Assembly: GCA_017410605.1 (NCBI GenBank)
Contig: JAFQQN010000005.1
Span: 108,741 to 172,740 of the forward strand
Reading direction: 5' to 3'
Source of the DNA: Clostridia bacterium
GTDB lineage: Bacteria > Bacillota > Clostridia > Oscillospirales > Acutalibacteraceae
Length of the DNA: 64,000 bases
Shown here: in pieces, positions 1 through 64,000 of the stretch
How the letters are laid out: every line of letters begins with the position of its first letter
Numbering within the stretch: position 1 is the first letter of the stretch
Program-made: the position numbers and the translations under genes
The notes under the pieces: model-generated
What the model saw: only the letters and a program-made list of their open reading frames with translations
Databases searched by the model: none
What the model was told of the DNA's origin: nothing

Positions 1-1159
1 CCCTTTTGGGTTTTGTAGAAAAAGAGGCAAATAAAGCGTGTGAGGGTTCAAGTCTTGCCTTTCTTATTTCACCCACAAAAAGACCCATTCTTAAAATATC
101 GCCTTTAATATCGGGCATATTTTGTGGAACTATATAAACAAAATTGTTTTTAACAACAAAATTTCCTTCTGGCCAATATTCAAAATTTTCCTCTAAAAAC
201 TTTAAAACTAGTTTTTTATCAGAGGCTGATATGTTTTCCTGAACGAAGCCGCCAAAATAAGTATTTCCGTCTTCTATTCTTTTAAAACTTGCAATAAAAT
301 GCCCCTCACCGCCGTCAATGGGGAAAATACGTTTGACAGAGCTGTCTATATCTTCTCTACCCGAAAGACCCTCGCGGCCAAATTTAAGATTTATTTTTTC
401 AAGCTCAAACTGAGGGTGGTTTTCTAAAAACCAAATAACAACCTCTTCGTTTTCTTTCTTGTTAAAGGTGCAGGTGCTATAAATAAGTCTGCCACCCGAC
501 ATTACTGCCTTAGAAGCATTGCTTAAAATTTCTTTTTGACGGGTCGCGCACTCTTCAACAGCCGCCAAACTCCATTCGTTTTCCAGGTCGGAATTATGCC
601 GCCACATACCCTCACCCGAGCAGGGCGCATCTACCAAAACCTTGTTAAAAAATCCCGAAAGACTTTCACACAAATATTTAGAATCTAAAGAGGAAACCGC
701 CGCGCCGCCAATCCCCATTCTTTCTATATTTGAAAGCAACGCACCGGCTCTTTTTCTTACATATTCATTAGACCACAAAATTCCGTTGCCTTTAAGCTCT
801 ACACCTATTCCGGTAGATTTTCCACCCGGAGCGGCGCAAAGGTCTAAAATGTTTTCAAATGGCTGTGCATCTACAACAGAAAGAACAGACGAGGCCGAAG
901 GCTCTTGAACATAAAAGCCACCCGAATGGTGCAGAGGTAAATTTCCCACCCCCGAAAGAAGTGGTGGAATATAATATTCATCTTTGTAAAAGGGTGTTTT
1001 TTTCAAATTATCCTTAAAACATTGTTTTACAACATCAAAGCTTGTTTTAAGGGGATTTATACGTATTCCTCTAAAGCTGGGCTTAGCATAAATTAAGTCA
1101 AACTCTTCTTCGCTTATTCCCATAAGCAAACAGGTTTGTTTTTTAAAATCACAATTCAT
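1..1159 (-). CDS. NOL1/NOP2/Sun-family rRNA cytosine-C5 methyltransferase (RsmF/RsmB-like). The 5' end is complete and the 3' end runs off the window.
   Basis: Own minus-strand translation from the ATG at 1159 (MNCDFKKQTCLLMGISEEEF...), with a GAGGTG SD upstream. In-frame motifs FYVQEPSA, VDAPCSGEGMW and IYSTCTF are typical of m5C RNA methyltransferases. It is absent from the ORF track because it stays open to the window edge. Confidence 0.8.
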   Translation of the reverse strand, partial: MNCDFKKQTCLLMGISEEEFDLIYAKPSFRGIRINPLKTSFDVVKQCFKDNLKKTPFYKDEYYIPPLLSGVGNLPLHHSGGFYVQEPSASSVLSVVDAQPFENILDLCAAPGGKSTGIGVELKGNGILWSNEYVRKRAGALLSNIERMGIGGAAVSSLDSKYLCESLSGFFNKVLVDAPCSGEGMWRHNSDLENEWSLAAVEECATRQKEILSNASKAVMSGGRLIYSTCTFNKKENEEVVIWFLENHPQFELEKINLKFGREGLSGREDIDSSVKRIFPIDGGEGHFIASFKRIEDGNTYFGGFVQENISASDKKLVLKFLEENFEYWPEGNFVVKNNFVYIVPQNMPDIKGDILRMGLFVGEIRKARLEPSHALFASFSTKPKR

Positions 1160-1258
1160 AAAATTAGCACCTCACAGGAATAAACAAGGCCTTTGGTGAG
1201 AAAATAGTTAATGTGATAGGTTTTAACCCTGTCGCACTAAATAAAGGTGGTGAAACAA

Positions 1259-1381
1259 ATGGATAACCAGAACAAAAACCAAAATCAAAACAAACAGAAT
1301 GATCAGAACAAACAGAACAATCAGAACAAGAACAACCAGAACAAATTTGACAACAAAAACAACCAGAACAAGAACAACTAA
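1259..1381 (+). CDS. 40-aa Asn/Gln/Lys-rich micro-protein (MDNQNKNQNQNKQNDQNKQNNQNKNNQNKFDNKNNQNKNN)
   Basis: ATG at 1259 lies 6-8 nt after AAAGGTGGTG. The TAA at 1379-1381 is followed by a stem-loop plus T-run. It is below the ORF-track size cut-off. Confidence 0.5.
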   Translation: MDNQNKNQNQNKQNDQNKQNNQNKNNQNKFDNKNNQNKNN

Positions 1382-1398
1382 GTATTTCTTGTAGACGA

Positions 1399-1432
1399 GG
1401 CGGAGAAGTATAACGCTTCTCCGCCGTTTTTA
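1399..1432 (+). terminator. Rho-independent terminator after the micro-ORF
   Basis: GGCGGAGAAG / CTTCTCCGCC stem with a 6-nt loop, followed by TTTTTAT. Confidence 0.7.
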
Positions 1433-1461
1433 TATCTAAAAAATTCAACTATTTTTGGGTA

Positions 1462-2427
1462 TTACATATCATATTTTTTCTCAAATCCCTCGCCGAAAAC
1501 TCCACCGGTAACCGTAACTATAGTAAAAGCCTCAGGGTCGGTAACCTTAACAGTTTTAACCGCTTTGTCAACCTCCGGCTTACGAAGTGCACAGAGCACA
1601 ACCTCGCGATTTTCGTTTTTATAACCACCCTTAGCAGGTAAAATTGTAACGCCTCTATCGGTGGCCTCAAAAATAGCATCAGAAATTTCTTTAGTTTTAT
1701 TGGTAACAATAAAAAGGAATCTTCCTGCATCAGAGCCATATAAAACTGCATCCAGCATTTGGGCTGAAGCAAAAAGAGTAATGGCTGAATAAAGGGCAGT
1801 TTCTAAATCCTTATAGGTAATTGAAGCAATTATAACTATAATTCCATCTAAAATAAGAACAAGTCTTCCCATTGAAAAATAGGGGTATTTTATTCTAATC
1901 ACCTTGGCCAAAACATCGGTACCGCCGGTGGTTCCTCCCCTTAGCATAACAAGGGAAAGACCAAGCCCAATAAGCACACCGCCGAAAATGGCCGCTATAA
2001 GTCTTTCACCCTCATACACAGGAAGAAAGCGGTCAAAAACGTCTATTATAACCGAGCTTATAAGGGTAACGAACAAGGTTTTGAAGATAAATTTTCCCCC
2101 AACCCTTAAAAAGCCTAAAGTTATTATTGGAATGTTAAAAATAAGAATTAAAAGGCCTATGGGCAAAAAGGGCAACAAATAATTAACCACGGCGGCAATA
2201 CCTGTTATTCCGCCCGGAGATATTTTGTGAGGGTCTACAAAATATACCACACCAAAGGCATAAACAACCGACCCCACTACTAAAAATAAAAGGTCAATCA
2301 AAATATCCTTAAGTGATTCGCCGTTGAACAAGGTCTTTATCTTCAAAACAAACACCACCGTATATGAATATATTGTAGAGTATTCGGTTTTTCTAATCCT
2401 CAGCTTTGCTAAGCCATATCTTTTCAA
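1462..2427 (-). CDS. YitT-family membrane protein (DUF2179 C-terminal domain)
   Basis: Multi-TM N-terminal part with GGITGIAAV and GGTTGGTD motifs, and a soluble C-terminus ending ...AFTIVTVTGGVFGEGF. The real start may lie downstream of the listed ATG, because the listed start overlaps mrnC. Confidence 0.8.
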   Translation of the reverse strand: MKRYGLAKLRIRKTEYSTIYSYTVVFVLKIKTLFNGESLKDILIDLLFLVVGSVVYAFGVVYFVDPHKISPGGITGIAAVVNYLLPFLPIGLLILIFNIPIITLGFLRVGGKFIFKTLFVTLISSVIIDVFDRFLPVYEGERLIAAIFGGVLIGLGLSLVMLRGGTTGGTDVLAKVIRIKYPYFSMGRLVLILDGIIVIIASITYKDLETALYSAITLFASAQMLDAVLYGSDAGRFLFIVTNKTKEISDAIFEATDRGVTILPAKGGYKNENREVVLCALRKPEVDKAVKTVKVTDPEAFTIVTVTGGVFGEGFEKKYDM

Positions 2428-2773
2428 AAAGCTGTTTTAATCTTTCTTCTTTCTTACTAAGATGCAAATAACCAAAAAGCGCCTCTAACCCGGTTGCGGC
2501 ATGGTACTGTGCAAGGGAAGAATTTTTAGGGACATTGTTAGTGTGAAGGTTTCTTCCGTGCTTAAAGGCTGTAAGTTCTTCCTCATTTAACATATCCTTT
2601 ATTACTTCAAAGCCCTCTGCCTGAGCATTGGCATTAACATATTCTACCGATTTTTTATGAAGCTCACCCGAGGGGCGGTTGGTTTCGGCCAATTTTTCTC
2701 TTACCATCAGGCCAAAAACCGCATCCCCTACAAAAGCAAGTGTTCCCGCGCTAAGCTCTTTTACTCTTTCCAT
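2393..2773 (-). CDS. mrnC: Mini-ribonuclease III
   Basis: 126 aa. The LAFVGDAVFGLMVREKL signature and the size fit Mini-III. Confidence 0.85.
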   Translation of the reverse strand: MERVKELSAGTLAFVGDAVFGLMVREKLAETNRPSGELHKKSVEYVNANAQAEGFEVIKDMLNEEELTAFKHGRNLHTNNVPKNSSLAQYHAATGLEALFGYLHLSKKEERLKQLFEKIWLSKAED

Positions 2774-2806
2774 TATTCATCTACCTTAGTATTTTAAATG
2801 CTCTGG

Positions 2807-4114
<1,308 letters not shown>

Positions 4115-4144
4115 CTACCCTAGTATATTAATTTAGTAAAATGT

Positions 4145-4173
4145 AAAAAACAAAGCCCCGGAAGCTCCGGGGC
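4145..4173 (-). terminator. Terminator downstream of rpmA
   Basis: GCCCCGG / CCGGGGC stem followed by a T-run on the minus strand. Confidence 0.6.
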
Positions 4174-4186
4174 AAATGTGTGTAGC

Positions 4187-4468
4187 TTATTCGGCAGCCT
4201 GGATGCTAACCTTTTTACGGTCGCGACCCATACGCTCAAACTTAACCTTACCGTCAACCAGTGCAAAAAGGGTATCGTCAGAACCCTTTCCTACATTTTC
4301 ACCCGGATGAATGTGGGTACCTCTCTGGCGAACTAAGATGTTGCCAGCTAAAACGAACTGACCGTCAGCACGTTTTACACCAAGACGCTTGGATTCACTA
4401 TCACGACCGTTCTTGGTAGAACCCATACCTTTTTTATGAGCAAAAAGTTGAATATTTACCTGTAACAT
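4187..4468 (-). CDS. rpmA: 50S ribosomal protein L27 with a cleavable N-terminal extension
   Basis: [24 protein letters not shown]... is the Firmicute pro-L27 form. Confidence 0.95.
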
Positions 4469-4471
4469 GAA

Positions 4472-4795
4472 TTACACCTCCGTAGTTAATGCAATATAAT
4501 CGGGATATTGGTTTGAAAGCTGCTTAATATGAAGCATAAAGCCAGACATAATATTAAAAGAGTCTTCAAACCCGTCTTTTAAAATCAGTGTCATTTCGCC
4601 CCGCTCTTCGTTTACAGAAATTTCTGCCCTTGCGCCCACAATTTCTGTTATTGTGTTAGCAGTCATATATGCGGCAGAAGAAACTGCAGAACAAACTATT
4701 CTGCCAAGCTCATCCTCGGCGTTTGCGGTAGAATGACCAACAATATGGAAGCCTGATAAAAGCTCGTCTTCAAAATAAAAGGCGACCGTAGTCAT
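4472..4795 (-). CDS. prp: Ribosomal-processing cysteine protease Prp
   Basis: 107 aa, located between rplU and rpmA, with the His (IVGHS) and Cys (CSAVS) dyad context. Confidence 0.85.
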   Translation of the reverse strand: MTTVAFYFEDELLSGFHIVGHSTANAEDELGRIVCSAVSSAAYMTANTITEIVGARAEISVNEERGEMTLILKDGFEDSFNIMSGFMLHIKQLSNQYPDYIALTTEV

Positions 4796-4798
4796 ATT

Positions 4799-5143
4799 TT
4801 ATTTTGCTTCAGCAGCAGCTGTAGCCTTTACAACTTCGATGTTTTCAATCTGAACCTTGGTGTAGGGCTGTCTGTGACCCATTTTACGGGCTGAACCCTT
4901 TTTAGGCTTGTAGGTAAAAACAGTAATCTTCTTGCCCTTACCGTTCTTAAGAACCTTACCTGTTACAACAGCATTTTTAACATAGGGTTTGCCAATTTTG
5001 AAAGCGCCCTTGTCGGGAGCCATGGCGATAACCTTGTCAAAAGTAACTGTTTCTTCTTCAGCGGCGCAGAGTTTTTCAACGAAAATAACGTCACCGTTTT
5101 GAACACGGTACTGCTTTCCGCCGGTTTCAATAATAGCGTACAT
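4799..5143 (-). CDS. rplU: 50S ribosomal protein L21
   Basis: [14 protein letters not shown]... is a canonical L21 N-terminus. Confidence 0.95.
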
Positions 5144-5228
5144 TTTGTGGCACCTGCCTTAATTTAAGTCTCGCTAACGCAGGCGGCGAATGAACGCACT
5201 TAAAAAAGCCTACACTAAGCGGCTTAAG
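5144..5228 (-). promoter_or_regulatory. Structured 5' leader of the rplU-prp-rpmA operon (L21-leader-like attenuator)
   Basis: An AAGCC/GGCTT hairpin plus U-run at 5201-5225 (minus strand), placed between the promoter and the rplU start. Firmicutes carry a described L21 leader at this position. Confidence 0.45.
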
Positions 5229-5229
5229 C

Positions 5230-5258
5230 ATTGTACCACTTATAAACACAAAAGTCAA
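5230..5258 (-). promoter_or_regulatory. SigA-type promoter for rplU
   Basis: Minus strand TTGACT, 17 nt spacer, TACAAT. Confidence 0.65.
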
Positions 5259-5294
5259 GTAAAAAATCAGTTTTTATAAAAATTATTTTTTATG

Positions 5295-5323
5295 TTGTAT
5301 TGGTGCCATTTATGTGGTAAAAT
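5295..5323 (+). promoter_or_regulatory. SigA-type promoter for mgtE
   Basis: TTGTAT, 17 nt spacer, TAAAAT, with TGG in the extended -10 position. Confidence 0.6.
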
Positions 5324-5329
5324 AATAAA

Positions 5330-5514
5330 AAAATTATTCAAAACGAGGTGAGAGTATGGACTCCGTTCCCGGGTGTAGCTTTATTTCATTTAATTTATAC
5401 AATAATAATGGCGGTCTATGTTTCTCACGGGAAGGGTATTAGCCCTATCCCCTGGCTTTTTTGCTTTTATATTAAACATTTTACCGCCTTGACAAAAAGA
5501 GGAGGTATTTTTTT
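5330..5514 (+). promoter_or_regulatory. Roughly 185-nt mgtE leader with a terminator-like hairpin. It may be Mg-sensing (M-box-like), but this is not confidently matched.
   Basis: A GGUGAGA box near the 5' end. TTCCCG (about 5372) can pair with CGGGAA (about 5433), and that segment also belongs to a GGGAAGGG...CCCTATCCCC hairpin followed by a T-run. Confidence 0.3.
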
Positions 5515-6879
5515 ATGTCTTTAACCACCTTTGAAAACATCTGCCAGTTGCTTCAAAGTAAAAAATTTAATCATATAAAAGAAATTCTTTCAAATATGAA
5601 CGAGGTAGATATTGCCGAGCTTATAGACCTTGCAACCCCGGAACAAGCCATTATAATTTTCAGGCTTCTTCCCAAGGAATCGGCCGCCGAAACCTTTTCA
5701 TATATGGACAGTGAAACCTGCAAACGCCTTATTGCGGTTTTTACCGACCGAGAGCTGAGAGCAGTTATGAGTGAGCTTTTCGTAGACGACGTTGCCTCTC
5801 TATTAGAGGAAATGCCGGCCAATATGGTAAGAAGAATGCTCTCGGCCGTATCACCCGAAGACCGTAAGGATATTAACCTTATCTTAAAATATCCCGAGGA
5901 TAGTGCAGGAAGTGTACTAACCACCGAGTTTGTTCGCCTTAAAAGAGATATGACGGTGGCAGAGGCTTTTGAGCATATAAGGAAGTTCGGCCCAAATAAG
6001 GAAACAATATACACCTGCTACGTTACCGATAACCGCCGCCGTCTTGAGGGTGTTATAACAGTTAAACAACTTTTGCTTGCAAGGTATGAAGATATTATAG
6101 GCGACATTATGGAAACCAATGTTATTTCGGCCGTTACCACAGACGACCGCGAAGAGGTTGCAAACACCTTTGCTAAATATGACCTTATTGCGCTGCCTGT
6201 TGTTGACCAAGAAAACCGACTTGTAGGTATTATTACCGTTGACGACGTTGTGGATATTATCAAAGAAGAAACCACCGAAGACATTGAAAAAATGGCCGCC
6301 ATTTTACCCGGTGACAAACCCTACCTTAAAACCGGGGTCTTTGAAACCGCCAAAAACAGAATACCTTGGCTTGTTCTTTTAATGTTTTTAGCTACAATTA
6401 CGGGAATGATAATATCCTCCTTTGAAAATGCCCTAGCCGGTTCTATTGTGCTTACAGCCTTTATTCCTATGATAATGAACACCGGCGGTAACTCAGGCAG
6501 TCAGTCATCTGTTGCAATTATAAGAAGCCTTGCTTTGGGGGATATAAGCTTTTCAGACATTGGCCGAATAATGTTTAAAGAACTGAGAGTGTCCTTTATT
6601 TGTGGTCTGGTTTTGGCTGTAGCTAATTTTATAAAAATAATTCTATTTGATAACCTTATTTTAAAAAGCGGAATTTCCCTTACCGTTTCGGCAGTTGTTT
6701 GCCTCACCTTGGCGCTTACTGTTATAATAGCAAAACTTGTTGGCTCTTCTTTGCCCCTTATTGCAAAAAAGCTAAGGCTCGACCCGGCGGTTATGGCCAG
6801 TCCCTTTATTACAACTATAGTAGACGCAATTTCTCTTATTATATATTTTAAAATTGCAACAGTTTTGCTAAGGATTTAA
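5515..6879 (+). CDS. mgtE: Magnesium transporter MgtE
   Basis: N-domain, tandem CBS domains and a 5-TM C-terminal domain, with the PMIMNTGGNSGSQSS motif. Confidence 0.95.
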   Translation: MSLTTFENICQLLQSKKFNHIKEILSNMNEVDIAELIDLATPEQAIIIFRLLPKESAAETFSYMDSETCKRLIAVFTDRELRAVMSELFVDDVASLLEEMPANMVRRMLSAVSPEDRKDINLILKYPEDSAGSVLTTEFVRLKRDMTVAEAFEHIRKFGPNKETIYTCYVTDNRRRLEGVITVKQLLLARYEDIIGDIMETNVISAVTTDDREEVANTFAKYDLIALPVVDQENRLVGIITVDDVVDIIKEETTEDIEKMAAILPGDKPYLKTGVFETAKNRIPWLVLLMFLATITGMIISSFENALAGSIVLTAFIPMIMNTGGNSGSQSSVAIIRSLALGDISFSDIGRIMFKELRVSFICGLVLAVANFIKIILFDNLILKSGISLTVSAVVCLTLALTVIIAKLVGSSLPLIAKKLRLDPAVMASPFITTIVDAISLIIYFKIATVLLRI

Positions 6880-6884
6880 TACAA

Positions 6885-7409
6885 ATGAATGTGTTTAAAA
6901 TTAAAATGGAATTACCTAACCGAAAACCAACACGATTAAAAAATTATAATTATGGCGCCGAGGGTGCATATTTTATAACAATATGTACACACAATCGTCG
7001 AAATATATTATCCAACATCGTAGGGGAGGGTCTCTGCGCCCTCCCGACAATAAAATTAACCCCCATTGGAGAAATCGTTGAAAATTCAATTAAATATATT
7101 AATAGCATTTACAATAACACAACGATTGAAAAATATGTAATTATGCCAAATCATATACATATAATTATCAAAATCAAATATAATGCTAATTAATTTCTAA
7201 ATCGAACGGGAGGGCACGGAGACCCTCCCCTACAGGTATATAATATAATCGGAAGGTTTAAATCTTTTACAACACATAAATATGGCGATATTCTTTGGCA
7301 ACGTTCCTTTCACTACCATATTGTACGGGGCGAAAAGGATTATATTAAAATTTGTGAATATATTGATAATAACCCCACAAAATGGAAAGAAGATAAATTT
7401 TATGTATAA
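6885..7409 (+). pseudogene. REP-associated/IS200-like HUH (Y1) transposase homolog (COG1943 type) interrupted by one in-frame TAA
   Basis: N-terminal part: ...YFITICTHNRRNIL...IMPNHIHIII (HUH motif). A TAA sits at 7191-7193. The same frame then continues FLNRTGGHGDPPLQVYNIIGRFKSFTTHKYGDILWQRSFHYHIVRGEKDYIKICEYIDNNPTKWKEDKFYV and stops at 7407-7409. Confidence 0.7.
7020..7233. repeat. Pair of inverted GC-rich hairpin modules inside the transposase-like gene
   Basis: GGGAGGG-N8-CCCTCCC occurs at 7024-7045 and again at 7208-7229. The 29-nt arms 7020-7048 and 7205-7233 are reverse complements with about 5 mismatches (2 in the loop, 3 at one end). Confidence 0.85.
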
Positions 7410-7415
7410 AAATAA

Positions 7416-7445
7416 AAGGGATTGGAGATTTTCCTCCAATCCCTT
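7416..7445. terminator. Bidirectional terminator
   Basis: AAGGGATTGGAG / CTCCAATCCCTT 12-bp stem. There is a T-run on the minus strand and TTTGATT on the plus strand. Confidence 0.7.
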
Positions 7446-7477
7446 TGATTATACATTTTAATTACAATTATCGAAGA

Positions 7478-7573
7478 TTATTTATTCAAAGCTTCGTGTA
7501 CAGCAACTGCTGGGGCAACGGTCATACCAACCATTGTGTTGTTACCTGCACCGATAAGACCCATCATCTCAAC
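7478..7573 (-). repeat. Remnant copy 1 of the 3' end of the GGGtGRT gene (last 31 codons plus stop)
   Basis: Encodes VEMMGLIGAGNNTMVGMTVAPAVAVHEALNK*. 86 of 96 nt match 12825-12920, including a 36-nt exact run (7538-7573 = 12885-12920). Confidence 0.9.
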
Positions 7574-7649
7574 GTAAAGAAGCCTTGCGTACAACTTTTC
7601 CTTAAATATTTAAGAGATAAACACATCATTCTGATGCGTTCTTAAACAC

Positions 7650-7678
7650 ATTATACATGAAAGCCTATCAAAAGTCAA
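7650..7678 (-). promoter_or_regulatory. SigA-type promoter pointing toward remnant copy 1
   Basis: Minus strand TTGACT, 17 nt spacer, TATAAT. No intact gene lies downstream before the terminator at 7416-7445. Confidence 0.5.
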
Positions 7679-7689
7679 TCATCTTTTTA

Positions 7690-7833
7690 TCAAGTTTTAT
7701 TTAAGTCTGTTTGTAATGATTGATTGATAGTTCCTTCTCTTAAATTTCTTGCTCGGCAGTTATCCAAGCACTTATTGCAGCCCTCTTCTAACGTTAGAAA
7801 ATCATCCCTAATCATCTGTAGTTTCTTCATCAT
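7690..7833 (-). pseudogene. 47-codon fragment that may be the N-terminus of a tyrosine-recombinase/integrase-like gene
   Basis: MMKKLQMIRDDFLTLEEGCNKCLDNCRARNLREGTINQSLQTDLNKT, preceded by a GAGG SD. The F..F...C..RNL.EGTI pattern resembles integrase SAM-like N-domains. It is truncated by a stop. Confidence 0.3.
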
Positions 7834-8134
7834 TTTCGCCTCAAAAAGTTGGACACATTATAAATAGAAAAACTAAAATGATGTGTCGTTTTTATTTTAA
7901 CTGTTGGTATGAAGCAGATTTTATCTGCCAAAAAGATTTATATTGCCCTGAATCGTCCGTGGCAAAACGGTCCGTTTAAACACGCCCTTAACGATGAAGA
8001 AACGGCCGCTGTTCCCGCTTCTTTGCTGAGAAGATGTGACAACCTTACCTATTGCGGTGAAGCTTCTATTATAGAAGGTGCGTATTGATAATAGAGCAAT
8101 TCTTTTTTTCGAAAAAGTTTCGTGATTCGCTTTA

Positions 8135-8163
8135 TTGACATCGTATTTTGTATTATGTATAAT
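8135..8163 (+). promoter_or_regulatory. Strong SigA-type promoter upstream of the beta-helix gene pair
   Basis: TTGACA, 17 nt spacer, TATAAT. The ATG at 8436 is about 270 nt downstream. Confidence 0.65.
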
Positions 8164-8435
8164 GATTAAAAATTGCTTCGGAGGAATAAAGATGGGGATT
8201 CGGTAATTTGCAATCATCGTTCATAAACGAAAAGGAAACTCATCACCAAGCCCTCTGTTATTCCATCAGAGATTAAAAGTTATCTCTTCCCTCCAAACGA
8301 AGATAACAATCTAATATAAAAGTGTTTTTTACTTGCAAAACACACTATTTTATGACATAACCAAATTAGTGATGAATTTTCAGCACCAACGCACTAAAAT
8401 AGGGTAATAGCCACAATCAAGGAGGTAAATTAAAT

Positions 8436-9776
8436 ATGGAAAAATATATTTCTCCAAATGAAGAAGGACTATTTGGCTCAACCGACAGCGAAACTATTCA
8501 AAATGCAATATGTATGGCTGAAAATGACGGTTGTCGTACCGTTTTAATCCCTCGCTACAATATGAGGACTGGTAAAAACGAATGGAGAATTTCCGAGAGT
8601 ATTAAGTTGCCGAGCAATTTTAACATATTTCTGGATAATTGCTATATGGTACAGGAGACCGGCACCTACGACAATATGTTCACAAACCTGTACTCCTGGG
8701 AACCCGAAAAATACAAGAAGCTTGAAAACGAACAGACAAACATTTCAATTATCGGACTTGGTAACGTAATACTCGACGGTGGTGTACATAATCACCTCAT
8801 GGAGAAAACGTCGGGTAAGTTCAATCAACCTCCGCTCCGACGAAACAATATGTTTCTTTGGATTAACGTAAGCGGCTTGAGAATTGAAAATCTTCATATA
8901 AGAAATCAGCGTTGGTGGGCGATAAACCATATGTTCTGCCGCAACGTCACGATAAAGGATATTGACTTTTATGCAATCCCCCACGTCAATAATATGGACG
9001 GTATTGATATGCGTATAGGCTGTAACAATTTCGATATTCGAAATATTACGGGACGCACAGGCGATGACGTTATAGCCATGACGGCTGTTCACGGCAAAGG
9101 CGAAATGGCATCTGCTGTGGAGGGCAAGGATCTAGACATTCACGACATTAAGATAAAGAATGTAAAGGCGGACCCGTACTATTGCTTCCTTGTCCGCATT
9201 CTCAACCACGACGGCTCAAATATATACAATATAGACATCGACACGGTTATGGACGTATCCGATTACACGAAAAAAATGCCTAGCGGAACATGCGTGGGCA
9301 TCGGAAGTAATATATACTCATTCGAACGTCCTGCAAATCACGGTGAAACAAGATGCATAAACGTTAAAAATATAACCTCACGCAGTCGCTCTGCGGTATT
9401 GGTCAGCAAAACTCTGTGCCATGCAGAATTTTCAAATATAAAGACCTATGGAGATAATATAGAGGGTTTTACCGTCTCCGATGGCTGTACACTCGAGGAT
9501 GTTCGTGTTAAGCATTTGTGGTACGGAGCAAAACAAGAGGAAATCTTAATGAGCAAAGAGTTAAAACCCGATCAATACCGTGGAACAGTCTTAAATTTGC
9601 CCTCTGCCAAGGGTGATATTAGTTTTTTCAATGTGAATGCCGATTTGGTGAAAACGTTTGTAAAAATAGGCGGTGAGGTTAATGTAACTATCGACGGATA
9701 TAGCCTTAACGATGCTATGAATACCTTTGAGGTTTCGCCTGAGAGCAAATTATTTTTGAATGGGGAGATAAAGTAA
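8436..9776 (+). CDS. Right-handed beta-helix protein, GH28/pectate-lyase-3-like, with no signal peptide
   Basis: N-terminal TDSETIQNAI...RTVLIPR motif, NMDGIDM and GRTGDDVIA (GH28-like NTD/DD boxes), and repeated xxIxN beta-helix turns. Confidence 0.65.
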   Translation: MEKYISPNEEGLFGSTDSETIQNAICMAENDGCRTVLIPRYNMRTGKNEWRISESIKLPSNFNIFLDNCYMVQETGTYDNMFTNLYSWEPEKYKKLENEQTNISIIGLGNVILDGGVHNHLMEKTSGKFNQPPLRRNNMFLWINVSGLRIENLHIRNQRWWAINHMFCRNVTIKDIDFYAIPHVNNMDGIDMRIGCNNFDIRNITGRTGDDVIAMTAVHGKGEMASAVEGKDLDIHDIKIKNVKADPYYCFLVRILNHDGSNIYNIDIDTVMDVSDYTKKMPSGTCVGIGSNIYSFERPANHGETRCINVKNITSRSRSAVLVSKTLCHAEFSNIKTYGDNIEGFTVSDGCTLEDVRVKHLWYGAKQEEILMSKELKPDQYRGTVLNLPSAKGDISFFNVNADLVKTFVKIGGEVNVTIDGYSLNDAMNTFEVSPESKLFLNGEIK

Positions 9777-9777
9777 T

Positions 9778-10599
9778 ATGTTGAATTTTAAATTACGCGG
9801 TTATCTTACCCCTGAGGATTTTTCGGGGAGTGATACCGAAAGAATACAAAAGGCTCTCGACACGTCACATTCGCAGGATATAGGTAGAGTTGTTCTATCC
9901 GGTAGCTATGAGGTTGATAAAACACTTTTTGTACATCCTATGACCGATCTCGTTTTTGAGAGAGCTACACTTTCTGCAACAGGCGCCTTCCCTCTTCTTG
10001 CCAACAAGAATCTGGATGAGAAGAAAAAGCACTTTTACTGCTTCCGCGACGAATTCATAACACTTCGCGGTGAGGGACGAATCGAGGGCGAAGTAGTGCT
10101 GTACAACGCCTTCCGCGTAAAAATCAACGGTATTGAGTTTGGCGGTGGATTGAAGCTTTTATTTACCGAGGAGGTAAGGCTCTACAACAGCAATTTTTCA
10201 GGCAAGTGCGGTATTCTAATGGGAATGGGCGCAAATAATTTTATTATGCAGAATTTATCCTCTAATTGTGACGGACCTGCCATAGTGATGGATGCATCAC
10301 ATATCCCCTATGACTACGTTGTCGGAAAAGAACCTGATATTCACGATATAATTCTGCAGGACTCAAGCTTTGGTGCAAGCTCGCCTGCCGTACTACTTAA
10401 CTCAACAGTTGATGCAAGAATATACAATATACAGATTGACCACATTAGCTCCGACGGTACTGTATTGAGTTTAGGAAAAAAGGATAACGAAGTTCCCCCG
10501 GAGTGCTACTTTAATCTTACGGCAGAAAATCTAACTTCAAAGCAAGGTGATAAAATTATTCTGAACGCCCCCACAAAGAACTGCTTCTTTAATGTATAA
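9778..10599 (+). CDS. Second right-handed beta-helix (pectate-lyase-3-like) protein, with no signal peptide
   Basis: SDTERIQKALD...GRVVLSGSYEVDKTLFV N-terminal motif. Its start is 2 nt after the upstream stop. Confidence 0.55.
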   Translation: MLNFKLRGYLTPEDFSGSDTERIQKALDTSHSQDIGRVVLSGSYEVDKTLFVHPMTDLVFERATLSATGAFPLLANKNLDEKKKHFYCFRDEFITLRGEGRIEGEVVLYNAFRVKINGIEFGGGLKLLFTEEVRLYNSNFSGKCGILMGMGANNFIMQNLSSNCDGPAIVMDASHIPYDYVVGKEPDIHDIILQDSSFGASSPAVLLNSTVDARIYNIQIDHISSDGTVLSLGKKDNEVPPECYFNLTAENLTSKQGDKIILNAPTKNCFFNV

Positions 10600-10698
10600 T
10601 TTACGCAGAAAAAAAGGGAATATAAAACGCTGATTACCGAACGATATATTTAATTGAGTTTATCATTACAATCAGCTATTTTTCATCATTTTCTCCTA

Positions 10699-10758
10699 AA
10701 AACAAATTGAACACATCATAACGTAATCCACGTGAATGATGTGTTCAATTTGTTTTTA
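10699..10758 (+). terminator. 20-bp perfect-stem hairpin plus T-run after the beta-helix pair
   Basis: AAACAAATTGAACACATCAT ... ATGATGTGTTCAATTTGTTT, followed by TTTATAGG. Confidence 0.6.
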
Positions 10759-10868
10759 TAGGAATTTAATAAAAGATGATTTCAGGTTGATGCTAAATTT
10801 ATCAAAAACTTGCTTCAAATTTGATAAAACCTCGCTATTTACTTGATAAAATCATGCTTTTTGTTCAA

Positions 10869-10935
10869 TTACTTGCTTGCCTCTTCAACTGCAACTGCAC
10901 AAGCAACAGTCATACCAACCATTGGGTTGTTACCT
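10869..10935 (-). repeat. Remnant copy 2 of the GGGtGRT gene 3' end
   Basis: Encodes ...RGNNPMVGMTVACAVAVEEASK*. 10891-10935 is an exact 45-nt direct repeat of 12850-12894. Confidence 0.9.
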
Positions 10936-11156
10936 CTCACTATAAACAGCCCTTTTTCCTTCTGCATAACATTTTTCTTTCTCATGACTGTTTTTTGCCT
11001 AAAAAACGGTGCTTTTCGGGGGTACTTGTCTTCCGGCGGCTCTATGTGGCTCTATCCGTTGTAGAAAAAATGTTGAAAAGATATTTTTTCTACATTTGAA
11101 AATCGTTATGTAGAAAAAAATCTCTCATATAATTTTTATAAATGTGTCTGTTTATC

Positions 11157-11759
11157 CTATTTCCCTGATAAACAAGACAAGAAACAATACAGATTAGATT
11201 CTTCTTTTTCTCTCCTATTCTTAAAATTCAAATAATATCTATGTGGGTATGGAGAAGATGTTTTAACATCAAAATATACCGAATTAAAATAATCTTCCTT
11301 GACAAGTTCAATTTTATTTAGGGGTATTAGGATTTTTGTGCCAATTAAATCTAAATATAAATTTTTATCACTAATTAAAAGATTTGCAAGAGTAGATAAT
11401 GTGTTTTTCTCAACATTCCAAAATGGACGGGATTCGTTATAACCTACGCTCTTCATACGACAACTGTTTTTCTCTTCAATAACAGTTAGAAATTTAGTAA
11501 CAAATATTGGATACTCGCCCTTTCTCATAATATCATCAAAATCATTTATATCTCTATCAAGCGATATGTTATTATAGTTTTTTTCTTGACACAACTCTAC
11601 AAAAGATTTAACTGCAGTTTTATGCTCTATGTTTCCATTCTCGTATTCTTTGCAAATATTCAATAGTGAATTACTATGCATTAAATATTTCTCGTGGCAT
11701 TCTTGATGTGCTACATCAAAAAATCGCTCTGTTTTTTTGCCACAGTAAATACATTTCAT
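11157..11759 (-). CDS. Hypothetical protein with an N-terminal CxxC...HxxCH zinc-ribbon-like motif
   Basis: 200 aa (MKCIYCGKKTERFFDVAHQECHEKY...), very AT-rich. I recognise no family. Confidence 0.6.
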   Translation of the reverse strand: MKCIYCGKKTERFFDVAHQECHEKYLMHSNSLLNICKEYENGNIEHKTAVKSFVELCQEKNYNNISLDRDINDFDDIMRKGEYPIFVTKFLTVIEEKNSCRMKSVGYNESRPFWNVEKNTLSTLANLLISDKNLYLDLIGTKILIPLNKIELVKEDYFNSVYFDVKTSSPYPHRYYLNFKNRREKEESNLYCFLSCLSGK

Positions 11760-11775
11760 TAAGTTCCACCAACTT

Positions 11776-12174
11776 TTAACTATATTGAAATATCTTTTTG
11801 ATTTTAACGGGTTTATTGCACTTTATAGCATAGTCAATCATTGACTTTGTACCCTTGCTTTTCTCGTCCCAAAAGCAAATAACATAGTCGCTGACCTCTG
11901 CCATTTGTTTATTTCGTTTTGGTCCAGCGCTTCTGCCGTAGGCTTTCCAATCGGCAGGGTATTTTTCAACCTTGAATCCGTTTTCTTCTGCATATCGTTC
12001 CCCGATAGTGTCAGCGCCACTTGCACAACCCGAAACGATAACTATATTGTTTTCTTTTCGGATATTTGATAAGCAATAATCAATATATAATTTTGCCTGT
12101 TCATAATTATTGTAATCTCTGCACCCTGCAATCACAACTCTTTTTGTGGTTAATTCCTTCTTAAACATAAACAC
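11776..12174 (-). CDS. DUF2493-type SLOG-superfamily protein
   Basis: VVIAGCRDY...VSGCASGADTIGERYA...YPADWKAYGRSAGPKRNKQM matches the DUF2493 signature (GGRD, GGxxGAD, PADW..GxxAGPxRN). Confidence 0.8.
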   Translation of the reverse strand: MFMFKKELTTKRVVIAGCRDYNNYEQAKLYIDYCLSNIRKENNIVIVSGCASGADTIGERYAEENGFKVEKYPADWKAYGRSAGPKRNKQMAEVSDYVICFWDEKSKGTKSMIDYAIKCNKPVKIKKIFQYS

Positions 12175-12260
12175 ACCTTTAAAATTTATATGGGGATTAT
12201 ATCCCCTTAATATTTAAGATTATAACCCCCATAATATTTATTGTCAAGGGGGGTACTATA

Positions 12261-12458
12261 ATGATTGTTTTTGATAAATTATGGAAAACTATGAAGCTTA
12301 AAGGTGTTACTACCTATAAATTAAGAGAATCCTGTGGAATTGACAGCAAAACCATAAGACGGCTCAAAGCCAACGAAAATATCGAAACAAAAACCATTGA
12401 TAAATTGTGCTCGGCTTTGGATTGTGATATATGCGACATAATGGAGTATAGAAAATAA
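12261..12458 (+). CDS. Small Xre/Cro-family HTH regulator
   Basis: 65 aa with a TTYKLRESCGIDSKTIRRL HTH. It is divergent from the SLOG gene, with a GGGGGG SD. Confidence 0.8.
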   Translation: MIVFDKLWKTMKLKGVTTYKLRESCGIDSKTIRRLKANENIETKTIDKLCSALDCDICDIMEYRK

Positions 12459-12470
12459 TTGTGTTTAAAT

Positions 12471-12500
12471 AAAGGGCGTTTTTCACCGCCCTTTATTTTT
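12471..12500 (+). terminator. Terminator after the Xre gene
   Basis: AAAGGGCG / CGCCCTTT stem followed by ATTTTTAT. Confidence 0.7.
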
Positions 12501-12532
12501 ATGGGTAGTATTTTCTTGAACATAATTACACC

Positions 12533-12562
12533 CAATAAAAAAGCACACCCCGAGGGGTGTGC
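12533..12562 (-). terminator. Strong terminator on the minus strand
   Basis: GCACACCC / GGGTGTGC stem followed by TTTTTTATT on the minus strand. Confidence 0.65.
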
Positions 12563-12585
12563 CGAAAAAGTGTTCCCTCAGTTTG

Positions 12586-12686
12586 TTGCGACGCAAACTG
12601 ACATTTCACCATACGGAGAAAAGGGTAACACCTTTTACCAAGGTATTATCCGTATGATGAAAAAAATTATTCAGTTCGCGTCGCAA
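12586..12686. ncRNA. Nested three-stem long hairpin, a candidate small RNA or 3'-UTR element
   Basis: P1 12586-12601/12671-12686 (16 bp, with one G-U in the minus-strand sense). P2 12610-12617/12649-12656 (8 bp). P3 12619-12624/12631-12636 (6 bp). Confidence 0.35.
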
Positions 12687-12775
12687 ATAGAGTTTAACAC
12701 ATTCGGTTGTTTTTTGCAAGTATTATACAAAAATTGCTCAGAAAAAGAAAAGCTTATGATATAATATAAATGTCA

Positions 12776-12800
12776 AGGGCTTGGGAAATCCCCAAGCCCT
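12776..12800 (-). terminator. Hairpin just downstream of the GGGtGRT stop
   Basis: AGGGCTTGGG / CCCAAGCCCT 10-bp stem. There is no clean U-tract. Confidence 0.4.
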
Positions 12801-12824
12801 ATATTAATTATCATACATTAAAAA

Positions 12825-13826
12825 TTACTTATTAAGCGCTTCGTGTACAGCAACTGCACAAGCAACAGTCATACCAACCATTGGGTTGTTACCTGCACCG
12901 ATAAGACCCATCATCTCAACATGGGCAGGAACAGAAGAAGAACCTGCAAACTGAGCGTCAGAGTGCATACGGCCCATTGTATCGGTCATACCATAGGAAG
13001 CAGGACCTGCAGCCATATTATCGGGATGGAGAGTACGGCCTGTACCGCCACCGGAAGCAACAGAGAAATATTTCTTGCCCTGTTCAATACATTCCTTTTT
13101 ATAGGTACCTGCAACGGGATGCTGGAAGCGAGTGGGGTTGGTAGAGTTACCGGTGATAGAAACATCAACGCCCTCGTTATGCATAATAGCTACGCCCTCG
13201 CGAACATCGTCGGCACCGTAGCAACGAACCTTTGCGCGTTCACCGTTGGAATAAGCGGTTTCCTTAACAATTTCAAGCTTACCTGTGAAATAGTCAAACT
13301 TAGTCTGAACATAGGTAAAGCCGTTGATTCTGGAAATAATTTGAGCGGCATCCTTACCAAGACCGTTAAGGATAACACGAAGAGGCTCTTTTCTTGCTTT
13401 ATTAGCGCTTCTTGCAAGACCGATAGCACCCTCAGCAGCAGCAAAGGATTCGTGACCGGCAAGGAAAGCAAAGCACTTTGTTTCTTCTCTAAGAAGCATT
13501 GCGCCAAGGTTACCGTGGCCAATACCAACCTTACGGTCGTCGGCAACAGAACCGGGAATACAGAAGGACTGAAGACCAAGGCCAATTTTTTCTGCAGCCT
13601 CTGCAGCAGAAGCAACCTTATCTTTAATTGCGATAGCACAGCCTACAACATAAGCCCAAGCAGCATTTTCAAAGCAGATAGGCTGAATGCCCTTAACAAT
13701 GTTATATGCATCTACACCTGCATTGTCACAGATTTCTTTAGCTTCTTCAATAGAAGCGATACCGTGCTTTGCAAGTTCAGCATTAATTTGATCTATTCTT
13801 CTTTCATAACTTTCAAATAAAGCCAT
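12825..13826 (-). CDS. GGGtGRT-family protein (conserved, function unknown)
   Basis: 333 aa containing the literal SGGGTGRTLHPDN signature. AAGGGAGG SD. Confidence 0.85.
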   Translation of the reverse strand: MALFESYERRIDQINAELAKHGIASIEEAKEICDNAGVDAYNIVKGIQPICFENAAWAYVVGCAIAIKDKVASAAEAAEKIGLGLQSFCIPGSVADDRKVGIGHGNLGAMLLREETKCFAFLAGHESFAAAEGAIGLARSANKARKEPLRVILNGLGKDAAQIISRINGFTYVQTKFDYFTGKLEIVKETAYSNGERAKVRCYGADDVREGVAIMHNEGVDVSITGNSTNPTRFQHPVAGTYKKECIEQGKKYFSVASGGGTGRTLHPDNMAAGPASYGMTDTMGRMHSDAQFAGSSSVPAHVEMMGLIGAGNNPMVGMTVACAVAVHEALNK

Positions 13827-13845
13827 TACGTTACGCCTCCCTTAA

Positions 13846-14538
13846 TTATTCTTCACGGGGGTCGATAAGCTTTGCAGCATCATCAACACGTCCGTACTGG
13901 CCGCTTGCTTTTTCTAAAGCTTCGTTAGCGTCCATACCCTTTTTAATCATATCCATCATTTTGCCAAGATGAACAAACTTATAACCGATAATAGCGCCGT
14001 CAGCATCAACTGCAACCTTGGTGATATAACCCTCAGCAAGTTCAAGATAACGGGGGCCTTTAACCTTTGTAGCATATGTAGTACCGGTCTGTGAACGGAG
14101 ACCCTTACCAAGGTCTTCAAGACCTGCACCAACAGGAAGACCGTCTTCAGAGAAGGCTGTCTGTGTACGACCGTAAACTATCTGTAAGAAAAGCTCTCTC
14201 ATAGCGGTGTTAATAGCGTCGCAAACAAGGTCGGTATTAAGAGCCTCAAGAAGAGTCTTGCCAACAAGAATTTCAGATGCCATAGCGGCAGAGTGGGTCA
14301 TACCTGAGCAACCAATGGTTTCAACCAAGGCCTCTTCAATAACGCCCTCTTTAACATTAAGTGAAAGCTTACAAGCGCCCTGTTGAGGTGCGCACCAGCC
14401 AATACCGTGTGTCAGGCCGGAAATATCTTTAACTTCCTTAACCTGAACCCATTTGCCCTCTTCCGGAATGGGAGCGGGGCCGTGATATGCACCCTTAGCA
14501 AGGGGGCACATTCTTTCTACTTCGCTCGAATACTTCAT
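13846..14538 (-). CDS. NifU-N/IscU-like scaffold-domain protein with a C-terminal extension
   Basis: GWCAPQQGACKLSLNV...ETIGCSGMTHSAAMASEILVGKTLLEA parallels the IscU Cys-containing blocks. AAAGGAG SD. Confidence 0.7.
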   Translation of the reverse strand: MKYSSEVERMCPLAKGAYHGPAPIPEEGKWVQVKEVKDISGLTHGIGWCAPQQGACKLSLNVKEGVIEEALVETIGCSGMTHSAAMASEILVGKTLLEALNTDLVCDAINTAMRELFLQIVYGRTQTAFSEDGLPVGAGLEDLGKGLRSQTGTTYATKVKGPRYLELAEGYITKVAVDADGAIIGYKFVHLGKMMDMIKKGMDANEALEKASGQYGRVDDAAKLIDPREE

Positions 14539-14588
14539 AAATGTACTCCTTTCGATTTGTAGTTGATTTAATACAACTGTACCTATTT

Positions 14589-14617
14589 ATTATAGCAACC
14601 TTTGACTAAAAACTCAA
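14589..14617 (-). promoter_or_regulatory. SigA-type promoter of the NifU-like/GGGtGRT operon
   Basis: Minus strand TTGAGT, 17 nt spacer, TATAAT, with a TGC extended -10. Confidence 0.6.
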
Positions 14618-14649
14618 TAGGTGTTTTAATAAAAATCGAAATTTGTTAA

Positions 14650-14697
14650 AAATTAAACAATCCACCCGTATCTTTTCAGGGTGGATTGTGATTTTTT
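14650..14697. terminator. Bidirectional terminator after the SBP gene
   Basis: ACAATCCACCC / GGGTGGATTGT 11-bp stem flanked by A/T runs. Confidence 0.7.
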
Positions 14698-14747
14698 GCA
14701 GTTTTAACAGGATATTTGTAACTATCGGCTTTAAAAAATACTACGCC

Positions 14748-15704
14748 TTATTGATAATAGAAGCTATCTCCCGGGGCCTTTTGACCTAAAGATACCATTC
14801 CGGCTGTATGAAGTGCATTTATATGCTTCTTTATAGCCTTTTTCATTTTTTTGCCATCTACGAAAGAAAACTCTGCCGATTTAAGAACAGTTTTTGCGGT
14901 TTCCAAATCTTCAAAAACCTTATATTCCACACAAAGCTTTGCTGTATCATCAATATGGGTCTTAACTATATCTACAGACTTTTCAATATCCTTCATAAGT
15001 TTTTTAACGGCCGATTTATTTTGCTCTAAAAACTCATCGGTCACAACAACACAGCCCTCAATAAAACCGGCATCTTCGGTAACAAAGTTCCAATCAGAGC
15101 GAAGATTCATAACCGAACGAAGGTTTTTATTTTTAGCAAGGGCCTTTGTTTTTATACCCTGAGTTGCAACACATATTTTAATGTTACCTTCCACCAAATC
15201 ATTTAAAAACTGTGTTTCATCAGTAGAATATTTAAAGCTTACTTGACCGTCTTTAACACCGTTTTTCTTAAGCAGATACCTTAAAACATATTCTTCCGAG
15301 GTGTTACGGCTTGAAAACTGAATTTCTTTATTTTTGAGGTCGCTTATTTTTTTAATCTCACTACCGTTTTCTATAAGGCTAACTTCACCGCTGTATGTAG
15401 TCGCCAAAACAGTAACTGTGCCACGCATTTTATTATAAAGGGTTGAAGCCATACTTGCAGGAACAATTGCAACATCGGCTTCTGTTCCCAACCTTCCTAT
15501 AACGCTTTGAGCAGTATAACAGGTGCTAAAGTTATAGCTAAGCTTAGACTCACCCGCGGTGTTTTTCTTCATAAGATTAACAAGTGACGCCGCATTCATA
15601 TCTCCCATTGCCACAATATTAACAGTTTTTGTTTCACTGCTACAACCCGAAAAAAGGCACAAAACCATACCTAAGCAAACTAAAAGACTTATTATTTTTT
15701 TCAT
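14748..15704 (-). CDS. Lipoprotein, NMT1/SsuA-like ABC substrate-binding protein (orphan)
   Basis: Start moved to MKKIISLLVCLGMVLCLFSGC (lipobox), with a GGGAGAG SD. No permease or ATPase gene is adjacent. Confidence 0.65.
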   Translation of the reverse strand: MKKIISLLVCLGMVLCLFSGCSSETKTVNIVAMGDMNAASLVNLMKKNTAGESKLSYNFSTCYTAQSVIGRLGTEADVAIVPASMASTLYNKMRGTVTVLATTYSGEVSLIENGSEIKKISDLKNKEIQFSSRNTSEEYVLRYLLKKNGVKDGQVSFKYSTDETQFLNDLVEGNIKICVATQGIKTKALAKNKNLRSVMNLRSDWNFVTEDAGFIEGCVVVTDEFLEQNKSAVKKLMKDIEKSVDIVKTHIDDTAKLCVEYKVFEDLETAKTVLKSAEFSFVDGKKMKKAIKKHINALHTAGMVSLGQKAPGDSFYYQ

Positions 15705-15775
15705 AATATCTCTCCCAAAACATTGTTTAAAACAGTATAACACATTACGGCAGTATTTTCTACCCGGTATTAATG

Positions 15776-16681
15776 TTATTTTTCAAAGCGGCTAAAAAAT
15801 TTAAAGGTCGAAGGCCAAACAGAACCGGCAAATACAACCATAACAAAATAAGAAAAGGCTCGTGAAAGTGGTTCGAAAGGAATAAAACCGAAAACAAAAT
15901 AACAAAGCTCTTTAACAGCAACCGTAAGGGCAAGACCGCCAATAAGCTTAATTATTTGTGCCCACCAAACAGCCTTGGTATTAAAATTAACATACCTTAC
16001 GTCAAGTTCATAAACAACCACCATTCCTAAAACGGCACCTAACATTTTATAGGCGTTTTTTATAGAGCTTACAAGCTCTGGTTCGGTAGCGGAATAAAGG
16101 GTTACTGTCATATATATAACCTGAAGAACAGAGATTAAAACCATTGAAGCAATTAAAATTCTCATTCCCTTTGGTTTTTTATTAATTATTTTGAAAATAA
16201 CACCAAAAAAGGCAATAAGCAATATTGCAATAGCAAATGAAACACCCACATCTAACGGGGTATGTACACCCAAATACATTCTTGAAAAGGGTACCAAAAG
16301 GCACAAAGCCAAGCATAAAACCTTAAAAGCAACATTTTTAAAGGAAACAAAAAGGGTCCCGAAAACCCCCACCGAGCTTTGGGTATGCCCGCTAGGGAAA
16401 GAATACCCCGTAGCCTCGGGTATTGCGCCCTCTACCGCCTTAAAGGATGGGTCTTTAACCCAAGGCCTTTCAATTTTAAAGGTAACCTTTAAAAGCTGAT
16501 TTATCTGAGTGCCGAGAAAACCAACAAAAAGCAGGTAATAACCCTTATATTTGTCTACACACCAAAGAACAAACATTGCCGCAACCATAAAGGGAATTTC
16601 CTCCCCTAAAAAGGTAACAGCCAACATTATTTTATCTAAAATGGGATTACGAATAGTTTCTAAAAAATAAAGAAAATCCAT
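15776..16681 (-). CDS. PAP2-family membrane phosphatase
   Basis: KxxxxRP (KIERPW), PSGH (FPSGHT) and SRxxxxxHxxxD (SRMYLGVHTPLD) motifs. Confidence 0.85.
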   Translation of the reverse strand: MDFLYFLETIRNPILDKIMLAVTFLGEEIPFMVAAMFVLWCVDKYKGYYLLFVGFLGTQINQLLKVTFKIERPWVKDPSFKAVEGAIPEATGYSFPSGHTQSSVGVFGTLFVSFKNVAFKVLCLALCLLVPFSRMYLGVHTPLDVGVSFAIAILLIAFFGVIFKIINKKPKGMRILIASMVLISVLQVIYMTVTLYSATEPELVSSIKNAYKMLGAVLGMVVVYELDVRYVNFNTKAVWWAQIIKLIGGLALTVAVKELCYFVFGFIPFEPLSRAFSYFVMVVFAGSVWPSTFKFFSRFEK

Positions 16682-16759
16682 AACACACCTCTCATTTCAT
16701 TTTTTCTTATTCAAAAGTATATCATAAAACAGAAGAATATTCAACGAATAATTAAAGCA

Positions 16760-16790
16760 AAAAGAAAACGCGGCGCCTACCGGCACCGCG
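16760..16790 (-). terminator. GC-rich terminator after the DUF1846 gene
   Basis: CGCGGCGCC / GGCACCGCG stem plus a T-run on the minus strand. Confidence 0.6.
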
Positions 16791-16803
16791 CAAGACTCAA
16801 AAC

Positions 16804-18294
16804 TTAATTGTGATAAAGCTTTTTGGTTTGATATTTTGGCTCGTAGGTAATATTAACACCCAATTTACGGAAAACATTTTCGTCTACTGAGGAGAGAATT
16901 ACCGAGGAATGAGCCTCACAGCCCCTAAGCTTTGAAAGCTGTTCAACCGCCTTTGCGGCCAATGGGTCACTAGCCCCACAAATTGAAAGAGCTATTAAAA
17001 CCTCGTCGGTGTGAAGTCTGGGGTTATGGTTGCCCATATAACCGGTTTTAAGCTTTTGAATAGGCTCAATTATAACGTGGGAAATAATATTAATGTTGTC
17101 ATCAATACCGGCTAGTTCTTTCAGAGCGTTAAGCAGTACAGCCGCAGAGGAACCTAAAAGCGAAGAGGTTTTTCCGGTGATGATTTTGCCATTATCAAAC
17201 TGCAAGGCAACGGCGGGGGCACCGGTTTGCTCGGCCTTGTCGAGAGCCGCTTTAACAACAGGGCGGTCGGCTGTTGTTATACCAACCTGACCCATCAAAA
17301 GTTCAAGCTTGGCCACCTCAGCCTTTTCAGAGGTGCCTTGCCTAACACCGCAACAAGCCGAATAGAACCTGCGAAGGATTTCCTGCTTAGAGGCATTATT
17401 AACAGCCTCATCATCAAAAATGCAGTACCCTGCCATATTTACACCCATATCAGTAGGACTTTTATAGGGTGATTTGCCCATTATGCGCTCCATCATAGCG
17501 TTTAAAACAGGAAAAATTTCAATATCTCTGTTATAGTTTACGGTGGTTTCACCGTAAGCCTCTAGGTGATAAGAGTCAATCATATTAACATCGTTAAGGT
17601 CGGCGGTAGCGGCCTCATAGGCTAAATTAACCGGAGATTTTAAAGGTATGTTCCATATTGGGAAAGTTTCAAACTTAGCATAACCGGCCTGAACTCCGCG
17701 CTTATTTTCGTGATAAAGCTGAGAAAGGCAGACAGCCATTTTACCGCTTCCCGGACCTGGTGCAGTAACCACAACCAAGGAACGCTCGGTTTCAATAAAA
17801 TCGTTTTTGCCAAAACCGTTATCACTAACTATTAGGGGGATATTTGAGGGATAATCTTCAATAGGATAATGCTTATAAACCTTAACACCCAAAGAAGACA
17901 GGCGTTTTTCAAATTTATCTGCCGCCGGCTGAGAGTTATAGCAGGTTATTACAACACTACCAACAAAAAGTCCAATACCTCTAAAGGCATCAATAAGACG
18001 AAGAGTGTCCATATCATAGGTTATACCCAAATCGCCCCGGCGCTTATTTGCTTCAATAGCATCTGCATTAATTACTATAACAATTTCGGCCTGGTCTTTA
18101 AGTTGAAGAAGCATTTTAACCTTACTGTCGGGCTTGAAACCGGGCAAAACACGGGCAGCATGATAATCGTCAAACAGCTTACCGCCAAACTCCATATAAA
18201 GCTTACCGCCGAATTTGTCAATCCTATCGCGTATCTTTTGAGATTGAAGCTTTATATATTTATCATTATCAAAACCGATTTTGCTCATTTTCAC
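16804..18294 (-). CDS. DUF1846 (UPF0371) family protein
   Basis: 496 aa. FDNDKYIKLQSQKIRDRI...LYMEFGGKLFDDYHAARVLPGF is characteristic of the family. Confidence 0.8.
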   Translation of the reverse strand: MKMSKIGFDNDKYIKLQSQKIRDRIDKFGGKLYMEFGGKLFDDYHAARVLPGFKPDSKVKMLLQLKDQAEIVIVINADAIEANKRRGDLGITYDMDTLRLIDAFRGIGLFVGSVVITCYNSQPAADKFEKRLSSLGVKVYKHYPIEDYPSNIPLIVSDNGFGKNDFIETERSLVVVTAPGPGSGKMAVCLSQLYHENKRGVQAGYAKFETFPIWNIPLKSPVNLAYEAATADLNDVNMIDSYHLEAYGETTVNYNRDIEIFPVLNAMMERIMGKSPYKSPTDMGVNMAGYCIFDDEAVNNASKQEILRRFYSACCGVRQGTSEKAEVAKLELLMGQVGITTADRPVVKAALDKAEQTGAPAVALQFDNGKIITGKTSSLLGSSAAVLLNALKELAGIDDNINIISHVIIEPIQKLKTGYMGNHNPRLHTDEVLIALSICGASDPLAAKAVEQLSKLRGCEAHSSVILSSVDENVFRKLGVNITYEPKYQTKKLYHN

Positions 18295-18310
18295 TATGCT
18301 CCTTACAATA

Positions 18311-18344
18311 AAAAACGCTCAAGAAAAGTGCTGAGCGTTTTTTA
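18311..18344. terminator. Terminator after pncB
   Basis: AACGCTCA / TGAGCGTT stem flanked by A- and T-runs. Confidence 0.6.
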
Positions 18345-18423
18345 AAATTTCCACTAAACAAGTATACTACAAAAAAATATATCTTTCAAGCAGAAAATTA
18401 ATATTTTGTTAACTTTTTTATTT

Positions 18424-19866
18424 TTAACGGAAAGAATGTTTTTTAAGCATTGAAAGCCGCTCGTCCCAAAGGTTCTGAGAAAGGTCAACATAATATGAGT
18501 GGGGTTTTTCAAAACGCTTAACCTCGTCCCAAAGGGTTTCAACCTCTTTTTTGCAATATTCGGCTATCTCACTAAGGGTGGGGCTTTTATAAACACACTC
18601 ACCCTTATCAAAAATTCGTACAGCTAAAGGCCTTGCTGTAAAATTCTCTACCCTTTTTCGTTTCCATGTGTGGTCGGGGTCGAAAATCTCATAAGGTTTT
18701 GACTCGTCTATTGTTTCGTGATGAAGAGTAATAACATCAGCAATAGCCTTGCCACTATCATTATCAAAAAGGCGCCATACCCTTTTAAAGGATGGGATTG
18801 TTATTTTGGCCGTGTTTTCACTCACCTTAATTTTAGGAATTATATTTCCCTGGTCATTCTGCACAGCCACAAGCTTATAAACTCCGCCAAAAACCGCCTC
18901 AGAGGAGGCTGTAATAAGCCTTTCACCAACACCAAAGGTATCAACCGCCGCCCCTTGAACAAGCATATCCCTTATAAGATATTCATCTAATGAGTTTGAA
19001 ACGCATATTTTACAATCGGGGTAACCGGCATCATCTAACATTTTACGCACCTTTTTAGTAAGGTATGTAATATCGCCACTGTCAATTCTTACCCCCAAAG
19101 GCCTTTTTCCCATAGGCTTTAAAACCTCATCAAAAACCTTAATAGCATTAGGTATTCCCGATTTTAAAACATTAAATGTATCAACCAAAAGCATACAGCT
19201 GTCGGGATATTGTTTTGCATAAATTTTGAAAGCCTCATATTCGCTTGAAAACATCTGAACCCAGCTATGGGCCATAGTTCCGCTTGGCTTAGAGCCAAAA
19301 TCCTTAGCGGATTTAACACAGGAGGTTCCGGCACAGCCGCCTATTACAGCCGCTCTTGCCCCTAACACCGCCGCGTCATAGCTATGGGCTCTTCGGGCGC
19401 CAAACTCTAAGACAGCCCTGCCCTCGGCCGCGCGTGAAATGCGGTTAGCCTTGGTGGCAATAAGGGATTGATGGTTTACGGTAAGTAAAACCATTGTTTC
19501 TATTAAAAAAGCCTCTAAAGCCGGGCCCCTGACAGTAACAATAGGCTCCTTTGGAAAAATTGGTGTACCTTCAGGTACGGCCCACACATCACAGGTGAAT
19601 TTAAAATTAGCAAGATACTCTAAAAATTCTTCACCAAAAAGGTTAAGGCTTCTTAAATATTCAATATCTTCCTTTTCAAAGCGCAAATTTTTTAAATATT
19701 CTATAAGCTGAGCTATGCCGGCCATAATTGCATATCCACCCTCGTCAGGAACGCGGCGGAAAAACATATCAAAATAACAAACTGCGTCTTTATCCTTAGA
19801 ATAAAAAATTCCATTAGCCATTGTAAGCTCATAGAGGTCCATAAGCATTGTTAAATTTTCTTTCAT
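18424..19866 (-). CDS. pncB: Nicotinate phosphoribosyltransferase
   Basis: Start set at MKENLTMLMDLYELTMANG, with an AGGAAG SD. Full-length NAPRTase similarity. Confidence 0.9.
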   Translation of the reverse strand: MKENLTMLMDLYELTMANGIFYSKDKDAVCYFDMFFRRVPDEGGYAIMAGIAQLIEYLKNLRFEKEDIEYLRSLNLFGEEFLEYLANFKFTCDVWAVPEGTPIFPKEPIVTVRGPALEAFLIETMVLLTVNHQSLIATKANRISRAAEGRAVLEFGARRAHSYDAAVLGARAAVIGGCAGTSCVKSAKDFGSKPSGTMAHSWVQMFSSEYEAFKIYAKQYPDSCMLLVDTFNVLKSGIPNAIKVFDEVLKPMGKRPLGVRIDSGDITYLTKKVRKMLDDAGYPDCKICVSNSLDEYLIRDMLVQGAAVDTFGVGERLITASSEAVFGGVYKLVAVQNDQGNIIPKIKVSENTAKITIPSFKRVWRLFDNDSGKAIADVITLHHETIDESKPYEIFDPDHTWKRKRVENFTARPLAVRIFDKGECVYKSPTLSEIAEYCKKEVETLWDEVKRFEKPHSYYVDLSQNLWDERLSMLKKHSFR

Positions 19867-19897
19867 AACTTTTTCACTTCCTATACAATTGCTTAAC

Positions 19898-19928
19898 AAA
19901 AAAGACTGTTCAAAGAACAGTCTTTTTT
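19898..19928. terminator. Bidirectional terminator
   Basis: AAGACTGTTC / GAACAGTCTT stem flanked by A- and T-runs. Confidence 0.7.
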
Positions 19929-19931
19929 AAA

Positions 19932-20303
19932 TTATTCTTCCTCGGCTTGGTCTTCTGGGGTTTCTTCTTCTGCAAAAACAACATCAGAAACCACAACATT
20001 AACCTTGGTTACAGCACTGCCGGTCATACCCTGAAGCTTTTCTTTAACCCCAAGCTGAACCTTTTCTGCAACCTCGCCAACCTTACGGTCTTCGGCAACC
20101 TTTATATAAATTGTTATATTGATAATGCCATGCTCTGTATTAACAGAAACAGATTTTGTGTTGCCGTTTTTTTGAATAATGCTTTTTATTGTTATAGGGC
20201 GAAGACCCAAAGAGGCAACACCGGGTGTTTCCGAAGCAGCCATTTCTGCCATACGGGCAATAACATCATTATTAATAGCCAGGCCTATATTATTATTGTT
20301 CAT
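19932..20303 (-). CDS. Asp23/Gls24-family stress protein
   Basis: 123 aa with ARMAEMAASETPGVASL and a ...VNVVVSDV core. Confidence 0.85.
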   Translation of the reverse strand: MNNNNIGLAINNDVIARMAEMAASETPGVASLGLRPITIKSIIQKNGNTKSVSVNTEHGIINITIYIKVAEDRKVGEVAEKVQLGVKEKLQGMTGSAVTKVNVVVSDVVFAEEETPEDQAEEE

Positions 20304-20372
20304 AGTTAGCCTCCTGAAAATATGTATAATAATTACTTGTTTATATTATACCATATTTTTTGGAAAGTACAA

Positions 20373-20942
20373 CTATTTAATTGCAACAATTTTAATTTTT
20401 TCTAAAGAAAAATCTGTTTGTGAGGTTACTGCGTCTTGAATTTGCAGTGTTTGACTTGCCAAAAGCTCTTCGGATTTCACAATAACGGTTATATTATCTT
20501 CCCCTATAACAGCCACAGCCTCTTCAAAGCCCTTTGCCTTAACAAGGCTTTCTATTGCGTTTTCCTTTTCAATTTCACCTGCTATTTCGGCTATTTTTTC
20601 ATTAGCTTTAGCCTTATCTCCCTCGCTTGCTTTAACATCGTTTGCCGTTTCTTTAAGAAGAGCCAAAGCCTCATCTCTCGCCTTTTTGCGGTCACTTCTG
20701 GCTGTTGTAAAATAATCTGCCTGTGGCGCGGCAGTTTCAGTAACCTCCTGTTCGGTTTCATTGGCAACATATTGGGTATCGCCCAGGTTTTTGTCTGAAA
20801 CCGATGATGTATTATTATTCGTTCCAACGAAGCCGCCTGCTCCTGAGGAATATTCCATATTAAGCCATACTGCACCGGCCAAAGCCAACATAAGCCCAGC
20901 CATTAACACCTGTTTTTTGCCGAAAACTTTTTTCTTTTTCAT
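20373..20942 (-). CDS. spoIIIAH: Stage III sporulation protein AH
   Basis: Last gene of the spoIIIA cluster. N-terminal TM segment, with DYFTTARSDRKKARDEAL typical of AH. Confidence 0.8.
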   Translation of the reverse strand: MKKKKVFGKKQVLMAGLMLALAGAVWLNMEYSSGAGGFVGTNNNTSSVSDKNLGDTQYVANETEQEVTETAAPQADYFTTARSDRKKARDEALALLKETANDVKASEGDKAKANEKIAEIAGEIEKENAIESLVKAKGFEEAVAVIGEDNITVIVKSEELLASQTLQIQDAVTSQTDFSLEKIKIVAIK

Positions 20943-20985
20943 TAAATTATCTCCTTATTTGATAAATTTTATGTAAATCAAGCCT

Positions 20986-21534
20986 TTATTTGGCCTGTGA
21001 TATACTTATTTTTCTGGAGGAAATATCCAGCATAGAGGTAATAGAAGCAATAATACTTTCTTCGGTTTGAGCATTTATTCCGGTACAAACAATAGCTACA
21101 CCTCTAATAATTGGCTTTTTCTCGGTTATTATGAGGGGGCTTTCGCCGCCGTCGCTGTTTTTAACTATAATATACTCCTCACTGCTTTTAACGCTTTCCT
21201 CATTGGCTATACTCTCCCCCTTATTATCCTCAGAGCGGTTACTATCGGTTGTGTTTTGGTTAGCATAAACATATTCCAAACCCGTTTCAAGGGTTACCGC
21301 AACTACAGGAGATTTATCCCCCGTTACAGCCGTAACAATCTGGCTTATTTTCTCCTCCAGTCGGGCGGAATATTCACTGTCGTTTTCTTTTATTACCGTA
21401 GTACCTTCTTCCTTTGGTTTTATTCCCGAGGAAATTAAAATTAAAACTACCCCAACCGCCGCAAGAATAATAAATATACCATTCTTTTCTCCTGACATAA
21501 GTTTTTCCTTTAATTTATTTATCAACTCTTTCAT
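20986..21534 (-). CDS. spoIIIAG: Stage III sporulation protein AG
   Basis: Position in the operon, an N-terminal TM segment, and a C-terminal ring-forming-domain-like PIIRGVAIVC sequence. Confidence 0.8.
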   Translation of the reverse strand: MKELINKLKEKLMSGEKNGIFIILAAVGVVLILISSGIKPKEEGTTVIKENDSEYSARLEEKISQIVTAVTGDKSPVVAVTLETGLEYVYANQNTTDSNRSEDNKGESIANEESVKSSEEYIIVKNSDGGESPLIITEKKPIIRGVAIVCTGINAQTEESIIASITSMLDISSRKISISQAK

Positions 21535-21950
21535 TGTTCCACCGCCGTTATGCCTGTTTCTTCCTTTATGATTTTTGACGCTAAATCAAACTGTTCATCC
21601 TTTTCAAGGGTTAATAATACCCTTTTAATACTTATGCTGCCGTCTTTCGTTTTATCCGTATCAAGCTCTATTTTTATAGGGCGAATATGGTTTTTTAAAA
21701 GTATTTGTGATATGGCAACCGTGACAGTAGAGTCTGCTATTTTAGTTTCTGTCTGTTCTATGTTGCCTTCGGTATCTAAATTAAAATCTACATTAAAATC
21801 TGCCGACAAAACTGCAACAATTAAAGAAGAAATAAAAAATATGCCCAAAGCATATTTCATAACCTTTTCCATTTTTCCTTTTGGGCACAAAAAGAAAAGC
21901 GCGGCCGATATTACACATATTACCGTTATAGAAAGTATTATTCCCTTCAC
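21531..21950 (-). CDS. spoIIIAF: Stage III sporulation protein AF
   Basis: I prefer the GTG start at 21950, which overlaps the spoIIIAE stop. The ORF-track version extends to 22034. Confidence 0.7.
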   Translation of the reverse strand: MKGIILSITVICVISAALFFLCPKGKMEKVMKYALGIFFISSLIVAVLSADFNVDFNLDTEGNIEQTETKIADSTVTVAISQILLKNHIRPIKIELDTDKTKDGSISIKRVLLTLEKDEQFDLASKIIKEETGITAVEQ

Positions 21951-23068
21951 TAGCCTACCCCCGAAACTACTGCTACCGAGATAATATAAAGCATACCTAT
22001 AAATACGGTACTGCCAAGCAAAATGGTAACACAAAAATCAATAGACTCAAAAACCGTAGCTATGCCCTTTATTTCAAAGAAGTCTGCCACCAAGCGGCAA
22101 ACAGCAAAGCTAAGACGCCAACAAAAAAGGCTTATTACCATTGGCAAAAGAATTGCGGCTATGGCTATAATACCGTAAATTCCTATGCCACTTTTTAATA
22201 TTCCAAGGCTACCCCTGGCGGTATTAAGAGTTTCGGCCAAGGTAGGCCCCATAATTGGAAACACACCTGTTATAATTGTTTTCGAGGCTCTAACGGCTAT
22301 ATTATCCCCAGCGGCGGCCACAGCAGTTTGCATTCCCAAAACAGAGGAAAAAACTCCCGATGCAATTCCTAAGAACCATAAAACCCCTTTTTTAATATAT
22401 CCGCACAGCCTTACAACGCCCCCTAAAGGTGATATACCTGCGCCCAGCCCTAAGCACATAACCGAAGTTGCCGCAGGAACCAAAATATAAGAAGACAGCA
22501 AAGACATTGCATCTAAGGACATAATAAGCATTGTAGAGGCACCGGCTGAGGTTGCTGTATAACCGAACGCCGTGATAACCCCACAAAGGCAAGGAATAAA
22601 AACAACCAAAAAAGAGCTTAAAGCCTGAAGCACCGCACTACATCCCGTTAACAACTGATATAAGCTGTTAAAATAGACTAAGACTACCGAGAATATAATA
22701 AATATGTTATATGCGCCATAATTTTCTTCTAAGGGAACTGTGGCATTAATTAAAGAAAAAATCATAATTATGCCTACAGCCGAAAGGGTAATTTTAAAGG
22801 GTTCTTTAATGCCGTTTTTAAAGCAGTTTATAATTACTGTAATAATGCTTTTAAAATCAGGTGGCGAAAACTCTTCTGCCGAAGAAATATTAAGACCAAT
22901 ATCTTCTAAAATTTTTTTAGCACTATTATCTAAAGCATCATAGCTTTCCCTTACCTCTGAGGCTGAAAACTGTTCTTCATAATAATCATCTAGTTGCTCG
23001 GCGCAAACATTAGAACAAAGTAAGGTAGTAAATAAAATCATCAGCGAAAATAGTTTGATAAATTTCAT
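21950..23068 (-). CDS. spoIIIAE: Stage III sporulation protein AE
   Basis: 372 aa polytopic membrane protein in the conserved operon position. Confidence 0.85.
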   Translation of the reverse strand: MKFIKLFSLMILFTTLLCSNVCAEQLDDYYEEQFSASEVRESYDALDNSAKKILEDIGLNISSAEEFSPPDFKSIITVIINCFKNGIKEPFKITLSAVGIIMIFSLINATVPLEENYGAYNIFIIFSVVLVYFNSLYQLLTGCSAVLQALSSFLVVFIPCLCGVITAFGYTATSAGASTMLIMSLDAMSLLSSYILVPAATSVMCLGLGAGISPLGGVVRLCGYIKKGVLWFLGIASGVFSSVLGMQTAVAAAGDNIAVRASKTIITGVFPIMGPTLAETLNTARGSLGILKSGIGIYGIIAIAAILLPMVISLFCWRLSFAVCRLVADFFEIKGIATVFESIDFCVTILLGSTVFIGMLYIISVAVVSGVG

Positions 23069-23072
23069 ATTT

Positions 23073-23462
23073 TCACCGCATTAAAGAAGAGGCTAGTTCT
23101 AAAACCTTATTTATAAGCGGAAGTGTTAGAATAAAAACCGCCGCTCTGCCGCCAAGCTCTACTCTTCCGGCAAGAGATGTTTGTCCAAAATCTGCACACA
23201 GCTCTGATGCAAATTTTGTTATATAACAAATTCCAAAGGCCTTTAGAACATAAAAAATAAGATTAGACTCTACACCGTACTCCTCGAGTCTTCCAAGCAA
23301 AGACTTAAGGGGAGAAATAACATTTAAAAAAATATACCCCAAAAGCATTGCGCAGACCACGGCTGATAAAAACAAAGCATATTCTGGTTTGCTTTCCCGT
23401 AAAAAAACAATAAGCACAAGAGCCACCAAAACAAAAGCAACCGTTTTAAGCATAGCAGTCAC
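23073..23462 (-). CDS. spoIIIAD: Stage III sporulation protein AD
   Basis: 129-aa membrane protein. Operon order supports the call. Confidence 0.85.
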   Translation of the reverse strand: MTAMLKTVAFVLVALVLIVFLRESKPEYALFLSAVVCAMLLGYIFLNVISPLKSLLGRLEEYGVESNLIFYVLKAFGICYITKFASELCADFGQTSLAGRVELGGRAAVFILTLPLINKVLELASSLMR

Positions 23463-23657
23463 CTACAACCCAAAAAGGTCTTTTATTGTGTCGAAAAGCT
23501 GTGCTATAACCTGAACCACCATAAACAGAACAACAACCAAGCCTGCAAGGGTAGTAAGCATTGCCTGATCCTCTCTGCCGGATCGTGTTAATAGTTGATT
23601 AAGCACTGCAACTATTATGCCTATAGCGGCTATTTTAAAAACAAAATCTATATCCAT
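23463..23657 (-). CDS. spoIIIAC: Stage III sporulation protein AC
   Basis: 64 aa. MDIDFVFKIAAIGIIVAVLNQLL... Confidence 0.85.
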   Translation of the reverse strand: MDIDFVFKIAAIGIIVAVLNQLLTRSGREDQAMLTTLAGLVVVLFMVVQVIAQLFDTIKDLFGL

Positions 23658-23715
23658 TTTACAATCCTTTCCGCTCGGGATTTAGCAGAAAACCGTTTTT
23701 ATTCTTATTGATTTT

Positions 23716-24213
23716 CTATATAAGTATAATAAATATTACGGCACTCAGAGCCATAGAAAGCCCCAAACTAAGCCTACTTTTTTCTGTTTTGACCGACTCT
23801 TCCTTGGTTTTGATTCGTTCAAATTCTGTAAAATAAAATTCACAAAGCTCTATTTGTCCCTTTATATCGCTTTGTCCAAGGCTGGCAAAAAATTCACTGA
23901 GAAGAAAAATCTCATCTTCCTTTAAAAGAGCGGGTTTTATTTTTTTCAAAGCTTCTAATATGTCGTTATAGTTTCTTTTTTTCATAACCGACCTTATTAT
24001 AAGCTTTACATCTTTTGAAAAGCCCGGCTGTGAATGTAAAAATGAAAGAAGCCTATCAAGCTCTGTTTGTGTAAAGCGTATTCGCTCTTTTACGGTTAAA
24101 ATAAGCTGAACTATCTCTATAAGCAGGGTGGTTCTTCGGTTTAGGTGTATATATTGCCCTATACCCCAAGAAACAGGTATGACCGATAACAGTAAAATTC
24201 CCAACAGCTTCAT
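23716..24213 (-). CDS. spoIIIAB: Stage III sporulation protein AB
   Basis: 165 aa. Operon order supports the call. Confidence 0.8.
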   Translation of the reverse strand: MKLLGILLLSVIPVSWGIGQYIHLNRRTTLLIEIVQLILTVKERIRFTQTELDRLLSFLHSQPGFSKDVKLIIRSVMKKRNYNDILEALKKIKPALLKEDEIFLLSEFFASLGQSDIKGQIELCEFYFTEFERIKTKEESVKTEKSRLSLGLSMALSAVIFIILI

Positions 24214-25157
24214 TTGGTTATTTCAAGGCCGTTGGCATTATAAACCTCATAATTAAAGCCGTCTTTTTTATTACAAAACACAACCCTGTTAATTGCTCCT
24301 GTTTCAAGCAAGGCTCTGGTCTGAAGTTTTTTGCCAAGCTCCGTTACACTTCCTATATGGGCTGAGGTTATAACCGAAACCCCCGAATTCATACTTTGTT
24401 TTACCGCCTCTACCTCTGCAACATCCCCCACCTCATCAAAGGCTATAATATCGGGATAAAGGGTTCTAAGGGCTATTTCTATTCCCTTTGGTTTAGGACA
24501 AGAGGTTATTACGTCGGTGGTGCTTCCCAGGTCTGCGGTGGGAACGCCACCCTTTACGGCGGCAAGTTCTCCCCTGGTATCTACAACGGCCACCTTATAA
24601 AAACGGCCGGTCATTCCTCCGGCTAGGTGGCGAACCATATCCCTTATAAGGGTAGTCTTTCCGCTTCCCGGACCTCCGCACACCAAAATTCCACCACCGT
24701 CATAATCTTTAATTACATTTCCGGCACAAAACTTAACCTCTTTAGCTATTCTAAGGTTTATAGAAGAAATATCCCTGACAGAGCTTATTCCGCCGTCAGC
24801 ACCAACAAAGGTACCGCAAATTCCTGCGCGGTGCCCCTCTTCAAGCATAATATAACCTTCCTTTATTTCTTCACTATGGGAATATACCGAATGGTTACAA
24901 AGCTCTCTAAAGGTTTGCTCTATCTCTTCGGCCGAAACAATTAGCATATCTGCCTTAGGAAGCATTGAGGTACCGTTTTTCAGAATGAAAAATTGGCTAT
25001 TCCCCACCGTTATGGTAAGGGGTCGCCCGGCTCTAAGCCTTATTTCTTCTGCAGAATATTTAAGCTCTTTTTCTAACCTAATTAGTCTTGCAGAAATTCT
25101 TTCAGGCAGATAATGTAAAACGCTATCAAATCTTTTTAGTGAATAATCCTTGTCCAT
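24210..25157 (-). CDS. spoIIIAA: Stage III sporulation protein AA (ATPase)
   Basis: GGPGSGKTT Walker A motif. First gene of the operon. Confidence 0.9.
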   Translation of the reverse strand: MDKDYSLKRFDSVLHYLPERISARLIRLEKELKYSAEEIRLRAGRPLTITVGNSQFFILKNGTSMLPKADMLIVSAEEIEQTFRELCNHSVYSHSEEIKEGYIMLEEGHRAGICGTFVGADGGISSVRDISSINLRIAKEVKFCAGNVIKDYDGGGILVCGGPGSGKTTLIRDMVRHLAGGMTGRFYKVAVVDTRGELAAVKGGVPTADLGSTTDVITSCPKPKGIEIALRTLYPDIIAFDEVGDVAEVEAVKQSMNSGVSVITSAHIGSVTELGKKLQTRALLETGAINRVVFCNKKDGFNYEVYNANGLEITK

Positions 25158-25187
25158 TTTATTTCTCCTTGCGGTAAATTCTAATTA

Positions 25188-25215
25188 AATATATGTTTAA
25201 AAGAAAAATAATAGA
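25188..25215 (-). promoter_or_regulatory. Possible SigE-type promoter of spoIIIA
   Basis: Minus strand CATATATT (-10-like, compared with CATACA-T), with TCTATTA 13 nt upstream. The match is weak. Confidence 0.3.
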
Positions 25216-25252
25216 ACAAAAAATAGCACCCGAGAAAATCTCGGATGCTATT
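25216..25252 (-). terminator. Terminator after nagB
   Basis: TAGCATCCGAG / CTCGGGTGCTA stem (1 mismatch) plus a T-run on the minus strand. Confidence 0.6.
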
Positions 25253-25268
25253 TGGATTAATAATGATT

Positions 25269-25979
25269 TTAGTTTTCGCTGAAAATTACCGTTACATCGG
25301 GGTGGAGCTGAAGAATGGAAGCGGGTACCTTGGGTGTAATCTCACCATACATTGCCTTTTCTAAAATTTCTTTTTTGTTGCTACCATTAGCAATAAGAAG
25401 AATTTTCTTTGCCTGCATAATAGACATCATACCCATTGTAATAGCTTTTCTGGGAACCTCGTCCATAGAAACGAAGAACCTTGCATTTGCCTCAATGGTA
25501 GAGGGGTCTAAGGTTACAGGGTGAGTAGCGCCTACAAAAAATTCGTCCGGCTCATTAAAGCCAATGTGACCATCAAGGCCAATTCCTAAAAGTTGAAGGT
25601 CTATTCCGCCCAAATCAGCAATAAGCTTGTCATAATTCTTACCCTCTTCTTCAAGGTTCTCAGCACAGCCGTTGGGAACATAGGTGTTTTCAGGAATGAT
25701 GTTGACATGATTAAAGAGGTTTGTATTCATAAAATAGCGGTAGCTTTGGTCGTTCTCACCGGTAAGACCAACATACTCGTCTAAATTAACCGAAGTAACT
25801 GTAGAAAAATCTAAATCGCCGTTATTGCAATACTCGATAAGCTTTTTGTAGGTTCCTACAGGAGAAGAACCTGTAGCAAGACCTAAAACGCAGTTAGGCT
25901 TTGAAATAACCTGTGAAGCAATAATGTTAGCTGCCTTACGGCTTAACTCTTCGTAAGAATTAACAGTGATAAATCTCAT
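25269..25979 (-). CDS. nagB: Glucosamine-6-phosphate deaminase
   Basis: 236 aa with LGLATGSSP and GIGLDGHIGFNEP motifs. Confidence 0.9.
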   Translation of the reverse strand: MRFITVNSYEELSRKAANIIASQVISKPNCVLGLATGSSPVGTYKKLIEYCNNGDLDFSTVTSVNLDEYVGLTGENDQSYRYFMNTNLFNHVNIIPENTYVPNGCAENLEEEGKNYDKLIADLGGIDLQLLGIGLDGHIGFNEPDEFFVGATHPVTLDPSTIEANARFFVSMDEVPRKAITMGMMSIMQAKKILLIANGSNKKEILEKAMYGEITPKVPASILQLHPDVTVIFSEN

Positions 25980-26003
25980 AATATACCTTCCTTAAATTAA
26001 GTT

Positions 26004-26666
26004 TTATTTGCGAATAACTATATTTTGCATACTTTTAACTATGCAGTTTTCGGGCAGAACCCCTCTTACAGAGGTTAGGGGATATACAGAAGTGTTTTTT
26101 CCTATTACCGTACCGGGGTTCAAAACACAGCCACAGCCTACATCTGCCTCGTCACCCAAAATTCCACCTATTTTTCTAAGACCGGTTTCGTAGTTCTCAT
26201 CGCCCTTAATTACAACGGATTTTCCGTCTGCTTTAAGGTTAGAGCAAATAGAGCCTGCGCCCATATGAGCATGATTACCCAAAACCGAATCACCAACATA
26301 ATTATAATGAGGCACCTGAACTTTGTCAAGTAAAACTGCATTTTTCATTTCGGTTGAATTGCCGATAACGCAGTCTTTTCCTGTTATTACAGCGCCCCTT
26401 ATAAAAGCACCAGGGCGAATTTCACAACCCTCACCAATAATAGTAGGGCCAATAAGGGTAACATTGGGATAAATTTTTACACTGTTATGAACCCACACAT
26501 CTTTTTCTATTTCGTTATACCCGTCAAGACCGTTGGCTATAAGTGTTTTTATATAGTCTTTTATTTTGGGCAACATCTCCCAAGGATACTCTGCCTCATC
26601 AAAAAGTGGCTTTAAATAAGGTGTTTCACAACAAAAAAGGTCACAAGTTTTTACTTTTTTATTCAA
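26004..26666 (-). CDS. Left-handed beta-helix (hexapeptide-repeat) transferase-like protein
   Basis: Hexapeptide repeats (IGEGCEIRPGAFIRGAVITGKDCVIGNS...). It resembles the C-terminal half of GlmU / sugar-nucleotidyl-transferase proteins. Confidence 0.6.
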   Translation of the reverse strand: MNKKVKTCDLFCCETPYLKPLFDEAEYPWEMLPKIKDYIKTLIANGLDGYNEIEKDVWVHNSVKIYPNVTLIGPTIIGEGCEIRPGAFIRGAVITGKDCVIGNSTEMKNAVLLDKVQVPHYNYVGDSVLGNHAHMGAGSICSNLKADGKSVVIKGDENYETGLRKIGGILGDEADVGCGCVLNPGTVIGKNTSVYPLTSVRGVLPENCIVKSMQNIVIRK

Positions 26667-28281
26667 CTGAATATCCTCCGTTTGTTATTTCTTTAGCAAT
26701 TATTTCGGCAAACTCTTTACACTTTTCTTCGCTTTCAGCCTCAATCATAATTCTGATAACCGGCTCAGTTCCGCTTTGACGAAGCAAAGCTCTACCGTTG
26801 CCGTCAATAAGCTCTTCAACCTTTTTAAGAGCTTCATTAACGTTAGCATCAGCCAAGGTTGCGGCCTTGTCCTTAACCCTGATATTTTTTGTATACTGAG
26901 GGTAAAGGTTCACAGGCTCTGCCAATTTGCCCAGAGTGGATTTTCTGTCGCACATCTCTTCGGCTAACATAATAGCTGTTAAAATTCCGTCACCTGTGGT
27001 GGCATACTTTTTAATGATTATATGACCCGACTGCTCACCGCCAAGGGCATAATCGTTTTTCTGCATACATTCATATACAAAGCGGTCGCCTACAGTAGTT
27101 TGAACACACTTCATACCCGCCTCATCAAGACCCTTTACAAAGCCGCTGTTAGACATAACTGTTGCAACAACGGTATCGTCATTTAACATTCCCTTAGACT
27201 TAAGGCGTTTGGCCAAAATATACATAATCTTATCGCCATCAACAAGACTGCCATTCTCATCTACAGCAAGGCATCTGTCTGCATCTCCATCAAAGGCAAA
27301 ACCAACATCTAAATGCTTTTCTTTTACCAGGTTACAAAGCTTTTCGGTATGTGTTGAACCGCAACCATTATTTACATTAAGGCCATCAGGCTCGGTACCA
27401 ATAACAACAGTTTTTGCTCCCAAAGCGTCAAAAACCGATTTGGCTATCATCCAAGAGGCACCGTTAGCTGAGTCGAGGCCTATTTTAAGATTTTTATAAG
27501 AGTTTGAAGCAAGGGAAATAAGGTAACCTAAATAGCGGTTTCTTCCCGAAGAATAATCTATAATTCTTCCTATTCTTTCTCTGTGGGCTAAAGGAAGATC
27601 ATCTCCGGTTACACCGAGATAATTCATATCGCCGTCAATATAGGCTTCAATGTAAGAGGTTGTGTCGTCGTCAAGCTTTTCCCCAAAACGGTTGATAACC
27701 TTAATTCCATTATCGTAAAAAGGATTGTGAGATGCAGTTATCATAATTCCGCAATCAAATTCATCCTGACGGGTAACATAAGAAACGCTTGGGGTAGTGG
27801 TTACGTGAAGCATATAAGCATCGGCACCCGAAGCAGTAATGCCGGCAACAATAGAATATTCAAGCATATAGCTAGAAAGTCTGGTGTCCTTACCTATAAC
27901 AATTCTTGGGCGATAATTGGTTTTTGTGCAGCCCGAAAGCTCTGAAGAAAAATACCAACCCAAAAATCTTCCTACACGGTAGGCCTGCATTGAGGTGAGG
28001 TCTTTATTTGCCTCTCCGCGAAAACCGTCGGTACCAAAATATTTATTTTGTCTTTTTTCACCGGTAGCCTTAGTGTTTATTGATATTTTGTTTTGTAAAA
28101 GCTCATCAGTAGACAAATTAAAAAGCTCTGCTAACTGCAAAACCTTATCAATCTGCGGCAATGCCTGATCCATTTCCCATTTAGAAACCGATTGTCTTGA
28201 AACCTCTATTTTTTCTGCAAGTTGCTCTTGAGAAATTCCGGCAGATACACGAAGCTTACATATTTTTTCGCCGATTGTCAT
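26659..28281 (-). CDS. glmM: Xre-type HTH domain fused to phosphoglucosamine mutase
   Basis: Start set at MTIGEKICKLRVSAGISQEQLAEKIEVSRQSVSKWE (HTH_3-like). This is followed by YFGTDGFRGEAN and the TASHNP phosphoserine loop of GlmM. Confidence 0.85.
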   Translation of the reverse strand: MTIGEKICKLRVSAGISQEQLAEKIEVSRQSVSKWEMDQALPQIDKVLQLAELFNLSTDELLQNKISINTKATGEKRQNKYFGTDGFRGEANKDLTSMQAYRVGRFLGWYFSSELSGCTKTNYRPRIVIGKDTRLSSYMLEYSIVAGITASGADAYMLHVTTTPSVSYVTRQDEFDCGIMITASHNPFYDNGIKVINRFGEKLDDDTTSYIEAYIDGDMNYLGVTGDDLPLAHRERIGRIIDYSSGRNRYLGYLISLASNSYKNLKIGLDSANGASWMIAKSVFDALGAKTVVIGTEPDGLNVNNGCGSTHTEKLCNLVKEKHLDVGFAFDGDADRCLAVDENGSLVDGDKIMYILAKRLKSKGMLNDDTVVATVMSNSGFVKGLDEAGMKCVQTTVGDRFVYECMQKNDYALGGEQSGHIIIKKYATTGDGILTAIMLAEEMCDRKSTLGKLAEPVNLYPQYTKNIRVKDKAATLADANVNEALKKVEELIDGNGRALLRQSGTEPVIRIMIEAESEEKCKEFAEIIAKEITNGGYSVE

Positions 28282-28300
28282 AAATTTTGCCTCTTTTCTT

Positions 28301-28314
28301 ATTCGTTTACGAAT
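28301..28314. promoter_or_regulatory. Perfect 14-bp palindrome, a candidate operator for the HTH-GlmM fusion
   Basis: ATTCGTTTACGAAT, 20 nt upstream of the start codon and next to the SD. Confidence 0.35.
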
Positions 28315-28590
28315 ATAGTATGCTTTAAACAGCAATTATATAATATCAAATTTTTCAGCGACTTACCACCAACCGAACCTTGACTCGTTCGCTACCTTTA
28401 GTTGCTTTTACACGCATTTCTGCGATAAATTTTTTTTAAAAACCACTTTTGAGCCAAAATTTTGCCAACTATCGTTGTCAAAACCTTGTTTAGGTGTAAA
28501 TAATTTCCACTTTTAGTATAACCCTTACGATGTAAAATAGTCAATAAAATTTATTTTTACAAAAATATATAAGCAACCCGCAGTTTACTA

Positions 28591-28619
28591 TTGCATTTAG
28601 CGGCATTTTAATGTATAAT
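28591..28619 (+). promoter_or_regulatory. SigA-type promoter of hisS
   Basis: TTGCAT, 17 nt spacer, TATAAT. Confidence 0.6.
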
Positions 28620-28655
28620 TTTTTAGAATAGAAACTGTTAAAGGAGCGACCTTTT

Positions 28656-29894
28656 TTGAATTTTATTAAAACCCCTGTCAAGGGAATGAACGACTTTTTA
28701 CCATCTGATATGCGACTGAGAGAATATGTTCTTTCGGTTATAAAAGAAACCTACGCAGACTTTGGCTTCGCCCAGATTGAAACCCCTATTCAAGAGCACA
28801 TTGAAAATCTGCAAAGCAACCAGGGTGGAGAAAACGAAAAGCTTATATTTAAAATTTTAAAAAGAGGCGAAAAGCTTAATATTGAAACCGCCAAGACAGA
28901 TTTAGACCTTGTTGACAGCGGTCTTCGTTATGACCTTACTTTACCCCTTGCAAGGTATTATGCCAACAACAGTGAAAATTTGTTTACCCCCTTTAAGGCC
29001 TTGCAAATAGGTAACGTTTTTCGTGCCGACCGCCCACAAAAGGGTAGGTTCCGTCAGTTCACCCAATGTGATATTGATATTTTGGGTGACGACAGTATGT
29101 TAGCCGAAACCGAGCTTGTTAGTGCAACTTCAACTCTTCTTTTAAAACTAGGGTTTGAAAACTTTAAGGTAAGAATTAACGACAGAAGAATTTTAAGGGC
29201 AATGGCTCTTAGCTGTAACGTTCCCGAAGAAAAGCTTTCCTCTGTTTATATTTCACTGGACAAGCTTGATAAAATAGGTGCCGATGGTGTAAAAGAAGAC
29301 CTGCTTCGCGGTGGAATTGACTCTGATACTGCTGATAAGTATCTTGAGCTTTTCTTAGACAGAGATGGAAAAACCTGTAGTGAAATTTGCGCTTCATTAG
29401 GCGAATTTATAGATTCTGCTATTCCTGAAGGCATTGATGCCCTTATGAAAAATGTATCTGCCGCTCTTGGAAGTAAGGTTCAGCTTGTTTTTGACCCTAC
29501 CTTGGTTCGCGGAATGGGTTACTACACCGGAACCATTTTTGAAATTGAAATGGCCGAGCTCAACTCTTCTGTAGCCGGTGGCGGCCGATATGATGAAATG
29601 ATTGGCAAGTTTGGTGCCAACCCAACACCGGCCTGTGGTTTTTCTATTGGCTTTGAGCGTATTATAACAATCTTAAAGGACAAAGGCTTTAAGGTTCCCG
29701 ATAGCAAAACTTCCGTTGCTTTTCTTGTTGACAAAAAGGCTTCTGCTGAAAAAATTGCCGAAACCTTTGAAACAGCCGCCAAGCTTAGAAAAGAGGGGTG
29801 TCGCGTTATGATAGCCAAGCGCAACAAAAACGCCAAACGCCAAAAAGACCTTTTAATTTCTGAAAATTATACCGATATTCGCGATATATTCTAA
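28656..29894 (+). CDS. hisS: Histidine--tRNA ligase
   Basis: TTG start 9 nt after AAAGGAG. Class II motifs (FRADRPQKGRFRQF, GGGRYD) plus an anticodon-binding C-terminus. Confidence 0.9.
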   Translation: MNFIKTPVKGMNDFLPSDMRLREYVLSVIKETYADFGFAQIETPIQEHIENLQSNQGGENEKLIFKILKRGEKLNIETAKTDLDLVDSGLRYDLTLPLARYYANNSENLFTPFKALQIGNVFRADRPQKGRFRQFTQCDIDILGDDSMLAETELVSATSTLLLKLGFENFKVRINDRRILRAMALSCNVPEEKLSSVYISLDKLDKIGADGVKEDLLRGGIDSDTADKYLELFLDRDGKTCSEICASLGEFIDSAIPEGIDALMKNVSAALGSKVQLVFDPTLVRGMGYYTGTIFEIEMAELNSSVAGGGRYDEMIGKFGANPTPACGFSIGFERIITILKDKGFKVPDSKTSVAFLVDKKASAEKIAETFETAAKLRKEGCRVMIAKRNKNAKRQKDLLISENYTDIRDIF

Positions 29895-29915
29895 CTTGTT
29901 TTAAGGGGTGATTTT

Positions 29916-30560
29916 ATGGCGGTTACGAGCGAAATTTTCAGCCGAAATGTAACAAAAAAAATCAATTTTAATTATCTCTCATATATTCCCAAAGACTACT
30001 CTAAAGAGAAAAAGCCACCCCTTCTTATTTATCTTCACGGGGCGGGTGAAAGAGGAGAGGATGTTAATATTGTAGCCCGTTACGGCCCCTTTAAATATGC
30101 ACAGCTTGGGGATGATTTTCCCTTTGTTATGGTGGCACCCCAATGCCCTAAAGATAAATATTGGGGTAACTACACCGAAAGCTTAGATAGTTTTTTAGAC
30201 GAAATTATCAAAAAATATAACATAGATGAAAGAAGAATTTATCTCACCGGCAACAGTATGGGTGGCACCGGCACCTGGCACTGGCTTATGGCCAGTCCCC
30301 ACCGCTTTGCTGCCGCAGCCCCTGTTTGCGGAACCGGAATTTATTGGTATGCTATACGCATTAAAAGTAAACCTGTTTGGGTTTTTCACGGCGATAGCGA
30401 CACTACCGTTCCGGTAGAAGAAAGCCGTAATATGGTTAAGAGGCTTATTGACTTTGGCGGTTCACCAATTTACACTGAATTTTCAGGCGTTGGTCACAAT
30501 GCTTGGGATTATGCTTATAACAAAGACCTTTATGATTGGTTTTTAGAACACAGTTTATAA
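29916..30560 (+). CDS. Alpha/beta-hydrolase esterase
   Basis: LIYLHGAGERGED and a GNSMGG nucleophile elbow, with a late HGDSD...GHNAW. Confidence 0.7.
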   Translation: MAVTSEIFSRNVTKKINFNYLSYIPKDYSKEKKPPLLIYLHGAGERGEDVNIVARYGPFKYAQLGDDFPFVMVAPQCPKDKYWGNYTESLDSFLDEIIKKYNIDERRIYLTGNSMGGTGTWHWLMASPHRFAAAAPVCGTGIYWYAIRIKSKPVWVFHGDSDTTVPVEESRNMVKRLIDFGGSPIYTEFSGVGHNAWDYAYNKDLYDWFLEHSL

Positions 30561-30574
30561 TTTAGGAGGCAACC

Positions 30575-31474
30575 ATGAAGCTTTCAACTCAAACATTAGC
30601 ACTGTCCAAAACCTTTGGCCGAAAAAAAACAGTCGAAATTCTCGCAAGTGTCGGCTACGAAGCAGTAGACATTACCTGTTCTAACAAATCGGGTTTTGAC
30701 AGTGACCCAATATTTGGCAATGATTATAAAAACTATGCCAAGGAGCTTATAAAAACAGCCGAAAACGGTGGGGTTTACTTTAACCAAGCACACGCACCAT
30801 TCCCAACCTCTACCGACGATGTGGGTTACACCGCAAAGGTTTATGAGAAGGTTTTGCGAAGCATAGAATTTTGTTCTTTGCTGGGAATTAGAAACATTGT
30901 TGTACACCCAAAACAACACTTACCGTATAGAGTAGAGGGTAACCCCGAAAGGCTTAAAGAAATTAACCTTGAATTTTATAATTCTCTTATCCCCTACTGT
31001 AAGGATTATAACGTTTGTGTTGCCGTGGAAAATATGTGGCAATATGATGATAATAAAGTAATTACTCATAGCACCTGTAGTAGACTGGAAGAATTTAAAG
31101 AGTATATTGATATGCTAAACAGTCCTTACATTGTTGCTTGTTTAGATTTAGGCCACGCAAACCTAATGGATAATCCGGATGTTTCAGGGTTTATAAAAGG
31201 TCTTGGTGATAGACTAAAATGTCTTCATGTTCACGCTACCGGATATAACAGCGACCTTCATGTTCTACCCTACACCGCAGGAAATATGGACTGGGACGGT
31301 ATTTTAAAGGCTTTGGCCGAAATTAATTATGACGGAGAGCTGACCTTTGAATCAGACACCACCATTGCCAATGTTCCCGAAGAGCTTAAAATTACTACCG
31401 CCAAATTTATGTGTGATGTAGGCCACACTATGACGGCAAGGTTTGAAAAATTCAAAAATGAGCTTTCTAAGTAA
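30575..31474 (+). CDS. Sugar phosphate isomerase/epimerase (xylose-isomerase-like TIM barrel)
   Basis: 299 aa. HAPF, VVHP, VENM and LDLGHAN metal-site pattern. Confidence 0.75.
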   Translation: MKLSTQTLALSKTFGRKKTVEILASVGYEAVDITCSNKSGFDSDPIFGNDYKNYAKELIKTAENGGVYFNQAHAPFPTSTDDVGYTAKVYEKVLRSIEFCSLLGIRNIVVHPKQHLPYRVEGNPERLKEINLEFYNSLIPYCKDYNVCVAVENMWQYDDNKVITHSTCSRLEEFKEYIDMLNSPYIVACLDLGHANLMDNPDVSGFIKGLGDRLKCLHVHATGYNSDLHVLPYTAGNMDWDGILKALAEINYDGELTFESDTTIANVPEELKITTAKFMCDVGHTMTARFEKFKNELSK

Positions 31475-31479
31475 AAAAC

Positions 31480-31514
31480 GAACCTGAACACCTCTGTGTT
31501 TAGGTTCATTTTTA
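31480..31514. terminator. Bidirectional terminator
   Basis: GAACCTGAACAC / GTGTTTAGGTTC stem plus a T-run. Confidence 0.7.
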
Positions 31515-31530
31515 TTATATATTTTTTTGT

Positions 31531-32004
31531 TTAAATCTCCATTATTCTGGGAACTATGCCCTCTTTGGTTATGTCTATAACCGCATAAGAATAAAGACCA
31601 TTTTTTCCTGCAAGGGTGCCGGGGTTTACAAAGTAAATACCGTTTTCATAAAGAATATCTGCGTTATGTGTATGACCGTAAAGGCATAGCTTACTTTGGC
31701 TTTCTTTTGCCTTTTCCTTTAAATAAGACAAGGAACTTTTTACATTGTAGGCATGGCCGTGTGTGTAAAGGATTTTAACACCCTCTATAAACTCATAACC
31801 TGTTGTGGACAGAAACGAAAAAGGGTTATCACAATTGCCGGGAACCATATAAAAGGTTTTATTATCATAGCAATAAGAAATTTCTTCTGCTTTTGAAAGG
31901 CCATCTCCCAGAAAAAATATATTTTTAATATCGGGGTGGTTATTGATTGCCTTTTCAAAATAGCTTACCTTCCCGTGCATATCTGAGGTAACTAATATTT
32001 TCAT
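31531..32004 (-). CDS. YfcE/MJ0936-family metallophosphoesterase
   Basis: DMHG, GDG, GNCD, THGH and GHTH motifs, all present. Confidence 0.85.
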   Translation of the reverse strand: MKILVTSDMHGKVSYFEKAINNHPDIKNIFFLGDGLSKAEEISYCYDNKTFYMVPGNCDNPFSFLSTTGYEFIEGVKILYTHGHAYNVKSSLSYLKEKAKESQSKLCLYGHTHNADILYENGIYFVNPGTLAGKNGLYSYAVIDITKEGIVPRIMEI

Positions 32005-32075
32005 AAAAAACTCCTTTGTGATACAAATTAAATTTTCTGCATAAAATATATCAGTAATATATGAGGTGATGTGTT

Positions 32076-32315
32076 ATGTCAAACAATTTCGATTCTTCTA
32101 AACTAAACGAAGAAACAAAGCGGCTTTTAAAAAGCAAGGGTATAAACCCGGAAATATTTCAAAACAACGGGGCTGCTGAGCTTCTTTCTTCTATTAATAA
32201 AACAGAAGCCGCAAAAATCAATTCTATATTAAATGACCGACAGGCCTTAGAGCAGATACTTTCCTCCGACCGTGCAAAAGCAGTAATAAAACAGCTTTTT
32301 GGCAACAGCAAATAA
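32076..32315 (+). CDS. Hypothetical small protein (79 aa)
   Basis: AGGTGATG SD. First of three coupled small ORFs. Confidence 0.55.
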   Translation: MSNNFDSSKLNEETKRLLKSKGINPEIFQNNGAAELLSSINKTEAAKINSILNDRQALEQILSSDRAKAVIKQLFGNSK

Positions 32316-32693
32316 ATGGATATTAACGAACAATTAACCAAGCTTTTAAGCTCCCCTGAAACGGTAGAACAGCTAAAAAAAGTTGCCGGTGAGTTTTTAG
32401 GAAACGATACCCCTGCACCTCCCCAGCCCCAAAGTAGCGGTGGGTTTTCACTTCCCCAGGGTCTTTTAGAAAATGTTGGTAACATTGGCTCTGTTATGAA
32501 GCTTATTTCCTTACTTCAAAACGGCAAGGATGACGACCGCATAAAGCTTTTACACGCTCTTAAGCCACACTTAAGTATTAACCGCGCCAAAAGGGTTGAT
32601 AAGGCTATTTCACTTTTGAAAATTGCCTCTGTTCTTCCTATATTAAAAGAAGAGGGCTTATTAGACGGCTTGTTAGGGGGCGATATTTTTTGA
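32316..32693 (+). CDS. Hypothetical small protein (125 aa)
   Basis: ATG immediately follows the upstream TAA. Confidence 0.55.
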   Translation: MDINEQLTKLLSSPETVEQLKKVAGEFLGNDTPAPPQPQSSGGFSLPQGLLENVGNIGSVMKLISLLQNGKDDDRIKLLHALKPHLSINRAKRVDKAISLLKIASVLPILKEEGLLDGLLGGDIF

Positions 32694-33052
32694 CCGAAAA
32701 CCAAAAGGCCGAATTTGAAAGGCAAAAGCACATTTCAGAAAACCAATTAAGGGAAATGTATTACGGTAAAAATTCTTCTGGCGGATTAAAGGTTCCTCCT
32801 TTTGTTAAGGCCTCACAGCCCGAGCAAAAGGAGTCCTCTACATCCCAAACACAAACCCGCTCAAATTCAGAGCCTACCAAACCGTCAAAGCCCTCTGCAG
32901 TACCAAAAAAGCGAAATATTTTAGAGCTTATTAACCTTAAAAACCTTGTGCTTGATGATGACAGAATTTTGCTGGTTTCCCTTTGCCTTTTATTATCACA
33001 CGAAGAGGCAGATGAGCTTTTAATAATGGCGCTTATATACATAATGCTTTAA
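32690..33052 (+). CDS. Hypothetical small protein (120 aa) with a hydrophobic C-terminal tail
   Basis: TTG start overlapping the upstream TGA, with GGGGG upstream. The C-terminus is ILLVSLCLLLSHEEADELLIMALIYIML. Confidence 0.5.
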   Translation: MTENQKAEFERQKHISENQLREMYYGKNSSGGLKVPPFVKASQPEQKESSTSQTQTRSNSEPTKPSKPSAVPKKRNILELINLKNLVLDDDRILLVSLCLLLSHEEADELLIMALIYIML

Positions 33053-33061
33053 AGCACTTGC

Positions 33062-33100
33062 TCAGCCAAGACCTAAAAAGGGTACTTGGCTGATTTTTTT
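33062..33100 (+). terminator. Terminator after the small-ORF triplet
   Basis: TCAGCCAAG / CTTGGCTGA stem followed by TTTTTTT. Confidence 0.7.
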
Positions 33101-33216
33101 ATTTTATCACATTTTACGGTTCAAAGCAAATTATTTTTCCTGCGGTAAAATATATTTGACTTTATGCCTTTAGGGGTTATATAATAGTATTAAAATATCA
33201 CCCGAAAGGTAATGCT

Positions 33217-35586
33217 ATGCTTTATACAAAAGAAGAGTTTATTAAACTTCGCCAAAACATTATAAGAAAAGATTTTGACAGAATGAATAATATGCAGCTT
33301 GAAGCTGTAGTTACTGCTAAAGGTCCACTGCTTGTTTTGGCCGGTGCCGGTAGCGGTAAAACAACTGTGCTTGTAAACCGAATAGCCTGTCTTGTAAAAT
33401 ACGGCGATGCTTTTTTTAGTAATTATGTTCCTCAGCTTACTGCAGAAGAATGGCAGTGCGGCCTGGCTTTTGCTAAGGGTGAAAGCAATTATTTGCCCAG
33501 TAGCGCTTATTCATATTTTCCTGCTCAGCCTTGGGAAATTCTCGCCATTACCTTTACTAATAAGGCCGCAAACGAGCTGAAAGGCAGAATAGCACAGCGT
33601 TTGGGCGATATAGCAAACGATATATGGGCCGGAACCTTTCACAGCATATGCGCAAGAATTCTTCGCCGCTATGGTGATATAATAGGCTATTCCTCTCATT
33701 TTACCATTTATGACGCCGACGACCAAAAGCGCATTATAAAAGAGATTTTAAAGCGTTCGGGAATATCTGAAAAAGAGCTTCCTCCCAAACATATTTTAAA
33801 CGAAATAAGCCGAGCAAAGGATAGCCTTATTTCCCCCGAAGAATATAAACTTAGTTGTGGCAACAATCCTATAAAAAAAGCAATAGCCGAAATTTACAAA
33901 ATATATCAAAAACAGCTTGCTTCTTCTGACGCTATGGATTTTGACGACATTATTTATAACACTGTAGCCCTGTTTGAAAAGGACTCTTCTGTTTTAGAAT
34001 ACTATCAAAACAAATTCAAGTATATTATGGTAGACGAATATCAAGATACAAACCATGCACAATACCGCTTAGTAAGTCTTTTGGCAGACAAATATAAAAA
34101 CATTTGTGTTGTGGGCGATGATGACCAAAGCATTTATTCTTTCCGTGGGGCAACCATTGAAAATATTTTGAGCTTTGAAGATAATTTTCCCGGTGCTAAG
34201 GTTGTAAGGCTTGAGCAAAACTACCGTTCTACATCGGCAATACTTGATGCGGCAAATTCTGTTATTGCTAATAACCGTGGCCGCAAGGGTAAAAAACTTT
34301 GGACAGAAAACTCAGACGACACAAAGCTTATGGTTGCAACCCTTTCCACCGAGCAAGAGGAGGCAAAATACATTGCCGACTGTATTTTAGAAGGTGCCAA
34401 AAATGGCATTAATTTTAGCAACAATGCTATTTTATACCGTATGAATGCCCTTTCAAGCACTATTGAAAATGTTTTAGTTAGAAGCGGAATACCCTACTGT
34501 ATAATAGGCGGCCACCGCTTTTTCGACCGAAAAGAAATTAAAGACGTTATTGCCTATTTGCAGGTAATTAACAATACATCTGACAATCTTCGACTGAAGA
34601 GAATTATAAACGAACCCAAAAGAGGCATTGGTGAAACCACGGTAAAAAATGCCGAACAGATTGCTCTTTCTCTTGGTTGCAGTCTTTTTGAGGTTTTTGA
34701 AAATGCCGAGGACTATCCCACCCTTTCAAGAAGCGCCGCGCGACTTAAAGGGTTTACCCAAATGATACATAAGCTTGAGGATATGGCAGAAACCTCCCCG
34801 CTTGACGAGTTATTTGAAGCCACTATAAATGATAGCGGATATATTTCTGCCCTTAAGGCCGAGGGTGAAGACTCAGCCGACAGGGTTGATAATGTAAACG
34901 AGCTTTTATCAGGCATTCGCACCTATATGAAAGAGGCTGAGGCTCCCTCTCTTTCAGAATACCTTGAAGAGGTTGCCCTTGTGACAGACATTGATAACTA
35001 CAATGCTGATGACGACCGCGTGGTGCTTATGACACTGCACTCTGCAAAAGGGTTAGAATTTGACCGCGTTTTTCTTATAGGAATGGAGGAAAATATTTTC
35101 CCAGGTGTGCAATCAATATATGACACGGCTCAGCTTGAGGAAGAAAGACGACTAGCCTATGTAGGTTACACCAGAGCCAAGAAAAAGCTTTTTATAACCA
35201 ACGCATATACAAGAATGCTCTTTGGCTCTACACAGCGTAATACTGTGTCCCGTTTTGTTAAAGAAATACCTTCGCATCTTTATAACACCTTTGGCAACTA
35301 TTCATCTTATATTACAAATCGTGACCAAAGACAGGCCTATAATAATTATTTAAACGGCTCTGATGACACCAAGCCATATTTTGAGCAAGGCGTTTCTAAG
35401 CCTTCAAATAACACAAAACCATCTACAAGCTATACAAAAGGAATGAGAGTTCGTCATAAAATTTTTGGTGAGGGGCTGATTTTAAGCAGCACCCCAATGG
35501 GCGGCGACTTTTTATTAGAAATTGCCTTTGATGAAAAAGGCACTAAAAAGCTTATGACCAACTTTGTGAAAATGGAAATACTATAA
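33217..35586 (+). CDS. pcrA: ATP-dependent DNA helicase PcrA/UvrD
   Basis: AGAGSGKTT, DEYQDTN and other SF1 motifs. 789 aa. Confidence 0.95.
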   Translation: MLYTKEEFIKLRQNIIRKDFDRMNNMQLEAVVTAKGPLLVLAGAGSGKTTVLVNRIACLVKYGDAFFSNYVPQLTAEEWQCGLAFAKGESNYLPSSAYSYFPAQPWEILAITFTNKAANELKGRIAQRLGDIANDIWAGTFHSICARILRRYGDIIGYSSHFTIYDADDQKRIIKEILKRSGISEKELPPKHILNEISRAKDSLISPEEYKLSCGNNPIKKAIAEIYKIYQKQLASSDAMDFDDIIYNTVALFEKDSSVLEYYQNKFKYIMVDEYQDTNHAQYRLVSLLADKYKNICVVGDDDQSIYSFRGATIENILSFEDNFPGAKVVRLEQNYRSTSAILDAANSVIANNRGRKGKKLWTENSDDTKLMVATLSTEQEEAKYIADCILEGAKNGINFSNNAILYRMNALSSTIENVLVRSGIPYCIIGGHRFFDRKEIKDVIAYLQVINNTSDNLRLKRIINEPKRGIGETTVKNAEQIALSLGCSLFEVFENAEDYPTLSRSAARLKGFTQMIHKLEDMAETSPLDELFEATINDSGYISALKAEGEDSADRVDNVNELLSGIRTYMKEAEAPSLSEYLEEVALVTDIDNYNADDDRVVLMTLHSAKGLEFDRVFLIGMEENIFPGVQSIYDTAQLEEERRLAYVGYTRAKKKLFITNAYTRMLFGSTQRNTVSRFVKEIPSHLYNTFGNYSSYITNRDQRQAYNNYLNGSDDTKPYFEQGVSKPSNNTKPSTSYTKGMRVRHKIFGEGLILSSTPMGGDFLLEIAFDEKGTKKLMTNFVKMEIL

Positions 35587-35587
35587 C

Positions 35588-35630
35588 AAAAAAACAGTTG
35601 TCTTACAAAAAAGTAAGTCAACTGTTTTTT
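35588..35630. terminator. Bidirectional terminator
   Basis: AAAAACAGTTGTCTTAC / GTAAGTCAACTGTTTTT. Confidence 0.75.
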
Positions 35631-35641
35631 AACTATTTGTA

Positions 35642-38404
35642 CTATCCTAAAGTATAGCTTTCAAGGGAAATCCCCTTATAATAATGCTTTAAAATTTGAT
35701 CATAGGTATAGCCGCTCTTAGCATAGGCATTTGCGCCTACCTGACTCATACCAACACCGTGACCGTAGCCCTTAACCGTAAATACAAACTTATCGTCGCT
35801 GGGACTGTATGATATGGTATATGCACTGGAGCGAAGAACATTTGCAGAGCCAACTCTGGCAGATGTAAAGAAGCTGTTTCTAAGGTAAGGGCCTTTTTGA
35901 ACAGAGCCACCGATGTTAACCGTTTTAACATAAAGGTTGTTTGCATCATAGGTGCATTTGAACCACTGATTTTTATCAGCAATTTGTGTAAGATCAACAT
36001 TAAGGCTTTCCTTAGCCCAATTAGCAATATCTACTGCTGAATATTTTCTAATGGTCTGATAGCCTGAAGCATTTTTATCTACCGAAGAATCAACACTTGC
36101 AAGGTATGGCAACTGGCTTGACCAAATATCTGCACTATTTGCAGTTTGTCCGGCGGAAATGGCATAATAAAAGGTTTGTGCAACGCTTCCGTTATAGGTA
36201 GCAACAATTCCCGCAACCTCGTTGGCTGCCTGTATAGCCCTTTCACCAGGAGCCTTCATAGGGGCTGTGGGGGTAGAACCACTGGCTGCACCATTACAAA
36301 GTAACCAGGAATAGGCCGCAACGGCCTGAGCCTTAAGTGCCTCTAAATGGTAGCCCGAACCCATTTCGGCCTCTAAAATATAAGCAATTATCTCATTAGC
36401 CGGGCCTGTTTCAACCTTACCGTTAAAGCTGTTTTTTACTGTAAGGGTTGGTAAAATTGATGGGTCAACAACCTGGGATGTAGTTGAAGAGGTTTGAGTG
36501 CTGGAATTTTCGGTATTAGAGGTTGCCTCTTCTGAAGAAATTTCCTCATTAGATGTTGTGATTTGAGAAGATACCTTAGAAGATGTTTCAACCTTAGAGG
36601 TTGTTATAGGCTTGGTAGGTTTAATAATAACCGTTGACGAAACCGGGCCCTCCTGCTCATATCGGCTGCTTCCGTTATCTGCCATATTTTCTTCGGCTTT
36701 ATCCTTTCCCGAAGATGTTGTAATTTGACTACTTATTTCCTCTAATGGGTTAGATGAAGTATGCTCAGAGGAGGTGGCCTCATTTGATGATGTGTCATTT
36801 AACGGTGCATCAAAATCTACCATAGGGCTTTCACCGTCCCTTACTCTTCTGGCAACAAGCACAACACTGCTTGTGTTATCCTTACAAATTAAGGTGATAA
36901 GCTCATCAGAAGCATCAACCGCAATGTTTGTTTCTATTCTTGAACGGTTTTTAACCCTTTCAACATAATCTAAAAATTCGGCATCGTCAAAAAACTGTGT
37001 TTGAACATCTAAAGAACTTCGCTCACTGGATACAGCATAAACAGAGAAGATCTTCCAGCGGTTTTCTAAATAAAGGGTATCGAAGGTAATAACCGGGGCA
37101 GAACGGTATTTTGAGTCATCTAAAAACTCTTTTAGTTGTGAAAAAACCGAAACATTGCTATCGCCTCTACCATAAATTACAATATTTCTTTCAAAAGAAT
37201 CTGCCGTAATGCGCGAATTGGTATAAGGCGTTCCGTATTTATTTACACTTCCTTCAAAAAGGTGGCTGTTATAATAATTAGACGAGTGTGATTTTGAGGT
37301 GACTATAGGAAGGCTTATATCTGTTCCCGGAACGCTTAGCCAACCAATAACATCGCTATTAGCTTGGTAAAGCCTTCCGAACTTATAAAGCATATTTTCG
37401 GGAAGCCCTGTCCAGGTTTGGCCGTAAAGCTCATGAGCCGTTGCAAGAACAGAAGAATAATGCATAGGCTGGTAGTTACATTCATAGCCAAAATAAGCCG
37501 CAATTAAAACAACCGCTGCCAGAACAACCGAAATTACTGCCCTCAATATATGTTTTTTACGCTTTTTAGGACTTGGTATCTCATCATTAGCCAAAAAATC
37601 TTCAAGATTATATTTAACAGTATTGCTGGCATCAGGTTGCTCTAATACCACAAATTCTGTTTCCTGTTCAGCCTTAGCTACAACCACACCGCCATTATCA
37701 TAGTCTTCCTTAGTGTCAAAGTTTTGGTCTTGTTCTAAGAAAGCATCAGAGTGAGGCTCGACAAGACTTGAAAGGTCTATTTTTTCATTGTCTTGAGGTA
37801 CCGATGGTTGCGCTTTCTTCTCAGCAAGTTCTTCTGACTCTTTTTTGTTATCGTCATCTTTCGCAATAATCTTTTCTTCTTGGGGTAAGAAACAAGTATC
37901 CTTTTCTTCCGGTAAGACTACCGACGAAGTGGTGATTTCCTTTTCAGAAAGTAGCTTTATATAAGGACAAACTAAAGAAGAAAGTAGCGTATGACGAAGC
38001 TCACGTTCACTAGTCAGCAAAATTATTGCTTGGTCATTATTTTCCATAACACAACCGCCAAGCTGACCCTCACCGTTTATAAGAGGAATAGCCTTTTCGG
38101 GAAGGGAATATTCCATAGAAGAGTTCACTGAAAACTCAGCCTTATTAAGCGGTGTAAGTATATACCCCGTAGCCCTTGCAATAATTTTTGGCAGATATTC
38201 GCTGTCTAAGGGATTAAAGCTTCCTATTGCCACAACCACCCTGCTACGAATAACGCTTTTGCTAAGGGCGGAAAGAAAATCGCTCTTATTGTGGGTCAAA
38301 TGGCTTAGAAAACGCATATTGCAGCAGCCGGAAATTTCAAACTCCATTTTAAAATCGGTAGATTGGTTGAAATAAATTACCTCTAAAGTAAGGTTCGGAC
38401 CCAC
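35642..38404 (-). CDS. Multi-domain membrane protein: degenerate CinA-N-like module, TM segment, degenerate class-B-sortase-like domain, Ser/Thr-rich linker and SpoIID/LytB domain
   Basis: GTG start 5 nt after AGGAGGTG. The SpoIID block is at the C-terminus (GYHLEALKAQAVAAYSW...YYAISAGQT...GHGVGMSQVGA). The sortase-like block is VIGWLSVPGTDISLPIV...VIYGRGD...LITLICKD...LVARRVR. Confidence 0.8.
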   Translation of the reverse strand: MGPNLTLEVIYFNQSTDFKMEFEISGCCNMRFLSHLTHNKSDFLSALSKSVIRSRVVVAIGSFNPLDSEYLPKIIARATGYILTPLNKAEFSVNSSMEYSLPEKAIPLINGEGQLGGCVMENNDQAIILLTSERELRHTLLSSLVCPYIKLLSEKEITTSSVVLPEEKDTCFLPQEEKIIAKDDDNKKESEELAEKKAQPSVPQDNEKIDLSSLVEPHSDAFLEQDQNFDTKEDYDNGGVVVAKAEQETEFVVLEQPDASNTVKYNLEDFLANDEIPSPKKRKKHILRAVISVVLAAVVLIAAYFGYECNYQPMHYSSVLATAHELYGQTWTGLPENMLYKFGRLYQANSDVIGWLSVPGTDISLPIVTSKSHSSNYYNSHLFEGSVNKYGTPYTNSRITADSFERNIVIYGRGDSNVSVFSQLKEFLDDSKYRSAPVITFDTLYLENRWKIFSVYAVSSERSSLDVQTQFFDDAEFLDYVERVKNRSRIETNIAVDASDELITLICKDNTSSVVLVARRVRDGESPMVDFDAPLNDTSSNEATSSEHTSSNPLEEISSQITTSSGKDKAEENMADNGSSRYEQEGPVSSTVIIKPTKPITTSKVETSSKVSSQITTSNEEISSEEATSNTENSSTQTSSTTSQVVDPSILPTLTVKNSFNGKVETGPANEIIAYILEAEMGSGYHLEALKAQAVAAYSWLLCNGAASGSTPTAPMKAPGERAIQAANEVAGIVATYNGSVAQTFYYAISAGQTANSADIWSSQLPYLASVDSSVDKNASGYQTIRKYSAVDIANWAKESLNVDLTQIADKNQWFKCTYDANNLYVKTVNIGGSVQKGPYLRNSFFTSARVGSANVLRSSAYTISYSPSDDKFVFTVKGYGHGVGMSQVGANAYAKSGYTYDQILKHYYKGISLESYTLG

Positions 38405-38474
38405 AAAAACACCTCCTGACCGGCCATAGTCTTAAGGCTATAGCATTATAAAAATTATTACTGTTACTACACCT

Positions 38475-41264
38475 TTATTGAATTAAACCTGAAGTTGAAC
38501 TTGTATTATAATCTTCATCATTCTCAGCTAAAGAAGCATCAGAAGATGACTGTGAAAATAGGTCATCAGTCTGTTCAGATGATACTTCGTTACCCACCTC
38601 AGTAGCTGTACTGTTTTCCTCTAGGTTGGCGTCTATCTTTGAAGAGCTTTCTTCTGTTAAATTACTACTTGACCCTTGCGAAGAAAACGAAGGCTTTGTA
38701 GTGCCCTTTTTTTGATACCAAATTTCAGGGTAAAGAGGAGAAGTGTTAACAGAGGAAGAAACGGCTTTATATTTATCATAACTATCGTCTCTTACCCTTC
38801 TGGCAACAACCACAAGCCTTGCCTCATCAAAGTCGTATGCACAGGTTGAAAGCGTGATTATTTCATCATCATAGGTTACATCTACATCTGTATTTATAAC
38901 ACTTCTTTTTCTTAGTTCTTCTATGAAAACCTTAAATTCCTCTTCGTTTGCAAAATTGCTTTGACGGTAATTGAATACCTCTCCATTATCATGCTCAGGC
39001 AACGTATTAGTAACAAATACCGAGAAAACCTTATATTTGCCCTCCCTATAAAGTGAGGTGAACTCAAAGGTTGGGTTTTCTTTATAAAAGTCATAGTTAA
39101 GATATTTCTTAAGCTCACCAAACATAGCACCATCGCGCATACTGTGGCCATAGATAATAAGATTTTTACTGTTTTCTAAAACACCTATTCTATTTTCGGC
39201 ATCTATAAAAAGGGCACCGTAGCGGCTGGTTTTCTTATTCATATCGTGATTGATATAAAAATCGTTATCATTACACTGATATACCGGATAATTAACCTTG
39301 GTATTATTGATTTTTAGCCAACCCTTAATATCCCTGTTTTGGTTTATAAGATTTTCAAAATCAAGTAAAATTCCTTCACCGTTCTTAATTTTCTCTTCAG
39401 TTTTATAGGTTTCGAATTCTGATGCCACCTTATTGTATTCATTTGTTTTTGAAACACTCTCGGCAAAATAATTAACAAGATATACAGTCGTTCCGATAAG
39501 TACTACAAAAGCAACAAGGAAAATTGTTTTTCTTATAGTTTCTTTAACACTGTCGCCCTTAAGGGGTAAAATTGCAGAAATAAACCTATAAAATTTCCCA
39601 TTCTTGTTAATTTTTAAAGCTTTGCGTATTTTTGTTTTCTTATAAACATTTGTTTTCACAGAGGCAGCTTGTTCATTATCAGTTTCAATGTTTTCCTTTT
39701 CAAGGCCGGTTATCATTTCGATATTACCGTTTTCGTCTTCAATTTCTAATTTTTCGGCTTTTTGTTCGAATGCCTCAAGGTAATCATCTTCGAAAACAAA
39801 GTTGGCCGCATTTTCTTCTGCCAATTTAAGCTTTTCGGGATTGGGAATATTTACGTCATCACCTATAGCGAATAAACCTTTCATTTCTTCATCAGTAAAA
39901 GCAAGTTGGTTAAGCGATGCTCTGGGAGTATTCCTTTTTTTGCTGAAAACAATGGGTGTAGTACCAGGTAAGGTATATCCCTCTATTACATCTAAAGCCT
40001 CACAGGGCAAGGTTCCTCTTGAAAGCAATTCATCACAGCCCTCTAAATATCTGCGAACCATATCTAATGCAGTAGAAGAGGCTATAATTCTTGTCTTTTC
40101 CCTATTGTTTACCCCGCACATAATTTTACGGGAAAAGACCTTATCGCCGTCGGTAATAGCAATATAAACTAAACCTGCCGGTTTTCCCTCGCTTTGGCCG
40201 GGCCCTGCAACACCGGTAATGCCTACACCAATATTGCTGCCGCACATTTCTCTAATACCCAAGGCCATTTGCGCAGCAACCTCAGGGCAAACTGCCCCCT
40301 TTGTTTCAATAATATTTTTATCTACGCCAAGTGCCTCAATTTTAATATAGTTAGCATAGGCAGTTACGCCCATTTCAAATACCTCTGAGGCACCCGGAAT
40401 TTCGGTGATTCGGCTAGATAGCATACCGGCAGTACAGGATTCGGCTGTTGCTAACTTTTTGTTTTTTTCAGAAAGAAGTTCAACAACCCTTTGCTGAAGG
40501 CTTTCGCAATTGTGACCGTAAATATTACTACCAAACTGTTTTTCTATTAGCTCAATAACCGGTTTGCACATTTCATTAGCCTTTTGCTCATTTCTTGCCT
40601 TGGCGGTAACCCTTATATCTACCTCTCCGGGCTTTGCGTAGGTTGCAACGGTAGGATTTTCTAGAGCGGTTAATTCACCACACTGCTCTGCCACTAATGA
40701 TTCACCAATGCCAAAGACCCTTATGTTATGCGAAACTATAACCTCACCACTCATGGCTGTAAGAACAGGAACAACCTTGTTTTCAAACATAGGAACAAGC
40801 TCACTTGGTGGGCCTGGAAGCAAAATCACGGTATTCTTATTGTTTTTTACAATATAACCAGGGGCCGTACCATTCTCATTTTCTAACACGGTTGCGCCCT
40901 TTATGGTAAGGGCTTGTTTTTTATTACTTTGGCTCATAACCCTGCCGGTTTTAGCAAAATACTCACTTATATGCTCTAAACTTGCAGTATGAAGTTCCAA
41001 AGGAAGACCAAGCACCTTTGCTGTTACTTCTTTTGTAATATCATCTTCCGTTGGACCAAGACCGCCGCTTAAAATAACTATCTCGCTTCGAGAAAGGGCT
41101 TGGGTTAACTGTTCGTTAAGTCTTGCACTGTTATCGCCCACAACAGACTGAGAATAAACATTTATGCCAAGCTCTGCTAAAGTTTGTGAAAGATATTGGG
41201 CATTTGTATTTAAAATGTCACCTAGCAAAAGCTCGGTTCCTACGCAAATAATTTCAGCTCTCAT
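38475..41264 (-). CDS. cinA: CinA (MoCF-binding domain plus PncC nicotinamide-nucleotide amidase) fused through a TM segment to a class-B sortase domain and a Ser-rich tail
   Basis: MRAEIICVGTELLLGDILNTNAQYLS, then a PncC-like part (ESCTAGMLS). The TM segment is TIFLVAFVVLIGTTVYLVNYF. The SrtB block is IKGWLKINNTKVNYPVYQ...IIYGHSM...ITLSTC...VVARRVR. Confidence 0.85.
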   Translation of the reverse strand: MRAEIICVGTELLLGDILNTNAQYLSQTLAELGINVYSQSVVGDNSARLNEQLTQALSRSEIVILSGGLGPTEDDITKEVTAKVLGLPLELHTASLEHISEYFAKTGRVMSQSNKKQALTIKGATVLENENGTAPGYIVKNNKNTVILLPGPPSELVPMFENKVVPVLTAMSGEVIVSHNIRVFGIGESLVAEQCGELTALENPTVATYAKPGEVDIRVTAKARNEQKANEMCKPVIELIEKQFGSNIYGHNCESLQQRVVELLSEKNKKLATAESCTAGMLSSRITEIPGASEVFEMGVTAYANYIKIEALGVDKNIIETKGAVCPEVAAQMALGIREMCGSNIGVGITGVAGPGQSEGKPAGLVYIAITDGDKVFSRKIMCGVNNREKTRIIASSTALDMVRRYLEGCDELLSRGTLPCEALDVIEGYTLPGTTPIVFSKKRNTPRASLNQLAFTDEEMKGLFAIGDDVNIPNPEKLKLAEENAANFVFEDDYLEAFEQKAEKLEIEDENGNIEMITGLEKENIETDNEQAASVKTNVYKKTKIRKALKINKNGKFYRFISAILPLKGDSVKETIRKTIFLVAFVVLIGTTVYLVNYFAESVSKTNEYNKVASEFETYKTEEKIKNGEGILLDFENLINQNRDIKGWLKINNTKVNYPVYQCNDNDFYINHDMNKKTSRYGALFIDAENRIGVLENSKNLIIYGHSMRDGAMFGELKKYLNYDFYKENPTFEFTSLYREGKYKVFSVFVTNTLPEHDNGEVFNYRQSNFANEEEFKVFIEELRKRSVINTDVDVTYDDEIITLSTCAYDFDEARLVVVARRVRDDSYDKYKAVSSSVNTSPLYPEIWYQKKGTTKPSFSSQGSSSNLTEESSSKIDANLEENSTATEVGNEVSSEQTDDLFSQSSSDASLAENDEDYNTSSTSGLIQ

Positions 41265-41300
41265 AAAATATATCCTTTTTATAAATTTTAGTCCAAGAGG

Positions 41301-42473
41301 TTAAGCCTCTATAGTTTCAAAAATGGTTCCCTCTACTGCTCTCTCAATCATCTCTTCAAAATCTATAAGCTGCTCTGCCTTTTCTACTGCCTCAAGCTTA
41401 GGATTGGTTCTTGGGTGCTTGGGGGTAAAAACAGTGCAACAATCTTCATAAGGCTCTATAGATGTCTCAAAGGTATCAATTTTGCGAGAAATTATAACAA
41501 TTTCTTCTTTATCCATTCCAATAAGGGGGCGAAAAACAGGCATATCTACAACCTTATCTGTAGTAACAAGAGCAGGTAAAGTCTGACTTGCTACCTGGCC
41601 CACACTCTCACCTGTTATAAGAGCCATACTGCCACTGTTTTGTGCAATTCTTTGGCTTATTCTCATCATCATACGGCGCATAATAAGAGTAAAATATTCT
41701 TCAGGGCAATTATTGGCTATTGCTTCTTGAATTTCGGTGAAAGGCACAACCCCCACAGGAATAGCACCTGAATATGCTGCAACCTTTGATAAAAGCTTTT
41801 TTACCTTTTGTTCTGCACGAAGGCTTGTATAAGGAGGACTGGCAAAATGTATTGCATTAAGCTTAATTCCCCTTTTTGCCATCATCCAGGCGGCAACAGG
41901 GCTATCTATTCCGCCCGAAATAAGAATGGAGGCTCGGCCCCCTGTTCCGACAGGCATACCGCCCGCACCATGAAGCTGACCGGCCCTTACATAAGCACCA
42001 AAATCTCTTACTTCTACAGTTACAACAACATCAGGGTTATGAACATCCACCTTAAGGTGGTGATAATTTTTTAATATTTCTCCGCCTAAGGTTTTAGAAA
42101 TTTCGGGAGAAGTTAGGGGGAATTTTTTATCCGACCTTTTTGCCTCAACCTTAAAAGTTTTTGCGGCTTTAAGCGACTCCTCTAAATAAGGAATGGCAAC
42201 CTTTATAATATCTTCCATATTTTTTTCACAAACTGCCGCACGGCAATATGCCGCAATACCAAATATTTTTTCAACTCTATCAAGTGCCTTTTTAAAAGGA
42301 AAATCCTCACAGTGGGGGGTAATGATTATTGTTGACTGAGCGCGTTTAACCTCTATATTACCCAAGGCCTTAAGGCTCTGCTTTATATTTTTAATAAGAA
42401 TATCCTCAAAGGTCATTCGGTTAAGACCCTTAAGGGCAAGTTCGCCGTTTTTTATAAGTATAATTTCTTTCAT
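41301..42473 (-). CDS. thiI: tRNA 4-thiouridine synthase ThiI
   Basis: THUMP domain plus the SGGIDSPVA PP-loop. Confidence 0.9.
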   Translation of the reverse strand: MKEIILIKNGELALKGLNRMTFEDILIKNIKQSLKALGNIEVKRAQSTIIITPHCEDFPFKKALDRVEKIFGIAAYCRAAVCEKNMEDIIKVAIPYLEESLKAAKTFKVEAKRSDKKFPLTSPEISKTLGGEILKNYHHLKVDVHNPDVVVTVEVRDFGAYVRAGQLHGAGGMPVGTGGRASILISGGIDSPVAAWMMAKRGIKLNAIHFASPPYTSLRAEQKVKKLLSKVAAYSGAIPVGVVPFTEIQEAIANNCPEEYFTLIMRRMMMRISQRIAQNSGSMALITGESVGQVASQTLPALVTTDKVVDMPVFRPLIGMDKEEIVIISRKIDTFETSIEPYEDCCTVFTPKHPRTNPKLEAVEKAEQLIDFEEMIERAVEGTIFETIEA

Positions 42474-42485
42474 ATTGCTCTCCCG

Positions 42486-43628
42486 TCATCTTACGGATTT
42501 TTTAAGTTTGGCCGACGCTGCAACCAATGCCTCATATAAAATATCAATCTCTTCCTCATTCGTTTGTGAGTTAAAGCTTATTCGAAGCGCGCTATCTACA
42601 CGATTGTTTTCAAGACCCATACTTCTTAAAACATGGCTTCCTGCACCCTTACTACAAGCGCTTCCGCTAGAAACACAAATGTTATAACCCTCTAAATAAT
42701 GCAGTAAGGTTTCAGACCTGTATCCCAAAAAGGAAAAATTTAAAATATAGGGTAAGCCGTTATCAGGCGAGTTGATTACAACATTATCAAATGCCGAAAG
42801 CTTTTCTATAGCATAAGCTCTAATTTGTTTTACCCTATCATTTCTTTGCTTTATAGGGGTTAAGGCTTTTACCGCCGCCCCAAAAGCGGCAATAGCCGGA
42901 ACAGCCTCAGTGCCTGAACGAAGATTTTTTTCCTGCCCACCGCCCAAAATTAATGCCGGAAGCTTTATTCCCTTTTTCACATATAAAGCACCTGAGCCTT
43001 TTATACCGTGAATTTTATGGGCACTTATCGAAACAAGGTCTGCCCCAAAATCATTGGGCACAAGTTCTATTTTACCAAAGGCCTGAACAGCATCAATATG
43101 AAGCAGCGCCGGGGATTCTTTTTCCTTAATCATTTCTTTAACCAATTCAAAGGGTAAAATTGCTCCGGTTTCGTTATTAACCGCCATAAGGCTAACAAGA
43201 ATAGTATCTTTTCTAATGGCATTTTTAATGCTATCTAAGGGTATATTTCCGTTTTTTTCAGGTAAAAGATAAGTGACCTCGTAGCCTTTAGATTCCAACC
43301 TTTTCATAGGTTCTAAAATAGAAGAATGTTCTATTGCTGTGGTTACAATATGCTTACCTCTTCGGCACAAAAGCTCTGCCGCTCCAAAAATTGCTGTATT
43401 ATTGCTTTCACTACCGGAAGAAGTAAAATAAATTTCATCCTCGCGGCAATCTAAAAAAGAGGAAAGCTCTTCCCTTACAGAGGTAACAATATTTTCTGCC
43501 GCAAGACCCAGCTCATAAAGTGAAGAGGGGTTTCCAAATCCTTCGGTCATTGCCTCTAAAGCCGCCTGGATTGCCTCTGGGCAGGGCTTTGTTGTGGCAC
43601 TGTTATCAAGATAAATCAACCGTTTCAA
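42486..43628 (-). CDS. Cysteine desulfurase (NifS/IscS class)
   Basis: SAHKIHGIKG PLP-lysine and SSGSACS active-site Cys. Adjacent to thiI. Confidence 0.9.
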   Translation of the reverse strand: MKRLIYLDNSATTKPCPEAIQAALEAMTEGFGNPSSLYELGLAAENIVTSVREELSSFLDCREDEIYFTSSGSESNNTAIFGAAELLCRRGKHIVTTAIEHSSILEPMKRLESKGYEVTYLLPEKNGNIPLDSIKNAIRKDTILVSLMAVNNETGAILPFELVKEMIKEKESPALLHIDAVQAFGKIELVPNDFGADLVSISAHKIHGIKGSGALYVKKGIKLPALILGGGQEKNLRSGTEAVPAIAAFGAAVKALTPIKQRNDRVKQIRAYAIEKLSAFDNVVINSPDNGLPYILNFSFLGYRSETLLHYLEGYNICVSSGSACSKGAGSHVLRSMGLENNRVDSALRISFNSQTNEEEIDILYEALVAASAKLKKSVR

Positions 43629-43810
43629 AACGGCACCTCACAATAAAAATTTATAACACAGTTTTATATAATTGAGCCTGAATTTATATTTCAAATTAAT
43701 AAAGGCGCAATATACACTATTTTAATTATTGTACCATAAAAGACAGCACAACACAAGGTGTTAATTTGTAAATTTTAAATTAGCTAAAGAAAGATTATAT
43801 GTTATTATCC

Positions 43811-43839
43811 TTGATTTTAAATAATAAATATAGTATAAT
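43811..43839 (+). promoter_or_regulatory. SigA-type promoter for the DUF1273 gene
   Basis: TTGATT, 17 nt spacer, TATAAT. Confidence 0.5.
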
Positions 43840-43919
43840 AGCTATGCAGAAGTTTGTTTTGGGCTTATACTATTCAACCTTCTACGAGTATAGCAAAAAG
43901 TTTGATTAGAAGGTATTAA

Positions 43920-44480
43920 ATGAGCATTCCCAATACAGTTAAAGAAAAAACATGTTGTTTCTCAGGCTACAGGCCTCACAAATTTAATTTTGAATTTAAT
44001 AAAAGTGATCTTAAATATATCGAGCTTGAAAGTAACATTATAAGTGCCTTATTGTCATCTATTGAGCAAGGGTATGACACCTTTTTATGCGGAGGTGCAA
44101 TGGGCTTTGACCTTTTATGCGGTGAATTAGTTCTTCTAATTAAAGAACGCTTTCCAAACATAAAGCTTATTTGTGTTATTCCTTTTTCCGGGCAAAGCAA
44201 AAATTTTCCTGCCGAATGGAAAGAACGATATGATCGTATTACAAGCCAATGTGACAGTGTTTATAAAATTTCTGAAAAATTCAGCAAAGCTTGTTTTCAT
44301 CTTCGTAATTTTGAGATGGTATATTCCTCCTCACGATTAATCACATATTTTACCGGTCGATCAGGGGGAACAGCCAACACAATAGCACTTGCACAGAGAG
44401 AAAAGCTTGATATTATAAATATAGGCCCTGAAAAGAAAAACAAAGTTGATTCAACAATAACTTATTATGTTGGACACTAA
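43920..44480 (+). CDS. DUF1273 (YpsA-like) SLOG-family protein
   Basis: CCFSGYRPHKF...FLCGGAMGFDL...GRSGGTANT pattern. Confidence 0.8.
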   Translation: MSIPNTVKEKTCCFSGYRPHKFNFEFNKSDLKYIELESNIISALLSSIEQGYDTFLCGGAMGFDLLCGELVLLIKERFPNIKLICVIPFSGQSKNFPAEWKERYDRITSQCDSVYKISEKFSKACFHLRNFEMVYSSSRLITYFTGRSGGTANTIALAQREKLDIINIGPEKKNKVDSTITYYVGH

Positions 44481-44491
44481 AAAAGCTACTA

Positions 44492-44568
44492 AAAGCCTCA
44501 CTCTTAAATTAGAGTGAGGCTTTAATAAAACAATAAGGCGATAGAAGAAAATTCTTCTATCGCCTTAT
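44492..44568. terminator. Two convergent terminators
   Basis: AAAGCCTCACTCT / AGAGTGAGGCTTT (44492-44523) and ATAAGGCGATAGAAG / CTTCTATCGCCTTAT (44533-44568). Confidence 0.7.
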
Positions 44569-44599
44569 TTAATTCAGCTAATTAACTTGTGTGCTTAAA

Positions 44600-46108
44600 T
44601 TATTTTGCAGCAACACGAGTTAACTCTTTATTAGCTCTGGTAACGCCAGTATTAACATTACCCTTATATTTATTAAGAACAGTGTTGATGTTAGCTACAG
44701 TGGACTTAGAAAGCTCGTTACAAATTTTGTTGTAGGTACCATCAGAAACATAGTCGGCAATACCCTGACCGTTCATAGTACGCTTCTTAGCGCTTTCTGC
44801 AGTAATGATGTTAAATACTTCTTCATACTGTTTGCTATAGAAGGTAGAAGACATGTCAATAGTAGATGGGTCGAGGTAATAACGAATGAAGTATGCAGCG
44901 CCCTGAACGTTTTTAGCGCCCTTAGGAACACCCCAAGTCTTAGGACGAACAGGAATGTATGCCTCAGACTGTGAAGGACCTGCTACAGGAACAGCCATCA
45001 TGTTTTTATGTGTAGCATTATTCTGTACATCGAGCCAAGAGCCCTGATTGTAAAGACCGTATGCAATAGCTGAGAACATACCAACCTTACCCTGCTGGAA
45101 GCCGGTTAAATCATAACCTGTAGTTGCACCGGCAGTGTTAAGCTCAGCAGCTTCGGTCCAAGCAGTAACAAGAGCTTCGTTCTTAACACCAAGATTGTTG
45201 GTGAAGGTAGCCTTAACAGGGTCATAATCAACAAAGTCTAAACCTGCGGAGTTCATAAATACATCGAAGCCTTGAGTTGCAAAACCAGTATAACCCTTAG
45301 CAGTACCGTGCTGCTTAACTGCAAGAGCATATTCCTTCTGCTTAGCCCAGTTCCACTTACCAGCCTTATAAAGCTCCCAAGGCATTTCGGTAATGCCGCA
45401 CTCGCTGAGAACTGCGGGGTTGTAATATGTTACATAGTTGGTATCTTCAACAGACCAAATACCGCGTATAGCAGCACCATAGTACTTATCGCCGGCACGG
45501 AACTCATCCATATAATTTTTGTACCAAATACTATCGTTAAGGTTAAACTTGTTAACATCTAAAGCCTGAAGAGACTTAGTAACAAAACCGGGGAAGTTTC
45601 TTGAGCTAAGGCAAACAACGTCAGGAGAATCCTTACCTGTAATCATAGCAACAAGTTTGGTTGAATACTCATTCTCAGTTGTAACTGTTGTGCGAACCTT
45701 AATGCCGGTTTTATTCTGAAAATCGTTAACCTGTTTTTGTTCAGATTCTGTGTAGTTTCTCCACATAAGAACATGAACGCCCTTTTCCTTAACAGAAGCA
45801 GGGATATTAGCATAGTCTGTAAGGTTTACAGGACCGTTGTTGCTACCCGACTGTTTAGAAGTGCTGTTCTTTTGCTTAGAAGTGGTGGTTTGCTTTTTAG
45901 AAGAACCATCTTTATTTTCAGAAGATGCATCAGCTGCATCACCGGTAGAATTGGTATCTTCTTCGTTGCCCTCAACAGATGTAACATCTGCGTTGGTTTT
46001 GCCGCTTTCGGTACCCTTGTTGTCTTTACAAGCAGTGAATGCCATAACAACAACCAACATAAGGGCAACAAGTGACAATAACTTTGCTGTCAATGTACTT
46101 GCTTTCAT
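44600..46108 (-). CDS. Carbohydrate ABC transporter substrate-binding lipoprotein
   Basis: Lipobox AFTAC, a Ser/Thr/Asn-rich linker and a family-1 SBP body. Confidence 0.8.
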   Translation of the reverse strand: MKASTLTAKLLSLVALMLVVVMAFTACKDNKGTESGKTNADVTSVEGNEEDTNSTGDAADASSENKDGSSKKQTTTSKQKNSTSKQSGSNNGPVNLTDYANIPASVKEKGVHVLMWRNYTESEQKQVNDFQNKTGIKVRTTVTTENEYSTKLVAMITGKDSPDVVCLSSRNFPGFVTKSLQALDVNKFNLNDSIWYKNYMDEFRAGDKYYGAAIRGIWSVEDTNYVTYYNPAVLSECGITEMPWELYKAGKWNWAKQKEYALAVKQHGTAKGYTGFATQGFDVFMNSAGLDFVDYDPVKATFTNNLGVKNEALVTAWTEAAELNTAGATTGYDLTGFQQGKVGMFSAIAYGLYNQGSWLDVQNNATHKNMMAVPVAGPSQSEAYIPVRPKTWGVPKGAKNVQGAAYFIRYYLDPSTIDMSSTFYSKQYEEVFNIITAESAKKRTMNGQGIADYVSDGTYNKICNELSKSTVANINTVLNKYKGNVNTGVTRANKELTRVAAK

Positions 46109-46177
46109 TTTGTTTTACCTCCATAAAATTTATTTAAAAATTATAAATGCACTTTACCGTACATTATATACAAGTAT

Positions 46178-46206
46178 ATTTTACTCGGTATAAACATTAC
46201 TGTCAA
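46178..46206 (-). promoter_or_regulatory. Internal SigA-type promoter for the SBP gene
   Basis: Minus strand TTGACA, 17 nt spacer, TAAAAT. Confidence 0.5.
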
Positions 46207-46241
46207 TAGAAAATTGTATGTTTTTAATATTTTTCATTTAA

Positions 46242-46276
46242 CAAGATATTCCTGTTTCGGCTACAGGAATATCTTG
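46242..46276. other. 14-bp perfect-stem intercistronic hairpin
   Basis: CAAGATATTCCTGT / ACAGGAATATCTTG, with no clear U-tract. Confidence 0.6.
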
Positions 46277-46303
46277 CCAGTAATTTTACACCCGAAACTT
46301 TAA

Positions 46304-47290
46304 TTATCCAACAATACCTACGCGGTCAATACTTTGAATGAACTTTTTCTGCATAAACAGATACATTATAAGAACCGGAAGTATAAATAATAAACAAGCG
46401 GCAGAAACCAATGGTGGGGCGCCCTCATTACGGTAACCCAGGGTTTCAAAAATTGTTAATGCATTAGAAAGTCTAACCGACAGCGGGAAGGTATTTGTAA
46501 AGAATATAACCGACTGATAATATTCATTCCAGTGCCAGATAATTGCAAATATTGAAACGGTAAGGAATACCACGCCAGATGAAGGAATAACAACCCTTAC
46601 GAAGGTCATAAAGGGGCCGCAGCCGTCTATCCAAGATGCCTCTTCAAGCTCTTTAGGAAGACCCATAAAGAACTGTCTATAAATGAAGATGAAAAGACCT
46701 GAACGGAGACCAACACCGAAAAGCGAAGGTAACCAGAAGGTGAATGGCGTGTCTATTAAATCAAGATAAACAGGGTCAGGATTTTGGGTTATTGTATTAA
46801 TCAATCCAATAATTCCCAAAACGTCGAAATACCTGAAGTTAAGGAACAGAGGAATAACCAAAATCTGAACCGGTACAATGGCTGTAAACAGCACCAAGGC
46901 AAAAAGCAATCCCCTACCCTTAAACTGGAACCTTGAAAAACCATAAGCTGCAACTGCGCAAGAAAAAATTTCTAAAAGAGCACTTATGCCGCCAATAAGC
47001 AATGTATTAAGCAAGGAGGTTGGGTAATCAAGTGCCTCCCAAGCTATTTTAAAGTTCTCGAAGGTGGGTGATTTAGTAATCCAGGTAACGCTGGTATCCA
47101 TAATATCGCTCTTGCTCATAATTGAGAACGAAAACATCGCAAAAAGCGGATAAAGAATGATATAGCTTATAGAAATAAGGAAAACTAGGCGGAAAGCAGA
47201 AAGTATCCATTTTCCAATATAATCTTTAAGCTTATGTCTGTTAAGGTCGGGAAATTTATCTTTAACCTTTGTTTTTAAAAAGCTAGTCAT
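46304..47290 (-). CDS. Carbohydrate ABC transporter permease (MalG-like)
   Basis: Start set at MTSFLK after AAGGAGGG. EAA loop EASWIDGCGPFMTF. Confidence 0.85.
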   Translation of the reverse strand: MTSFLKTKVKDKFPDLNRHKLKDYIGKWILSAFRLVFLISISYIILYPLFAMFSFSIMSKSDIMDTSVTWITKSPTFENFKIAWEALDYPTSLLNTLLIGGISALLEIFSCAVAAYGFSRFQFKGRGLLFALVLFTAIVPVQILVIPLFLNFRYFDVLGIIGLINTITQNPDPVYLDLIDTPFTFWLPSLFGVGLRSGLFIFIYRQFFMGLPKELEEASWIDGCGPFMTFVRVVIPSSGVVFLTVSIFAIIWHWNEYYQSVIFFTNTFPLSVRLSNALTIFETLGYRNEGAPPLVSAACLLFILPVLIMYLFMQKKFIQSIDRVGIVG

Positions 47291-47304
47291 TTTAATTTCC
47301 CTCC

Positions 47305-48405
47305 TTATTCCCAACGTTTAAGGCAAAGCTTAGAATAGATAAGAATTATCAGACCAATAATGGTACCAACAATAGCAAAGAATACCCAAAGCATTGCCGC
47401 ACTGTGATAGTAGTTTGCGTTATCAATCATTTGCGTGTAGGCCTGATTAATAACCAAGCTATTAGACTGAGTTAAAAGTTCGATTAAGGTGAAAACAATA
47501 ACCAGAAGTATTGTTTGACCTATCATAGGAAGTGTAATATACCAAAACTCTTCCCAAGTAGTAGCACCTTCAACCTTAGAAGCTTCGTAAAGCTGTGCCG
47601 GAATTGTCTGGAGTCCTGCAATATAAAGAACAACCGGAATACCACAGGTCCAAATTGTGTTGAAGATGTCGGTTATCATTTTTGAAAGCTGCGCAGTAAG
47701 GTCTTCAGGGAGATTCAACTGATTCAAAAGGGCTGAGAAGTCCATACCACTTGTTGTGCCGGCTGCAGAATATGCATCTTCTGCAGATTTTGCAGAAAGC
47801 TGAACGATAGCACCGTAACCGCCATAGCTTCTGGTAAGAAGCGTCATAACAACACCGGTAGCAACAATAACCGGAACGAAGAATACTCCACGGAAGAAGG
47901 TTCTTCCCTTGAAATTGCCATTAAGTACCAATGCAAGTATAAGGCTAACAATAACAATAATAGGCATTGAGGTGAAGAAACTGCTGATAGATTTGGTAAG
48001 ATTATTAACAAAATCCATATCTTCTTCAAAAATGAAGCGATAGTTTTCAATTCCTTCAAAAACCGAATACATCTCACCGGGGGCTACCTCAACATAACAG
48101 AAAGAATACCAGAGTGATTCGAAAAGTGGAACTATAAAGAAGAGCAGCATACCAATGCACCAAGGAAGGATAAACATACGGCCATACATACTTTTCTTGG
48201 ATTCAATACCCTTAACATGTTTTTTGTTAAGGTCGGGAATTATGTTACCTCTGTGATCATAAGCAATCTTTTGCTTCTTTTTAAGTCTTTCTTCCCTTTT
48301 CTTTGCCCGAAGCTCGGCCTTTTCAGCCTTAATAATGTCTTTTACGCTGGTAGCAGAGGAGCCTTCAGCGATAGTTATAGTTTCTGTGTTTTTATCTTTT
48401 TTCAC
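47305..48405 (-). CDS. Carbohydrate ABC transporter permease (MalF-like) with a Lys/Glu-rich N-terminal extension
   Basis: EAA loop EASKVEGATTWEEFWYITLP. Confidence 0.85.
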   Translation of the reverse strand: MKKDKNTETITIAEGSSATSVKDIIKAEKAELRAKKREERLKKKQKIAYDHRGNIIPDLNKKHVKGIESKKSMYGRMFILPWCIGMLLFFIVPLFESLWYSFCYVEVAPGEMYSVFEGIENYRFIFEEDMDFVNNLTKSISSFFTSMPIIVIVSLILALVLNGNFKGRTFFRGVFFVPVIVATGVVMTLLTRSYGGYGAIVQLSAKSAEDAYSAAGTTSGMDFSALLNQLNLPEDLTAQLSKMITDIFNTIWTCGIPVVLYIAGLQTIPAQLYEASKVEGATTWEEFWYITLPMIGQTILLVIVFTLIELLTQSNSLVINQAYTQMIDNANYYHSAAMLWVFFAIVGTIIGLIILIYSKLCLKRWE

Positions 48406-48418
48406 TAAAATCTCCTCC

Positions 48419-49612
48419 TTACCTTGCTACGAAACCAAGAGCCTTAACAGTGCCGTAATCTGTGCTGACAAAATCTTGTTCGCTGTAGTTTACAACAACT
48501 GAAACTCCGTTTTCGAAAACTGTTCTTGTAACATCTTTTGCAATATAGCTGTGAGATTTTATAGCCGAACCCGCTACCTTGTTAAGGAAATCCTTAGATT
48601 CGCTAACATATTGCTCAATTTCGGCCTTAACATCGCTGTAAACTGCTGTATTAAGCCCACGCATATATTGCTTTCTTAAATCGTTATTGTAATTTGCTAA
48701 TACTGTAAAGGAAAGTCCGCTACCCGTTTCAATTGCTTTAAGGAATTGTTTTCGGTGATTAACGGCCATATTAATAGCAGATGTGCTGATAGCTTTGGTT
48801 CCCTGGAACACTATTTGATAAAGAGGAACTTCTTCATCAAAAGACAGGAACTTTGCAGAGTTTGCAGGAGAGCCGGTTACAATATCTGCGGCTGCGGCTG
48901 CATAAGAAAATGCACCATCTAACATAACAGTTTTGCTCTTAGCAGAAATGTCGCCAACAATCTTCTCAACATCTGCACCCATTAAGGTTTTAAGCGGATA
49001 ATAAGCATTTTCTACTTCAGACTCATAATCTGAATAGCAATAATTACCTAATGTATCAAAGGACATTCCGGTAATTGAAAATTTATCAGCAATTTCGACA
49101 GCTTCATTAACGCTCTGTGGTAAAAGCTTACGTGAAACCATTACACTTGAAACTCCGCCGGCACTCTTTTTACGCTCTGATCCGTTACTGTAGTTAAACT
49201 GCTTAACAACAGCAGAGATATCAATAACATTAACGGCAGCATCTTTACTAATGCTATATCCTTTACTGTCTTCAGCAAATGTTACAGGATTAAAGTTGAA
49301 GAAGGTTTTAATAGACTCATTATTAGTAAAATCAATAAAGCTCTCAAGACTCTTCTTATTTCCGTGAGCACCAGTAAGCTTATTATTACCGTTAAGCTTA
49401 TAACCGTTAATACCGCCTTCACCATAACCATACATATTAGCTATTATGCTTCCGCCGGAAATTGTTTTAAGCTCGGAAAGAATATTCTTGGCTTCTTCGT
49501 AAGAGGTTAATGAAACCTCTTTTTTAGTGGGGAAGCCTAAGAAAAGGTCGTCCTCTACATAACTACCTATAAACTTAACAGTAAGCAATGAATTATCCTG
49601 CGATTTCTTCAT
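48419..49612 (-). CDS. C-terminal half of a DUF5696-like protein
   Basis: 397 aa. Its ATG overlaps the upstream stop (ATGA), and its frame stays open 20 codons upstream of the ATG. Confidence 0.55.
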   Translation of the reverse strand: MKKSQDNSLLTVKFIGSYVEDDLFLGFPTKKEVSLTSYEEAKNILSELKTISGGSIIANMYGYGEGGINGYKLNGNNKLTGAHGNKKSLESFIDFTNNESIKTFFNFNPVTFAEDSKGYSISKDAAVNVIDISAVVKQFNYSNGSERKKSAGGVSSVMVSRKLLPQSVNEAVEIADKFSITGMSFDTLGNYCYSDYESEVENAYYPLKTLMGADVEKIVGDISAKSKTVMLDGAFSYAAAAADIVTGSPANSAKFLSFDEEVPLYQIVFQGTKAISTSAINMAVNHRKQFLKAIETGSGLSFTVLANYNNDLRKQYMRGLNTAVYSDVKAEIEQYVSESKDFLNKVAGSAIKSHSYIAKDVTRTVFENGVSVVVNYSEQDFVSTDYGTVKALGFVAR

Positions 49613-50667
49613 TTGATGCTTATCGGTAAGGTATTTTTGGTAGAACCTACCATTCCTGTATAATCGGCCTCTTCACCTGACAGACAGTAATAACCAACCA
49701 CATAGGGCGCTAAGCCCTCTTCAACCTGGGTGTTATACTGCGAACGGTGTCTTGAATCGGCGAATATTTTCTCATAGCCTATTACATTATAATAAGAGTT
49801 AACATAAGAATAACCTATAAGCGGGTCTCCTGTTTTTACAGACAGCCCTGTAGACTCTGCACCACTTTCAATAATAGCACAAAGAGCATAATTGCTGTTT
49901 TTGATACCATAGAAGGGCATCGTTAAAGGAATTTCACGCTGTGGACTCTCGTATTTGTTTATGGTCGGGTCAGTGCCGAACATTTCAGCTTCATAAGAAC
50001 GGCTTTTGTTATCCGAGCGTAGGTCGGTATACATAAGAGCTCCGCTTCCTGAGGGGAGCACTACATAAGAATCCTTACTACCTGCGGCTGTGTTTTTAAC
50101 CGAAGCCATAAAAGGAGCAGGTGTAACGCTGGTTATAATTGTTTCGCCATACAATTTAATATTTTCGGGATCAACCTTAACCTTAAATGCATCTTCCTCT
50201 AAATAAATATCCAAACCGATGATAGACTCTATTTCATCGAAATAAAAGCTAACTCTAAGACCATTATCGATTTTTTCTGAAGAGAAGCGACCTGACTGAA
50301 TACAAGCAGTACTTGCATAATATGTAAAGGTTTGCTCACCTTTACGGCAAACAAGAGAAAGTAAAGAGTTTATTAACTCATTGCTTGCAAAATTTTCCAC
50401 TGTAGTGGAATTAAGATAATCTACCGGGGTAGAGGACCATACAGCACCATCTTTTTTAGAGGTTACGGTTACAACGGCACGGTCCTTAACCCAATTTAGA
50501 ACAAAGTTTTCATTTTCGGCAATAACGCCACTATCGAGATTTACCATCTCTTTATTGATGTCATATACCTCAGTGTTTTCCGTTTCGGAAGAACCGCAGC
50601 CGGAGAGCGCACCGAAGATAAGACACAAAGCACATATTAAAGCTAAAAACTTTTTAAAGTGTTTCAT
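49609..50667 (-). CDS. Lipoprotein forming the N-terminal half of a DUF5696-like protein
   Basis: Lipobox LSGC. ENENFVLNWVKDRAVVTVTSKKDGAVWSSTP resembles the DUF5696 N-terminus. Confidence 0.55.
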   Translation of the reverse strand: MKHFKKFLALICALCLIFGALSGCGSSETENTEVYDINKEMVNLDSGVIAENENFVLNWVKDRAVVTVTSKKDGAVWSSTPVDYLNSTTVENFASNELINSLLSLVCRKGEQTFTYYASTACIQSGRFSSEKIDNGLRVSFYFDEIESIIGLDIYLEEDAFKVKVDPENIKLYGETIITSVTPAPFMASVKNTAAGSKDSYVVLPSGSGALMYTDLRSDNKSRSYEAEMFGTDPTINKYESPQREIPLTMPFYGIKNSNYALCAIIESGAESTGLSVKTGDPLIGYSYVNSYYNVIGYEKIFADSRHRSQYNTQVEEGLAPYVVGYYCLSGEEADYTGMVGSTKNTLPISIK

Positions 50668-50688
50668 ACTAAATCCTCCTGTCTGCGG

Positions 50689-52869
50689 TTATCTATAGCT
50701 TACTTCTTTGTAAAGGGTTCCAATAAAACCGGTAAGCTGTTGAACCAAAACAAATATCATAAGCACACAAAATACAACTACTAACATAGCCAATACTGTA
50801 ATAATTGTCATTACAATAAACTTAAAGAAGCCAAACTCGTGCACCGTCATATTGCCCACACAAAGCATAATTGCCGTTAAGGCGGTGCAAACTGTGCTAA
50901 TAGCGGTAAGAAGCAATGCTTCTTCAGGGGTAAACACGTGGCTGAGTGCTGTCAGCAAAATGTTGCTGACAATTGTAGGAATAAGCGCATAGCAAGTAAC
51001 AATATAAACCTGCTTCATTGTTCCCTTTCCTTCAAAGAGTGTTGACATACCCCAGTTAGCAACGGTCCAAAGAAGAACCAAACCAACACTTGTTATAAAG
51101 GGGAACACCACGTTATAACTACTCTTATCAAAGGCAACAAAGCTGAAGGAATAATACATTGTTGAAACCACTCCGCTAAGGAAGTAAAGAATCATACAAC
51201 CTGTCGCCAATTTTACCGAGCCGTTACCGTAGTAACGAACCTGCTGTGCACCCTGGAAGGGGTGAACCACGCTTTGCAGCATCGTGGCAAATTTTACATT
51301 CTTAATAAGTTTAACTTCGTGCTTGTTACTGTATACAAGGAAGAAAATAAGTCCGCCCACAAGGGCAATAGCTATAAGGAATATCCAAACGAAGTTATTA
51401 GTAAGATAATCATTTCTTACATATTTATATGCTGAACCATAAGTATCCTGGTCAAAGCCAAGCTTGGCATATTCAAGGCAAAGTTCATAATCTTCCTCAA
51501 CCAAAGCGGCACGGGCAAGACCGCGATAAGCAAGTTGAAGATTGCGGTCATAGGTAAGCGCCTTATTCCAATACTCTTTAGCATCGGAATAGTTACCTGC
51601 ATTAGTAAGATTTTGAGCTGTTTTAACCCAATTGCCGTATTCAGTTTCTTTATAAACTGTTACGTTTAAGTTAGATGTATCAACTACCAAAACATCTTGA
51701 GTAAGGTCGTTAATATGAATAGATGAAGCTTTGACAAAGGTGCCCTGCTGAAGACCTACAGAAATACCACCGCCAAAAACCGAAAGAAGGTTACAATCTT
51801 GGTCATAAATAAAAATGTGACCGTAAGTACGGCAGAGGCCATACATATAACCGTCTTTATCAACATCCATAGAGCAAAGGTCAGTAACTCTCCAAGCAAA
51901 ATAACCGGTAGACATTGGGTATTTTACGCCGCCGCCGTCAGAGAAGTTTACTCCCTCCGCTGAGGTAACCTTGGAACCGGTTTTGTCTTTAAGAACATTG
52001 GTTCCACCGGGAGAAAGCTTTTTAAGCTGGCCGGCATTAGTTTTTTGTGTGGACACAGCGCCTGTTGCTGTATAAATAAAGTTTTCATCGTCAATTGAAA
52101 TATCGGTAAAACAGTAAGGAAGCTCTTGTTCTGCATTAGCCTTCTTCATATCGCTCACAAAGATTTTTTCATAAATCTTCTCGAAAACACCAAGAATAGA
52201 ACCTTCAACAGAGTTAGAACCGTAGAAACCGTTGAAGCTTCCGTCAGGCTTATAGAGAACTGCGCCGTAATAAGAGCCTTCACTTAAAATATAGACGTAG
52301 CCTTTGGTGTCTACCGCAATCTTGTTAGGACGGTAAGAGAAATTCTCAGGAATAACATCTGCATCGGGAAGTAAAAGCACCTTTTTAACTGTTTTATCAA
52401 GACCGGTAACAATAACCCTTGCATTTTCGGTATCTGCAATATAAATTGCTTGGTCCTCAGTAACGAAAATACCCTTAGCACCTACAAAGGTAAGTGCCTG
52501 ATCGTTAAATGTAAGACTATCAATTACAGAATGAAGTGTGTAATCAGGGTTAACAACAACCACTCTGCCGTTACCGGAATCCATTATATAGATAAGCCCT
52601 TTAGTGTCAGTAAAGATATCGTTGGGTTCTTTAAAATCTGTAATACCAAGGGAAGCGGCAGTAATAGTGGTTTCAAACTCATACATTGGGGTGGACGAAG
52701 CAGTCCATCTGGTACCGGGGGCTGTCCAATAAGTATATGTGTCGTAGGGAACCTTCTGGAAGGATTCAGCAGATACTGTGCCACCGATAACGGTGGTCAG
52801 CATCATAAGCATAAGCAGAAAAGCGGCTACACGGCACACAACACTTCTTTTTTTGCTGTGTTTTTTCAT
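50689..52869 (-). CDS. Secreted NHL-repeat beta-propeller, TPR segment and C-terminal Yip1-type 5-TM domain protein
   Basis: Signal peptide. Repeated xxGxIYIxDxxNxRVxV NHL-like blades. A TPR-like GNYSDAKEYWNKALTYD segment. Multi-TM tail. Confidence 0.65.
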   Translation of the reverse strand: MKKHSKKRSVVCRVAAFLLMLMMLTTVIGGTVSAESFQKVPYDTYTYWTAPGTRWTASSTPMYEFETTITAASLGITDFKEPNDIFTDTKGLIYIMDSGNGRVVVVNPDYTLHSVIDSLTFNDQALTFVGAKGIFVTEDQAIYIADTENARVIVTGLDKTVKKVLLLPDADVIPENFSYRPNKIAVDTKGYVYILSEGSYYGAVLYKPDGSFNGFYGSNSVEGSILGVFEKIYEKIFVSDMKKANAEQELPYCFTDISIDDENFIYTATGAVSTQKTNAGQLKKLSPGGTNVLKDKTGSKVTSAEGVNFSDGGGVKYPMSTGYFAWRVTDLCSMDVDKDGYMYGLCRTYGHIFIYDQDCNLLSVFGGGISVGLQQGTFVKASSIHINDLTQDVLVVDTSNLNVTVYKETEYGNWVKTAQNLTNAGNYSDAKEYWNKALTYDRNLQLAYRGLARAALVEEDYELCLEYAKLGFDQDTYGSAYKYVRNDYLTNNFVWIFLIAIALVGGLIFFLVYSNKHEVKLIKNVKFATMLQSVVHPFQGAQQVRYYGNGSVKLATGCMILYFLSGVVSTMYYSFSFVAFDKSSYNVVFPFITSVGLVLLWTVANWGMSTLFEGKGTMKQVYIVTCYALIPTIVSNILLTALSHVFTPEEALLLTAISTVCTALTAIMLCVGNMTVHEFGFFKFIVMTIITVLAMLVVVFCVLMIFVLVQQLTGFIGTLYKEVSYR

Positions 52870-52889
52870 AATTCACTTTCCTCCTATGC

Positions 52890-53807
52890 TTATTTAATAC
52901 CGGCACTACTCATGGTTTGAGTAACGCTTCGCTGTGAAATAAGGTAAACCAAAATCGGTGGTATCATCATTATAACCGTAACCGCCATAGCACATCCCTG
53001 ACGGGCTATACCGCCGGAAGCAATTGTAGATGCCGCAAAGGGCAGGGTTTTAAGCTCTTCACTAAAGATTGTACCGCCGGGAACAATAGACCACATATCT
53101 CTGAATGAGAAAAGAGTGAGGGTGAGCCAAGCGGGCTTAACAATAGGCATAGCTATCTGCCAATAAATTCTGAAAGAACCGGCACCGTCAATTCTTGCAG
53201 CCTCTATAAGAGGGTCAGGAACGTTGGTATCCATAAACTGCTTCATAAGAAATACACCCATTGAAGATGGAATAGCAGGAAGTATATAAACCAAATATGT
53301 ATCTATCATTCCAAGGGTGGAATAAATGAGGTAACGTGGAATTTCAAGGGTATATGCATTATAAAGAAGTGACATCTGAATAACGGTAAATATAATCTTC
53401 TTACCTTTAATATCTGTCTTAGCTAAAACAAAGGCTGCAGCAGAAGCAACAAGAATATGGAAGAATGTAGTTACAACGCTGACGAAAATACTGTTAAATG
53501 CATATCTTGAAAGAGGAACCGCCAAGTTATCTAACAGGCTTGGAAGAGTAAGATAGTTAGAGGGTGTGGGACTTACTACATAAAACCTGGGCGGGAAAAC
53601 CAAAAGCTCATCCAAAGGCTTGAAGGATGTGATGATACAGTATATCATCGGCAGGATAGAATAAAGACCAAAAACAACAAGAAAGAGGGTGTAGAAGAAG
53701 TTACCTGCTTTTGTACGGGTAAACCTTTTATACTGGTCTTTGCGGGATGCCTTTAAACGCAATTTTTGCAATTTTTTAGCATCTGATTTACTAATTGACA
53801 TTTGCAT
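52890..53807 (-). CDS. Carbohydrate ABC transporter permease
   Basis: EAARIDGAGSFRIYWQIAMP. Confidence 0.85.
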   Translation of the reverse strand: MQMSISKSDAKKLQKLRLKASRKDQYKRFTRTKAGNFFYTLFLVVFGLYSILPMIYCIITSFKPLDELLVFPPRFYVVSPTPSNYLTLPSLLDNLAVPLSRYAFNSIFVSVVTTFFHILVASAAAFVLAKTDIKGKKIIFTVIQMSLLYNAYTLEIPRYLIYSTLGMIDTYLVYILPAIPSSMGVFLMKQFMDTNVPDPLIEAARIDGAGSFRIYWQIAMPIVKPAWLTLTLFSFRDMWSIVPGGTIFSEELKTLPFAASTIASGGIARQGCAMAVTVIMMIPPILVYLISQRSVTQTMSSAGIK

Positions 53808-53814
53808 TTAATTC

Positions 53815-54741
53815 TTACCTCCCCGCCATATTTACTAACTTGCCTAACAACTGTTTAGTAAGTGACATTAAAATAAACAGTACTACTGAAATAGCCGCGG
53901 CATAGCCCATTTCGTATCTCGAAGCACCCACGTCGGAAATAAGGGAAACCAGTGTGTCGGTTGAGTTATTAACACTGGGATAACCACAAAGTGCAATGGG
54001 CACTGCACCTACTGAGAAAGCAGACTGAATCTGCATAACAACGCCGAACATAAGAATGTTCTTCATTGAAGGAATGGTTATGTACCAAAGCTCATGCCAA
54101 CGGTTACGAATACCGTCAATAGCACCGGCCTCATAAAGCTCGGGATTAACGTTTTGTAAACCTGCGATGTTGGAGAGGAAGGTAACACCCATATTAAGCC
54201 ATAACTGAACTATACATATAACAGGAAGTGCAATACTGGGGTTTTTAAGCCACTGAATAGGCTCAACTATGAGACCCATAGAAAGCAATGTGCTGTTAAT
54301 ATAACCGTAAGCATCGCCACTGAAAAGTATCTGCCAAATAAAATACACGTTACCCGAAAGGGCGGGTGCATAGAAAAGGAAGGAAAGCAAAGTTCTTACA
54401 GTAGGGCCAAATTCATTAACCATCCATGCAAGCATAAAAGCAAGGAAAAATCCGATAGGTCCAGTAATAATAGCCAGTGTGGCAGTGTTGCTTAAAGCCT
54501 TAGGAAAAACTTCGTCCTGAACAAACATACGAAGATAGTTATCAAGACCAATAAAGCGTGGTGTGGAAACAGCATCAAAATCGAAAAAGCTGAGCACCAC
54601 GGAACTAATAACCGGTAAAACTGTAAAAGCAACGAACAGGATAAAGAAAGGTGCAATCATAAAGTAGTATACAAGATTGCTGTTGAATTTATCTCTTTTG
54701 CGAAGCTTACTAAGTTCTGCAGCAGTTTTTGCATTATTCAT
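53815..54741 (-). CDS. Carbohydrate ABC transporter permease
   Basis: EAGAIDGIRNRWHELWYITIP. Confidence 0.85.
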   Translation of the reverse strand: MNNAKTAAELSKLRKRDKFNSNLVYYFMIAPFFILFVAFTVLPVISSVVLSFFDFDAVSTPRFIGLDNYLRMFVQDEVFPKALSNTATLAIITGPIGFFLAFMLAWMVNEFGPTVRTLLSFLFYAPALSGNVYFIWQILFSGDAYGYINSTLLSMGLIVEPIQWLKNPSIALPVICIVQLWLNMGVTFLSNIAGLQNVNPELYEAGAIDGIRNRWHELWYITIPSMKNILMFGVVMQIQSAFSVGAVPIALCGYPSVNNSTDTLVSLISDVGASRYEMGYAAAISVVLFILMSLTKQLLGKLVNMAGR

Positions 54742-54758
54742 ACTTTTAGTCCCCTTTC

Positions 54759-57704
54759 TTACTGAACGTTATATTGCTCACGTTTGCGCTGAATTTCATT
54801 ATCTGCAATTTCAGCCCATTTTATAAGCATATCTTTTGCGTTTTTATTGTTTTCAACTACATTCCAGTATGCCTGGTCAATACATCTGGAAGTGTAGTAG
54901 CTTCCGGGAATTTCAGGAACCTCCTGGAGCATCTTCCATTGGGCAAGAAGGTTCTTGACGCTTTCCTTGTCCCAACCCATATTTGAAAGTGCTTCAACGT
55001 TAGCAGTAGCAACACGTCCGGAAACACCGAGAATGGATTCACAGTTGTTAGAATACTCTAACTGAGTTTCTGCAGAAGTCCACCATTTAAGGAACTCCCA
55101 ACCTAAGTGCGGGTTATTAGAAACCCTTAAAATACCACAGCCTGTACCGGAACCGGCCTGAACATTATTTATCTTTCCGTCTTCACCCTTAAATCCGGGA
55201 ATGGGAACCATCTTCCACTTGCCGGTAATTTCGGGAGCAGCCATAGAAAGGTTAATATATGTTGTATAGTTTTGAATACCAAGAGGCATTGTACCTATAC
55301 GGAAACGGTTGAAGAAGTCGGCTGTTTTAGGGAATTTATATTCGGTGTAGAAATCTATCCAGAATTCGAAAGCTTTAATAGAAGTTGGTGTGGTAAGGTT
55401 GGTTGCTGTACCTTTTTCGTTATAAAGCTCTCCGCCCATTTGCATTATAAGTGTGGGCAAAATACTAAGAGAACCAACACCTGCATTAACCTGAGCAACA
55501 GTGGTTATCTGAGTATATGGCAAACTGGCCTGAAGGTTATTACGGTAAAGTATAGAAGCGGTTTCAATATACTCATCCCAGGTTGTAGGAACCTTAAGAC
55601 CATACTCTTCAAAAAGGTCGGTACGGTAGAACATCATATAGAAGTTGATTGTATCGGGAAGAGCATAAATTCCATCAGCAAAGGTAAAGGGAACTACCGA
55701 ATCCTTAGCATCCATAAAACGCTCGAGGGTTTTATCTAAGTCGCCGGTGTATTCATCGGTATACTGCTTGGTTTCGGGGTCATATTTATTAAACCTCTTA
55801 AGGTCTATCATAGACTTACGAAGTGCAAGGTTAACCGGTTCTGAACGGGCCATATGTAAAGAGCAGTCGGGTCCGCGGCCGGAAAGTATAGCCTGAACGT
55901 AAGAAGCGTTAGACATTTTAAGATTAACGCCTATACCTGTTTTGGGTGTAAAGGACGATTCAATAAGGTTATTAAGAACACGAATCTGGTCACGACCCCA
56001 GTTAGCCCAGATGGTTATGGTTTCTTCGGTTTCAAGGTTACCGGAAACATTGTTATAGTCGGCACTGAAGGAAGAAATGAAACGCTGAACGCTGTAAGAG
56101 GTTTTCTCAAACCAGCTAGCCTTAGGATCAGCTATTTGTGCATCGGGGGCGGCAACAACAATGTAGTCGAGGTTGAGGCCCATTTCCATCATAGAATAAA
56201 CAAGCGCACTAACACTTGTATAGTTGGAATAGAACATAGATTTATACTGGTGAGCAGTATATTTGTTCTTATGCATATTATCTAAAACGGCAGAAAGTGA
56301 ACGGATAGTGGTAGCGTTTGTGCCGCCGTCCTGACCTGCTAAATCCTCAATGGCGTAAGAAATTCGGTTAAGCTCGTCTCTGTAAGCTTCAAGGTTTTCC
56401 ATAAAGTTTGGAATCTGATCGAACAGGGCATAGTCACGGTTGCTGTCGGGGGACTCACCGGTAATCATAACAATGTTACGGTAAAGAAGACCGATTTCAT
56501 AAACAACATCATTAAGGTCGCGAACAATTTCGGTAAGGTCGCCAAGGCTAACCTCTAAAGAAATAAGGTTTTCGCCCTCTTTGAAATAAACAAGGTAAGG
56601 ATTACCCTCGTCATCAGAATACTCCATCATATTCCAATCAAGGTCATACTCAAAACCAATATTAGCAGCTTCTGCAAAAGGCTGTTCACCATTAATGGTA
56701 AGCTTTCGGTAAGAGGTGCCGTTAAGAACAAGGCTCTGCTGATAGCGGAAGCCCAGCTTATAATAACCGGCCTTATCAATATTAACCTTCCAGGTTATTT
56801 TGCTTCCCGGAGCAGACCAGTTAGCATCACCAATATAGTTAATACGGGTAAGATAGGGGTTAGAGCCAGCCTCAGAAGAAACGCTTGGATCACTTTGGTC
56901 ATATTGACCTACAAGAGAGTTGTTGCTCTTATAAAGAGCATCTTCGCCCTCTAAAATGATAGGGTTTTCTAAGGTTGCATATTCTGCTTTATCATAATTA
57001 GCCGAAACGGTATTATAATCATCATATTCCACAGGTGCTTCGAGAATAATGTCATTCAGAGCTACCGGCTCTGCCACGGAAAGTACTTCAATTGTATGTT
57101 TGCCGGCAGTAAGGGCAATAACATAAGGTTTGGGCTGCATACCAGTTGGGTCTTTAAAATACTCAGTTTGGAACATGTAGGTTTCCTTTTGAGCTGCAGC
57201 AAACTGGTTGCCTATACCGTCAACACGAACATCGCCATCATCAACAAACACTCTGGGCAGTTCAAATGCGCCCATGCCTTCAAAAAGAACCTTGCCATCA
57301 AACTTAAGACCTAAGGAAACAGGATTGTTCTTATTAGGCATAGCATAATAATCAAACTTTACGGTGTAAAGCCCATCTTTGGGTACGTTAATATCATAAA
57401 TAACGCTTCCCTCTTCATTTGTCCACTTGAGAACACCGCTTTTGCCTTCAAAACTGTCAACCTTTTCAACCTGAGCATTCTCAGATGAAACAAAGGAAAC
57501 AGCATCTATAGTAATTTTACTTTCGGCAGGAGCAAAGCCCTCTGTCGCGGCCAAGTACTCTACATAAGATATGGCACCAGAACCTGTAGGCATAGCAGAT
57601 GTGGTTTCCACCGCCCCGTCAACCGGCTCTGCAGATACACTTCCGGTATAAAGACCGGTGAAAAGCATTACTGCTGCCAGAACAAGACTAATCTTTCTTT
57701 TCAT
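54759..57704 (-). CDS. Giant (about 981 aa) extracellular solute-binding protein with two N-terminal CBM-like beta-sandwich modules
   Basis: Start set at MKRKISLVLAAVMLFTG after GGAGG. Two similar roughly 150-aa modules (DGLYTVKFDYYA... and AGYYKLGFRYQQ...) precede a family-1 SBP body. Confidence 0.75.
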   Translation of the reverse strand: MKRKISLVLAAVMLFTGLYTGSVSAEPVDGAVETTSAMPTGSGAISYVEYLAATEGFAPAESKITIDAVSFVSSENAQVEKVDSFEGKSGVLKWTNEEGSVIYDINVPKDGLYTVKFDYYAMPNKNNPVSLGLKFDGKVLFEGMGAFELPRVFVDDGDVRVDGIGNQFAAAQKETYMFQTEYFKDPTGMQPKPYVIALTAGKHTIEVLSVAEPVALNDIILEAPVEYDDYNTVSANYDKAEYATLENPIILEGEDALYKSNNSLVGQYDQSDPSVSSEAGSNPYLTRINYIGDANWSAPGSKITWKVNIDKAGYYKLGFRYQQSLVLNGTSYRKLTINGEQPFAEAANIGFEYDLDWNMMEYSDDEGNPYLVYFKEGENLISLEVSLGDLTEIVRDLNDVVYEIGLLYRNIVMITGESPDSNRDYALFDQIPNFMENLEAYRDELNRISYAIEDLAGQDGGTNATTIRSLSAVLDNMHKNKYTAHQYKSMFYSNYTSVSALVYSMMEMGLNLDYIVVAAPDAQIADPKASWFEKTSYSVQRFISSFSADYNNVSGNLETEETITIWANWGRDQIRVLNNLIESSFTPKTGIGVNLKMSNASYVQAILSGRGPDCSLHMARSEPVNLALRKSMIDLKRFNKYDPETKQYTDEYTGDLDKTLERFMDAKDSVVPFTFADGIYALPDTINFYMMFYRTDLFEEYGLKVPTTWDEYIETASILYRNNLQASLPYTQITTVAQVNAGVGSLSILPTLIMQMGGELYNEKGTATNLTTPTSIKAFEFWIDFYTEYKFPKTADFFNRFRIGTMPLGIQNYTTYINLSMAAPEITGKWKMVPIPGFKGEDGKINNVQAGSGTGCGILRVSNNPHLGWEFLKWWTSAETQLEYSNNCESILGVSGRVATANVEALSNMGWDKESVKNLLAQWKMLQEVPEIPGSYYTSRCIDQAYWNVVENNKNAKDMLIKWAEIADNEIQRKREQYNVQ

Positions 57705-58324
57705 TCGTTTTACCTCCGTGTGAATAATATGGAATATGCCCGTCTTCGGCCTTACATTATATAATGTATGCACCTGTCGGCCGGGTAAATGTTTGAGCAA
57801 ACACCCAAAACATTTACCTAAAGACGGAAAATACCGCCTCGGATGATACTTTTTTAATCCGAAACGTTGAAAAAAATAATATTTTAACCGATTTTAAGCA
57901 CCTTTTATGACTTGTTAAAGATTAATTGCCAAAACACACAAACGCAAACCCTAATATTTATGCAACTTTAAGCTGTTACAAAGAAAAAGGTGACATATTT
58001 GGTAATTATAACCAACAAAACTGCCATATAGACGCAAAAACACCGATTGCTATTTTATTTTATCATATTTTCACCACAATTAAAGTCTAATATTTTTCTA
58101 TAAAACTTAGAAAATTTAAACCGTTTTGTCGTCTAAAATCTCATTTTTGCCCTTTTTATCGAATTTGCTGTAATATGAATGGTTTTTTTATACAAAAAAT
58201 AACGTCTTAGTTTGTACAAAAAAACAAACACCAGTATGTCACTTTGCACAATAACTATTTTTTGAAAATAATAAATGTATATTTTTTATTTTCTAAAAAC
58301 GTTTCCAATATATACATAAGAATA

Positions 58325-58354
58325 GTAATAAAACTTCCCTGTTTTTCATACAAT
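58325..58354 (+). promoter_or_regulatory. SigE-type promoter of spoIIID
   Basis: CATACAAT matches the SigE -10 consensus exactly. GTAATAA lies 15 nt upstream. Confidence 0.5.
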
Positions 58355-58380
58355 TAAATAGTAATTTAGGAGTTGATTGT

Positions 58381-58629
58381 ATGAGGGAAGCTACTAAAAA
58401 TCGTGCGGTCGAGCTTGGGGAGTATATTGCCCTTAATAAAGCCACTGTACGCGCAACCGCCGGCAGATTTGGTATTAGTAAGTCTACCGTACATAAAGAT
58501 GTTACTCAGCGCCTTAAATCTCGCGACCCAGGACTATATGCCCAAGTAAAACAGGTGCTGGAGATTAATAAAATGGAACGGCATATAAGGGGCGGCATGG
58601 CCACAAGAAAAAAATATAAAGGTATTTAA
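58381..58629 (+). CDS. spoIIID: Stage III sporulation protein D (transcription factor)
   Basis: 82 aa. ...ATVRATAGRFGISKSTVHKDV... HTH, highly conserved. Confidence 0.92.
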   Translation: MREATKNRAVELGEYIALNKATVRATAGRFGISKSTVHKDVTQRLKSRDPGLYAQVKQVLEINKMERHIRGGMATRKKYKGI

Positions 58630-58697
58630 AAATATTTTTTGAGGTTTATAAAAACAGAGCCGGGCGACCGGCTCTGTTTTTATGTTAAAATATTAAA

Positions 58698-60149
58698 TTA
58701 TTCGCCTTTTACAATAACTGCTTCAATGCCTAATATGTCAGCAATCTTCTTTATGGTCTTTGCGTGATGGCCAATACCGAGAGCATAGTGGTGAGTAGGA
58801 CCTTCCATAACCCACTGCTTAATAAAGTCGCGAGTATTGGGCTCGAAATAACCACGAGTATTAGTATTTCCTGTGGGAGGGATAGCACCCTTCTTAGATT
58901 CACCTTCACCGATAACGAAGCGGAATTTTCCGTCATTTCCCTGTGTAATACCAAGCATTGTGATTGGGCCCTCCTTAAGCTTAAATTCAACAGAAGCGCC
59001 ACTTCCGGGCTTACCATGATATTTAAGTAAGCTTCTTAAAATGGGTTTACCTTCTGCTATACGCATATGGTGGGGACCGTCGTGACCTACAAAAATATAG
59101 TCCTCATCAAAACCGAAGGGGTGGAACTCGGCAAAACTGCCACCAATATCCAAACGGTCCATTATAAGCATTGCAATACAGGTTTTAATGTCATACTCAC
59201 CACACATTGGGAAGCCTTCAGCATTAAGAATAGAGTTGCCAACAATAAAGGAGCTGGCCACATGACGCTGAATGCTGCCTTCACTACCCTCATAGTAATA
59301 GGCCAAGCCGGTAAGCTTGAATTTTTCAATAAGCCTGTCAAGTGCTGCTGCGGTTTTAGCTGCCTCGTGAAGGTCTTTGTCGGTAACCTTAACGGTAACA
59401 GGGTCGCTAACAGGGTTGGGCATATCGAACTCGCGCTCAATAATTTCTTTCTTGGTTGCAATTTCTTCGTCGGTAACCTCATTATAAGCCTCAACGGCGT
59501 CTTCAATCTCTAAAAGAGGAACGTGAACACCAAATGCACTGGAAATAGCAGTGGGGTCGGCATGCATATCATACATAGCCTCCATAACATGACCCATAAG
59601 ACCCATTCTTGCGCCCTTAAGGTCATGAAGAACCTTTGCAATATCACACCATTCTTTAACCTCTGCCTCTACCCTCTTATCATCATAGAGAACACCAATA
59701 ATAACATCGCGAATTTTTCTATTCAAACGGTTTGCAACACAAATAAATTCGGGAACGGCACAAATTGCATCGTTTTCAAGCTGCATAAAGGTACAAGCCT
59801 TGGAGCAATCCATAGCCTCAAGAGGCTGAAGCGCCAAAAGTACCATGGGAACGTCAAGGTCACGAATAATAGGGGCGTAAACAGAGGAAGTCGCATAGGT
59901 TACCATGTTGCAGAAGATAACGTCAAGGTTATCGCCCTTCATTTTTTTAAGAACTTCATAGCCCTTTATACTGCTGTCTACCATACCGTAGTCTATAATT
60001 TCAACATCATTTGCGGCAATGTAATTCTGGGCATCCTTATGATAACCCATAATATTTTCTTCAAGTCCGGGGAACTGTGCCCAATATGTATCGTGTGCAA
60101 CAGCGAATATACCTATACGAGCATTTCTTTTATTTTTTCTTTCTAACAT
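58698..60149 (-). CDS. L-arabinose/L-fucose isomerase-family protein (specificity unknown)
   Basis: 483 aa. The N-terminal RIGIFAVAHDTYWAQFPGL pattern matches uncharacterised members of this family. Confidence 0.6.
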   Translation of the reverse strand: MLERKNKRNARIGIFAVAHDTYWAQFPGLEENIMGYHKDAQNYIAANDVEIIDYGMVDSSIKGYEVLKKMKGDNLDVIFCNMVTYATSSVYAPIIRDLDVPMVLLALQPLEAMDCSKACTFMQLENDAICAVPEFICVANRLNRKIRDVIIGVLYDDKRVEAEVKEWCDIAKVLHDLKGARMGLMGHVMEAMYDMHADPTAISSAFGVHVPLLEIEDAVEAYNEVTDEEIATKKEIIEREFDMPNPVSDPVTVKVTDKDLHEAAKTAAALDRLIEKFKLTGLAYYYEGSEGSIQRHVASSFIVGNSILNAEGFPMCGEYDIKTCIAMLIMDRLDIGGSFAEFHPFGFDEDYIFVGHDGPHHMRIAEGKPILRSLLKYHGKPGSGASVEFKLKEGPITMLGITQGNDGKFRFVIGEGESKKGAIPPTGNTNTRGYFEPNTRDFIKQWVMEGPTHHYALGIGHHAKTIKKIADILGIEAVIVKGE

Positions 60150-60163
60150 AGCTAATCCTCCAA

Positions 60164-62638
60164 TTATTTAAAATATTTTTCCCAGGTTTCCGCCTTATCC
60201 ATAACAAGCACAGTACCTGTAACATTAGAAATTTTTATTGCCTTTCCAAAAACGGTTTCTTGAACACTCTGTTCAAACTCTTGGCTAACATAGTGAGGAT
60301 AGATTGAATTTAGCATAGCATAGGTTTTGTCAGGGTCACCGTTTTTAGGCAGAACATATAATGTAGCATTTTTAAGGCCGCTTATTTGAATTCTTCTTTC
60401 AACACCCATTTGTGTACAAATTGCCTCAATAGCGTGAAGTGAGGTGTTGTCCTCTTGACTTACAAATACACGGCATTCGTGTCTCCAAGCTCTCGGCATA
60501 TGATAAATGGCACTGCCATTTTCTAAATAGGTTTCATTAGCCAACAAAAGAGGTGCGCCAAGCTCGGTTTTAAGGGAAATTTTAACCGTTGTATCGGGGC
60601 AATAACCCGAATACCACAAGCTTCCCTCATTGCGGTGCATCATAATAACCGGCTCTTTAACCGATTTATTAAGCTTTTCAACCTTTATAGAATATCCCAT
60701 ATCCTCTGCTTGGGCACGAAGAAGAATTTCCACCGGGAAGAGCTCTTCATTAACGGTAGTGTCTTTTTTAACCGCGTCATCGGCATCGGTGGCTTTTCTG
60801 GAGCAATCTGAACCTCGGCACCAAGAAATTTTTCCACCCTGCCACAGAGGGTTAGAAACGGTATGTGCAATGATTCTTTCTTTTTCCCCACCAACAGCCG
60901 AAACTAAAACATTGGTATAACCGTTTTCGTTATGTAAGCACTCACAAAGGCCGCCGTCGGTAAGAACGCTGCCATAGGAAAGCTTCTTGGCATAATTATC
61001 AAAAATAAGGTTGTCTAAATATTTTGTTGTCTTTGCTTCAAACATACCTTCAAGACTGTCGCAAATCTCTATATTAAGCACTTCAAGCAAAGAGGCTTCA
61101 GCCTTTTTAAGGCTTCCGTAAAGCATTACTCTGCCACCGTTTTTAACATAGCTTATTAAACTTTCGGTAACAACGCTTCCCTTTTCGGGAACGGGGCTAA
61201 CCAAAACCCTGTTTTTAAGAAAAGCTTCTTTTTCGTTGCTTAACCTCACAAAATTATCTGTAGAAATAACAGTGCTAAGGGGTAAAGAACGGTTAATAGC
61301 GGCAATTATATACCAATCCTCAAAGAAGGATTTTTCAAGTCTTCCGCTTTCCAATGTATTATACTCTCTAAAGGGGTATACCCAAACAAAGGGCGAGGCC
61401 TCATCAGGTGAATTTTCATAAGCCGAAAGCAGAAAAGGAATAACCTCTCGCGGCACTCTTTCAGGCATATCACCATAAGAATTGTCAATGGACAGCATAT
61501 TAAGATGACTGGCAACCACCGTTTCACCGTTATTATTTATTCTGGCACAGCTCATAGGCAGATAAATATCGTGGGGCTGACCTTCATAACGATCTATCCA
61601 AGGGCTGTTAAGCCACCAAGGGTCGTGAATATAGAACCTAAAGAGGTAATCTTCACCGGGAAGCTCGGCGGCACGGGACATATATCCCGCAAGTTCTAGA
61701 CCAAAGTTGCCGTCTAAAGCGGCCCAAGGAGAATTTGGAGGAGGAAGAAGCTTTTCAACCTCTTCATATATCATCTTATGGTTAACAGCATCGCTGGAAT
61801 AGTCTATGCCAACGGTAAGATTAGTTCCCCTTGTTTCAATAGGAAAGCTACAATTTTTTCTGAACAATCTCCAGAAGTTGGCAATTTTTTCTTCACAGTT
61901 TTTAACCTTTTCGGGAAAGAAATTTTTCCCGTCATAAAGAGCACCTGTAACACCCCAGGTTTCAGTTCCAAAACCAAAGCCGTTTGATAGCCAAATATAA
62001 TCAAATCCCATATCGGAAAGAAATACTTCAGCCTGTTTGCCCAAAAACTCACCCACCGGTGTACCCTCAGGAATACCGTTGGGATAGGCAGCATAGCTAC
62101 GACCGTCTGCATTAAGGGTATAGTAACAACAAACCATACTCTTAACGCCCATTGAGGCACCCTCACAAATTTCGTTATGACGGTTATATTTAAAATCTGA
62201 AAGAGCAAACTCTGGCCCGGGGTCAAAGGTTTCACCAACCTGAATTTCTTTTCCGGTCATCTCTTTGCCTATTTTTTTAAGGGTAGCTATAATTTCTTTA
62301 AGATGTTTATAACGCATAACAGGTGGATTTTCTATGTAATCATAGCTACGGGTATGAAGACCTTTACCATCAGGGTCAACTGTTTTATCCCAACTTTGTC
62401 TTCGGTTAGCACCGCCAATAAAACGGTCCCATTCGAAAATATCTTCCATATTTCGGTTGTAATCTAAAAGCTCACTGCCGTCAGAAGTCCACATTAATAT
62501 GGCAATTCTTTCTGCCTCTTTTACCAAAGGCAACCACTGTGTAAAAACCTCGCGACAAACCTTTTCAATATAATCAGAAGAATTTTCTTTAAAAGGTTTA
62601 AGGCTAAGCTCTAGTGTTACACTTTTCGGTCGGTTCAT
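60164..62638 (-). CDS. Large cytoplasmic protein of unknown function (824 aa), possibly a glycoside-hydrolase-like enzyme
   Basis: Start set at MNRPKSVTLELSLKPF after GGGGGG. No signal peptide. I recognise no family. Confidence 0.6.
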   Translation of the reverse strand: MNRPKSVTLELSLKPFKENSSDYIEKVCREVFTQWLPLVKEAERIAILMWTSDGSELLDYNRNMEDIFEWDRFIGGANRRQSWDKTVDPDGKGLHTRSYDYIENPPVMRYKHLKEIIATLKKIGKEMTGKEIQVGETFDPGPEFALSDFKYNRHNEICEGASMGVKSMVCCYYTLNADGRSYAAYPNGIPEGTPVGEFLGKQAEVFLSDMGFDYIWLSNGFGFGTETWGVTGALYDGKNFFPEKVKNCEEKIANFWRLFRKNCSFPIETRGTNLTVGIDYSSDAVNHKMIYEEVEKLLPPPNSPWAALDGNFGLELAGYMSRAAELPGEDYLFRFYIHDPWWLNSPWIDRYEGQPHDIYLPMSCARINNNGETVVASHLNMLSIDNSYGDMPERVPREVIPFLLSAYENSPDEASPFVWVYPFREYNTLESGRLEKSFFEDWYIIAAINRSLPLSTVISTDNFVRLSNEKEAFLKNRVLVSPVPEKGSVVTESLISYVKNGGRVMLYGSLKKAEASLLEVLNIEICDSLEGMFEAKTTKYLDNLIFDNYAKKLSYGSVLTDGGLCECLHNENGYTNVLVSAVGGEKERIIAHTVSNPLWQGGKISWCRGSDCSRKATDADDAVKKDTTVNEELFPVEILLRAQAEDMGYSIKVEKLNKSVKEPVIMMHRNEGSLWYSGYCPDTTVKISLKTELGAPLLLANETYLENGSAIYHMPRAWRHECRVFVSQEDNTSLHAIEAICTQMGVERRIQISGLKNATLYVLPKNGDPDKTYAMLNSIYPHYVSQEFEQSVQETVFGKAIKISNVTGTVLVMDKAETWEKYFK

Positions 62639-62884
62639 AAAATCCCCCCAATATTTTCTGTATTCATTATACATAAACAGTCCATTCTTTTCTATGTGTA
62701 TTTTAAACATTAATATGTCAAAAACAAACATAATTAAGCATCTCTTACAAAAAACGGACTAAAATATGTTTATTTTGAACAGTTGATTTTTTTGTAAAAT
62801 GCATTTATACTCAAATATAACACAACTTATAAACTAATTAAGGTTTATTTTTGCAATATTTAGAGTTAAGCAAGGGGCCATTTT

Positions 62885-63745
62885 ATGAAAAATATAAACT
62901 TTTGCGACATTAATCCTTTTGTACGTTATGCTCAGTTTTTAACCATAACCTCTAACCGCCAATATATTGACATTGCACCGTATGATTACCGTATGTTCTT
63001 TTGCCGAAGCGGTAGCGGAACTATTATTATAAACGGAATAAGCTATAGTATGAAACCCGGTTGTGTAATCATGTGGCCACCGGGATGTAAATACAGTATT
63101 CTATTAGGAGATAATAGTTCAGTTTTAAACCTTATGGGTGTTAATTTTGATTATACCCAGAACTTTAATTACTTATCTTCCCCTATACCGCCGGAAAAAT
63201 GGCGAAGCTACAACAGCAAGAAAATTGTTGAGCTAATAAATTTTACCGATTGTAAGGCTCTAAACCACCCCTTGTATATTCCTGATGTTCCGTTTTTACA
63301 TAATCAAATGTATAATACAGTAGCCGAGCATATATCTAAAAAGAAGTTCTACCACATTCACAACTCGGGTCAGCTTAAAAGTATTTTATCATTAATTGCC
63401 CGTTTCGCCGCTAATGAGAAAAGTGTGGCAAAAAGCGAACTTCTTGTTGACGAAATAGTTCAATACATTCATTCCCATTACCGCGAAGAAATAAACAATA
63501 CTGTTTTAGGTGATATTTTTGGTTACCACCCAAACCATCTTAACCGCCTAGTTGTTCAAAATACCGGAATGTCTATACACAAATATCTTGTGAAATGTCG
63601 AATCAACGCCGCCATAGAGCTTATACAGGCCAGTGATTTGAAAACAGGCGAAATTGCAGAAGCGGTTGGGTTTAAAGACAGCACTCACTTTTTAAAATAT
63701 TTCAAAAAAATCACAGGAAAAACCACTAGTGATTTTAGAAGATAA
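62885..63745 (+). CDS. AraC-family transcriptional regulator
   Basis: Cupin-like N-terminus and a C-terminal double HTH (...IAEAVGFKDSTHFLKYFKKITGKT). Confidence 0.9.
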   Translation: MKNINFCDINPFVRYAQFLTITSNRQYIDIAPYDYRMFFCRSGSGTIIINGISYSMKPGCVIMWPPGCKYSILLGDNSSVLNLMGVNFDYTQNFNYLSSPIPPEKWRSYNSKKIVELINFTDCKALNHPLYIPDVPFLHNQMYNTVAEHISKKKFYHIHNSGQLKSILSLIARFAANEKSVAKSELLVDEIVQYIHSHYREEINNTVLGDIFGYHPNHLNRLVVQNTGMSIHKYLVKCRINAAIELIQASDLKTGEIAEAVGFKDSTHFLKYFKKITGKTTSDFRR

Positions 63746-63788
63746 AAACTGCTTGTTAATTAAGGCTTTCTTAATTAACAAGCAGTTT
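63746..63788. terminator. Bidirectional terminator
   Basis: 19-bp stem AAACTGCTTGTTAATTAAG / CTTAATTAACAAGCAGTTT. Confidence 0.8.
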
Positions 63789-63800
63789 AATTTTTAAAAC

Positions 63801-64000
63801 TTAATCTTTTGCAATCTGTTCGGCAGATTTGTTTAAAATGTATTTATTTATTGCAGCGGCGGCGGCCTTACCGGCACCCATAGCAAGAATAACCGTAGCT
63901 GCACCGGTAACAGCATCACCACCGGCATAAACACCCTCTCTGGAAGTAAGGCCGTCTATTCCATCGGTAACAATACAGCCCCTGCTGTTTGTTTCTAAGC
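63801..64000 (-). CDS. C-terminal end of a GltD-type FAD/NAD(P) oxidoreductase (glutamate synthase small-subunit-like). The 5' part lies outside the window.
   Basis: Own translation: ...ETNSRGCIVTDGIDGLTSREGVYAGGDAVTGAATVILAMGAGKAAAAAINKYILNKSAEQIAKD*. Confidence 0.6.
   Translation of the reverse strand, partial: LETNSRGCIVTDGIDGLTSREGVYAGGDAVTGAATVILAMGAGKAAAAAINKYILNKSAEQIAKD

Follow-up and report, generated by a model that had tools for sequence, protein, structure and literature searches.

Site-specific integrative elements very probably use the GGGtGRT gene's 3' end as their attachment site (attB), and the array of three gene ends in the window (the whole 64,000-nucleotide stretch of DNA analysed here) is best read as a stack of decayed, integrase-less remnants of such elements; we put the probability of this reading at roughly 0.85. 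The first-pass annotation had proposed an integration hotspot inside this coding end, a proposal that gains support from two tyrosine-integrase lineages, Int-G1 and Int-G2, that are linked to the gene's tail in relatives, the integrase stubs of the window belonging to one of them. The target gene is whole despite the inserts: its 333-aa ORF covers the entire PF14057 profile (positions 1-327 of 327, E = 3e-195, Pfam). The features of the locus, from the operon towards the distal end of the array, are as follows.

13846-14538: NifU-N-like gene, first of a two-gene operon in which the GGGtGRT gene is second
12825..13826, minus strand: intact GGGtGRT gene (333 aa; PF14057), the putative integration target
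12825..12920, minus strand: copy 3, the live GGGtGRT 3' end, VEMMGLIGAGNNPMVGMTVACAVAVHEALNK* (repeat search and base-by-base comparison)
~12776-12808, minus strand: terminator hairpin directly past the live stop codon (given on the plus strand, at 12776-12800, by a hairpin scan)
10936..12824, no strand: island B, 1.9 kb, no integrase
12530-12735, minus strand: structured-RNA candidate of island B
12261-12458, plus strand: HTH_26 regulator of island B
11776-12174, minus strand: SLOG/YAcAr protein of island B
11157-11759, minus strand: 200-aa protein of no known family, island B
10936-11137: right arm of island B, common to the congener G013
10869..10935, minus strand: copy 2, an orphan tail, GNNPMVGMTVACAVAVEEASK*, whose homology begins 64-67 nt before the stop
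10699..10758, minus strand: Int-G1 hairpin after copy 2, an inverted ACACATCAT pair with a T-run (alignment of nine loci; motif enrichment)
10672..10689, minus strand: five-codon Int-G1 integrase stub, MMKNS*, read from the sequence and in register with aligned integrase starts
8436..10599, plus strand: two beta-helix proteins carried by island A, one GH28-like (446 aa), the other of 273 aa
7849..7890, minus strand: second Int-G1 hairpin copy, with ACACATTAT / ACACATCAT arms (repeat families; alignment; motif enrichment)
7690..7833, minus strand: 47-codon N-terminal Int-G1 integrase stub (tblastn)
7574..7689, minus strand: right arm (P arm) of an Int-G1-type element; ACACATYAT occurs here at 7621-7629 and at 7646-7654
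7478..7573, minus strand: copy 1, an orphan tail, VEMMGLIGAGNNTMVGMTVAPAVAVHEALNK*, whose homology begins 93 nt before the stop
7415..7446, minus strand: terminator past copy 1, a 14-bp stem and T-run read from 7446 to 7415

A repeat search of the window returns a direct-repeat family with three members (7474-7573, 10862-10961, and 12821-12920), all on the minus strand in the orientation of the GGGtGRT gene, and the 1.72-Mb genome holds no further copy, the next best matches having E > 0.6. The three copies described in the first-pass annotation are reproduced at the same coordinates: copy 2 shares 45 consecutive bases exactly with the live tail, and copy 1 matches it at 86 of 96 bases, opening with an exact run of 36 nt. 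Copy 1 differs from the live tail by five synonymous and two non-synonymous codon changes, and both read ...AVAVHEALNK* at the C terminus, where copy 2 reads ...AVAVEEASK*. The EEASK* end is the type of other families and of an Int-G1 element in genome G312, with whose tail copy 2 agrees exactly over its last 21 nt; the genus type is NEALNK*. The left boundaries of orphan tails form two clusters, one at -91 to -94 nt (seven cases, copy 1 among them) and the other at -62 to -69 nt (six cases, copy 2 among them). Assignment of each boundary class to one integrase lineage was considered and set aside, the data being mixed: Int-G2 gives -69 in G031, and L177 gives -91.

Copy 1 had been taken for the native gene end on account of the terminator that directly follows it. 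The terminator itself stands, but the argument for nativeness does not, because a hairpin with a T-run follows every one of the three copies (at ~12776-12808, 10699-10758, and 7415-7446). The copy 1 terminator is used convergently by a Y1_Tnp pseudogene (6885-7402), and its region, 7395-7480, has no homolog among 40 relatives. The terminator common to congeners is instead that of the live gene: comparison of window positions 12775-12920 with L046, L038, and L040 by blastn shows its homologs past the gene in G001 and past the displaced tails of G006 and G018.

In relatives, intact tyrosine integrases with Phage_integrase and SAM-like domains lie beside the tail repeat, their genes starting ~110-190 nt past the GGGtGRT stop codon on the same strand. 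They fall into two lineages, Int-G1 (311-326 aa) and Int-G2 (421 aa), which are only ~20% identical. The linkage is strict. In a scan of one genome per species over 185,579 species, GGGtGRT or an orphan tail precedes the integrase on the same strand, by ~110-190 nt, at all 20 loci with Int-G1 at ≥47% identity, and none of the 60 loci with homologs at ≤42% identity adjoins either; in the order sample, 8/8 Int-G1 loci at ≥47% adjoin the tail, one pseudogene apart. Of the Int-G2 loci, 12 of 13 adjoin the tail. Relatives also have tandem or whole elements. G031 has, in order, the gene, an Int-G2 element, an orphan tail, and an Int-G1 gene; G227 carries an element of ~7.8 kb between live and orphan tails; and G312 contributes a 12-kb contig with a tail at both ends, carrying DarT/DarG. 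The search of IMG/VR for circular elements found none and yielded a single provirus, which is 46 kb long, adjoins GGGtGRT, and has terminase, portal, and tape-measure genes and an integrase at 47% identity. Neither relaxase nor conjugation genes were seen in the small elements inspected. Other genomes, too, show tandem arrays, orphan tails, and degraded integrases, and arrays of at least three tail copies recur independently in L040, L178, and L177.

Occupancy of the site is sporadic. Among the 217 gene-bearing genomes of the order sample, most have one tail match and 33 have two or more; single-copy genomes are many and include the one-contig genome G033, and the cargo at the site is different in every congener inspected. 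As the first-pass annotation had expected, relatives supply single-copy and differently filled sites as well as the intact integrases beside the repeat; an empty site with the window's own flanks, the distal one included, was not found, which counts against the reading. Congeners show no synteny of GGGtGRT with the downstream neighbours present here, mgtE and Y1_Tnp; in them, mgtE lies on other contigs. G013, in which Y1_Tnp follows the live tail, was considered as an empty site and rejected; its spacer is the Int-G1 hairpin, and the site is hence itself a remnant.

Island A preserves the integrase connection most plainly. Each of its two stubs stands behind a conserved Int-G1 hairpin, and the stubs match the N-termini of full Int-G1 integrases at 52-73% identity (tblastn, E = 1e-10 to 7e-17 for the 47-codon stub). 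The hairpin type of 10699-10758 sits just upstream of every Int-G1 gene and is kept in 9/9 aligned loci; it is a putative element-supplied terminator, integrase arm site, or both. The hairpin at 7849-7890, together with the start of the adjoining stub, is a direct repeat of 10679-10756, and the pair brackets the beta-helix cassette. The arm at 7574-7689 resembles those upstream of orphan tails in G006, L093, L095, L170, and L178, and ACACATYAT occurs eight times in the window against 0.76 expected, with six of the eight at island edges. The tail copy expected upstream of the 47-codon stub's hairpin is not there, and at least one junction has therefore been lost, a point against the integration reading. 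The two stubs are the only recombinase traces in the islands, in line with the first-pass statement that no intact recombinase remains; all PF00589 matches of the genome map outside this locus, and the one that resembles Int-G1 does so at 36% identity. The islands are therefore immobile unaided at present, both integrase genes being stubs with no close copy elsewhere in the genome.

The cargo was correctly described as non-core: at E ≤ 1e-20, 40 relatives yield no homolog of the beta-helix genes, the GH28-like one among them, and 20 of 301 genomes have a SLOG homolog. Pfam matches in island A are PF00295 (E = 9e-8) and, weakly, PF13229. Island ORFs include no relaxase or transfer genes and no phage structural or packaging genes, and a PHROGs search with the window's cargo returns nothing beyond a regulator, a SLOG/GTP-binding-like family, and a further family without known function. 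The AT-richness ascribed to both islands is clear only for island B (GC 0.327; island A has 0.384, vs 0.392 for the window); the GGGtGRT gene stands at 0.455. Rfam and tRNA scans of the region give nothing relevant except an L21 leader, and miRNA matches at 10681-10774 are the hairpin itself.

As a mechanism, each element would bring its own copy of the gene's last 65-140 nt, stop codon included, beside its tyrosine integrase gene. Crossover within the common stretch would give the gene the element's tail as its new end and move the old one to the distal edge of the insert, with the element-borne hairpin and T-run then parting the gene from the integrase gene. Repeated insertion into live or orphan tails, followed by internal deletions, would produce arrays such as that of the window, which would run from the gene through island B, orphan tail 2, and island A to orphan tail 1, island A being what is probably left of one or two 311-aa-lineage elements, with the beta-helix cassette. 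The position of the crossover, an arm-site role of ACACATCAT for the integrase, and any particular succession of insertions and deletions are putative, and several insertion histories fit the array.

Island B allows a different origin. It bears no integrase trace, and the HTH-SLOG module recurs, partly decayed, at the GGGtGRT-tail site in several families, so that the island may be old and not a separate recent insertion; since the 50 nt past the live stop codon also look genus-native, it may have arrived, or been rearranged, through homologous recombination. Extended to the array as a whole, this account would have the islands, at least B, come by homologous recombination anchored on the GGGtGRT gene and its tails, not by an integrase, with the tails as by-products of allele replacement and unequal crossing-over. 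The missing integrase remnant in island B, the genus-native type of the live tail and terminator, and the sharing of the operon and HTH-SLOG as a block with genomes of family f18 all speak for it, as does the permuted order of modules (gene, RNA, HTH-SLOG, tail ... Y1_Tnp in the window; gene, Y1_Tnp, HTH-SLOG, tail ... RNA in G013). We nevertheless consider it improbable as the main explanation, because homologous recombination alone does not make fixed-boundary orphan tails, the left boundary of copy 2 belongs to the class (-62 to -69 nt) seen in G013, in G009, and at the intact Int-G2 element in G031, and integrase stubs and arms are plain in island A.

Integration at the tail also accounts for the array better than an assembly or binning artefact that fused strain variants at a common tail. 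The assembly consists of 23 contigs and is taken to be a MAG, and contigs of relatives frequently break within the tail; yet the copies are unlike each other, with exact repeats of just 45 and 36 nt, and the arrays of three or more copies noted above come from independent genomes. Assemblers usually work with k-mers longer than 45 nt, which makes collapse or misjoin at the longest exact repeat unlikely. In addition, a 162-kb ENA metagenome contig matches 21 kb across the locus at 100% identity, and the exact GGGtGRT protein is on record on four contigs, although these assemblies are possibly not independent of the MAG. An artefact is thus very unlikely. No more credible is the idea that the extra tails are themselves functional, as small ORFs, decoys, or regulatory 3' UTR modules held by selection. 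It draws on the predominance of synonymous changes in copy 1 (five of the seven changed codons), but that bias is expected if every tail was once a real gene end. The orphan copies lack a start codon and ribosome-binding site of their own, substitutions in copy 1 hit family-conserved residues (P314T, C322P), and the counterparts of copy 2 in G013 and G009 have stop codons within them.

Use of gene ends by integrating elements has familiar precedents. Phage 21 and e14 integrate at icd in Escherichia coli, other prophages and islands target tRNA or tmRNA genes, and ICESt1 and ICESt3 integrate at fda. As with phage 21 and e14 at icd, the replacement 3' end described here is mostly synonymous and the displaced end is left as an orphan fragment; the target, integrase lineages, and hosts are different, and the cargo of the array is mostly non-phage. 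Insertion at 3' ends of housekeeping protein genes is a known general mechanism, with targets that include rplL, rpsI, rpmG, and rpmE for IMEs of streptococci, guaA for islands, trmE/thdF for SGI1, and yicC for MGIs (PMC5704250). GGGtGRT-tail elements share with these a tyrosine integrase at one end, sporadic distribution, and variable cargo that includes defence genes (DarTG in G312). Unlike the reviewed IMEs and ICEs, they reside in uncultured gut Oscillospirales and Lachnospiraceae. The mechanism is textbook and the target gene appears undescribed, as the first-pass annotation had suspected: GGGtGRT (PF14057, unknown function) is absent as a target from the excerpt of the table in PMC5704250 and from the searched literature naming GGGtGRT. 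By analogy, the islands resemble streptococcal CIMEs, att-flanked elements without integrases, which, like tandem accretion, are known from work on ICESt1-related elements (Pavlovic 2004 and Bellanger 2011, cited in PMC5704250). Both islands keep tails at each end, their integrases are reduced to stubs or missing, they are stacked at one att site, and unrelated integrases meet at one site elsewhere (Int-G1 and Int-G2 in G031). The likeness is incomplete in that one expected internal junction is deleted and island A may no longer have a usable att site of one type at both ends.

These findings name a specific place where mobile DNA lands in uncultured gut Clostridia, a very conserved gene that is abundantly expressed according to metaproteome papers listing it. 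The tail marks where defence and surface-protein cargo gathers and, as contigs frequently break there, should ease the delimitation of islands and prophages in fragmented MAGs; the two natural integrase/attB pairs, as predicted from sequence, could become genetic tools for Oscillospirales and Lachnospiraceae. A wider proposal is held tentatively: the tail could be an undescribed attB in at least two orders of gut Clostridia, on which at least two unrelated integrase lineages, those of true prophages included, have converged, with integrase-less arrays such as that of the window remaining open to recombination with incoming elements. Such traffic might explain the horizontally exchanged look of the operon, whose protein identity is 95-96% to genomes of another family vs 77% to a congener. 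The phage connection consists of an Int-G1-like integrase provirus at the GGGtGRT tail in another genome. Five GenBank 'Bacteriophage sp.' virome contigs that match tail DNA are bacterial chromosome fragments with the whole operon and no integrase. In the GenBank phage collection, the best match to the Int-G1-like provirus integrase of L186 is 29% identical, and an Int-G2 query reaches ~30%.

The last 96-100 nt of the GGGtGRT gene form a single three-member direct-repeat family (12821-12920, 10862-10961 and 7474-7573 in a repeat search of the window), and the three-copy observation is confirmed. The gene is the second of an operon, after a NifU-N-like gene. The similarities reported in the first-pass annotation are reproduced by base-by-base comparison: copy 2, an orphan tail separated from the rest of the gene, has 45 consecutive bases in common with the live tail, and copy 1, also an orphan tail, agrees with it in 86 of 96 positions, the first 36 nt without a mismatch. 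A search of the entire 1.72-Mb, 23-contig genome returned no fourth tail copy. The locus contains the following features:

12825-13826, minus strand: complete GGGtGRT gene (PF14057, E = 3e-195)
10936-12824: island B, between the live tail and copy 2, GC 0.327
12530-12735, minus strand: structured-RNA candidate, island B
12261-12458, plus strand: Cro/C1-type HTH protein, island B
11776-12174, minus strand: SLOG/YAcAr protein, island B
11157-11759, minus strand: 200-aa protein, no family match, island B
7574-10868: island A, between copies 2 and 1, GC 0.384
10672-10689, minus strand: gene stub MMKNS*, beginning ATGATGAA, island A
9778-10599: second beta-helix protein, island A
8436-9776: beta-helix protein, GH28-like, island A
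7690-7833, minus strand: gene stub of 47 codons, beginning ATGATGAA, island A

Misassembly as the origin of the three copies is very unlikely, because an ENA metagenome assembly, which may not be independent of the MAG, includes a 162-kb contig with 100% identity across the locus over 21 kb, and because the longest exact repeat, at 45 nt, is shorter than the k-mers usual in assemblers. The exact GGGtGRT protein of the window is also carried by four contigs on record, from assemblies that may not be independent of the MAG.

The proposal that the islands derive from site-specific elements integrating into the GGGtGRT 3' end is supported by relatives, in which intact integrases do adjoin the repeat. 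In G031, from another family of the same order, a 421-aa tyrosine integrase (lineage Int-G2) lies within 145 nt after the GGGtGRT stop, followed by ~4 kb of cargo, an orphan tail and the start of a second integrase with 52% identity to the 47-codon stub of the window. Among 301 genomes sampled from the order, homologs of the 311-326-aa lineage Int-G1 at ≥47% identity all lie directly downstream of GGGtGRT or an orphan tail, with the exception of one pseudogene, and those at ≤38% do not occur at the tail. A scan of one genome per species across 185,579 species gave the same division: 20 of 20 Int-G1 loci at ≥47% identity adjoin the tail (host labels Oscillospiraceae, Candidatus Fimenecus, Lachnospiraceae, Lacrimispora and Acetivibrio), as do none of 60 at ≤42% and 12 of 13 Int-G2 loci. 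The two lineages are only ~20% identical, and one target is therefore used by two unrelated integrases. A 46-kb IMG/VR provirus carries an Int-G1-like integrase (47% identity) at the equivalent position beside GGGtGRT, along with candidate genes for terminase, portal, capsid, tape measure and lysin, assigned from size, order and sequence rather than family search; from this provirus, the site would appear to serve phages too. Cultured GenBank phages contain no close integrase (best match 29%). Five GenBank "Bacteriophage sp." virome contigs with a tail match (MT835590, MT836003, MT837192, MT838301 and MT839063) were rejected as phages: they are fragments of bacterial chromosomes on which the NifU-like/GGGtGRT operon is accompanied by housekeeping genes, and neither an integrase nor phage genes lie close to the match.

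As first noted, no intact recombinase is left in the islands, only the two stubs. An Int-G1 query against the window's own genome found only a 36%-identical integrase on contig C5, and all PF00589 matches fall outside the GGGtGRT locus. As Int-G1 and Int-G2 genes are both absent from this genome, the islands cannot move on their own.

The anatomy of Int-G1 elements can be recognized in island A. A hairpin, GTTGGACACATCAT...ATGATGTGTCCAA, with a T-run after it lies just upstream of the Int-G1 start in nine of nine aligned loci (alignment A1) and precedes both window stubs (7849-7890 and 10699-10758). In the 64-kb window the 9-mer ACACATYAT has eight occurrences where 0.76 would be expected; six lie at 7621-7886 and 10711-10744, and the motif is also present in arms upstream of orphan tails in relatives (G006, G227 and loci L093, L095, L170 and L178). 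Because the hairpin is conserved and the motif is concentrated at the edges and recurrent in these arms, we infer a putative terminator of GGGtGRT transcription before the integrase gene and a putative arm-type integrase binding site, respectively. Left edges of orphan tails at the fetched loci cluster at -91 to -94 nt from the stop (seven cases, including copy 1 at -93) and at -62 to -69 nt (six cases, among them copy 2 and the tail that the intact Int-G2 element left in G031); such fixed edges should be expected of site-specific recombination with few attP (element attachment site) types. Copy 2 reads ...EEASK* at its C terminus, congeners' tails read ...NEALNK*, and the final 21 nt of copy 2 are identical to the tail on a 12-kb Int-G1 element of G312, so that an Int-G1 element has its left end in the 3' portion of copy 2 taken with the hairpin and five-codon stub. 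The segment 7574-7689 with copy 1 is an Int-G1-type right end. The G312 element occupies a 12,072-nt contig (SVQQ01000033) with a GGGtGRT tail at both ends; DarT (E = 3e-38), DarG (E = 1e-89) and a WYL regulator are backed by family searches, and readings from sequence alone add a SprT-like protein, a small serine recombinase and a 713-aa LRR surface protein of BspA type.

No tail copy stands ahead of the 47-codon stub and its hairpin, and the hairpin and stub start recur as direct repeats (families D3 and D11) on either side of the beta-helix cassette; this arrangement points to two Int-G1 elements in tandem that have undergone large deletions, or to a single element carrying an internal duplication. 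Copy 1 had been taken as the native gene end since a terminator follows it; the terminator is present, but all three copies have a terminator-like hairpin after them. Downstream of the live stop, the first 50 nt, terminator included, are homologous to post-gene DNA in G001 and to DNA after the displaced tails in G006 and G018, and 40 relatives contain no homolog of the copy 1 terminator. A Y1_Tnp homolog is convergent to the live tail in G013, with the Int-G1 hairpin as spacer, and the window's Y1_Tnp is convergent to copy 1. The latter gene (IS200-like, 6885-7402, plus strand), 74% identical to the G013 homolog, has one TAA in frame (7191-7193), and its coding sequence contains a 27-nt inverted repeat (7020-7046/7207-7233) with arms 93% complementary.

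Both blocks had been described as AT-rich, which, given a window GC of 0.392, is clear only in island B and at the intergenic edges. A search of 40 relatives did not find the beta-helix cargo. Locus L084 of G230 (14014-14259 and 17099-17947) contains a 37%-identical homolog of the GH28-like protein, 2.8 kb from an Int-G1 pseudogene interrupted by two TGA codons in frame, and the GGGtGRT tail nearby is a 16-nt trace only; from this locus, the cargo may travel with the Int-G1 element type.

Island B has no integrase trace. Its HTH-SLOG module adjoins GGGtGRT in congeners G018 (twice), G012, G013 and G009, and a SLOG gene, often a pseudogene, lies within 5 kb downstream on the same strand in at least 10 of the 19 other SLOG-bearing genomes of the order sample. 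This recurrence argues for island B as a recurrent, partly decayed occupant of the site; it may be old, or shifted via homologous recombination between tails. G018 has its own three-copy array (locus L040: 2076-2258, 3318-3363 and 7736-7778) with content unlike the window's (HTH-HTH-SLOG, an apparent LysR regulator and ABC transporter from ORF reading alone, then a SLOG fragment), and both orphan tails are short and decayed. The structured-RNA candidate has a promoter-like box and a terminator to itself, and its homologs are in G041 (two in tandem, L078 2270-2455 and 2520-2715), G013 (L043 6595-6800), G184 and G116 (L216 and L217), located downstream of GGGtGRT in every case. Compensatory changes affect 19 of 46 predicted pairs, and Rfam yields no match at E ≤ 1; the RNA may be part of the elements or of the native flank.

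According to a review (PMC5704250), tyrosine-recombinase elements at 3' ends of housekeeping protein genes are standard, with rplL, rpsI, rpmG, guaA, trmE and yicC listed as targets, and gene-end-rebuilding direct repeats, tandem accretion and decay to integrase-less cis-mobilizable elements (CIMEs) are all covered. The window agrees with these accounts feature by feature, apart from excision, which is only predicted here. The papers found to mention GGGtGRT contain nothing on integration, in line with the earlier remark that its use as an attB (chromosomal attachment site) is not known to be described. The integration-site interpretation is thus supported, and its novelty appears to be the target gene, the mechanism being standard.

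GGGtGRT was found in 217 of the 301 genomes. More than one match occurs in 33 of the 217, an upper bound for extra tails since they include genes cut by contig ends; contigs of several relatives start or end inside the tail, as would be expected of a repeat flanking variable DNA. The identity pattern of the NifU-like/GGGtGRT operon (12825-14554) is incongruent with taxonomy. Two genomes of family f18 (G042, locus L214; G247, locus L215) are 95-96% identical to the window in GGGtGRT and 84-85% in operon nucleotides, and share HTH-SLOG, but are only 55-56% identical in mgtE; congener G014 is 77% and 64% identical in GGGtGRT and mgtE, respectively. The comparison suggests that the target operon was exchanged horizontally together with the adjacent module.

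What the first reader, a model, noticed from the sequence alone, without database searches (positions are those of the whole stretch)
11157..12458. Compact cassette of a Zn-ribbon protein, a DUF2493/SLOG protein and a divergent Xre regulator, a candidate conflict (defence or toxin-antitoxin-like) module
Island B contains only three small genes. A 200-aa protein has an N-terminal CxxC...HxxCH motif and an unknown C-terminal domain. Directly upstream in the same operon is a DUF2493 SLOG-fold protein. Divergent from both is a 65-aa Xre HTH.

SLOG domains are predicted nucleotide or nucleotide-derived-ligand binders, and they recur in phage and plasmid conflict systems.

The 86-bp divergent control region is densely structured. 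It has GGGGAT-TAT-ATCCCC (12192-12206), two TAATATTTA direct repeats (12208-12216 and 12232-12240), and ACCCCC/GGGGGT, which can sequester the Xre SD.

The location in an att-flanked, AT-rich islet fits a horizontally acquired accessory system. I know of no described function for this trio.
Basis: partly seen in the sequence, partly recalled or inferred. Interest (0 to 1): 0.65.

Follow-up and report, generated by a model that had tools for sequence, protein, structure and literature searches.

The report
Decayed mobile islet carrying a SLOG gene
The three genes are real, but they are leftover, separately exchangeable cargo of a broken-down mobile element rather than one dedicated three-gene defence system; the constant piece is a tightly switched SLOG (DUF2493) gene of unknown function that is also common in phages.

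Summary
The trio is not a conserved unit.

The islet (about 10869-12894) lies between two copies of the 3' end of a GGGtGRT gene. It has no integrase or relaxase, so it resembles a decayed integrative element (CIME-like).

**YAcAr/DUF2493 SLOG gene.** This is the only constant part. Close homologues form hundreds of clusters in Clostridia, and in the sampled contexts they were mostly solitary. Related proteins occur in 1,072 of 50,697 phage records.

**Two alternative control modules.** One is a divergent HTH_26 Xre with a perfect sigma-70 promoter and conserved operators. The other is an undescribed ~150-nt structured leader with a terminator and strong covariation. The window carries both in series, with a 28-nt pseudo-start of YAcAr between them.

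**The 200-aa protein.** It has a Zn knuckle, a helical linker and a PH-like domain, with no enzymatic fold. Its family is rare (about 30 clusters at 50% identity). It also occurs without YAcAr: next to GmrSD, next to phage portal genes, or with another Xre.

**Missing genes.** Fuller relatives add a GIY-YIG nuclease and a 316-aa protein with a PtuA-like N-terminus. Both are absent here.

Function remains inferred. Interest is modest.

The parts
10869..10935 (-). Displaced second copy of the GGGtGRT 3' end with its own stop codon (reads ...GMTVACAVAVEEASK*). This is the far att-like repeat.
   Evidence: 57-nt direct repeat 10879-10935 / 12838-12894, 91% identical. The reading frame was read. 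The same C-terminus is the one seen at the start of locus L033.
10936..11156 (-). Conserved non-coding end of the element, including the 12-nt inverted repeat TGTAGAAAAAAT...ATTTTTTCTACA at about 11060-11097.
   Evidence: 81-87% identical to the region between the last gene and the GGGtGRT fragment in L001, L008, L013 and L027.
11157..11759 (-). 200-aa protein: N-terminal Zn knuckle, helical linker and C-terminal PH-like domain ('ZnR-PH'). No enzymatic fold was detected.
   Evidence: ORF. AlphaFold2 model with pLDDT 84. The top Foldseek PDB hits are PH, PTB and other PH-like domains. No hit in Pfam, PHROGs, NCBIfam or PADLOC. Family alignments A1 and A2.
11776..12174 (-). YAcAr/DUF2493 SLOG protein. 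The likely true start is the ATG at 12168.
   Evidence: Pfam PF10686, E=1.7e-14. phrog_289, E=2e-34. AlphaFold2 model with pLDDT 89. Nearest solved folds are ShosA, DprA and the ThsA SLOG domain.
12192..12206 (.). Perfect palindrome GGGGATTATATCCCC, the core of the promoter-distal operator copy, just downstream of the predicted YAcAr transcription start.
   Evidence: Occurs once in the window against 0.01 expected. Invariant in L013, L024 and L030.
12219..12247 (-). Perfect sigma-70-type promoter (TTGACA, 17-nt spacer, TATAAT) driving YAcAr and ZnR-PH. It overlaps the second operator copy. The imperfect 18-19-nt direct repeat is GATTATATCCCCTTAATA (12195-12212) and GATTATAACCCCCATAATA (12218-12236).
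   Evidence: The only 12/12 match in 10800-12900. Both hexamers are invariant in four loci.
12207..12235 (+). Candidate Xre promoter (TTAATA, 17-nt spacer, CATAAT), interleaved with the operators.
   Evidence: 9/12 consensus match. This is weak, consensus-only evidence.
12261..12458 (+). 65-aa HTH_26 (Xre/Cro-type) regulator, the predicted repressor of the divergent promoter.
   Evidence: Pfam HTH_26, E=4.5e-15. 79% identical to the regulator divergent from a solitary YAcAr in L024.
12496..12523 (-). Pseudo-5' end of a YAcAr gene (ATGTTCAAGAAAATACTACCCATAAAAA), left between the leader and the Xre cassette.
   Evidence: Window 12496-12645 aligns to the leader plus the first codons of YAcAr in L001, L008, L022 and L027. 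Sequence read.
12537..12688 (-). Structured leader RNA: a long three-part hairpin with a GGUAA apical loop, followed by an intrinsic terminator at 12542-12563. Its weak promoter (TTGCAA, 17-nt spacer, TAAACT) lies at 12719-12691. In this window the leader is orphaned from its gene.
   Evidence: Covariance-model hit at 123 bits, E=5e-29. Fold z-score -10. Terminator found. Covariation.
12825..12894 (-). 3' end of the intact GGGtGRT gene (12825-13826). This is the near att-like repeat (12838-12894).
   Evidence: Pfam GGGtGRT, E=3e-195. Repeat.

Best explanation
**Shown.** The trio is the surviving cargo of a roughly 2-kb decayed integrative element. The element sits between duplicated 3' ends of the GGGtGRT gene and has no recombinase or transfer genes of its own, so it is CIME-like.

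Its core is the YAcAr/DUF2493 SLOG gene. In Clostridia this gene travels as a small cassette under one of two interchangeable control modules:
- a ~150-nt structured leader ending in a terminator, or
- a divergent HTH_26 Xre with a perfect consensus promoter and two conserved operator repeats.

In this window an Xre-type cassette has been recombined in between a leader and the gene. This left a 28-nt pseudo-start, and the two modules now lie in series.

The 200-aa Zn-knuckle/PH-like protein is a facultative passenger, co-transcribed 16 nt downstream of YAcAr. The GIY-YIG nuclease and the 316-aa protein that follow it in fuller relatives have been lost here.

**Inferred.**
- Xre binds the two repeats that overlap the -10 box and the transcription start. 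This keeps the very strong promoter off.
- Loss or absence of Xre, for example on arrival in a naive cell, would give a burst of YAcAr and ZnR-PH.
- YAcAr binds or processes a nucleotide-derived ligand or ssDNA for the benefit of the mobile element (establishment or counter-defence).
- ZnR-PH is a non-enzymatic adaptor or binder.
For: **Islet and its relatives.**
- L027 is collinear with the window from the GGGtGRT gene through the leader, YAcAr and ZnR-PH, and ends in the same repeat. It lacks Xre and carries GIY-YIG.
- Larger relatives (L001, L008) place the same cassette after a protein with a C-terminal HTH, a protein with MobV-like motifs and ArdA.
- L013 shows a tandem arrangement: the att fragment is followed by Xre. 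This fits the accretion-and-decay route described for CIMEs (PMC5704250).

**YAcAr is the constant part.**
- 886 clusters reach E<=1e-20, and the best 120 are all at least 76% identical.
- YAcAr is solitary or accompanied only by a divergent HTH regulator in L024, L025 and L030-L034.

**Control modules.**
- The promoter is a 12/12 match.
- The operator region is invariant in four loci.
- The pseudo-start is seen.
- Leader covariation: 94% of cells are paired, against 41-50% in the slid controls. 33 of 47 pairs carry compensatory changes. None of 500 shuffles reached the observed values.

**ZnR-PH is separable.**
- Its contexts lack YAcAr.
- The fold is PH-like.

**A role on the mobile-element side.**
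- 1,072 of 50,697 phage records carry a homologue of YAcAr, against 41 of 72,556 plasmid records.
- Published predictions assign phage SLOG domains a role in countering ADPr-derived immune signals (PMC9503650).
Against: - No experiment bears on any of the functions proposed here.
- No integrase for this att site was found in any fetched relative, so 'integrative element' rests on the repeats and on collinearity.
- The 'Mob' and 'Rep' labels for the larger relatives rest on motifs and a C-terminal HTH only. Neither protein has a Pfam hit.
- Solitary YAcAr genes in otherwise ordinary chromosomal neighbourhoods (L031-L034) could mean the gene has been domesticated.
- Among close homologues of the 200-aa protein, YAcAr lies directly upstream in every context except L007. 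A functional partnership within that clade is therefore not excluded.
- The nearest solved folds, ShosA and DprA, are DNA binders, and ShosA is a defence antitoxin. The fold therefore does not discriminate between defence and counter-defence.
Confidence: 0.6

Rival explanations
1. One reading: a dedicated defence or toxin-antitoxin-like module. YAcAr would act as a SLOG/DprA-like antitoxin or sensor, as ShosA and PsyrA do. ZnR-PH would be the toxin or effector, and Xre the transcriptional gate.
For: - The PADLOC ShosA model hits YAcAr at E=7e-8.
- ShosA is the top structural neighbour of YAcAr, and ShosA is the antitoxin of an anti-phage TA system (PMC11961720).
- The genes are tightly packed and their promoter is strongly repressed.
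- Fuller relatives add a GIY-YIG nuclease (weak UzuA hit) and a protein whose N-terminus matches a PtuA model at E=3e-20.
- One distant ZnR-PH homologue lies between a GmrSD enzyme and an HD protein.
Against: - ZnR-PH has no enzymatic or pore-forming fold.
- It occurs without YAcAr in at least five distinct contexts.
- YAcAr is far more widespread than ZnR-PH and was mostly solitary in the sampled contexts.
- The ShosA match covers only residues 64-125.
- No ShosT-like PRTase or RecQ-like partner is present.
- The nuclease genes are absent from this window.
Confidence: 0.15
2. YAcAr has been domesticated as a host gene for nucleotide metabolism or signalling. The Xre or the leader would simply tune its expression. 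ZnR-PH would be an unrelated hitch-hiker, and no genetic conflict would be involved.
For: - YAcAr is solitary between housekeeping genes in L031-L034.
- Sequence conservation is very high across many clusters.
- The LOG-type relatives within the SLOG superfamily are metabolic N-glycosidases (PMC9503650).
Against: - The gene sits between att-like repeats in an AT-rich islet.
- Its position differs between genomes, and remnants stack in tandem.
- The family is abundant in phage records.
- The same leader also precedes unrelated cargo genes: DUF1413 in L003, and a lipoprotein in contigs from the viral collection.
Confidence: 0.1
3. The islet is inert debris. The genes are decaying and no longer do anything.
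For: - The pseudo-start, the orphaned leader, and the loss of GIY-YIG and the 316-aa gene relative to L001 and L027.
- Truncated copies exist elsewhere: a 51-aa ZnR fragment in L022/L023 and a truncated YAcAr in L013.
Against: - All three ORFs are intact.
- Both hexamers of the perfect promoter and the palindromic operator are preserved base for base with three other loci.
- The family's invariant residues are retained in both proteins.
Confidence: 0.1

Closest known systems
Stand-alone DUF2493/YAcAr SLOG proteins of phages (Pfam PF10686, PHROG 289 'GTP-binding domain')
   Same: - Same domain, size (about 120-135 aa) and single-domain architecture.
- 43-51% identity to proteins of Streptococcus, Bacillus, Cellulophaga and Vibrio phages.
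- The invariant IAGxR, SGxAxGxD, AGxxRN and FW..S.G motifs are shared with the three phage and plasmid homologues included in alignment A9.
   Different: - Here the gene lies in a chromosomal, att-flanked islet under an Xre switch.
- In the phage and plasmid examples inspected it sits among small genes that are mostly unannotated.
- No member has a tested function.
ShosA of the ShosTA type IV toxin-antitoxin defence system, and DprA
   Same: - These are the nearest solved folds: 8zva at E=1e-4, and 3uqz and 4ljk.
- All are Rossmann-like SLOG/DprA cores.
- ShosA binds DNA and counteracts a toxin (PMC11961720).
   Different: - YAcAr is less than half the length (132 aa against about 300) and only 18-22% identical.
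- No ShosT phosphoribosyltransferase gene is adjacent.
- YAcAr scores 18.8 bits on the NCBIfam DprA model, whose cut-off is 191.
SLOG domain of ThsA (Thoeris), a sensor of cyclic ADP-ribose isomers
   Same: Fold-level similarity (7uxs and 6lhx, E about 1e-3). ThsA SLOG is the precedent for a SLOG domain that binds a nucleotide-derived immune signal.
   Different: No SIR2 or transmembrane effector is fused to YAcAr, and the islet contains no TIR (ThsB) gene.
CIMEs (cis-mobilizable elements) and tandem accretion of ICE/IME remnants at the 3' end of a target gene, as in the ICESt1-related elements of Streptococcus thermophilus
   Same: - Flanked by attL/attR-like repeats that include the 3' end of the target gene.
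- Integration and transfer genes have been lost.
- Relatives are stacked in tandem (L013) or carry mobilization-type genes (L001, L008).
- This matches the published definition (PMC5704250).
   Different: - The target is a GGGtGRT gene in Clostridia.
- The cognate integrase was not identified.
- Excision and cis-mobilization are untested.
Repressor-operator switches of temperate phages and ICEs (Xre/CI-type repressor divergent from the genes it controls)
   Same: - A small HTH_26 protein is transcribed divergently from a strong promoter.
- The -10 box and the transcription start of that promoter are covered by repeated operator sequences.
   Different: - This switch controls one or two cargo genes rather than a lytic or transfer programme.
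- No anti-repressor or protease partner is visible.
Transcription-attenuating leaders, and type III toxin-antitoxin layouts (RNA, then terminator, then gene)
   Same: - The order is promoter, structured RNA, intrinsic terminator, ribosome-binding site and gene.
- The structure is supported by compensatory changes.
   Different: - No Rfam family matches.
- There are no internal tandem repeats of the type III kind.
- The downstream genes are unrelated to each other (YAcAr, DUF1413, a lipoprotein), so a metabolite riboswitch tied to one pathway is unlikely.

Membership tests
SLOG superfamily, YAcAr family (PF10686 / DUF2493) | Match to the family profile above the curated threshold | tested here: met
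   53.8 bits against a cut-off of 28.2, E=1.7e-14. phrog_289, E=2e-34.
SLOG superfamily, YAcAr family (PF10686 / DUF2493) | Rossmann-like three-layer alpha/beta fold with a glycine-rich loop after an early strand | tested here: met
   AlphaFold2 model with pLDDT 89 and alternating strands and helices. The top fold matches are SLOG members ShosA, DprA and ThsA. SGxAxGxD is invariant.
SLOG superfamily, YAcAr family (PF10686 / DUF2493) | Binding or processing of a nucleotide-derived ligand | not testable with these tools
   This is only predicted in the literature (PMC9503650).
ShosTA (Shosta) defence system | An adjacent ShosT toxin (phosphoribosyltransferase plus pyrophosphatase) | tested here: not met
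   The neighbour is the ZnR-PH protein, which has a PH-like fold and no PRTase match.
ShosTA (Shosta) defence system | A full-length ShosA-type protein (about 300 aa) | tested here: not met
   The PADLOC ShosA hit scores 30 bits and its best stretch covers only residues 64-125 of a 132-aa protein.
PsyrTA (RqlHI) defence system | A RecQ-like helicase toxin next to the DprA-like protein | tested here: not met
   The islet has no helicase ORF. The PsyrA hit has E=0.049.
Thoeris | A TIR-domain ThsB, and a SLOG domain fused to a SIR2 or transmembrane effector | tested here: not met
   None of the three proteins has a TIR, SIR2 or transmembrane domain. The rest of the window was not surveyed for Thoeris.
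Type II toxin-antitoxin pair with an Xre-type antitoxin | An Xre gene co-transcribed with, and always accompanying, its toxin gene | tested here: not met
   Xre is divergent rather than co-transcribed. It recurs with YAcAr alone (L024, L030). It is absent where YAcAr and ZnR-PH occur together in L001, L008 and L027.
CIME (cis-mobilizable element) | [quoted passage not shown] | tested here: met
   57-nt repeat, 91% identical, derived from the GGGtGRT 3' end. The same arrangement is seen in L027.
CIME (cis-mobilizable element) | No integration or transfer genes inside the element | tested here: met
   Only three ORFs of at least 60 aa are not nested in these genes, and none is a recombinase or relaxase.
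CIME (cis-mobilizable element) | Derived from, and mobilizable by, a related ICE or IME integrating at the same site | tested here: inconclusive
   Larger relatives carry ArdA, a protein with MobV-like motifs and a protein with a C-terminal HTH. L013 shows tandem accretion. No integrase specific for this site was found, and mobilization cannot be tested here.
PH-like (pleckstrin-homology) fold / bacterial PH domains | A seven-stranded beta-sandwich capped by a C-terminal helix | tested here: met
   The model has strands from E84 to E178 and then helices 182-198. The top Foldseek hits are PH, PTB and other PH-like domains, with probability 1.0 and E about 6e-4. TM-scores are low (0.3-0.4) because only the C-terminal half aligns.
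PH-like (pleckstrin-homology) fold / bacterial PH domains | Sequence membership in a curated bPH or GRAM family | tested here: not met
   No Pfam hit at E<=0.1 other than a sub-threshold Rhodanese_C match to the Zn knuckle.
Riboswitch or transcription-attenuator leader (for 12537-12688) | A conserved secondary structure supported by compensatory changes | tested here: met
   12 distinct copies. 94% of cells are paired against 41-50% in the slid controls. 33 of 47 pairs carry changes on both sides. The alignment was fitted to the model, which favours the structure.
Riboswitch or transcription-attenuator leader (for 12537-12688) | An expression platform (intrinsic terminator) directly before the ribosome-binding site of the regulated gene | tested here: met
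   The terminator is followed by an SD and an ATG in L001, L022, L027 and L031-L034. In the window the terminator lies at 12542-12563, but the gene behind it is only a 28-nt stub.
Riboswitch or transcription-attenuator leader (for 12537-12688) | A ligand or other trigger, and a functionally coherent set of regulated genes | tested here: not met
   The downstream genes are YAcAr, DUF1413 and a lipoprotein. A ligand cannot be tested with these tools.

The most novel reading that the evidence does not exclude
In their fuller form, YAcAr, ZnR-PH, the GIY-YIG nuclease and the 316-aa protein with a PtuA-like N-terminus make up an undescribed SLOG-based conflict cassette. It would be carried by small integrative elements of gut Clostridia. 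The PH-like protein would couple a nucleotide-sensing SLOG domain to the nuclease effectors. The cassette would be gated by a new class of structured leader RNA, or alternatively by an Xre switch. On this reading the window holds a nuclease-less remnant.
Probability: 0.2. Interest if true: 0.65.

Novelty: new member of a known kind. Interest (0 to 1): 0.35.

Why it matters
The result turns an apparent new three-gene system into something more ordinary: a cassette mosaic at an integration hotspot. This is worth knowing before anyone clones the trio for phage assays.

Three things remain useful.

1. **A genetic handle on DUF2493/YAcAr.** This domain is one of the more common phage and mobile-element domains with no tested function. 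Here its expression switch is simple and well defined: a perfect promoter, two operators and a 65-aa repressor.
2. **A structured leader RNA.** It is about 150 nt, shows strong covariation, and has no Rfam match. It recurs in front of unrelated mobile-element cargo genes in Clostridia.
3. **A rare protein family.** The Zn-knuckle/PH-like proteins have invariant polar residues (K97, N98, T167, S169, and H173 nearly so). This suggests a defined binding site.

Tried and rejected
- **The 200-aa protein in curated libraries.** PADLOC, PHROGs, NCBIfam and Pfam gave no hit.
- **The 200-aa protein in phage and plasmid records.** tblastn found nothing. A motif scan of the viral contig collection found nothing.
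- **The search for related loci with the diverse alignment A2.** It failed because no stretch was conserved enough. I replaced it with a degenerate DNA pattern for FDVKT[ST][ST]P[YF]PHR, which returned 9 metagenome loci.
- **Rfam on the leader region and on six relatives.** Only chance-level hits.
- **Search for the leader in phage and plasmid records.** No match. An 18-nt exact scan of viral contigs returned two hits that lie in sequence without the leader's other features, apparently coding. A gapped pattern found one genuine additional context.
- **MAFFT alignments of the leaders (A3, A4).** They misaligned the variable stems. I therefore built a covariance model from L022 and L023 and used it to realign all copies.
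- **Leader as a single-strand origin or oriT.** I rejected this in favour of RNA for three reasons. A promoter precedes it, and a terminator and ribosome-binding site follow it. Many pairs are G-U, which would be A-C mismatches on the other strand. It also occurs in loci with no rep or mob gene.
- **Leader as a type III antitoxin RNA.** Rejected because it has no internal tandem repeats and its downstream genes are unrelated to one another.
- **SD sequestration by ACCCCC/GGGGGT.** Neither supported nor excluded. The predicted Xre promoter would start transcription downstream of ACCCCC.
- **Phage and plasmid neighbourhoods of DUF2493.** Uninformative: the neighbouring genes are mostly small and unannotated.
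- **PDB sequence searches for the putative Mob and Rep proteins.** Nothing useful.
Full report
**Observation**

All three ORFs are present at the stated coordinates:
- a 200-aa ORF at 11157-11759(-)
- a 132-aa ORF at 11776-12174(-), 16 nt upstream of the first on the same strand
- a divergent 65-aa ORF at 12261-12458(+)

Pfam places the 132-aa protein in YAcAr/DUF2493 (53.8 bits against a cut-off of 28.2). It places the 65-aa protein in HTH_26. It finds nothing for the 200-aa protein.

The palindrome, the TAATATTTA pair and the C-run/G-run are in the sequence as described. The palindrome occurs once in the window against 0.01 expected. The 9-mer pair is not significant on its own, with 5 copies against 2.9 expected.

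The islet has 29-34% GC, against 40-47% in the flanks. A 57-nt direct repeat, 91% identical, bounds it at 10879-10935 and 12838-12894. The repeat is the 3' end of the GGGtGRT gene at 12825-13826. The far copy keeps its own stop codon and reads ...VAVEEASK*. Locus L033 begins with a GGGtGRT 3' end that has this same C-terminus.

**The islet is a decayed integrative element with exchangeable cassettes**

No ORF in the islet resembles a recombinase or a relaxase.

L027 is collinear with the window from the GGGtGRT gene through about 330 bp of non-coding DNA, YAcAr and the 200-aa gene. It ends in the same conserved terminal segment and a second GGGtGRT fragment. Unlike the window, it lacks Xre and carries an extra 154-aa GIY-YIG gene.

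L008, a roe-deer colon Oscillospiraceae MAG, matches window 10869-12178 at 86% over 1.3 kb. Upstream it has a 466-aa protein with a C-terminal HTH, an 88-aa protein, a 470-aa protein and ArdA.

L001 and L004-L006 have the order: 432-aa HTH protein, leader, YAcAr, 200-aa protein, GIY-YIG, 316-aa protein, GGGtGRT fragment.

The 470-aa protein has HxxR and HxxE...HxH motifs reminiscent of MobV relaxases. That reading comes from my own knowledge of the motifs. No Pfam, NCBIfam or PDB hit supports it.

In L013 the GGGtGRT fragment is followed by a terminator, an Xre gene, the conserved control region and a truncated YAcAr. This is a tandem of two elements.

The overall pattern is att-flanked, lacks recombination genes, and has relatives that are larger or stacked. 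That is the published description of a CIME arising by decay and accretion (PMC5704250). I did not find the integrase that serves this site.

**YAcAr is the constant; the other two genes are facultative**

The 200-aa protein has only 9 clusters at 90% identity among 5.8 billion. A profile search of 1.84 billion cluster representatives found about 30.

YAcAr has 886 clusters at E<=1e-20, and the best 120 are all 76-92% identical to the window's copy. Sampling these gave the following contexts:
- GGGtGRT, then HTH_26 Xre, then YAcAr, then housekeeping genes (L024)
- GGGtGRT, then an HTH_3-type regulator, then YAcAr (L025)
- HTH_26 Xre, then YAcAr (L030)
- solitary YAcAr behind a long non-coding leader (L031, L032, L033/L034)
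- leader, YAcAr, then a 51-aa stump of the 200-aa gene (L022/L023)
- the full arrangement described above for L027

Conversely, more distant members of the 200-aa family (25-32% identical) lie in other settings:
- next to phage portal, protease and capsid genes (L010, L014)
- between a GmrSD enzyme plus a 78-aa acidic protein and an HD-domain protein (L011, L012, L016-L018)
- divergent from a different HTH_26 regulator, in an element with a relaxase carrying the HxDE..PHxH motif and a tyrosine integrase (L015)

A closer homologue (70% identical) lies directly after an integrase fragment in L007.

The two genes do co-occur outside this genome, but only in a small clade, and each is found far more often or in more varied company without the other.

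**What the proteins are**

*The 200-aa protein.* The AlphaFold2 model has pLDDT 84. It shows a small N-terminal Zn knuckle, three helices, and a C-terminal beta-sandwich closed by helices. Foldseek against the PDB returns PH, PTB and other PH-like domains at the top (probability 1.0, E about 6e-4). The viral structure library adds only unnamed proteins and one 'bacterial PH domain protein'. Across 19 diverse members the invariant residues are C3, C6, C21, K97, N98, M102, P112, W114, T167 and S169; H173 is nearly invariant. I read this as a Zn site plus a conserved polar patch on the PH-like domain. That makes it a binder or adaptor rather than an enzyme, and this reading is an inference.

*YAcAr.* The model has pLDDT 89 and is a compact Rossmann-like fold. 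Its nearest solved structures are ShosA (8zva), DprA (3uqz, 4ljk) and the ThsA SLOG domain bound to 3'cADPR (7uxs). All are 18-22% identical. The fold alone cannot say whether YAcAr binds DNA or a nucleotide signal.

Homologues of YAcAr occur in 1,072 of 50,697 phage records, among them Mycobacterium, Vibrio, Escherichia, Klebsiella and Bacillus phages. They occur in only 41 of 72,556 plasmid records. Published comparative analyses predict that viral SLOG domains sense or degrade ADPr-derived immune signals (PMC9503650; PMC7824862). ShosA is a DNA-binding antitoxin (PMC11961720).

**The control region**

The only 12/12 sigma-70-type match in 10800-12900 is on the minus strand: TTGACA (12247-12242), a 17-nt spacer, then TATAAT (12224-12219). 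It points at YAcAr.

Alignment with L013, L024 and L030 shows invariant CCCCCTTGACA, TTATAATC and ATTAAGGGGATATAATCCCCATA. The L024 Xre protein is only 79% identical to the window's.

One copy covers the -10 box. The other, which contains the palindrome, covers the predicted transcription start.

This is the classic layout of a repressor that shuts a strong promoter. It is inferred here, not shown. A 9/12 candidate promoter for xre is interleaved with the operators.

**A second control module and a fossil junction**

Upstream of YAcAr in L001, L008, L022, L027 and L031-L034 there is no Xre. Instead the order is:
- a promoter (TTGCAA, 17-nt spacer, extended -10 TGnTATTAT)
- a hairpin of about 110 nt in three segments, with an apical GGUAA loop
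- a short conserved linker
- an intrinsic terminator
- the ribosome-binding site and start codon

The window has this element at 12537-12688(-). Its terminator is at 12542-12563. It is followed by only 28 nt of a YAcAr reading frame (12523-12496), then the Xre terminator and the Xre cassette. The Xre-type module has therefore been recombined between a leader and the gene.

Six variants fold into the same architecture, with z-scores from -6 to -10.

I built a covariance model from L022 and L023. It recovers 12 distinct copies. On the model-fitted alignment:
- 94% of cells pair, against 41-50% when partners are slid by 1-3 columns
- 33 of 47 pairs carry changes on both sides
- the covariation score is 0.50, against 0.05-0.07 in the slid controls
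- none of 500 shuffles reaches the observed values

The alignment was fitted to the model, which favours the structure. However, the outer helix exists as at least five unrelated sequences:
- TTGCGACGCAAAC
- ACCACATCACA
- TGCTACACTAA
- TTACCACACAAACTT
- GCCACACAATCT

Rfam has no match.

The same leader also precedes a DUF1413 gene in L003 and a lipoprotein gene in two contigs from the viral collection. It is therefore a general leader for mobile-element cargo genes rather than a YAcAr-specific riboswitch.

Tandem leaders with pseudo-starts in L032 and L034, and a chimeric broken copy in L033, show repeated recombination at this point.

**Mechanism and verdict**

The best-supported picture has three parts:
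- a CIME-like remnant whose YAcAr-ZnR-PH operon is held off by Xre at a very strong promoter
- YAcAr acting on a nucleotide-derived ligand or on ssDNA, for the benefit of the mobile element
- ZnR-PH as a facultative, non-enzymatic partner or passenger

The structural and evolutionary parts are shown. The biochemical parts are inferred.

The TA-like or defence reading keeps some probability. ShosA-like folds do serve as antitoxins. Fuller relatives add a GIY-YIG nuclease and a 316-aa protein whose N-terminus matches a PtuA model at E=3e-20. Neither of those genes is in this window.

As a finding it is a new member of known kinds: a decayed integrative element, a DUF2493 gene and an Xre switch. 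Its interest is modest. The undescribed leader RNA is the most novel item nearby.

Noticed in passing
window 12537-12688 (-), promoter 12719-12691; also L001 4391-4556, L022 4834-4986, L027 4837-4985, L031 3831-3985, L032 3559-3717 and 3825-3985, L034 2-159 and 196-347, L003 4272-4105 (-), L035/L036: An undescribed structured leader RNA of about 150 nt: a three-part hairpin with a GGUAA loop, followed by an intrinsic terminator. Covariation is strong, with 33 of 47 pairs compensated. There is no Rfam match. It precedes YAcAr, DUF1413 and lipoprotein genes on mobile elements of Clostridia.
   Followed up: partly
L032 3532-4011; L034 1-373; L033 207-418: Two leaders lie in tandem, the first followed by a stub of a start codon region (L032, L034). 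L033 has a chimeric leader whose 5' and 3' halves of the outer helix come from different variants and cannot pair. Recombination seems to recur between the leader and the gene start, as in the window.
   Followed up: partly
window 11137-11157 versus L027 6011-6498 and L001 5604-6068: The 154-aa GIY-YIG gene is present or absent as a gene-sized unit between the 200-aa gene and the element end. The pattern resembles that of free-standing homing endonuclease genes. It has a weak PADLOC UzuA hit at E=9.5e-5.
   Followed up: no
L001 6092-7042: The N-terminal 159 residues of the 316-aa protein match the first 158 positions of a PADLOC PtuA (Septu) model at E=3e-20. They contain no Walker A motif. 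The C-terminus looks like a restriction endonuclease (weak RE_TdeIII hit). L007 carries an internally deleted 95-aa version.
   Followed up: no
P0017, P0022, P0023, P0024 (alignment A2, columns about 345-450): Some members of the Zn-knuckle/PH-like family carry a conserved C-terminal extension of about 100 aa (H[KR]WT.EE..LCC ... SL[KR]MK.QNIK ... N[TS]L). I did not identify this domain.
   Followed up: no
L012 2292-5873 (also L011, L016-L018): Here a ZnR-PH homologue sits in a conserved row: a GmrSD type IV restriction enzyme, a 78-aa highly acidic protein, ZnR-PH, then an HD-domain (YfbR-like) protein. This is a defence-island-like neighbourhood without any SLOG gene.
   Followed up: partly
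window 10678-10777: A 42-nt inverted repeat, 81% complementary with a 16-nt spacer, lies just outside the islet. Part of it (10704-10757) is similar to L022 4173-4225, which lies on the other side of a YAcAr cassette. It may be the remnant of a neighbouring element.
   Followed up: no
L024, L025, L027 and window 12825-14538: The operon of a NifU-like 230-aa gene and the GGGtGRT gene is a recurrent insertion target in different Clostridia. YAcAr cassettes sit immediately after its stop codon in several genomes.
   Followed up: partly
window 5157-5234 (-): Ribosomal protein L21 leader (Rfam RF00559, 39.1 bits against a gathering score of 36). An ordinary housekeeping feature.
   Followed up: no

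Follow-up and report, generated by a model that had tools for sequence, protein, structure and literature searches.

SpoIID (B. subtilis, C. difficile, B. anthracis; TIGR02870; PDB 4RWR, 5I1T, 5TXU) is membrane-anchored, with its catalytic domain outside the membrane, and is encoded by a stand-alone sporulation gene. B. subtilis LytB and other SpoIID/LytB-domain proteins (TIGR02669) carry the same type of domain at the C-terminus of long multidomain wall proteins, which shows that the domain has uses beyond engulfment; LytB itself is a secreted protein with wall-binding repeats. Class B sortases (SrtB; TIGR03064; 2OQW, 1NG5, 4UX7, 5B23) place a catalytic sortase fold behind an N-terminal transmembrane (TM) segment and a helix. 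CinA (4CT8, 3KBQ, 6MR3) combines a MoCF-like domain (COG1058) with KH and PncC domains.

Relatives of all these proteins meet in two adjacent genes, designated gene A and gene B, in the window, the 64,000-nucleotide stretch of a Clostridia bacterium genome analyzed here (Table 1). With about even confidence, we regard the gene B product as a membrane-tethered SpoIID-like enzyme resting on two dead adaptor modules and pairing with the gene A product, a paralogue that exists beside canonical SpoIID. All three domain folds are known. A natural, family-wide pseudo-sortase and its fusion to a SpoIID-type domain appear to be undescribed, as do a CinA-derived dead domain forming an unannotated family and a CinA-sortase fusion in hundreds of protein clusters; full-text literature searches returned nothing on any of the four.

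Table 1. Features of the array in the window. Residue numbers refer to the encoded protein.
Feature	Position	Strand	Basis or remark
Class V aminotransferase (iscS/nifZ-like cysteine desulfurase), first gene of the array	42486..43628	(-)	Pfam PF00266, E 3.4e-72; synteny
thiI	41301..42473	(-)	ORF; directly upstream of gene A, 36-bp gap
Gene A, 929 aa: CinA, linker, TM, active-type class B sortase, Ser/Thr tail	38475..41264	(-)	NCBIfam, Pfam
Gene A, complete CinA (MoCF, KH, PncC), residues 1-408	40041..41264	(-)	Pfam, NCBIfam
Gene A, TM helix, about residues 578-600	39465..39533	(-)	Hydropathy maximum 2.18 at residue 580
Gene A, sortase B domain; H707, C808, R822 intact	38775..39407	(-)	Alignment
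Gene A, motif N-[PT]-x-P-L-Y-P-x-I-W-Y...K-P behind the sortase domain, residues 840-858	38691..38747	(-)	Conserved in family A tails
Ribosome-binding site AGGAGG	38412..38417	(-)	7 nt 5' of the gene B GTG start; read off the sequence
Gene B, 920 aa, predicted bitopic membrane protein: MoCF*, linker, TM, pseudo-sortase, linker, SpoIID-like	35642..38404	(-)	Intact ORF
MoCF*, degenerate CinA-N/MoCF-fold domain, predicted cytoplasmic, residues 1-155	37940..38404	(-)	HHalign, PDB profile search, AF2, Foldseek
Acidic low-complexity linker, predicted cytoplasmic, residues 156-280	37565..37939	(-)	18% mean pairwise identity
Single TM helix, residues 283-306	37487..37558	(-)	Hydropathy maximum 2.54 at residue 286; KKRKK precedes
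Juxtamembrane helix and class B sortase-fold domain without catalytic His/Cys, residues 307-530	36815..37486	(-)	TIGR03064, BLASTP, HHalign, AF2, Foldseek
R413 at the sortase catalytic His position (IYGRGD; gene A, IYGHSM)	37166..37168	(-)	Alignment
TLICK replacing the TLSTC active-site box	36881..36895	(-)	Alignment
ARRVR, retained sortase Arg motif (R519, R522)	36839..36853	(-)	Alignment
Ser/Thr-rich linker, predicted extracytoplasmic, residues 531-650	36455..36814	(-)	36% mean pairwise identity; AF2 pLDDT 33-41
SSRYEQ, sole conserved motif of the Ser/Thr linker ([ST]-x-[YF]-E-Q)	36653..36670	(-)	Family alignment; E583, Q584 invariant
SpoIID/LytB-type domain, locus-specific "clade II", residues 651-920	35642..36454	(-)	TIGR02669, PDB matches, tree
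E680, counterpart of the SpoIID catalytic Glu (C. difficile E101, in GEM/AEM)	36365..36367	(-)	Alignment to 5TXU

The gene pair and its conserved neighborhood

Gene B starts with GTG, and its homologues start at the same residue. The product is identical to MBQ4154049.1, a "SpoIID/LytB domain-containing protein" of a Clostridia bacterium. At least 66 full-length homologous clusters with 33-78% identity form the family, and the named proteins come only from metagenome-assembled genomes, assigned to Clostridia, Oscillospiraceae, Acutalibacteraceae, Ruminococcus and relatives. Its architecture, 880-960 aa long with the same start, recurs in dozens of independent assemblies (NCBI, ENA, JGI, Logan), which leaves practically no room for an assembly or gene-calling artefact as its source. 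Gene A scores above the cutoffs of both NF001813 (510.7 bits; cutoff 379) and TIGR03064 (187.1 bits; cutoff 153.75) and contains the Pfam domains MoCF, CinA_KH, CinA and Sortase. It has 641 homologues, of which the best 120 are all CinA fusions and 118 of these 120 carry the Pfam sortase domain. With at least 66 gene B clusters and more than 600 gene A matches, the pair is, by its distribution, ancient and widespread rather than confined to one assembly.

Wherever a locus with gene B was inspected (the window, L001, L081, L082/83, L084, L085, L086), genes A and B are adjacent, with gaps of 5-96 bp. The iscS-thiI pair heads each related locus for which upstream sequence exists, with thiI directly upstream of the module, and heads no canonical-spoIID locus. 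The 70-bp gap between genes A and B of the window contains no terminator-like site, and the gaps in the array are at most loci too short for gene B to have a promoter of its own. From this operon-like spacing we infer that the unit is co-transcribed with iscS-thiI, a linkage that speaks against a promoter dedicated to sporulation. The surroundings of the 20 cluster loci were searched for sortase substrate genes, and none turned up. The window also includes the spoIIIA operon, its host being an endospore former, and spoIIE, ypeB and gerA lie near some of the related loci.

The same modules occur in related Oscillospirales either as one CinA-Srt-SpoIID protein or as separate genes. A single ORF at L002, L011 and L026 encodes CinA, a sortase with intact His, Cys and Arg, and a SpoIID-like domain, and no second sortase or pseudo-sortase is present there; unfused arrays of cinA, one to three srt genes and a SpoIID-like gene are found at L005, L008, L014, L016, L018, L034 and L044. 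Some relatives have wall-binding domains beside the SpoIID-like domain of these proteins: L003 has SH3_3, and L086 has three PASTA repeats. Modules that are fused in some genomes and separate in others are classic evidence of a shared task, here of CinA, the sortase and the SpoIID-like enzyme working together. Conserved synteny and independent fusion states thus strongly back a link between the CinA, SrtB-like and SpoIID-like modules, and by gene content and order the pair is part of an apparently undescribed gene cluster widely conserved among gut and rumen Clostridia. A first-pass annotation of this DNA had proposed a link between sortase-like and CinA-like modules and sporulation peptidoglycan remodeling; the link among the three modules is supported, but the engulfment identity included in it was not justified (see below).

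Two degenerate modules in gene B

The N-terminal domain of gene B is only marginally similar to CinA MoCF in pairwise BLASTP (E 0.01, 20% identity), and a Pfam scan gave no PF00994 match at E<=1. Profile-profile comparison of the two families with HHalign gave a probability of 98.2% and an E-value of 5e-14 and reproduced both aligned blocks from which the first-pass annotation had recognized the domain. CinA 6MR3 was the first match of the N-domain profile across all PDB sequences (E 0.009). The AlphaFold2 (AF2) model (pLDDT 92, pTM 0.87) retrieved exclusively MoCF-fold structures in Foldseek, headed by the FAD-synthase MPTb 8RON and CinA 3KBQ (TM 0.69/0.66) and by CinA 4CT8. At aligned positions, the MoCF signature GGLGPTxDD has become GSFNPLDxEY, and the CinA motifs GTAPG and LPGPP have become GQLGGC and LLTSERE. 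These comparisons support derivation of the domain from CinA-N, as a distinct family for which there is no Pfam model. Neither Pfam nor NCBIfam detected KH or PncC in gene B, and HHalign found nothing between its first linker and the KH/PncC region of gene A. The layout said to be repeated in both genes is consequently shared in its MoCF-type domain, single TM helix and sortase domain, but not in the CinA KH and PncC domains.

Searches with the N-domain profile collected 246 clusters (50% identity) at E<=1e-30, mostly of 300-480 aa. Most are short tail-anchored MoCF*-TM proteins encoded at the same locus in other genomes; the family has its own invariant residues (TDFKMEF, RSR, E..DQ), and the N-domains of the short proteins and of gene B match with an HHalign E-value of 1e-56. 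An HMM of the TM segment and tail of the short proteins matches 65 sequences of family B but not one of 120 from family A. Homology to the short family thus extends over the N-domain, linker, TM and juxtamembrane helix of gene B (residues 1 to about 325). At L088 and L089 the short proteins are encoded after cinA/pncC and a sortase, and CinA lacks a MoCF domain of its own in these genomes; therefore, homotypic MoCF*-MoCF pairing is not a general rule. The KKRKK stretch ahead of the TM helix points to an N-in, C-out topology.

The segment behind the TM helix is a class B sortase fold. It matches TIGR03064 with 106.7 bits (E 1.1e-30), under the equivalog cutoff of 153.75, and PDB sequences by phmmer with E 1e-22. 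The corresponding domain of gene A is recovered by BLASTP (E 8e-25) and HHalign (E 4e-57), and the sortase modules of genes A and B are, on this similarity, clear paralogues. The AF2 model (pLDDT about 90) gave Foldseek TM-scores of 0.84-0.88 to SrtB of B. anthracis, S. aureus, C. perfringens and C. difficile. The column of the catalytic His is occupied by Lys in 82% of family B and never by His (K, R, N or P), compared with His in 98% of family A. At the Cys position, 97% of family B have a gap and 97% of family A have Cys; family A likewise keeps the catalytic Arg in 97%. R519 is conserved in 100% of family B. The first-pass annotation had noticed the replaced His, the altered TLSTC box and the retained ARRVR in the one sequence and had spoken of a pseudo-sortase; the alignments establish this as a family-wide state and not the accident of a single sequence. 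The DNA match over the ARRVRD region to which it had drawn attention is also real (19 of 21 nt identical, 36836-36856 against 38787-38807 in gene A, with 0 expected by chance); an identical heptapeptide and shared codon bias explain it, and nothing more is needed.

The pair had been ascribed to a tandem duplication. The paralogy of the sortase modules agrees with this idea, but the A-type and B-type modules fall into separate clades (bootstrap 75 and 100), each including the partners from the A-B loci L001, L081 and L082, which speaks against a simple recent tandem event. Since the first 325 or so residues of gene B are homologous to the short tail-anchored family, domain-wise accretion is as plausible as duplication of a whole gene.

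Could the sortase-like domain still be an enzyme that uses other residues, such as the off-register Cys507 of TLICK? This cysteine is confined to the window protein and a subset of close homologues (TLVCK, TLVCE, TLICE) and is missing from most of the family, and together with the complete absence of His and the gap in the Cys column, it makes such an enzyme very improbable. We consider it equally far-fetched that the N-domain and the sortase-like domain are functionless leftovers of a fusion or duplication and that the TM anchor and the SpoIID-like domain do all the work. The loss of the catalytic motifs from both modules would fit decay. However, both are conserved like the catalytic domain among relatives with as little as 33% overall identity: the mean pairwise identity within the family is 64% for the N-domain, 55% for the pseudo-sortase and 67% for the SpoIID-like domain, against far lower values in the linkers (Table 1), so that the N-domain and the SpoIID-like domain are the two best-conserved regions. 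Many invariant residues are specific to family B, and the 246 N-domain clusters have invariant residues of their own. This conservation shows that the presumably dead modules are under purifying selection.

The SpoIID-like domain and engulfment

The C-terminal domain of gene B surpasses the domain cutoff of TIGR02669 (142.5 versus 83.3 bits), and its PDB matches are the SpoIID structures 4RWR, 5TXU and 5I1T. TIGR02870 (spore_II_D) is the best-scoring specific NCBIfam model, with 161.4 bits in two stretches (E 2.9e-47), which lies under its equivalog cutoff of 234.75. PF08486 reaches 32.2 bits (cutoff 23) with a match limited to profile positions 7-48 of 97. E101 of C. difficile SpoIID is catalytic (PMC6221140); all 87 SpoIID-type domains compared have the corresponding Glu, and the C-terminal GYGHGVGMSQ motif is invariant. 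Gene B would be expected to have lytic transglycosylase activity.

The Ser/Thr-rich linker had been described as leading into a full SpoIID/LytB domain. The linker, the domain and its Glu are indeed present, but a diagnostic variable segment has 27 aa in gene B compared with a median of 53 in canonical SpoIIDs, about 26 residues fewer; it measures 25-30 aa throughout clade II and 45-58 aa in 62 canonical domains. The shortened segment overlaps the region of the zinc-binding, activity-relevant turn of C. difficile SpoIID, so that activity of the clade II domain is not guaranteed. Clade II and the canonical SpoIIDs found in the same families of bacteria are separated with a bootstrap of 98/100, and the canonical clade holds many members from Acutalibacteraceae, Oscillospiraceae and Ruminococcaceae. 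At the level of families, this clade structure indicates that the domain is probably a paralogue rather than the engulfment enzyme.

One may instead propose that gene B is the only engulfment SpoIID of its lineage, the canonical short gene having been replaced by a CinA/sortase-anchored version. The top specific NCBIfam model, the nearest solved structures, the retained catalytic Glu and the endospore-forming host, with sporulation genes in the window and near some related loci, would all suit this proposal. Opposed to it are the score below the equivalog cutoff, the clade distinct from canonical SpoIIDs that include so many sequences from the same families, the shorter diagnostic segment, and an array placed behind the housekeeping genes iscS-thiI with gaps mostly too short for a promoter of its own. 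We therefore judge the replacement unlikely, and the identification of the domain as the engulfment enzyme SpoIID in the first-pass annotation was not justified.

A proposed assembly and its comparison with known systems

In the paralogue-and-adaptor reading that we prefer, the C-terminal SpoIID/LytB-type lytic transglycosylase domain would be the sole catalytically competent part of gene B, and MoCF* and the sortase fold would be non-catalytic descendants of both enzymes fused in gene A. As adaptors, they may tether the glycan-cutting domain and position it beside the CinA-TM-SrtB protein, so that the products of genes A and B would together form, without covalent linkage, what related bacteria produce as a single CinA-Srt-SpoIID polypeptide. 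The unit would be co-transcribed with iscS-thiI, its substrate would be peptidoglycan, and gene B would most likely act beside the canonical engulfment SpoIID without replacing it. Several points weigh against this reading: CinA has no MoCF domain to pair with at L088 and L089, the clade II segment is shortened at the zinc-binding turn, no sortase substrate gene turned up near the loci, and the SSRYEQ motif, whose counterpart in L086 is GQRYEQ, is predicted by AF2 to be disordered.

Alternatively, the pseudo-sortase may be a wall-targeting module that binds peptidoglycan stem peptides or lipid II, which serve sortases as their usual second substrate, and steers the SpoIID-like domain independently of gene A. 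The retained sortase fold and substrate-contacting Arg are compatible with this role, as is the occurrence of known wall-binding domains at neighboring positions in relatives (L003, L086). Yet the pseudo-sortase is still present in L086 on top of the PASTA repeats, and pairing better suits the invariable position next to an active sortase and the lack of a pseudo-sortase in the single-polypeptide fusions; we find wall targeting possible but doubtful.

More speculatively, and as something of a long shot, the whole iscS-thiI-cinA-srtB-(MoCF*)-spoIID-like array might be a hitherto unrecognized trans-membrane peptidoglycan-remodeling machine of Oscillospirales, in which sortase and glycan cutter would act on the same wall substrate under cytoplasmic control by CinA and its dead paralogue, coupled to NAD/ADP-ribose metabolism. 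Stem peptides or lipid II, for instance, might then be what the sortase processes or re-links, and the absence of a protein substrate gene near the locus would be explained. If true, CinA, long a protein of uncertain role in the cell, would gain an envelope function. The array offers a testable lead on two questions, the cellular job of CinA and that of substrate-less class B sortases, in bacteria whose cell-envelope biology and sporulation are little studied. "SpoIID" annotations in such genomes may conflate two paralogous subfamilies.

Gene B shares with SpoIID the catalytic domain family, the Glu, the GYGHGVGMSQ motif and the membrane anchor with the domain outside. Unlike SpoIID, it carries about 570 extra residues ahead of the domain, belongs to a separate clade with a sub-cutoff score and a segment about 26 residues shorter at the zinc-binding turn, and resides in an iscS-thiI-cinA array. 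The C-terminal position of the domain in a long protein resembles LytB, but gene B adds a TM anchor, a pseudo-sortase and a MoCF-like domain predicted to be cytoplasmic. It resembles SrtB in its fold, in the TM segment and helix on the N-terminal side, in the Arg and in most of the core; it differs in the missing catalytic His and Cys, in the linker and glycan-cutting domain that follow, and in having no substrate gene nearby. Its N-domain aligns with CinA over the whole length, including a CinA-specific insertion, whereas the three motifs are replaced, KH and PncC are lacking, and the domain belongs to a distinct family, marked by invariant residues of its own, which also includes short tail-anchored proteins.

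Enzyme folds have been reused as scaffolds elsewhere, as in the MoeA-like Glp that binds FtsZ in Corynebacterium, in gephyrin, and in the degenerate LytM factors EnvC and NlpD. This Glp (8BVF) is among the Foldseek matches of the gene B N-domain model. SpoIIQ of B. subtilis is described as a degenerate LytM factor (PMC4982068). The literature searched held no sortase-fold example of a dead-enzyme scaffold. Gene B may be likened to these systems, in which a cell-envelope machine retains a catalysis-free fold for its interactions; it differs from them in combining two different, presumably dead folds in one protein, one predicted on each side of the membrane, with the live paralogues alongside.

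Modules of the two adjacent genes

Gene A encodes a complete CinA with MoCF, KH, and PncC domains (NF001813, 510.7 bits; cutoff, 379), followed by an acidic linker, one transmembrane (TM) helix, a class B sortase (TIGR03064, 187.1 bits; cutoff, 153.75), and a Ser/Thr-rich tail. Among 641 homologous matches, each of the best 120 listed is a CinA fusion of comparable length, and 118 of them have a Pfam sortase domain. The CinA-TM-class B sortase fusion is widespread. In gene A, an NAD-salvage/ADP-ribose enzyme on the cytoplasmic side and a transpeptidase outside the cell are parts of a single membrane protein, and PASTA repeats are added C-terminally in some relatives.

The neighboring gene B has an intact frame starting with a GTG codon preceded by AGGAGG, and homologues from other assemblies begin at the same residue. 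The first-pass annotation had described gene B as repeating the layout of gene A. This is correct for the MoCF-like domain, the TM helix, and the sortase-like domain, but domain models and HHalign found no counterpart of the CinA KH and PncC domains in gene B. HHalign detected neither KH or PncC remnants in linker 1, which precedes the TM helix, nor homology between the Ser/Thr-rich linker 2 and the Ser/Thr tail of gene A. The sortase-like regions of the two proteins share 26% identity across 231 aa (BLASTP, E 8e-25), and the family-against-family comparison gave E 4e-57 (HHalign). Residues 300-605 of gene B were modeled with AlphaFold2; the pLDDT is about 90 across the sortase-like domain, which matches SrtB structures with TM-scores of 0.84-0.88. 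The sortase-like regions of A and B are clearly homologous.

The proposed resemblance of the gene B N-terminus to the CinA MoCF domain holds up in three independent tests. The pairwise comparison with gene A is marginal (E 0.01); when the N-terminus of the B family was compared with the MoCF domain of the A family by HHalign, the probability was 98.2% and E 5e-14, and both of the blocks aligned originally were recovered. When the N-domain profile was compared with all PDB sequences, CinA (6MR3) ranked first and gephyrin second. The AlphaFold2 model of the N-domain (pLDDT 92, pTM 0.87) has exclusively MoCF-fold proteins among its top 50 structure matches, headed by the FAD-synthase MPTb, CinA 3KBQ, and CinA 4CT8. 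We refer to this degenerate domain as MoCF*.

Features of the window and of loci fetched from other genomes (L numbers)
Feature	Sequence	Positions	Strand	Description
Gene A	window	38475-41264	-	929 aa; 70 bp upstream of gene B
Gene B	window	35642-38404	-	920 aa
N-[PT]-x-P-L-Y-P-x-I-W-Y-x-K-K-G-x-x-K-P motif (NPxPLYPQIWY)	window	38691-38747	-	conserved; ~15 residues past the gene A sortase catalytic Arg
SSRYEQ ([ST]-x-[YF]-E-Q)	window	36653-36670	-	sole invariant element of the gene B Ser/Thr linker
spoIIIA operon	window	~20373-25157	-	SpoIIIAA 24210-25157; SpoIIIAE 21950-23068
XRE-type HTH + complete phosphoglucomutase/phosphomannomutase	window	26659-28335	-	558-aa ORF; unusual fusion
Ribosomal protein L21 leader	window	5157-5234	-	RF00559, 39.1 bits; upstream of rplU-to-obg region (obg 2807-4078)
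855-aa ORF	window	60164-62731	-	no Pfam match at 1e-5
Two small overlapping ORFs	window	32316-33052	+	upstream of pcrA; no Pfam match
YpsA/SLOG-family gene	window	43920-44480	+	divergent from iscS; homologue also near the L088 cluster
Short MoCF*-TM protein	L088	9001-10392		after iscS, thiI, PncC-only CinA, ~320-aa sortase
Short MoCF*-TM protein	L089	9001-10458		after iscS, thiI, PncC-only CinA, ~320-aa sortase
CinA + sortase + SpoIID-like ORF	L002	728-4156		1143 aa; CinA complete; all five Pfam domains
CinA + sortase + SpoIID-like ORF	L026	8423-12097		1225 aa; CinA complete
CinA + sortase + SpoIID-like ORF	L011	8756-12139		1128 aa; CinA degenerate
2428-aa protein	L010	3482-10765		C-terminal clade II SpoIID-like domain; Ruminococcaceae genome

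Degeneration of the sortase and origin of gene B

The altered His and Cys box noted in gene B is true of its family: the loss of the sortase catalytic residues extends to the whole B family. Among 66 B-family sequences, the His column holds Lys in 82% and His in none, 97% have a gap at the Cys position, and 100% keep the Arg. The H, C, and R columns are each 97-98% conserved in 120 A-family sequences. The reported nucleotide-level match of both genes at ARRVR is real, with 19 of 21 nucleotides identical over ARRVRD; gene conversion is unneeded to explain it, because the identical heptapeptide and the shared AGA/AGG codon use suffice.

Mean pairwise identity in gene B amounts to 64% for the N-domain, 55% for the pseudo-sortase, and 67% for the SpoIID-like domain, and to 18% and 36% for linkers 1 and 2. 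Judged by sequence conservation, both dead modules are under constraint. In linker 2, [IV]-K-P-[TSN] lies ~10 residues past the SSRYEQ element. Docking of this SSRYEQ...KPT segment in cis onto the pseudo-sortase was rejected, as the AlphaFold2 model of residues 300-605 leaves the motif disordered (pLDDT 33-41).

Full-length homologues of gene B form at least 66 clusters (33-78% identity), every one of them from assemblies of uncultured Clostridia and Oscillospirales. The pair thus extends beyond one assembly; it is present, for instance, in GCA_054287925.1 and GCA_045590515.1. At every inspected locus with a B homologue, the order is iscS-like gene, thiI, A, and B, with A-B gaps of 5-96 bp and thiI-A gaps of at most 53 bp. 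The idea that gene B has its own promoter, or that a terminator separates it from A, was rejected: consensus scans of the A-B gap in the window showed neither a terminator-like site nor a promoter-like site ahead of gene B, and the gaps at most orthologous loci could not accommodate a promoter. An Rfam scan for RNA elements returned only the L21 leader, far from the A-B locus.

Neighbor-joining separates the sortase domains into a clade of B pseudo-sortases (bootstrap 100/100) and a clade of A sortases (75/100). Three further A-B loci (L001, L081, and L082) have partners in each of the two clades, which dates the split to before these organisms diversified; the trees and the distribution indicate that the A/B sortase pair is old and widespread. 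A sister relationship between family A sortases and those of single-ORF CinA-sortase-SpoIID-like fusions, seen in a first neighbor-joining tree, was dropped, as its bootstrap support was 2/100 in a run affected by a distance-overflow warning.

When 1.84 billion representative proteins were searched exhaustively with a profile of the gene B N-domain, 379 matched (246 at E<=1e-30), most of them only 300-480 aa long. In these short MoCF* proteins, which are annotated as "hypothetical" and have no Pfam match or model, the N-domain is followed by an acidic linker, and the chain ends in a TM helix with a tail of ~25 residues. An HMM of the TM helix plus tail of this short family matched 65 B-family sequences, in the region of the TM and juxtamembrane helices, and none of 120 A-family sequences. 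From the shared N-domain, TM helix, and tail, it follows that gene B residues 1 to about 325 correspond to one whole short protein. A possible origin of gene B is thus the addition of the pseudo-sortase and the SpoIID-like domain to a short MoCF*-TM protein, a route as plausible as wholesale duplication of gene A. The sortase paralogy and the CinA origin fit the proposal made earlier, but the old split speaks against a simple recent tandem duplication.

The SpoIID-like domain and its module partners

The C-terminal domain of gene B passes the SpoIID/LytB domain model, aligns to SpoIID structures, and retains the Glu counterpart of E101, the catalytic Glu of Clostridioides difficile SpoIID (PMC6221140). 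We constructed a tree from 87 SpoIID-type domains, comprising 25 from thiI-linked loci and 62 canonical short SpoIIDs, many of the latter from Acutalibacteraceae, Oscillospiraceae, and Ruminococcaceae. All 25 thiI-linked domains form one clade (clade II; bootstrap 98/100). The segment from AAxxWLL to VAG spans 25-30 residues in 25/25 clade II domains, compared with 45-58 residues (median 53) in 62/62 canonical ones. The short segment partly covers the region in which C. difficile SpoIID has a zinc-binding turn that matters for its activity (PMC6221140). The earlier description as a full SpoIID/LytB domain is therefore right about the domain model but not about completeness. Gene B scores 161 bits, below the SpoIID equivalog cutoff of 234.75. 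The window organism is an endospore former, as it has a spoIIIA operon. The operon-like linkage to housekeeping iscS-thiI does not look like that of a dedicated engulfment gene. Because of the separate clade, the short segment, the sub-cutoff score, and the iscS-thiI linkage, we regard the domain as a probable SpoIID paralogue and a predicted lytic transglycosylase; the clade, score, and linkage speak against its identification as the engulfment enzyme SpoIID itself.

Architectures in the fetched loci were called on their ORFs with HMMs of our own domain alignments, with Pfam added for a subset. The sortase His/Cys/Arg are intact in all three single-ORF fusions of CinA, sortase, and SpoIID-like domain (L002, L026, and L011). 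L025 has a MoCF-only fusion with an independently dead sortase, and L004 a CinA-to-SpoIID-like fusion in which a sortase was undetected. Unfused arrays of cinA or a pncC-only gene, one to three sortases, and a long SpoIID-like protein occur in L005, L008, L014, L016, L018, L034, and L044, with another independent pseudo-sortase in L005. iscS-thiI heads every fused or unfused module locus with upstream sequence, and none of the canonical short spoIID loci starts this way. Nothing else points as strongly to joint action of CinA, this sortase, and this SpoIID-like enzyme as the fusion states and the iscS-thiI synteny, which support the suggested link among these modules. The N-termini of the SpoIID-bearing proteins are graded, from full CinA (L002, L026) and partial CinA (L004, L011) to weak MoCF (L005, L025) and MoCF* (family B, L003); this series fits a CinA origin of the gene B N-domain.

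Proposed arrangement and relation to known systems

Since KKRKK precedes the single TM helix of gene B, MoCF* would be cytoplasmic, and the pseudo-sortase and the SpoIID-like domain would reside outside the membrane. Where relatives make a single polypeptide, the glycan cutter is covalently joined to CinA and an active sortase, without a pseudo-sortase; in the A+B arrangement, it comes with a dead version of each partner domain. Read most simply, these dead copies would serve as adaptors keeping B beside A through one contact in the cytoplasm and another outside the membrane. MoCF* may bind the PncC part of CinA rather than pair with MoCF, because short MoCF*-TM proteins occur where CinA is without its own MoCF. 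In a competing reading, the pseudo-sortase would target stem peptides or lipid II, and SH3_3 and PASTA domains in some relatives would target likewise.

When the window and 19 other loci of the gene cluster were scanned for sortase substrates by their C-terminal sorting signals, only spurious out-of-frame ORFs came up, leaving all 20 loci without a substrate gene nearby. The N-[PT]-x-P-L-Y-P motif of gene A loosely resembles the NPxTx sorting motif of SrtB, with Pro instead of Thr, and because of this likeness it could be a candidate pseudo-substrate or lid.

A full-text literature search found no report on CinA-sortase fusions, pseudo-sortases, or sortase-SpoIID proteins, and a survey of engulfment components leaves all three unmentioned. 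As far as could be found, the CinA-TM-class B sortase fusion is undescribed. Each of the folds is known individually; what appears undescribed is their architecture, along with the family of dead sortases, the MoCF* family, and the conserved locus.
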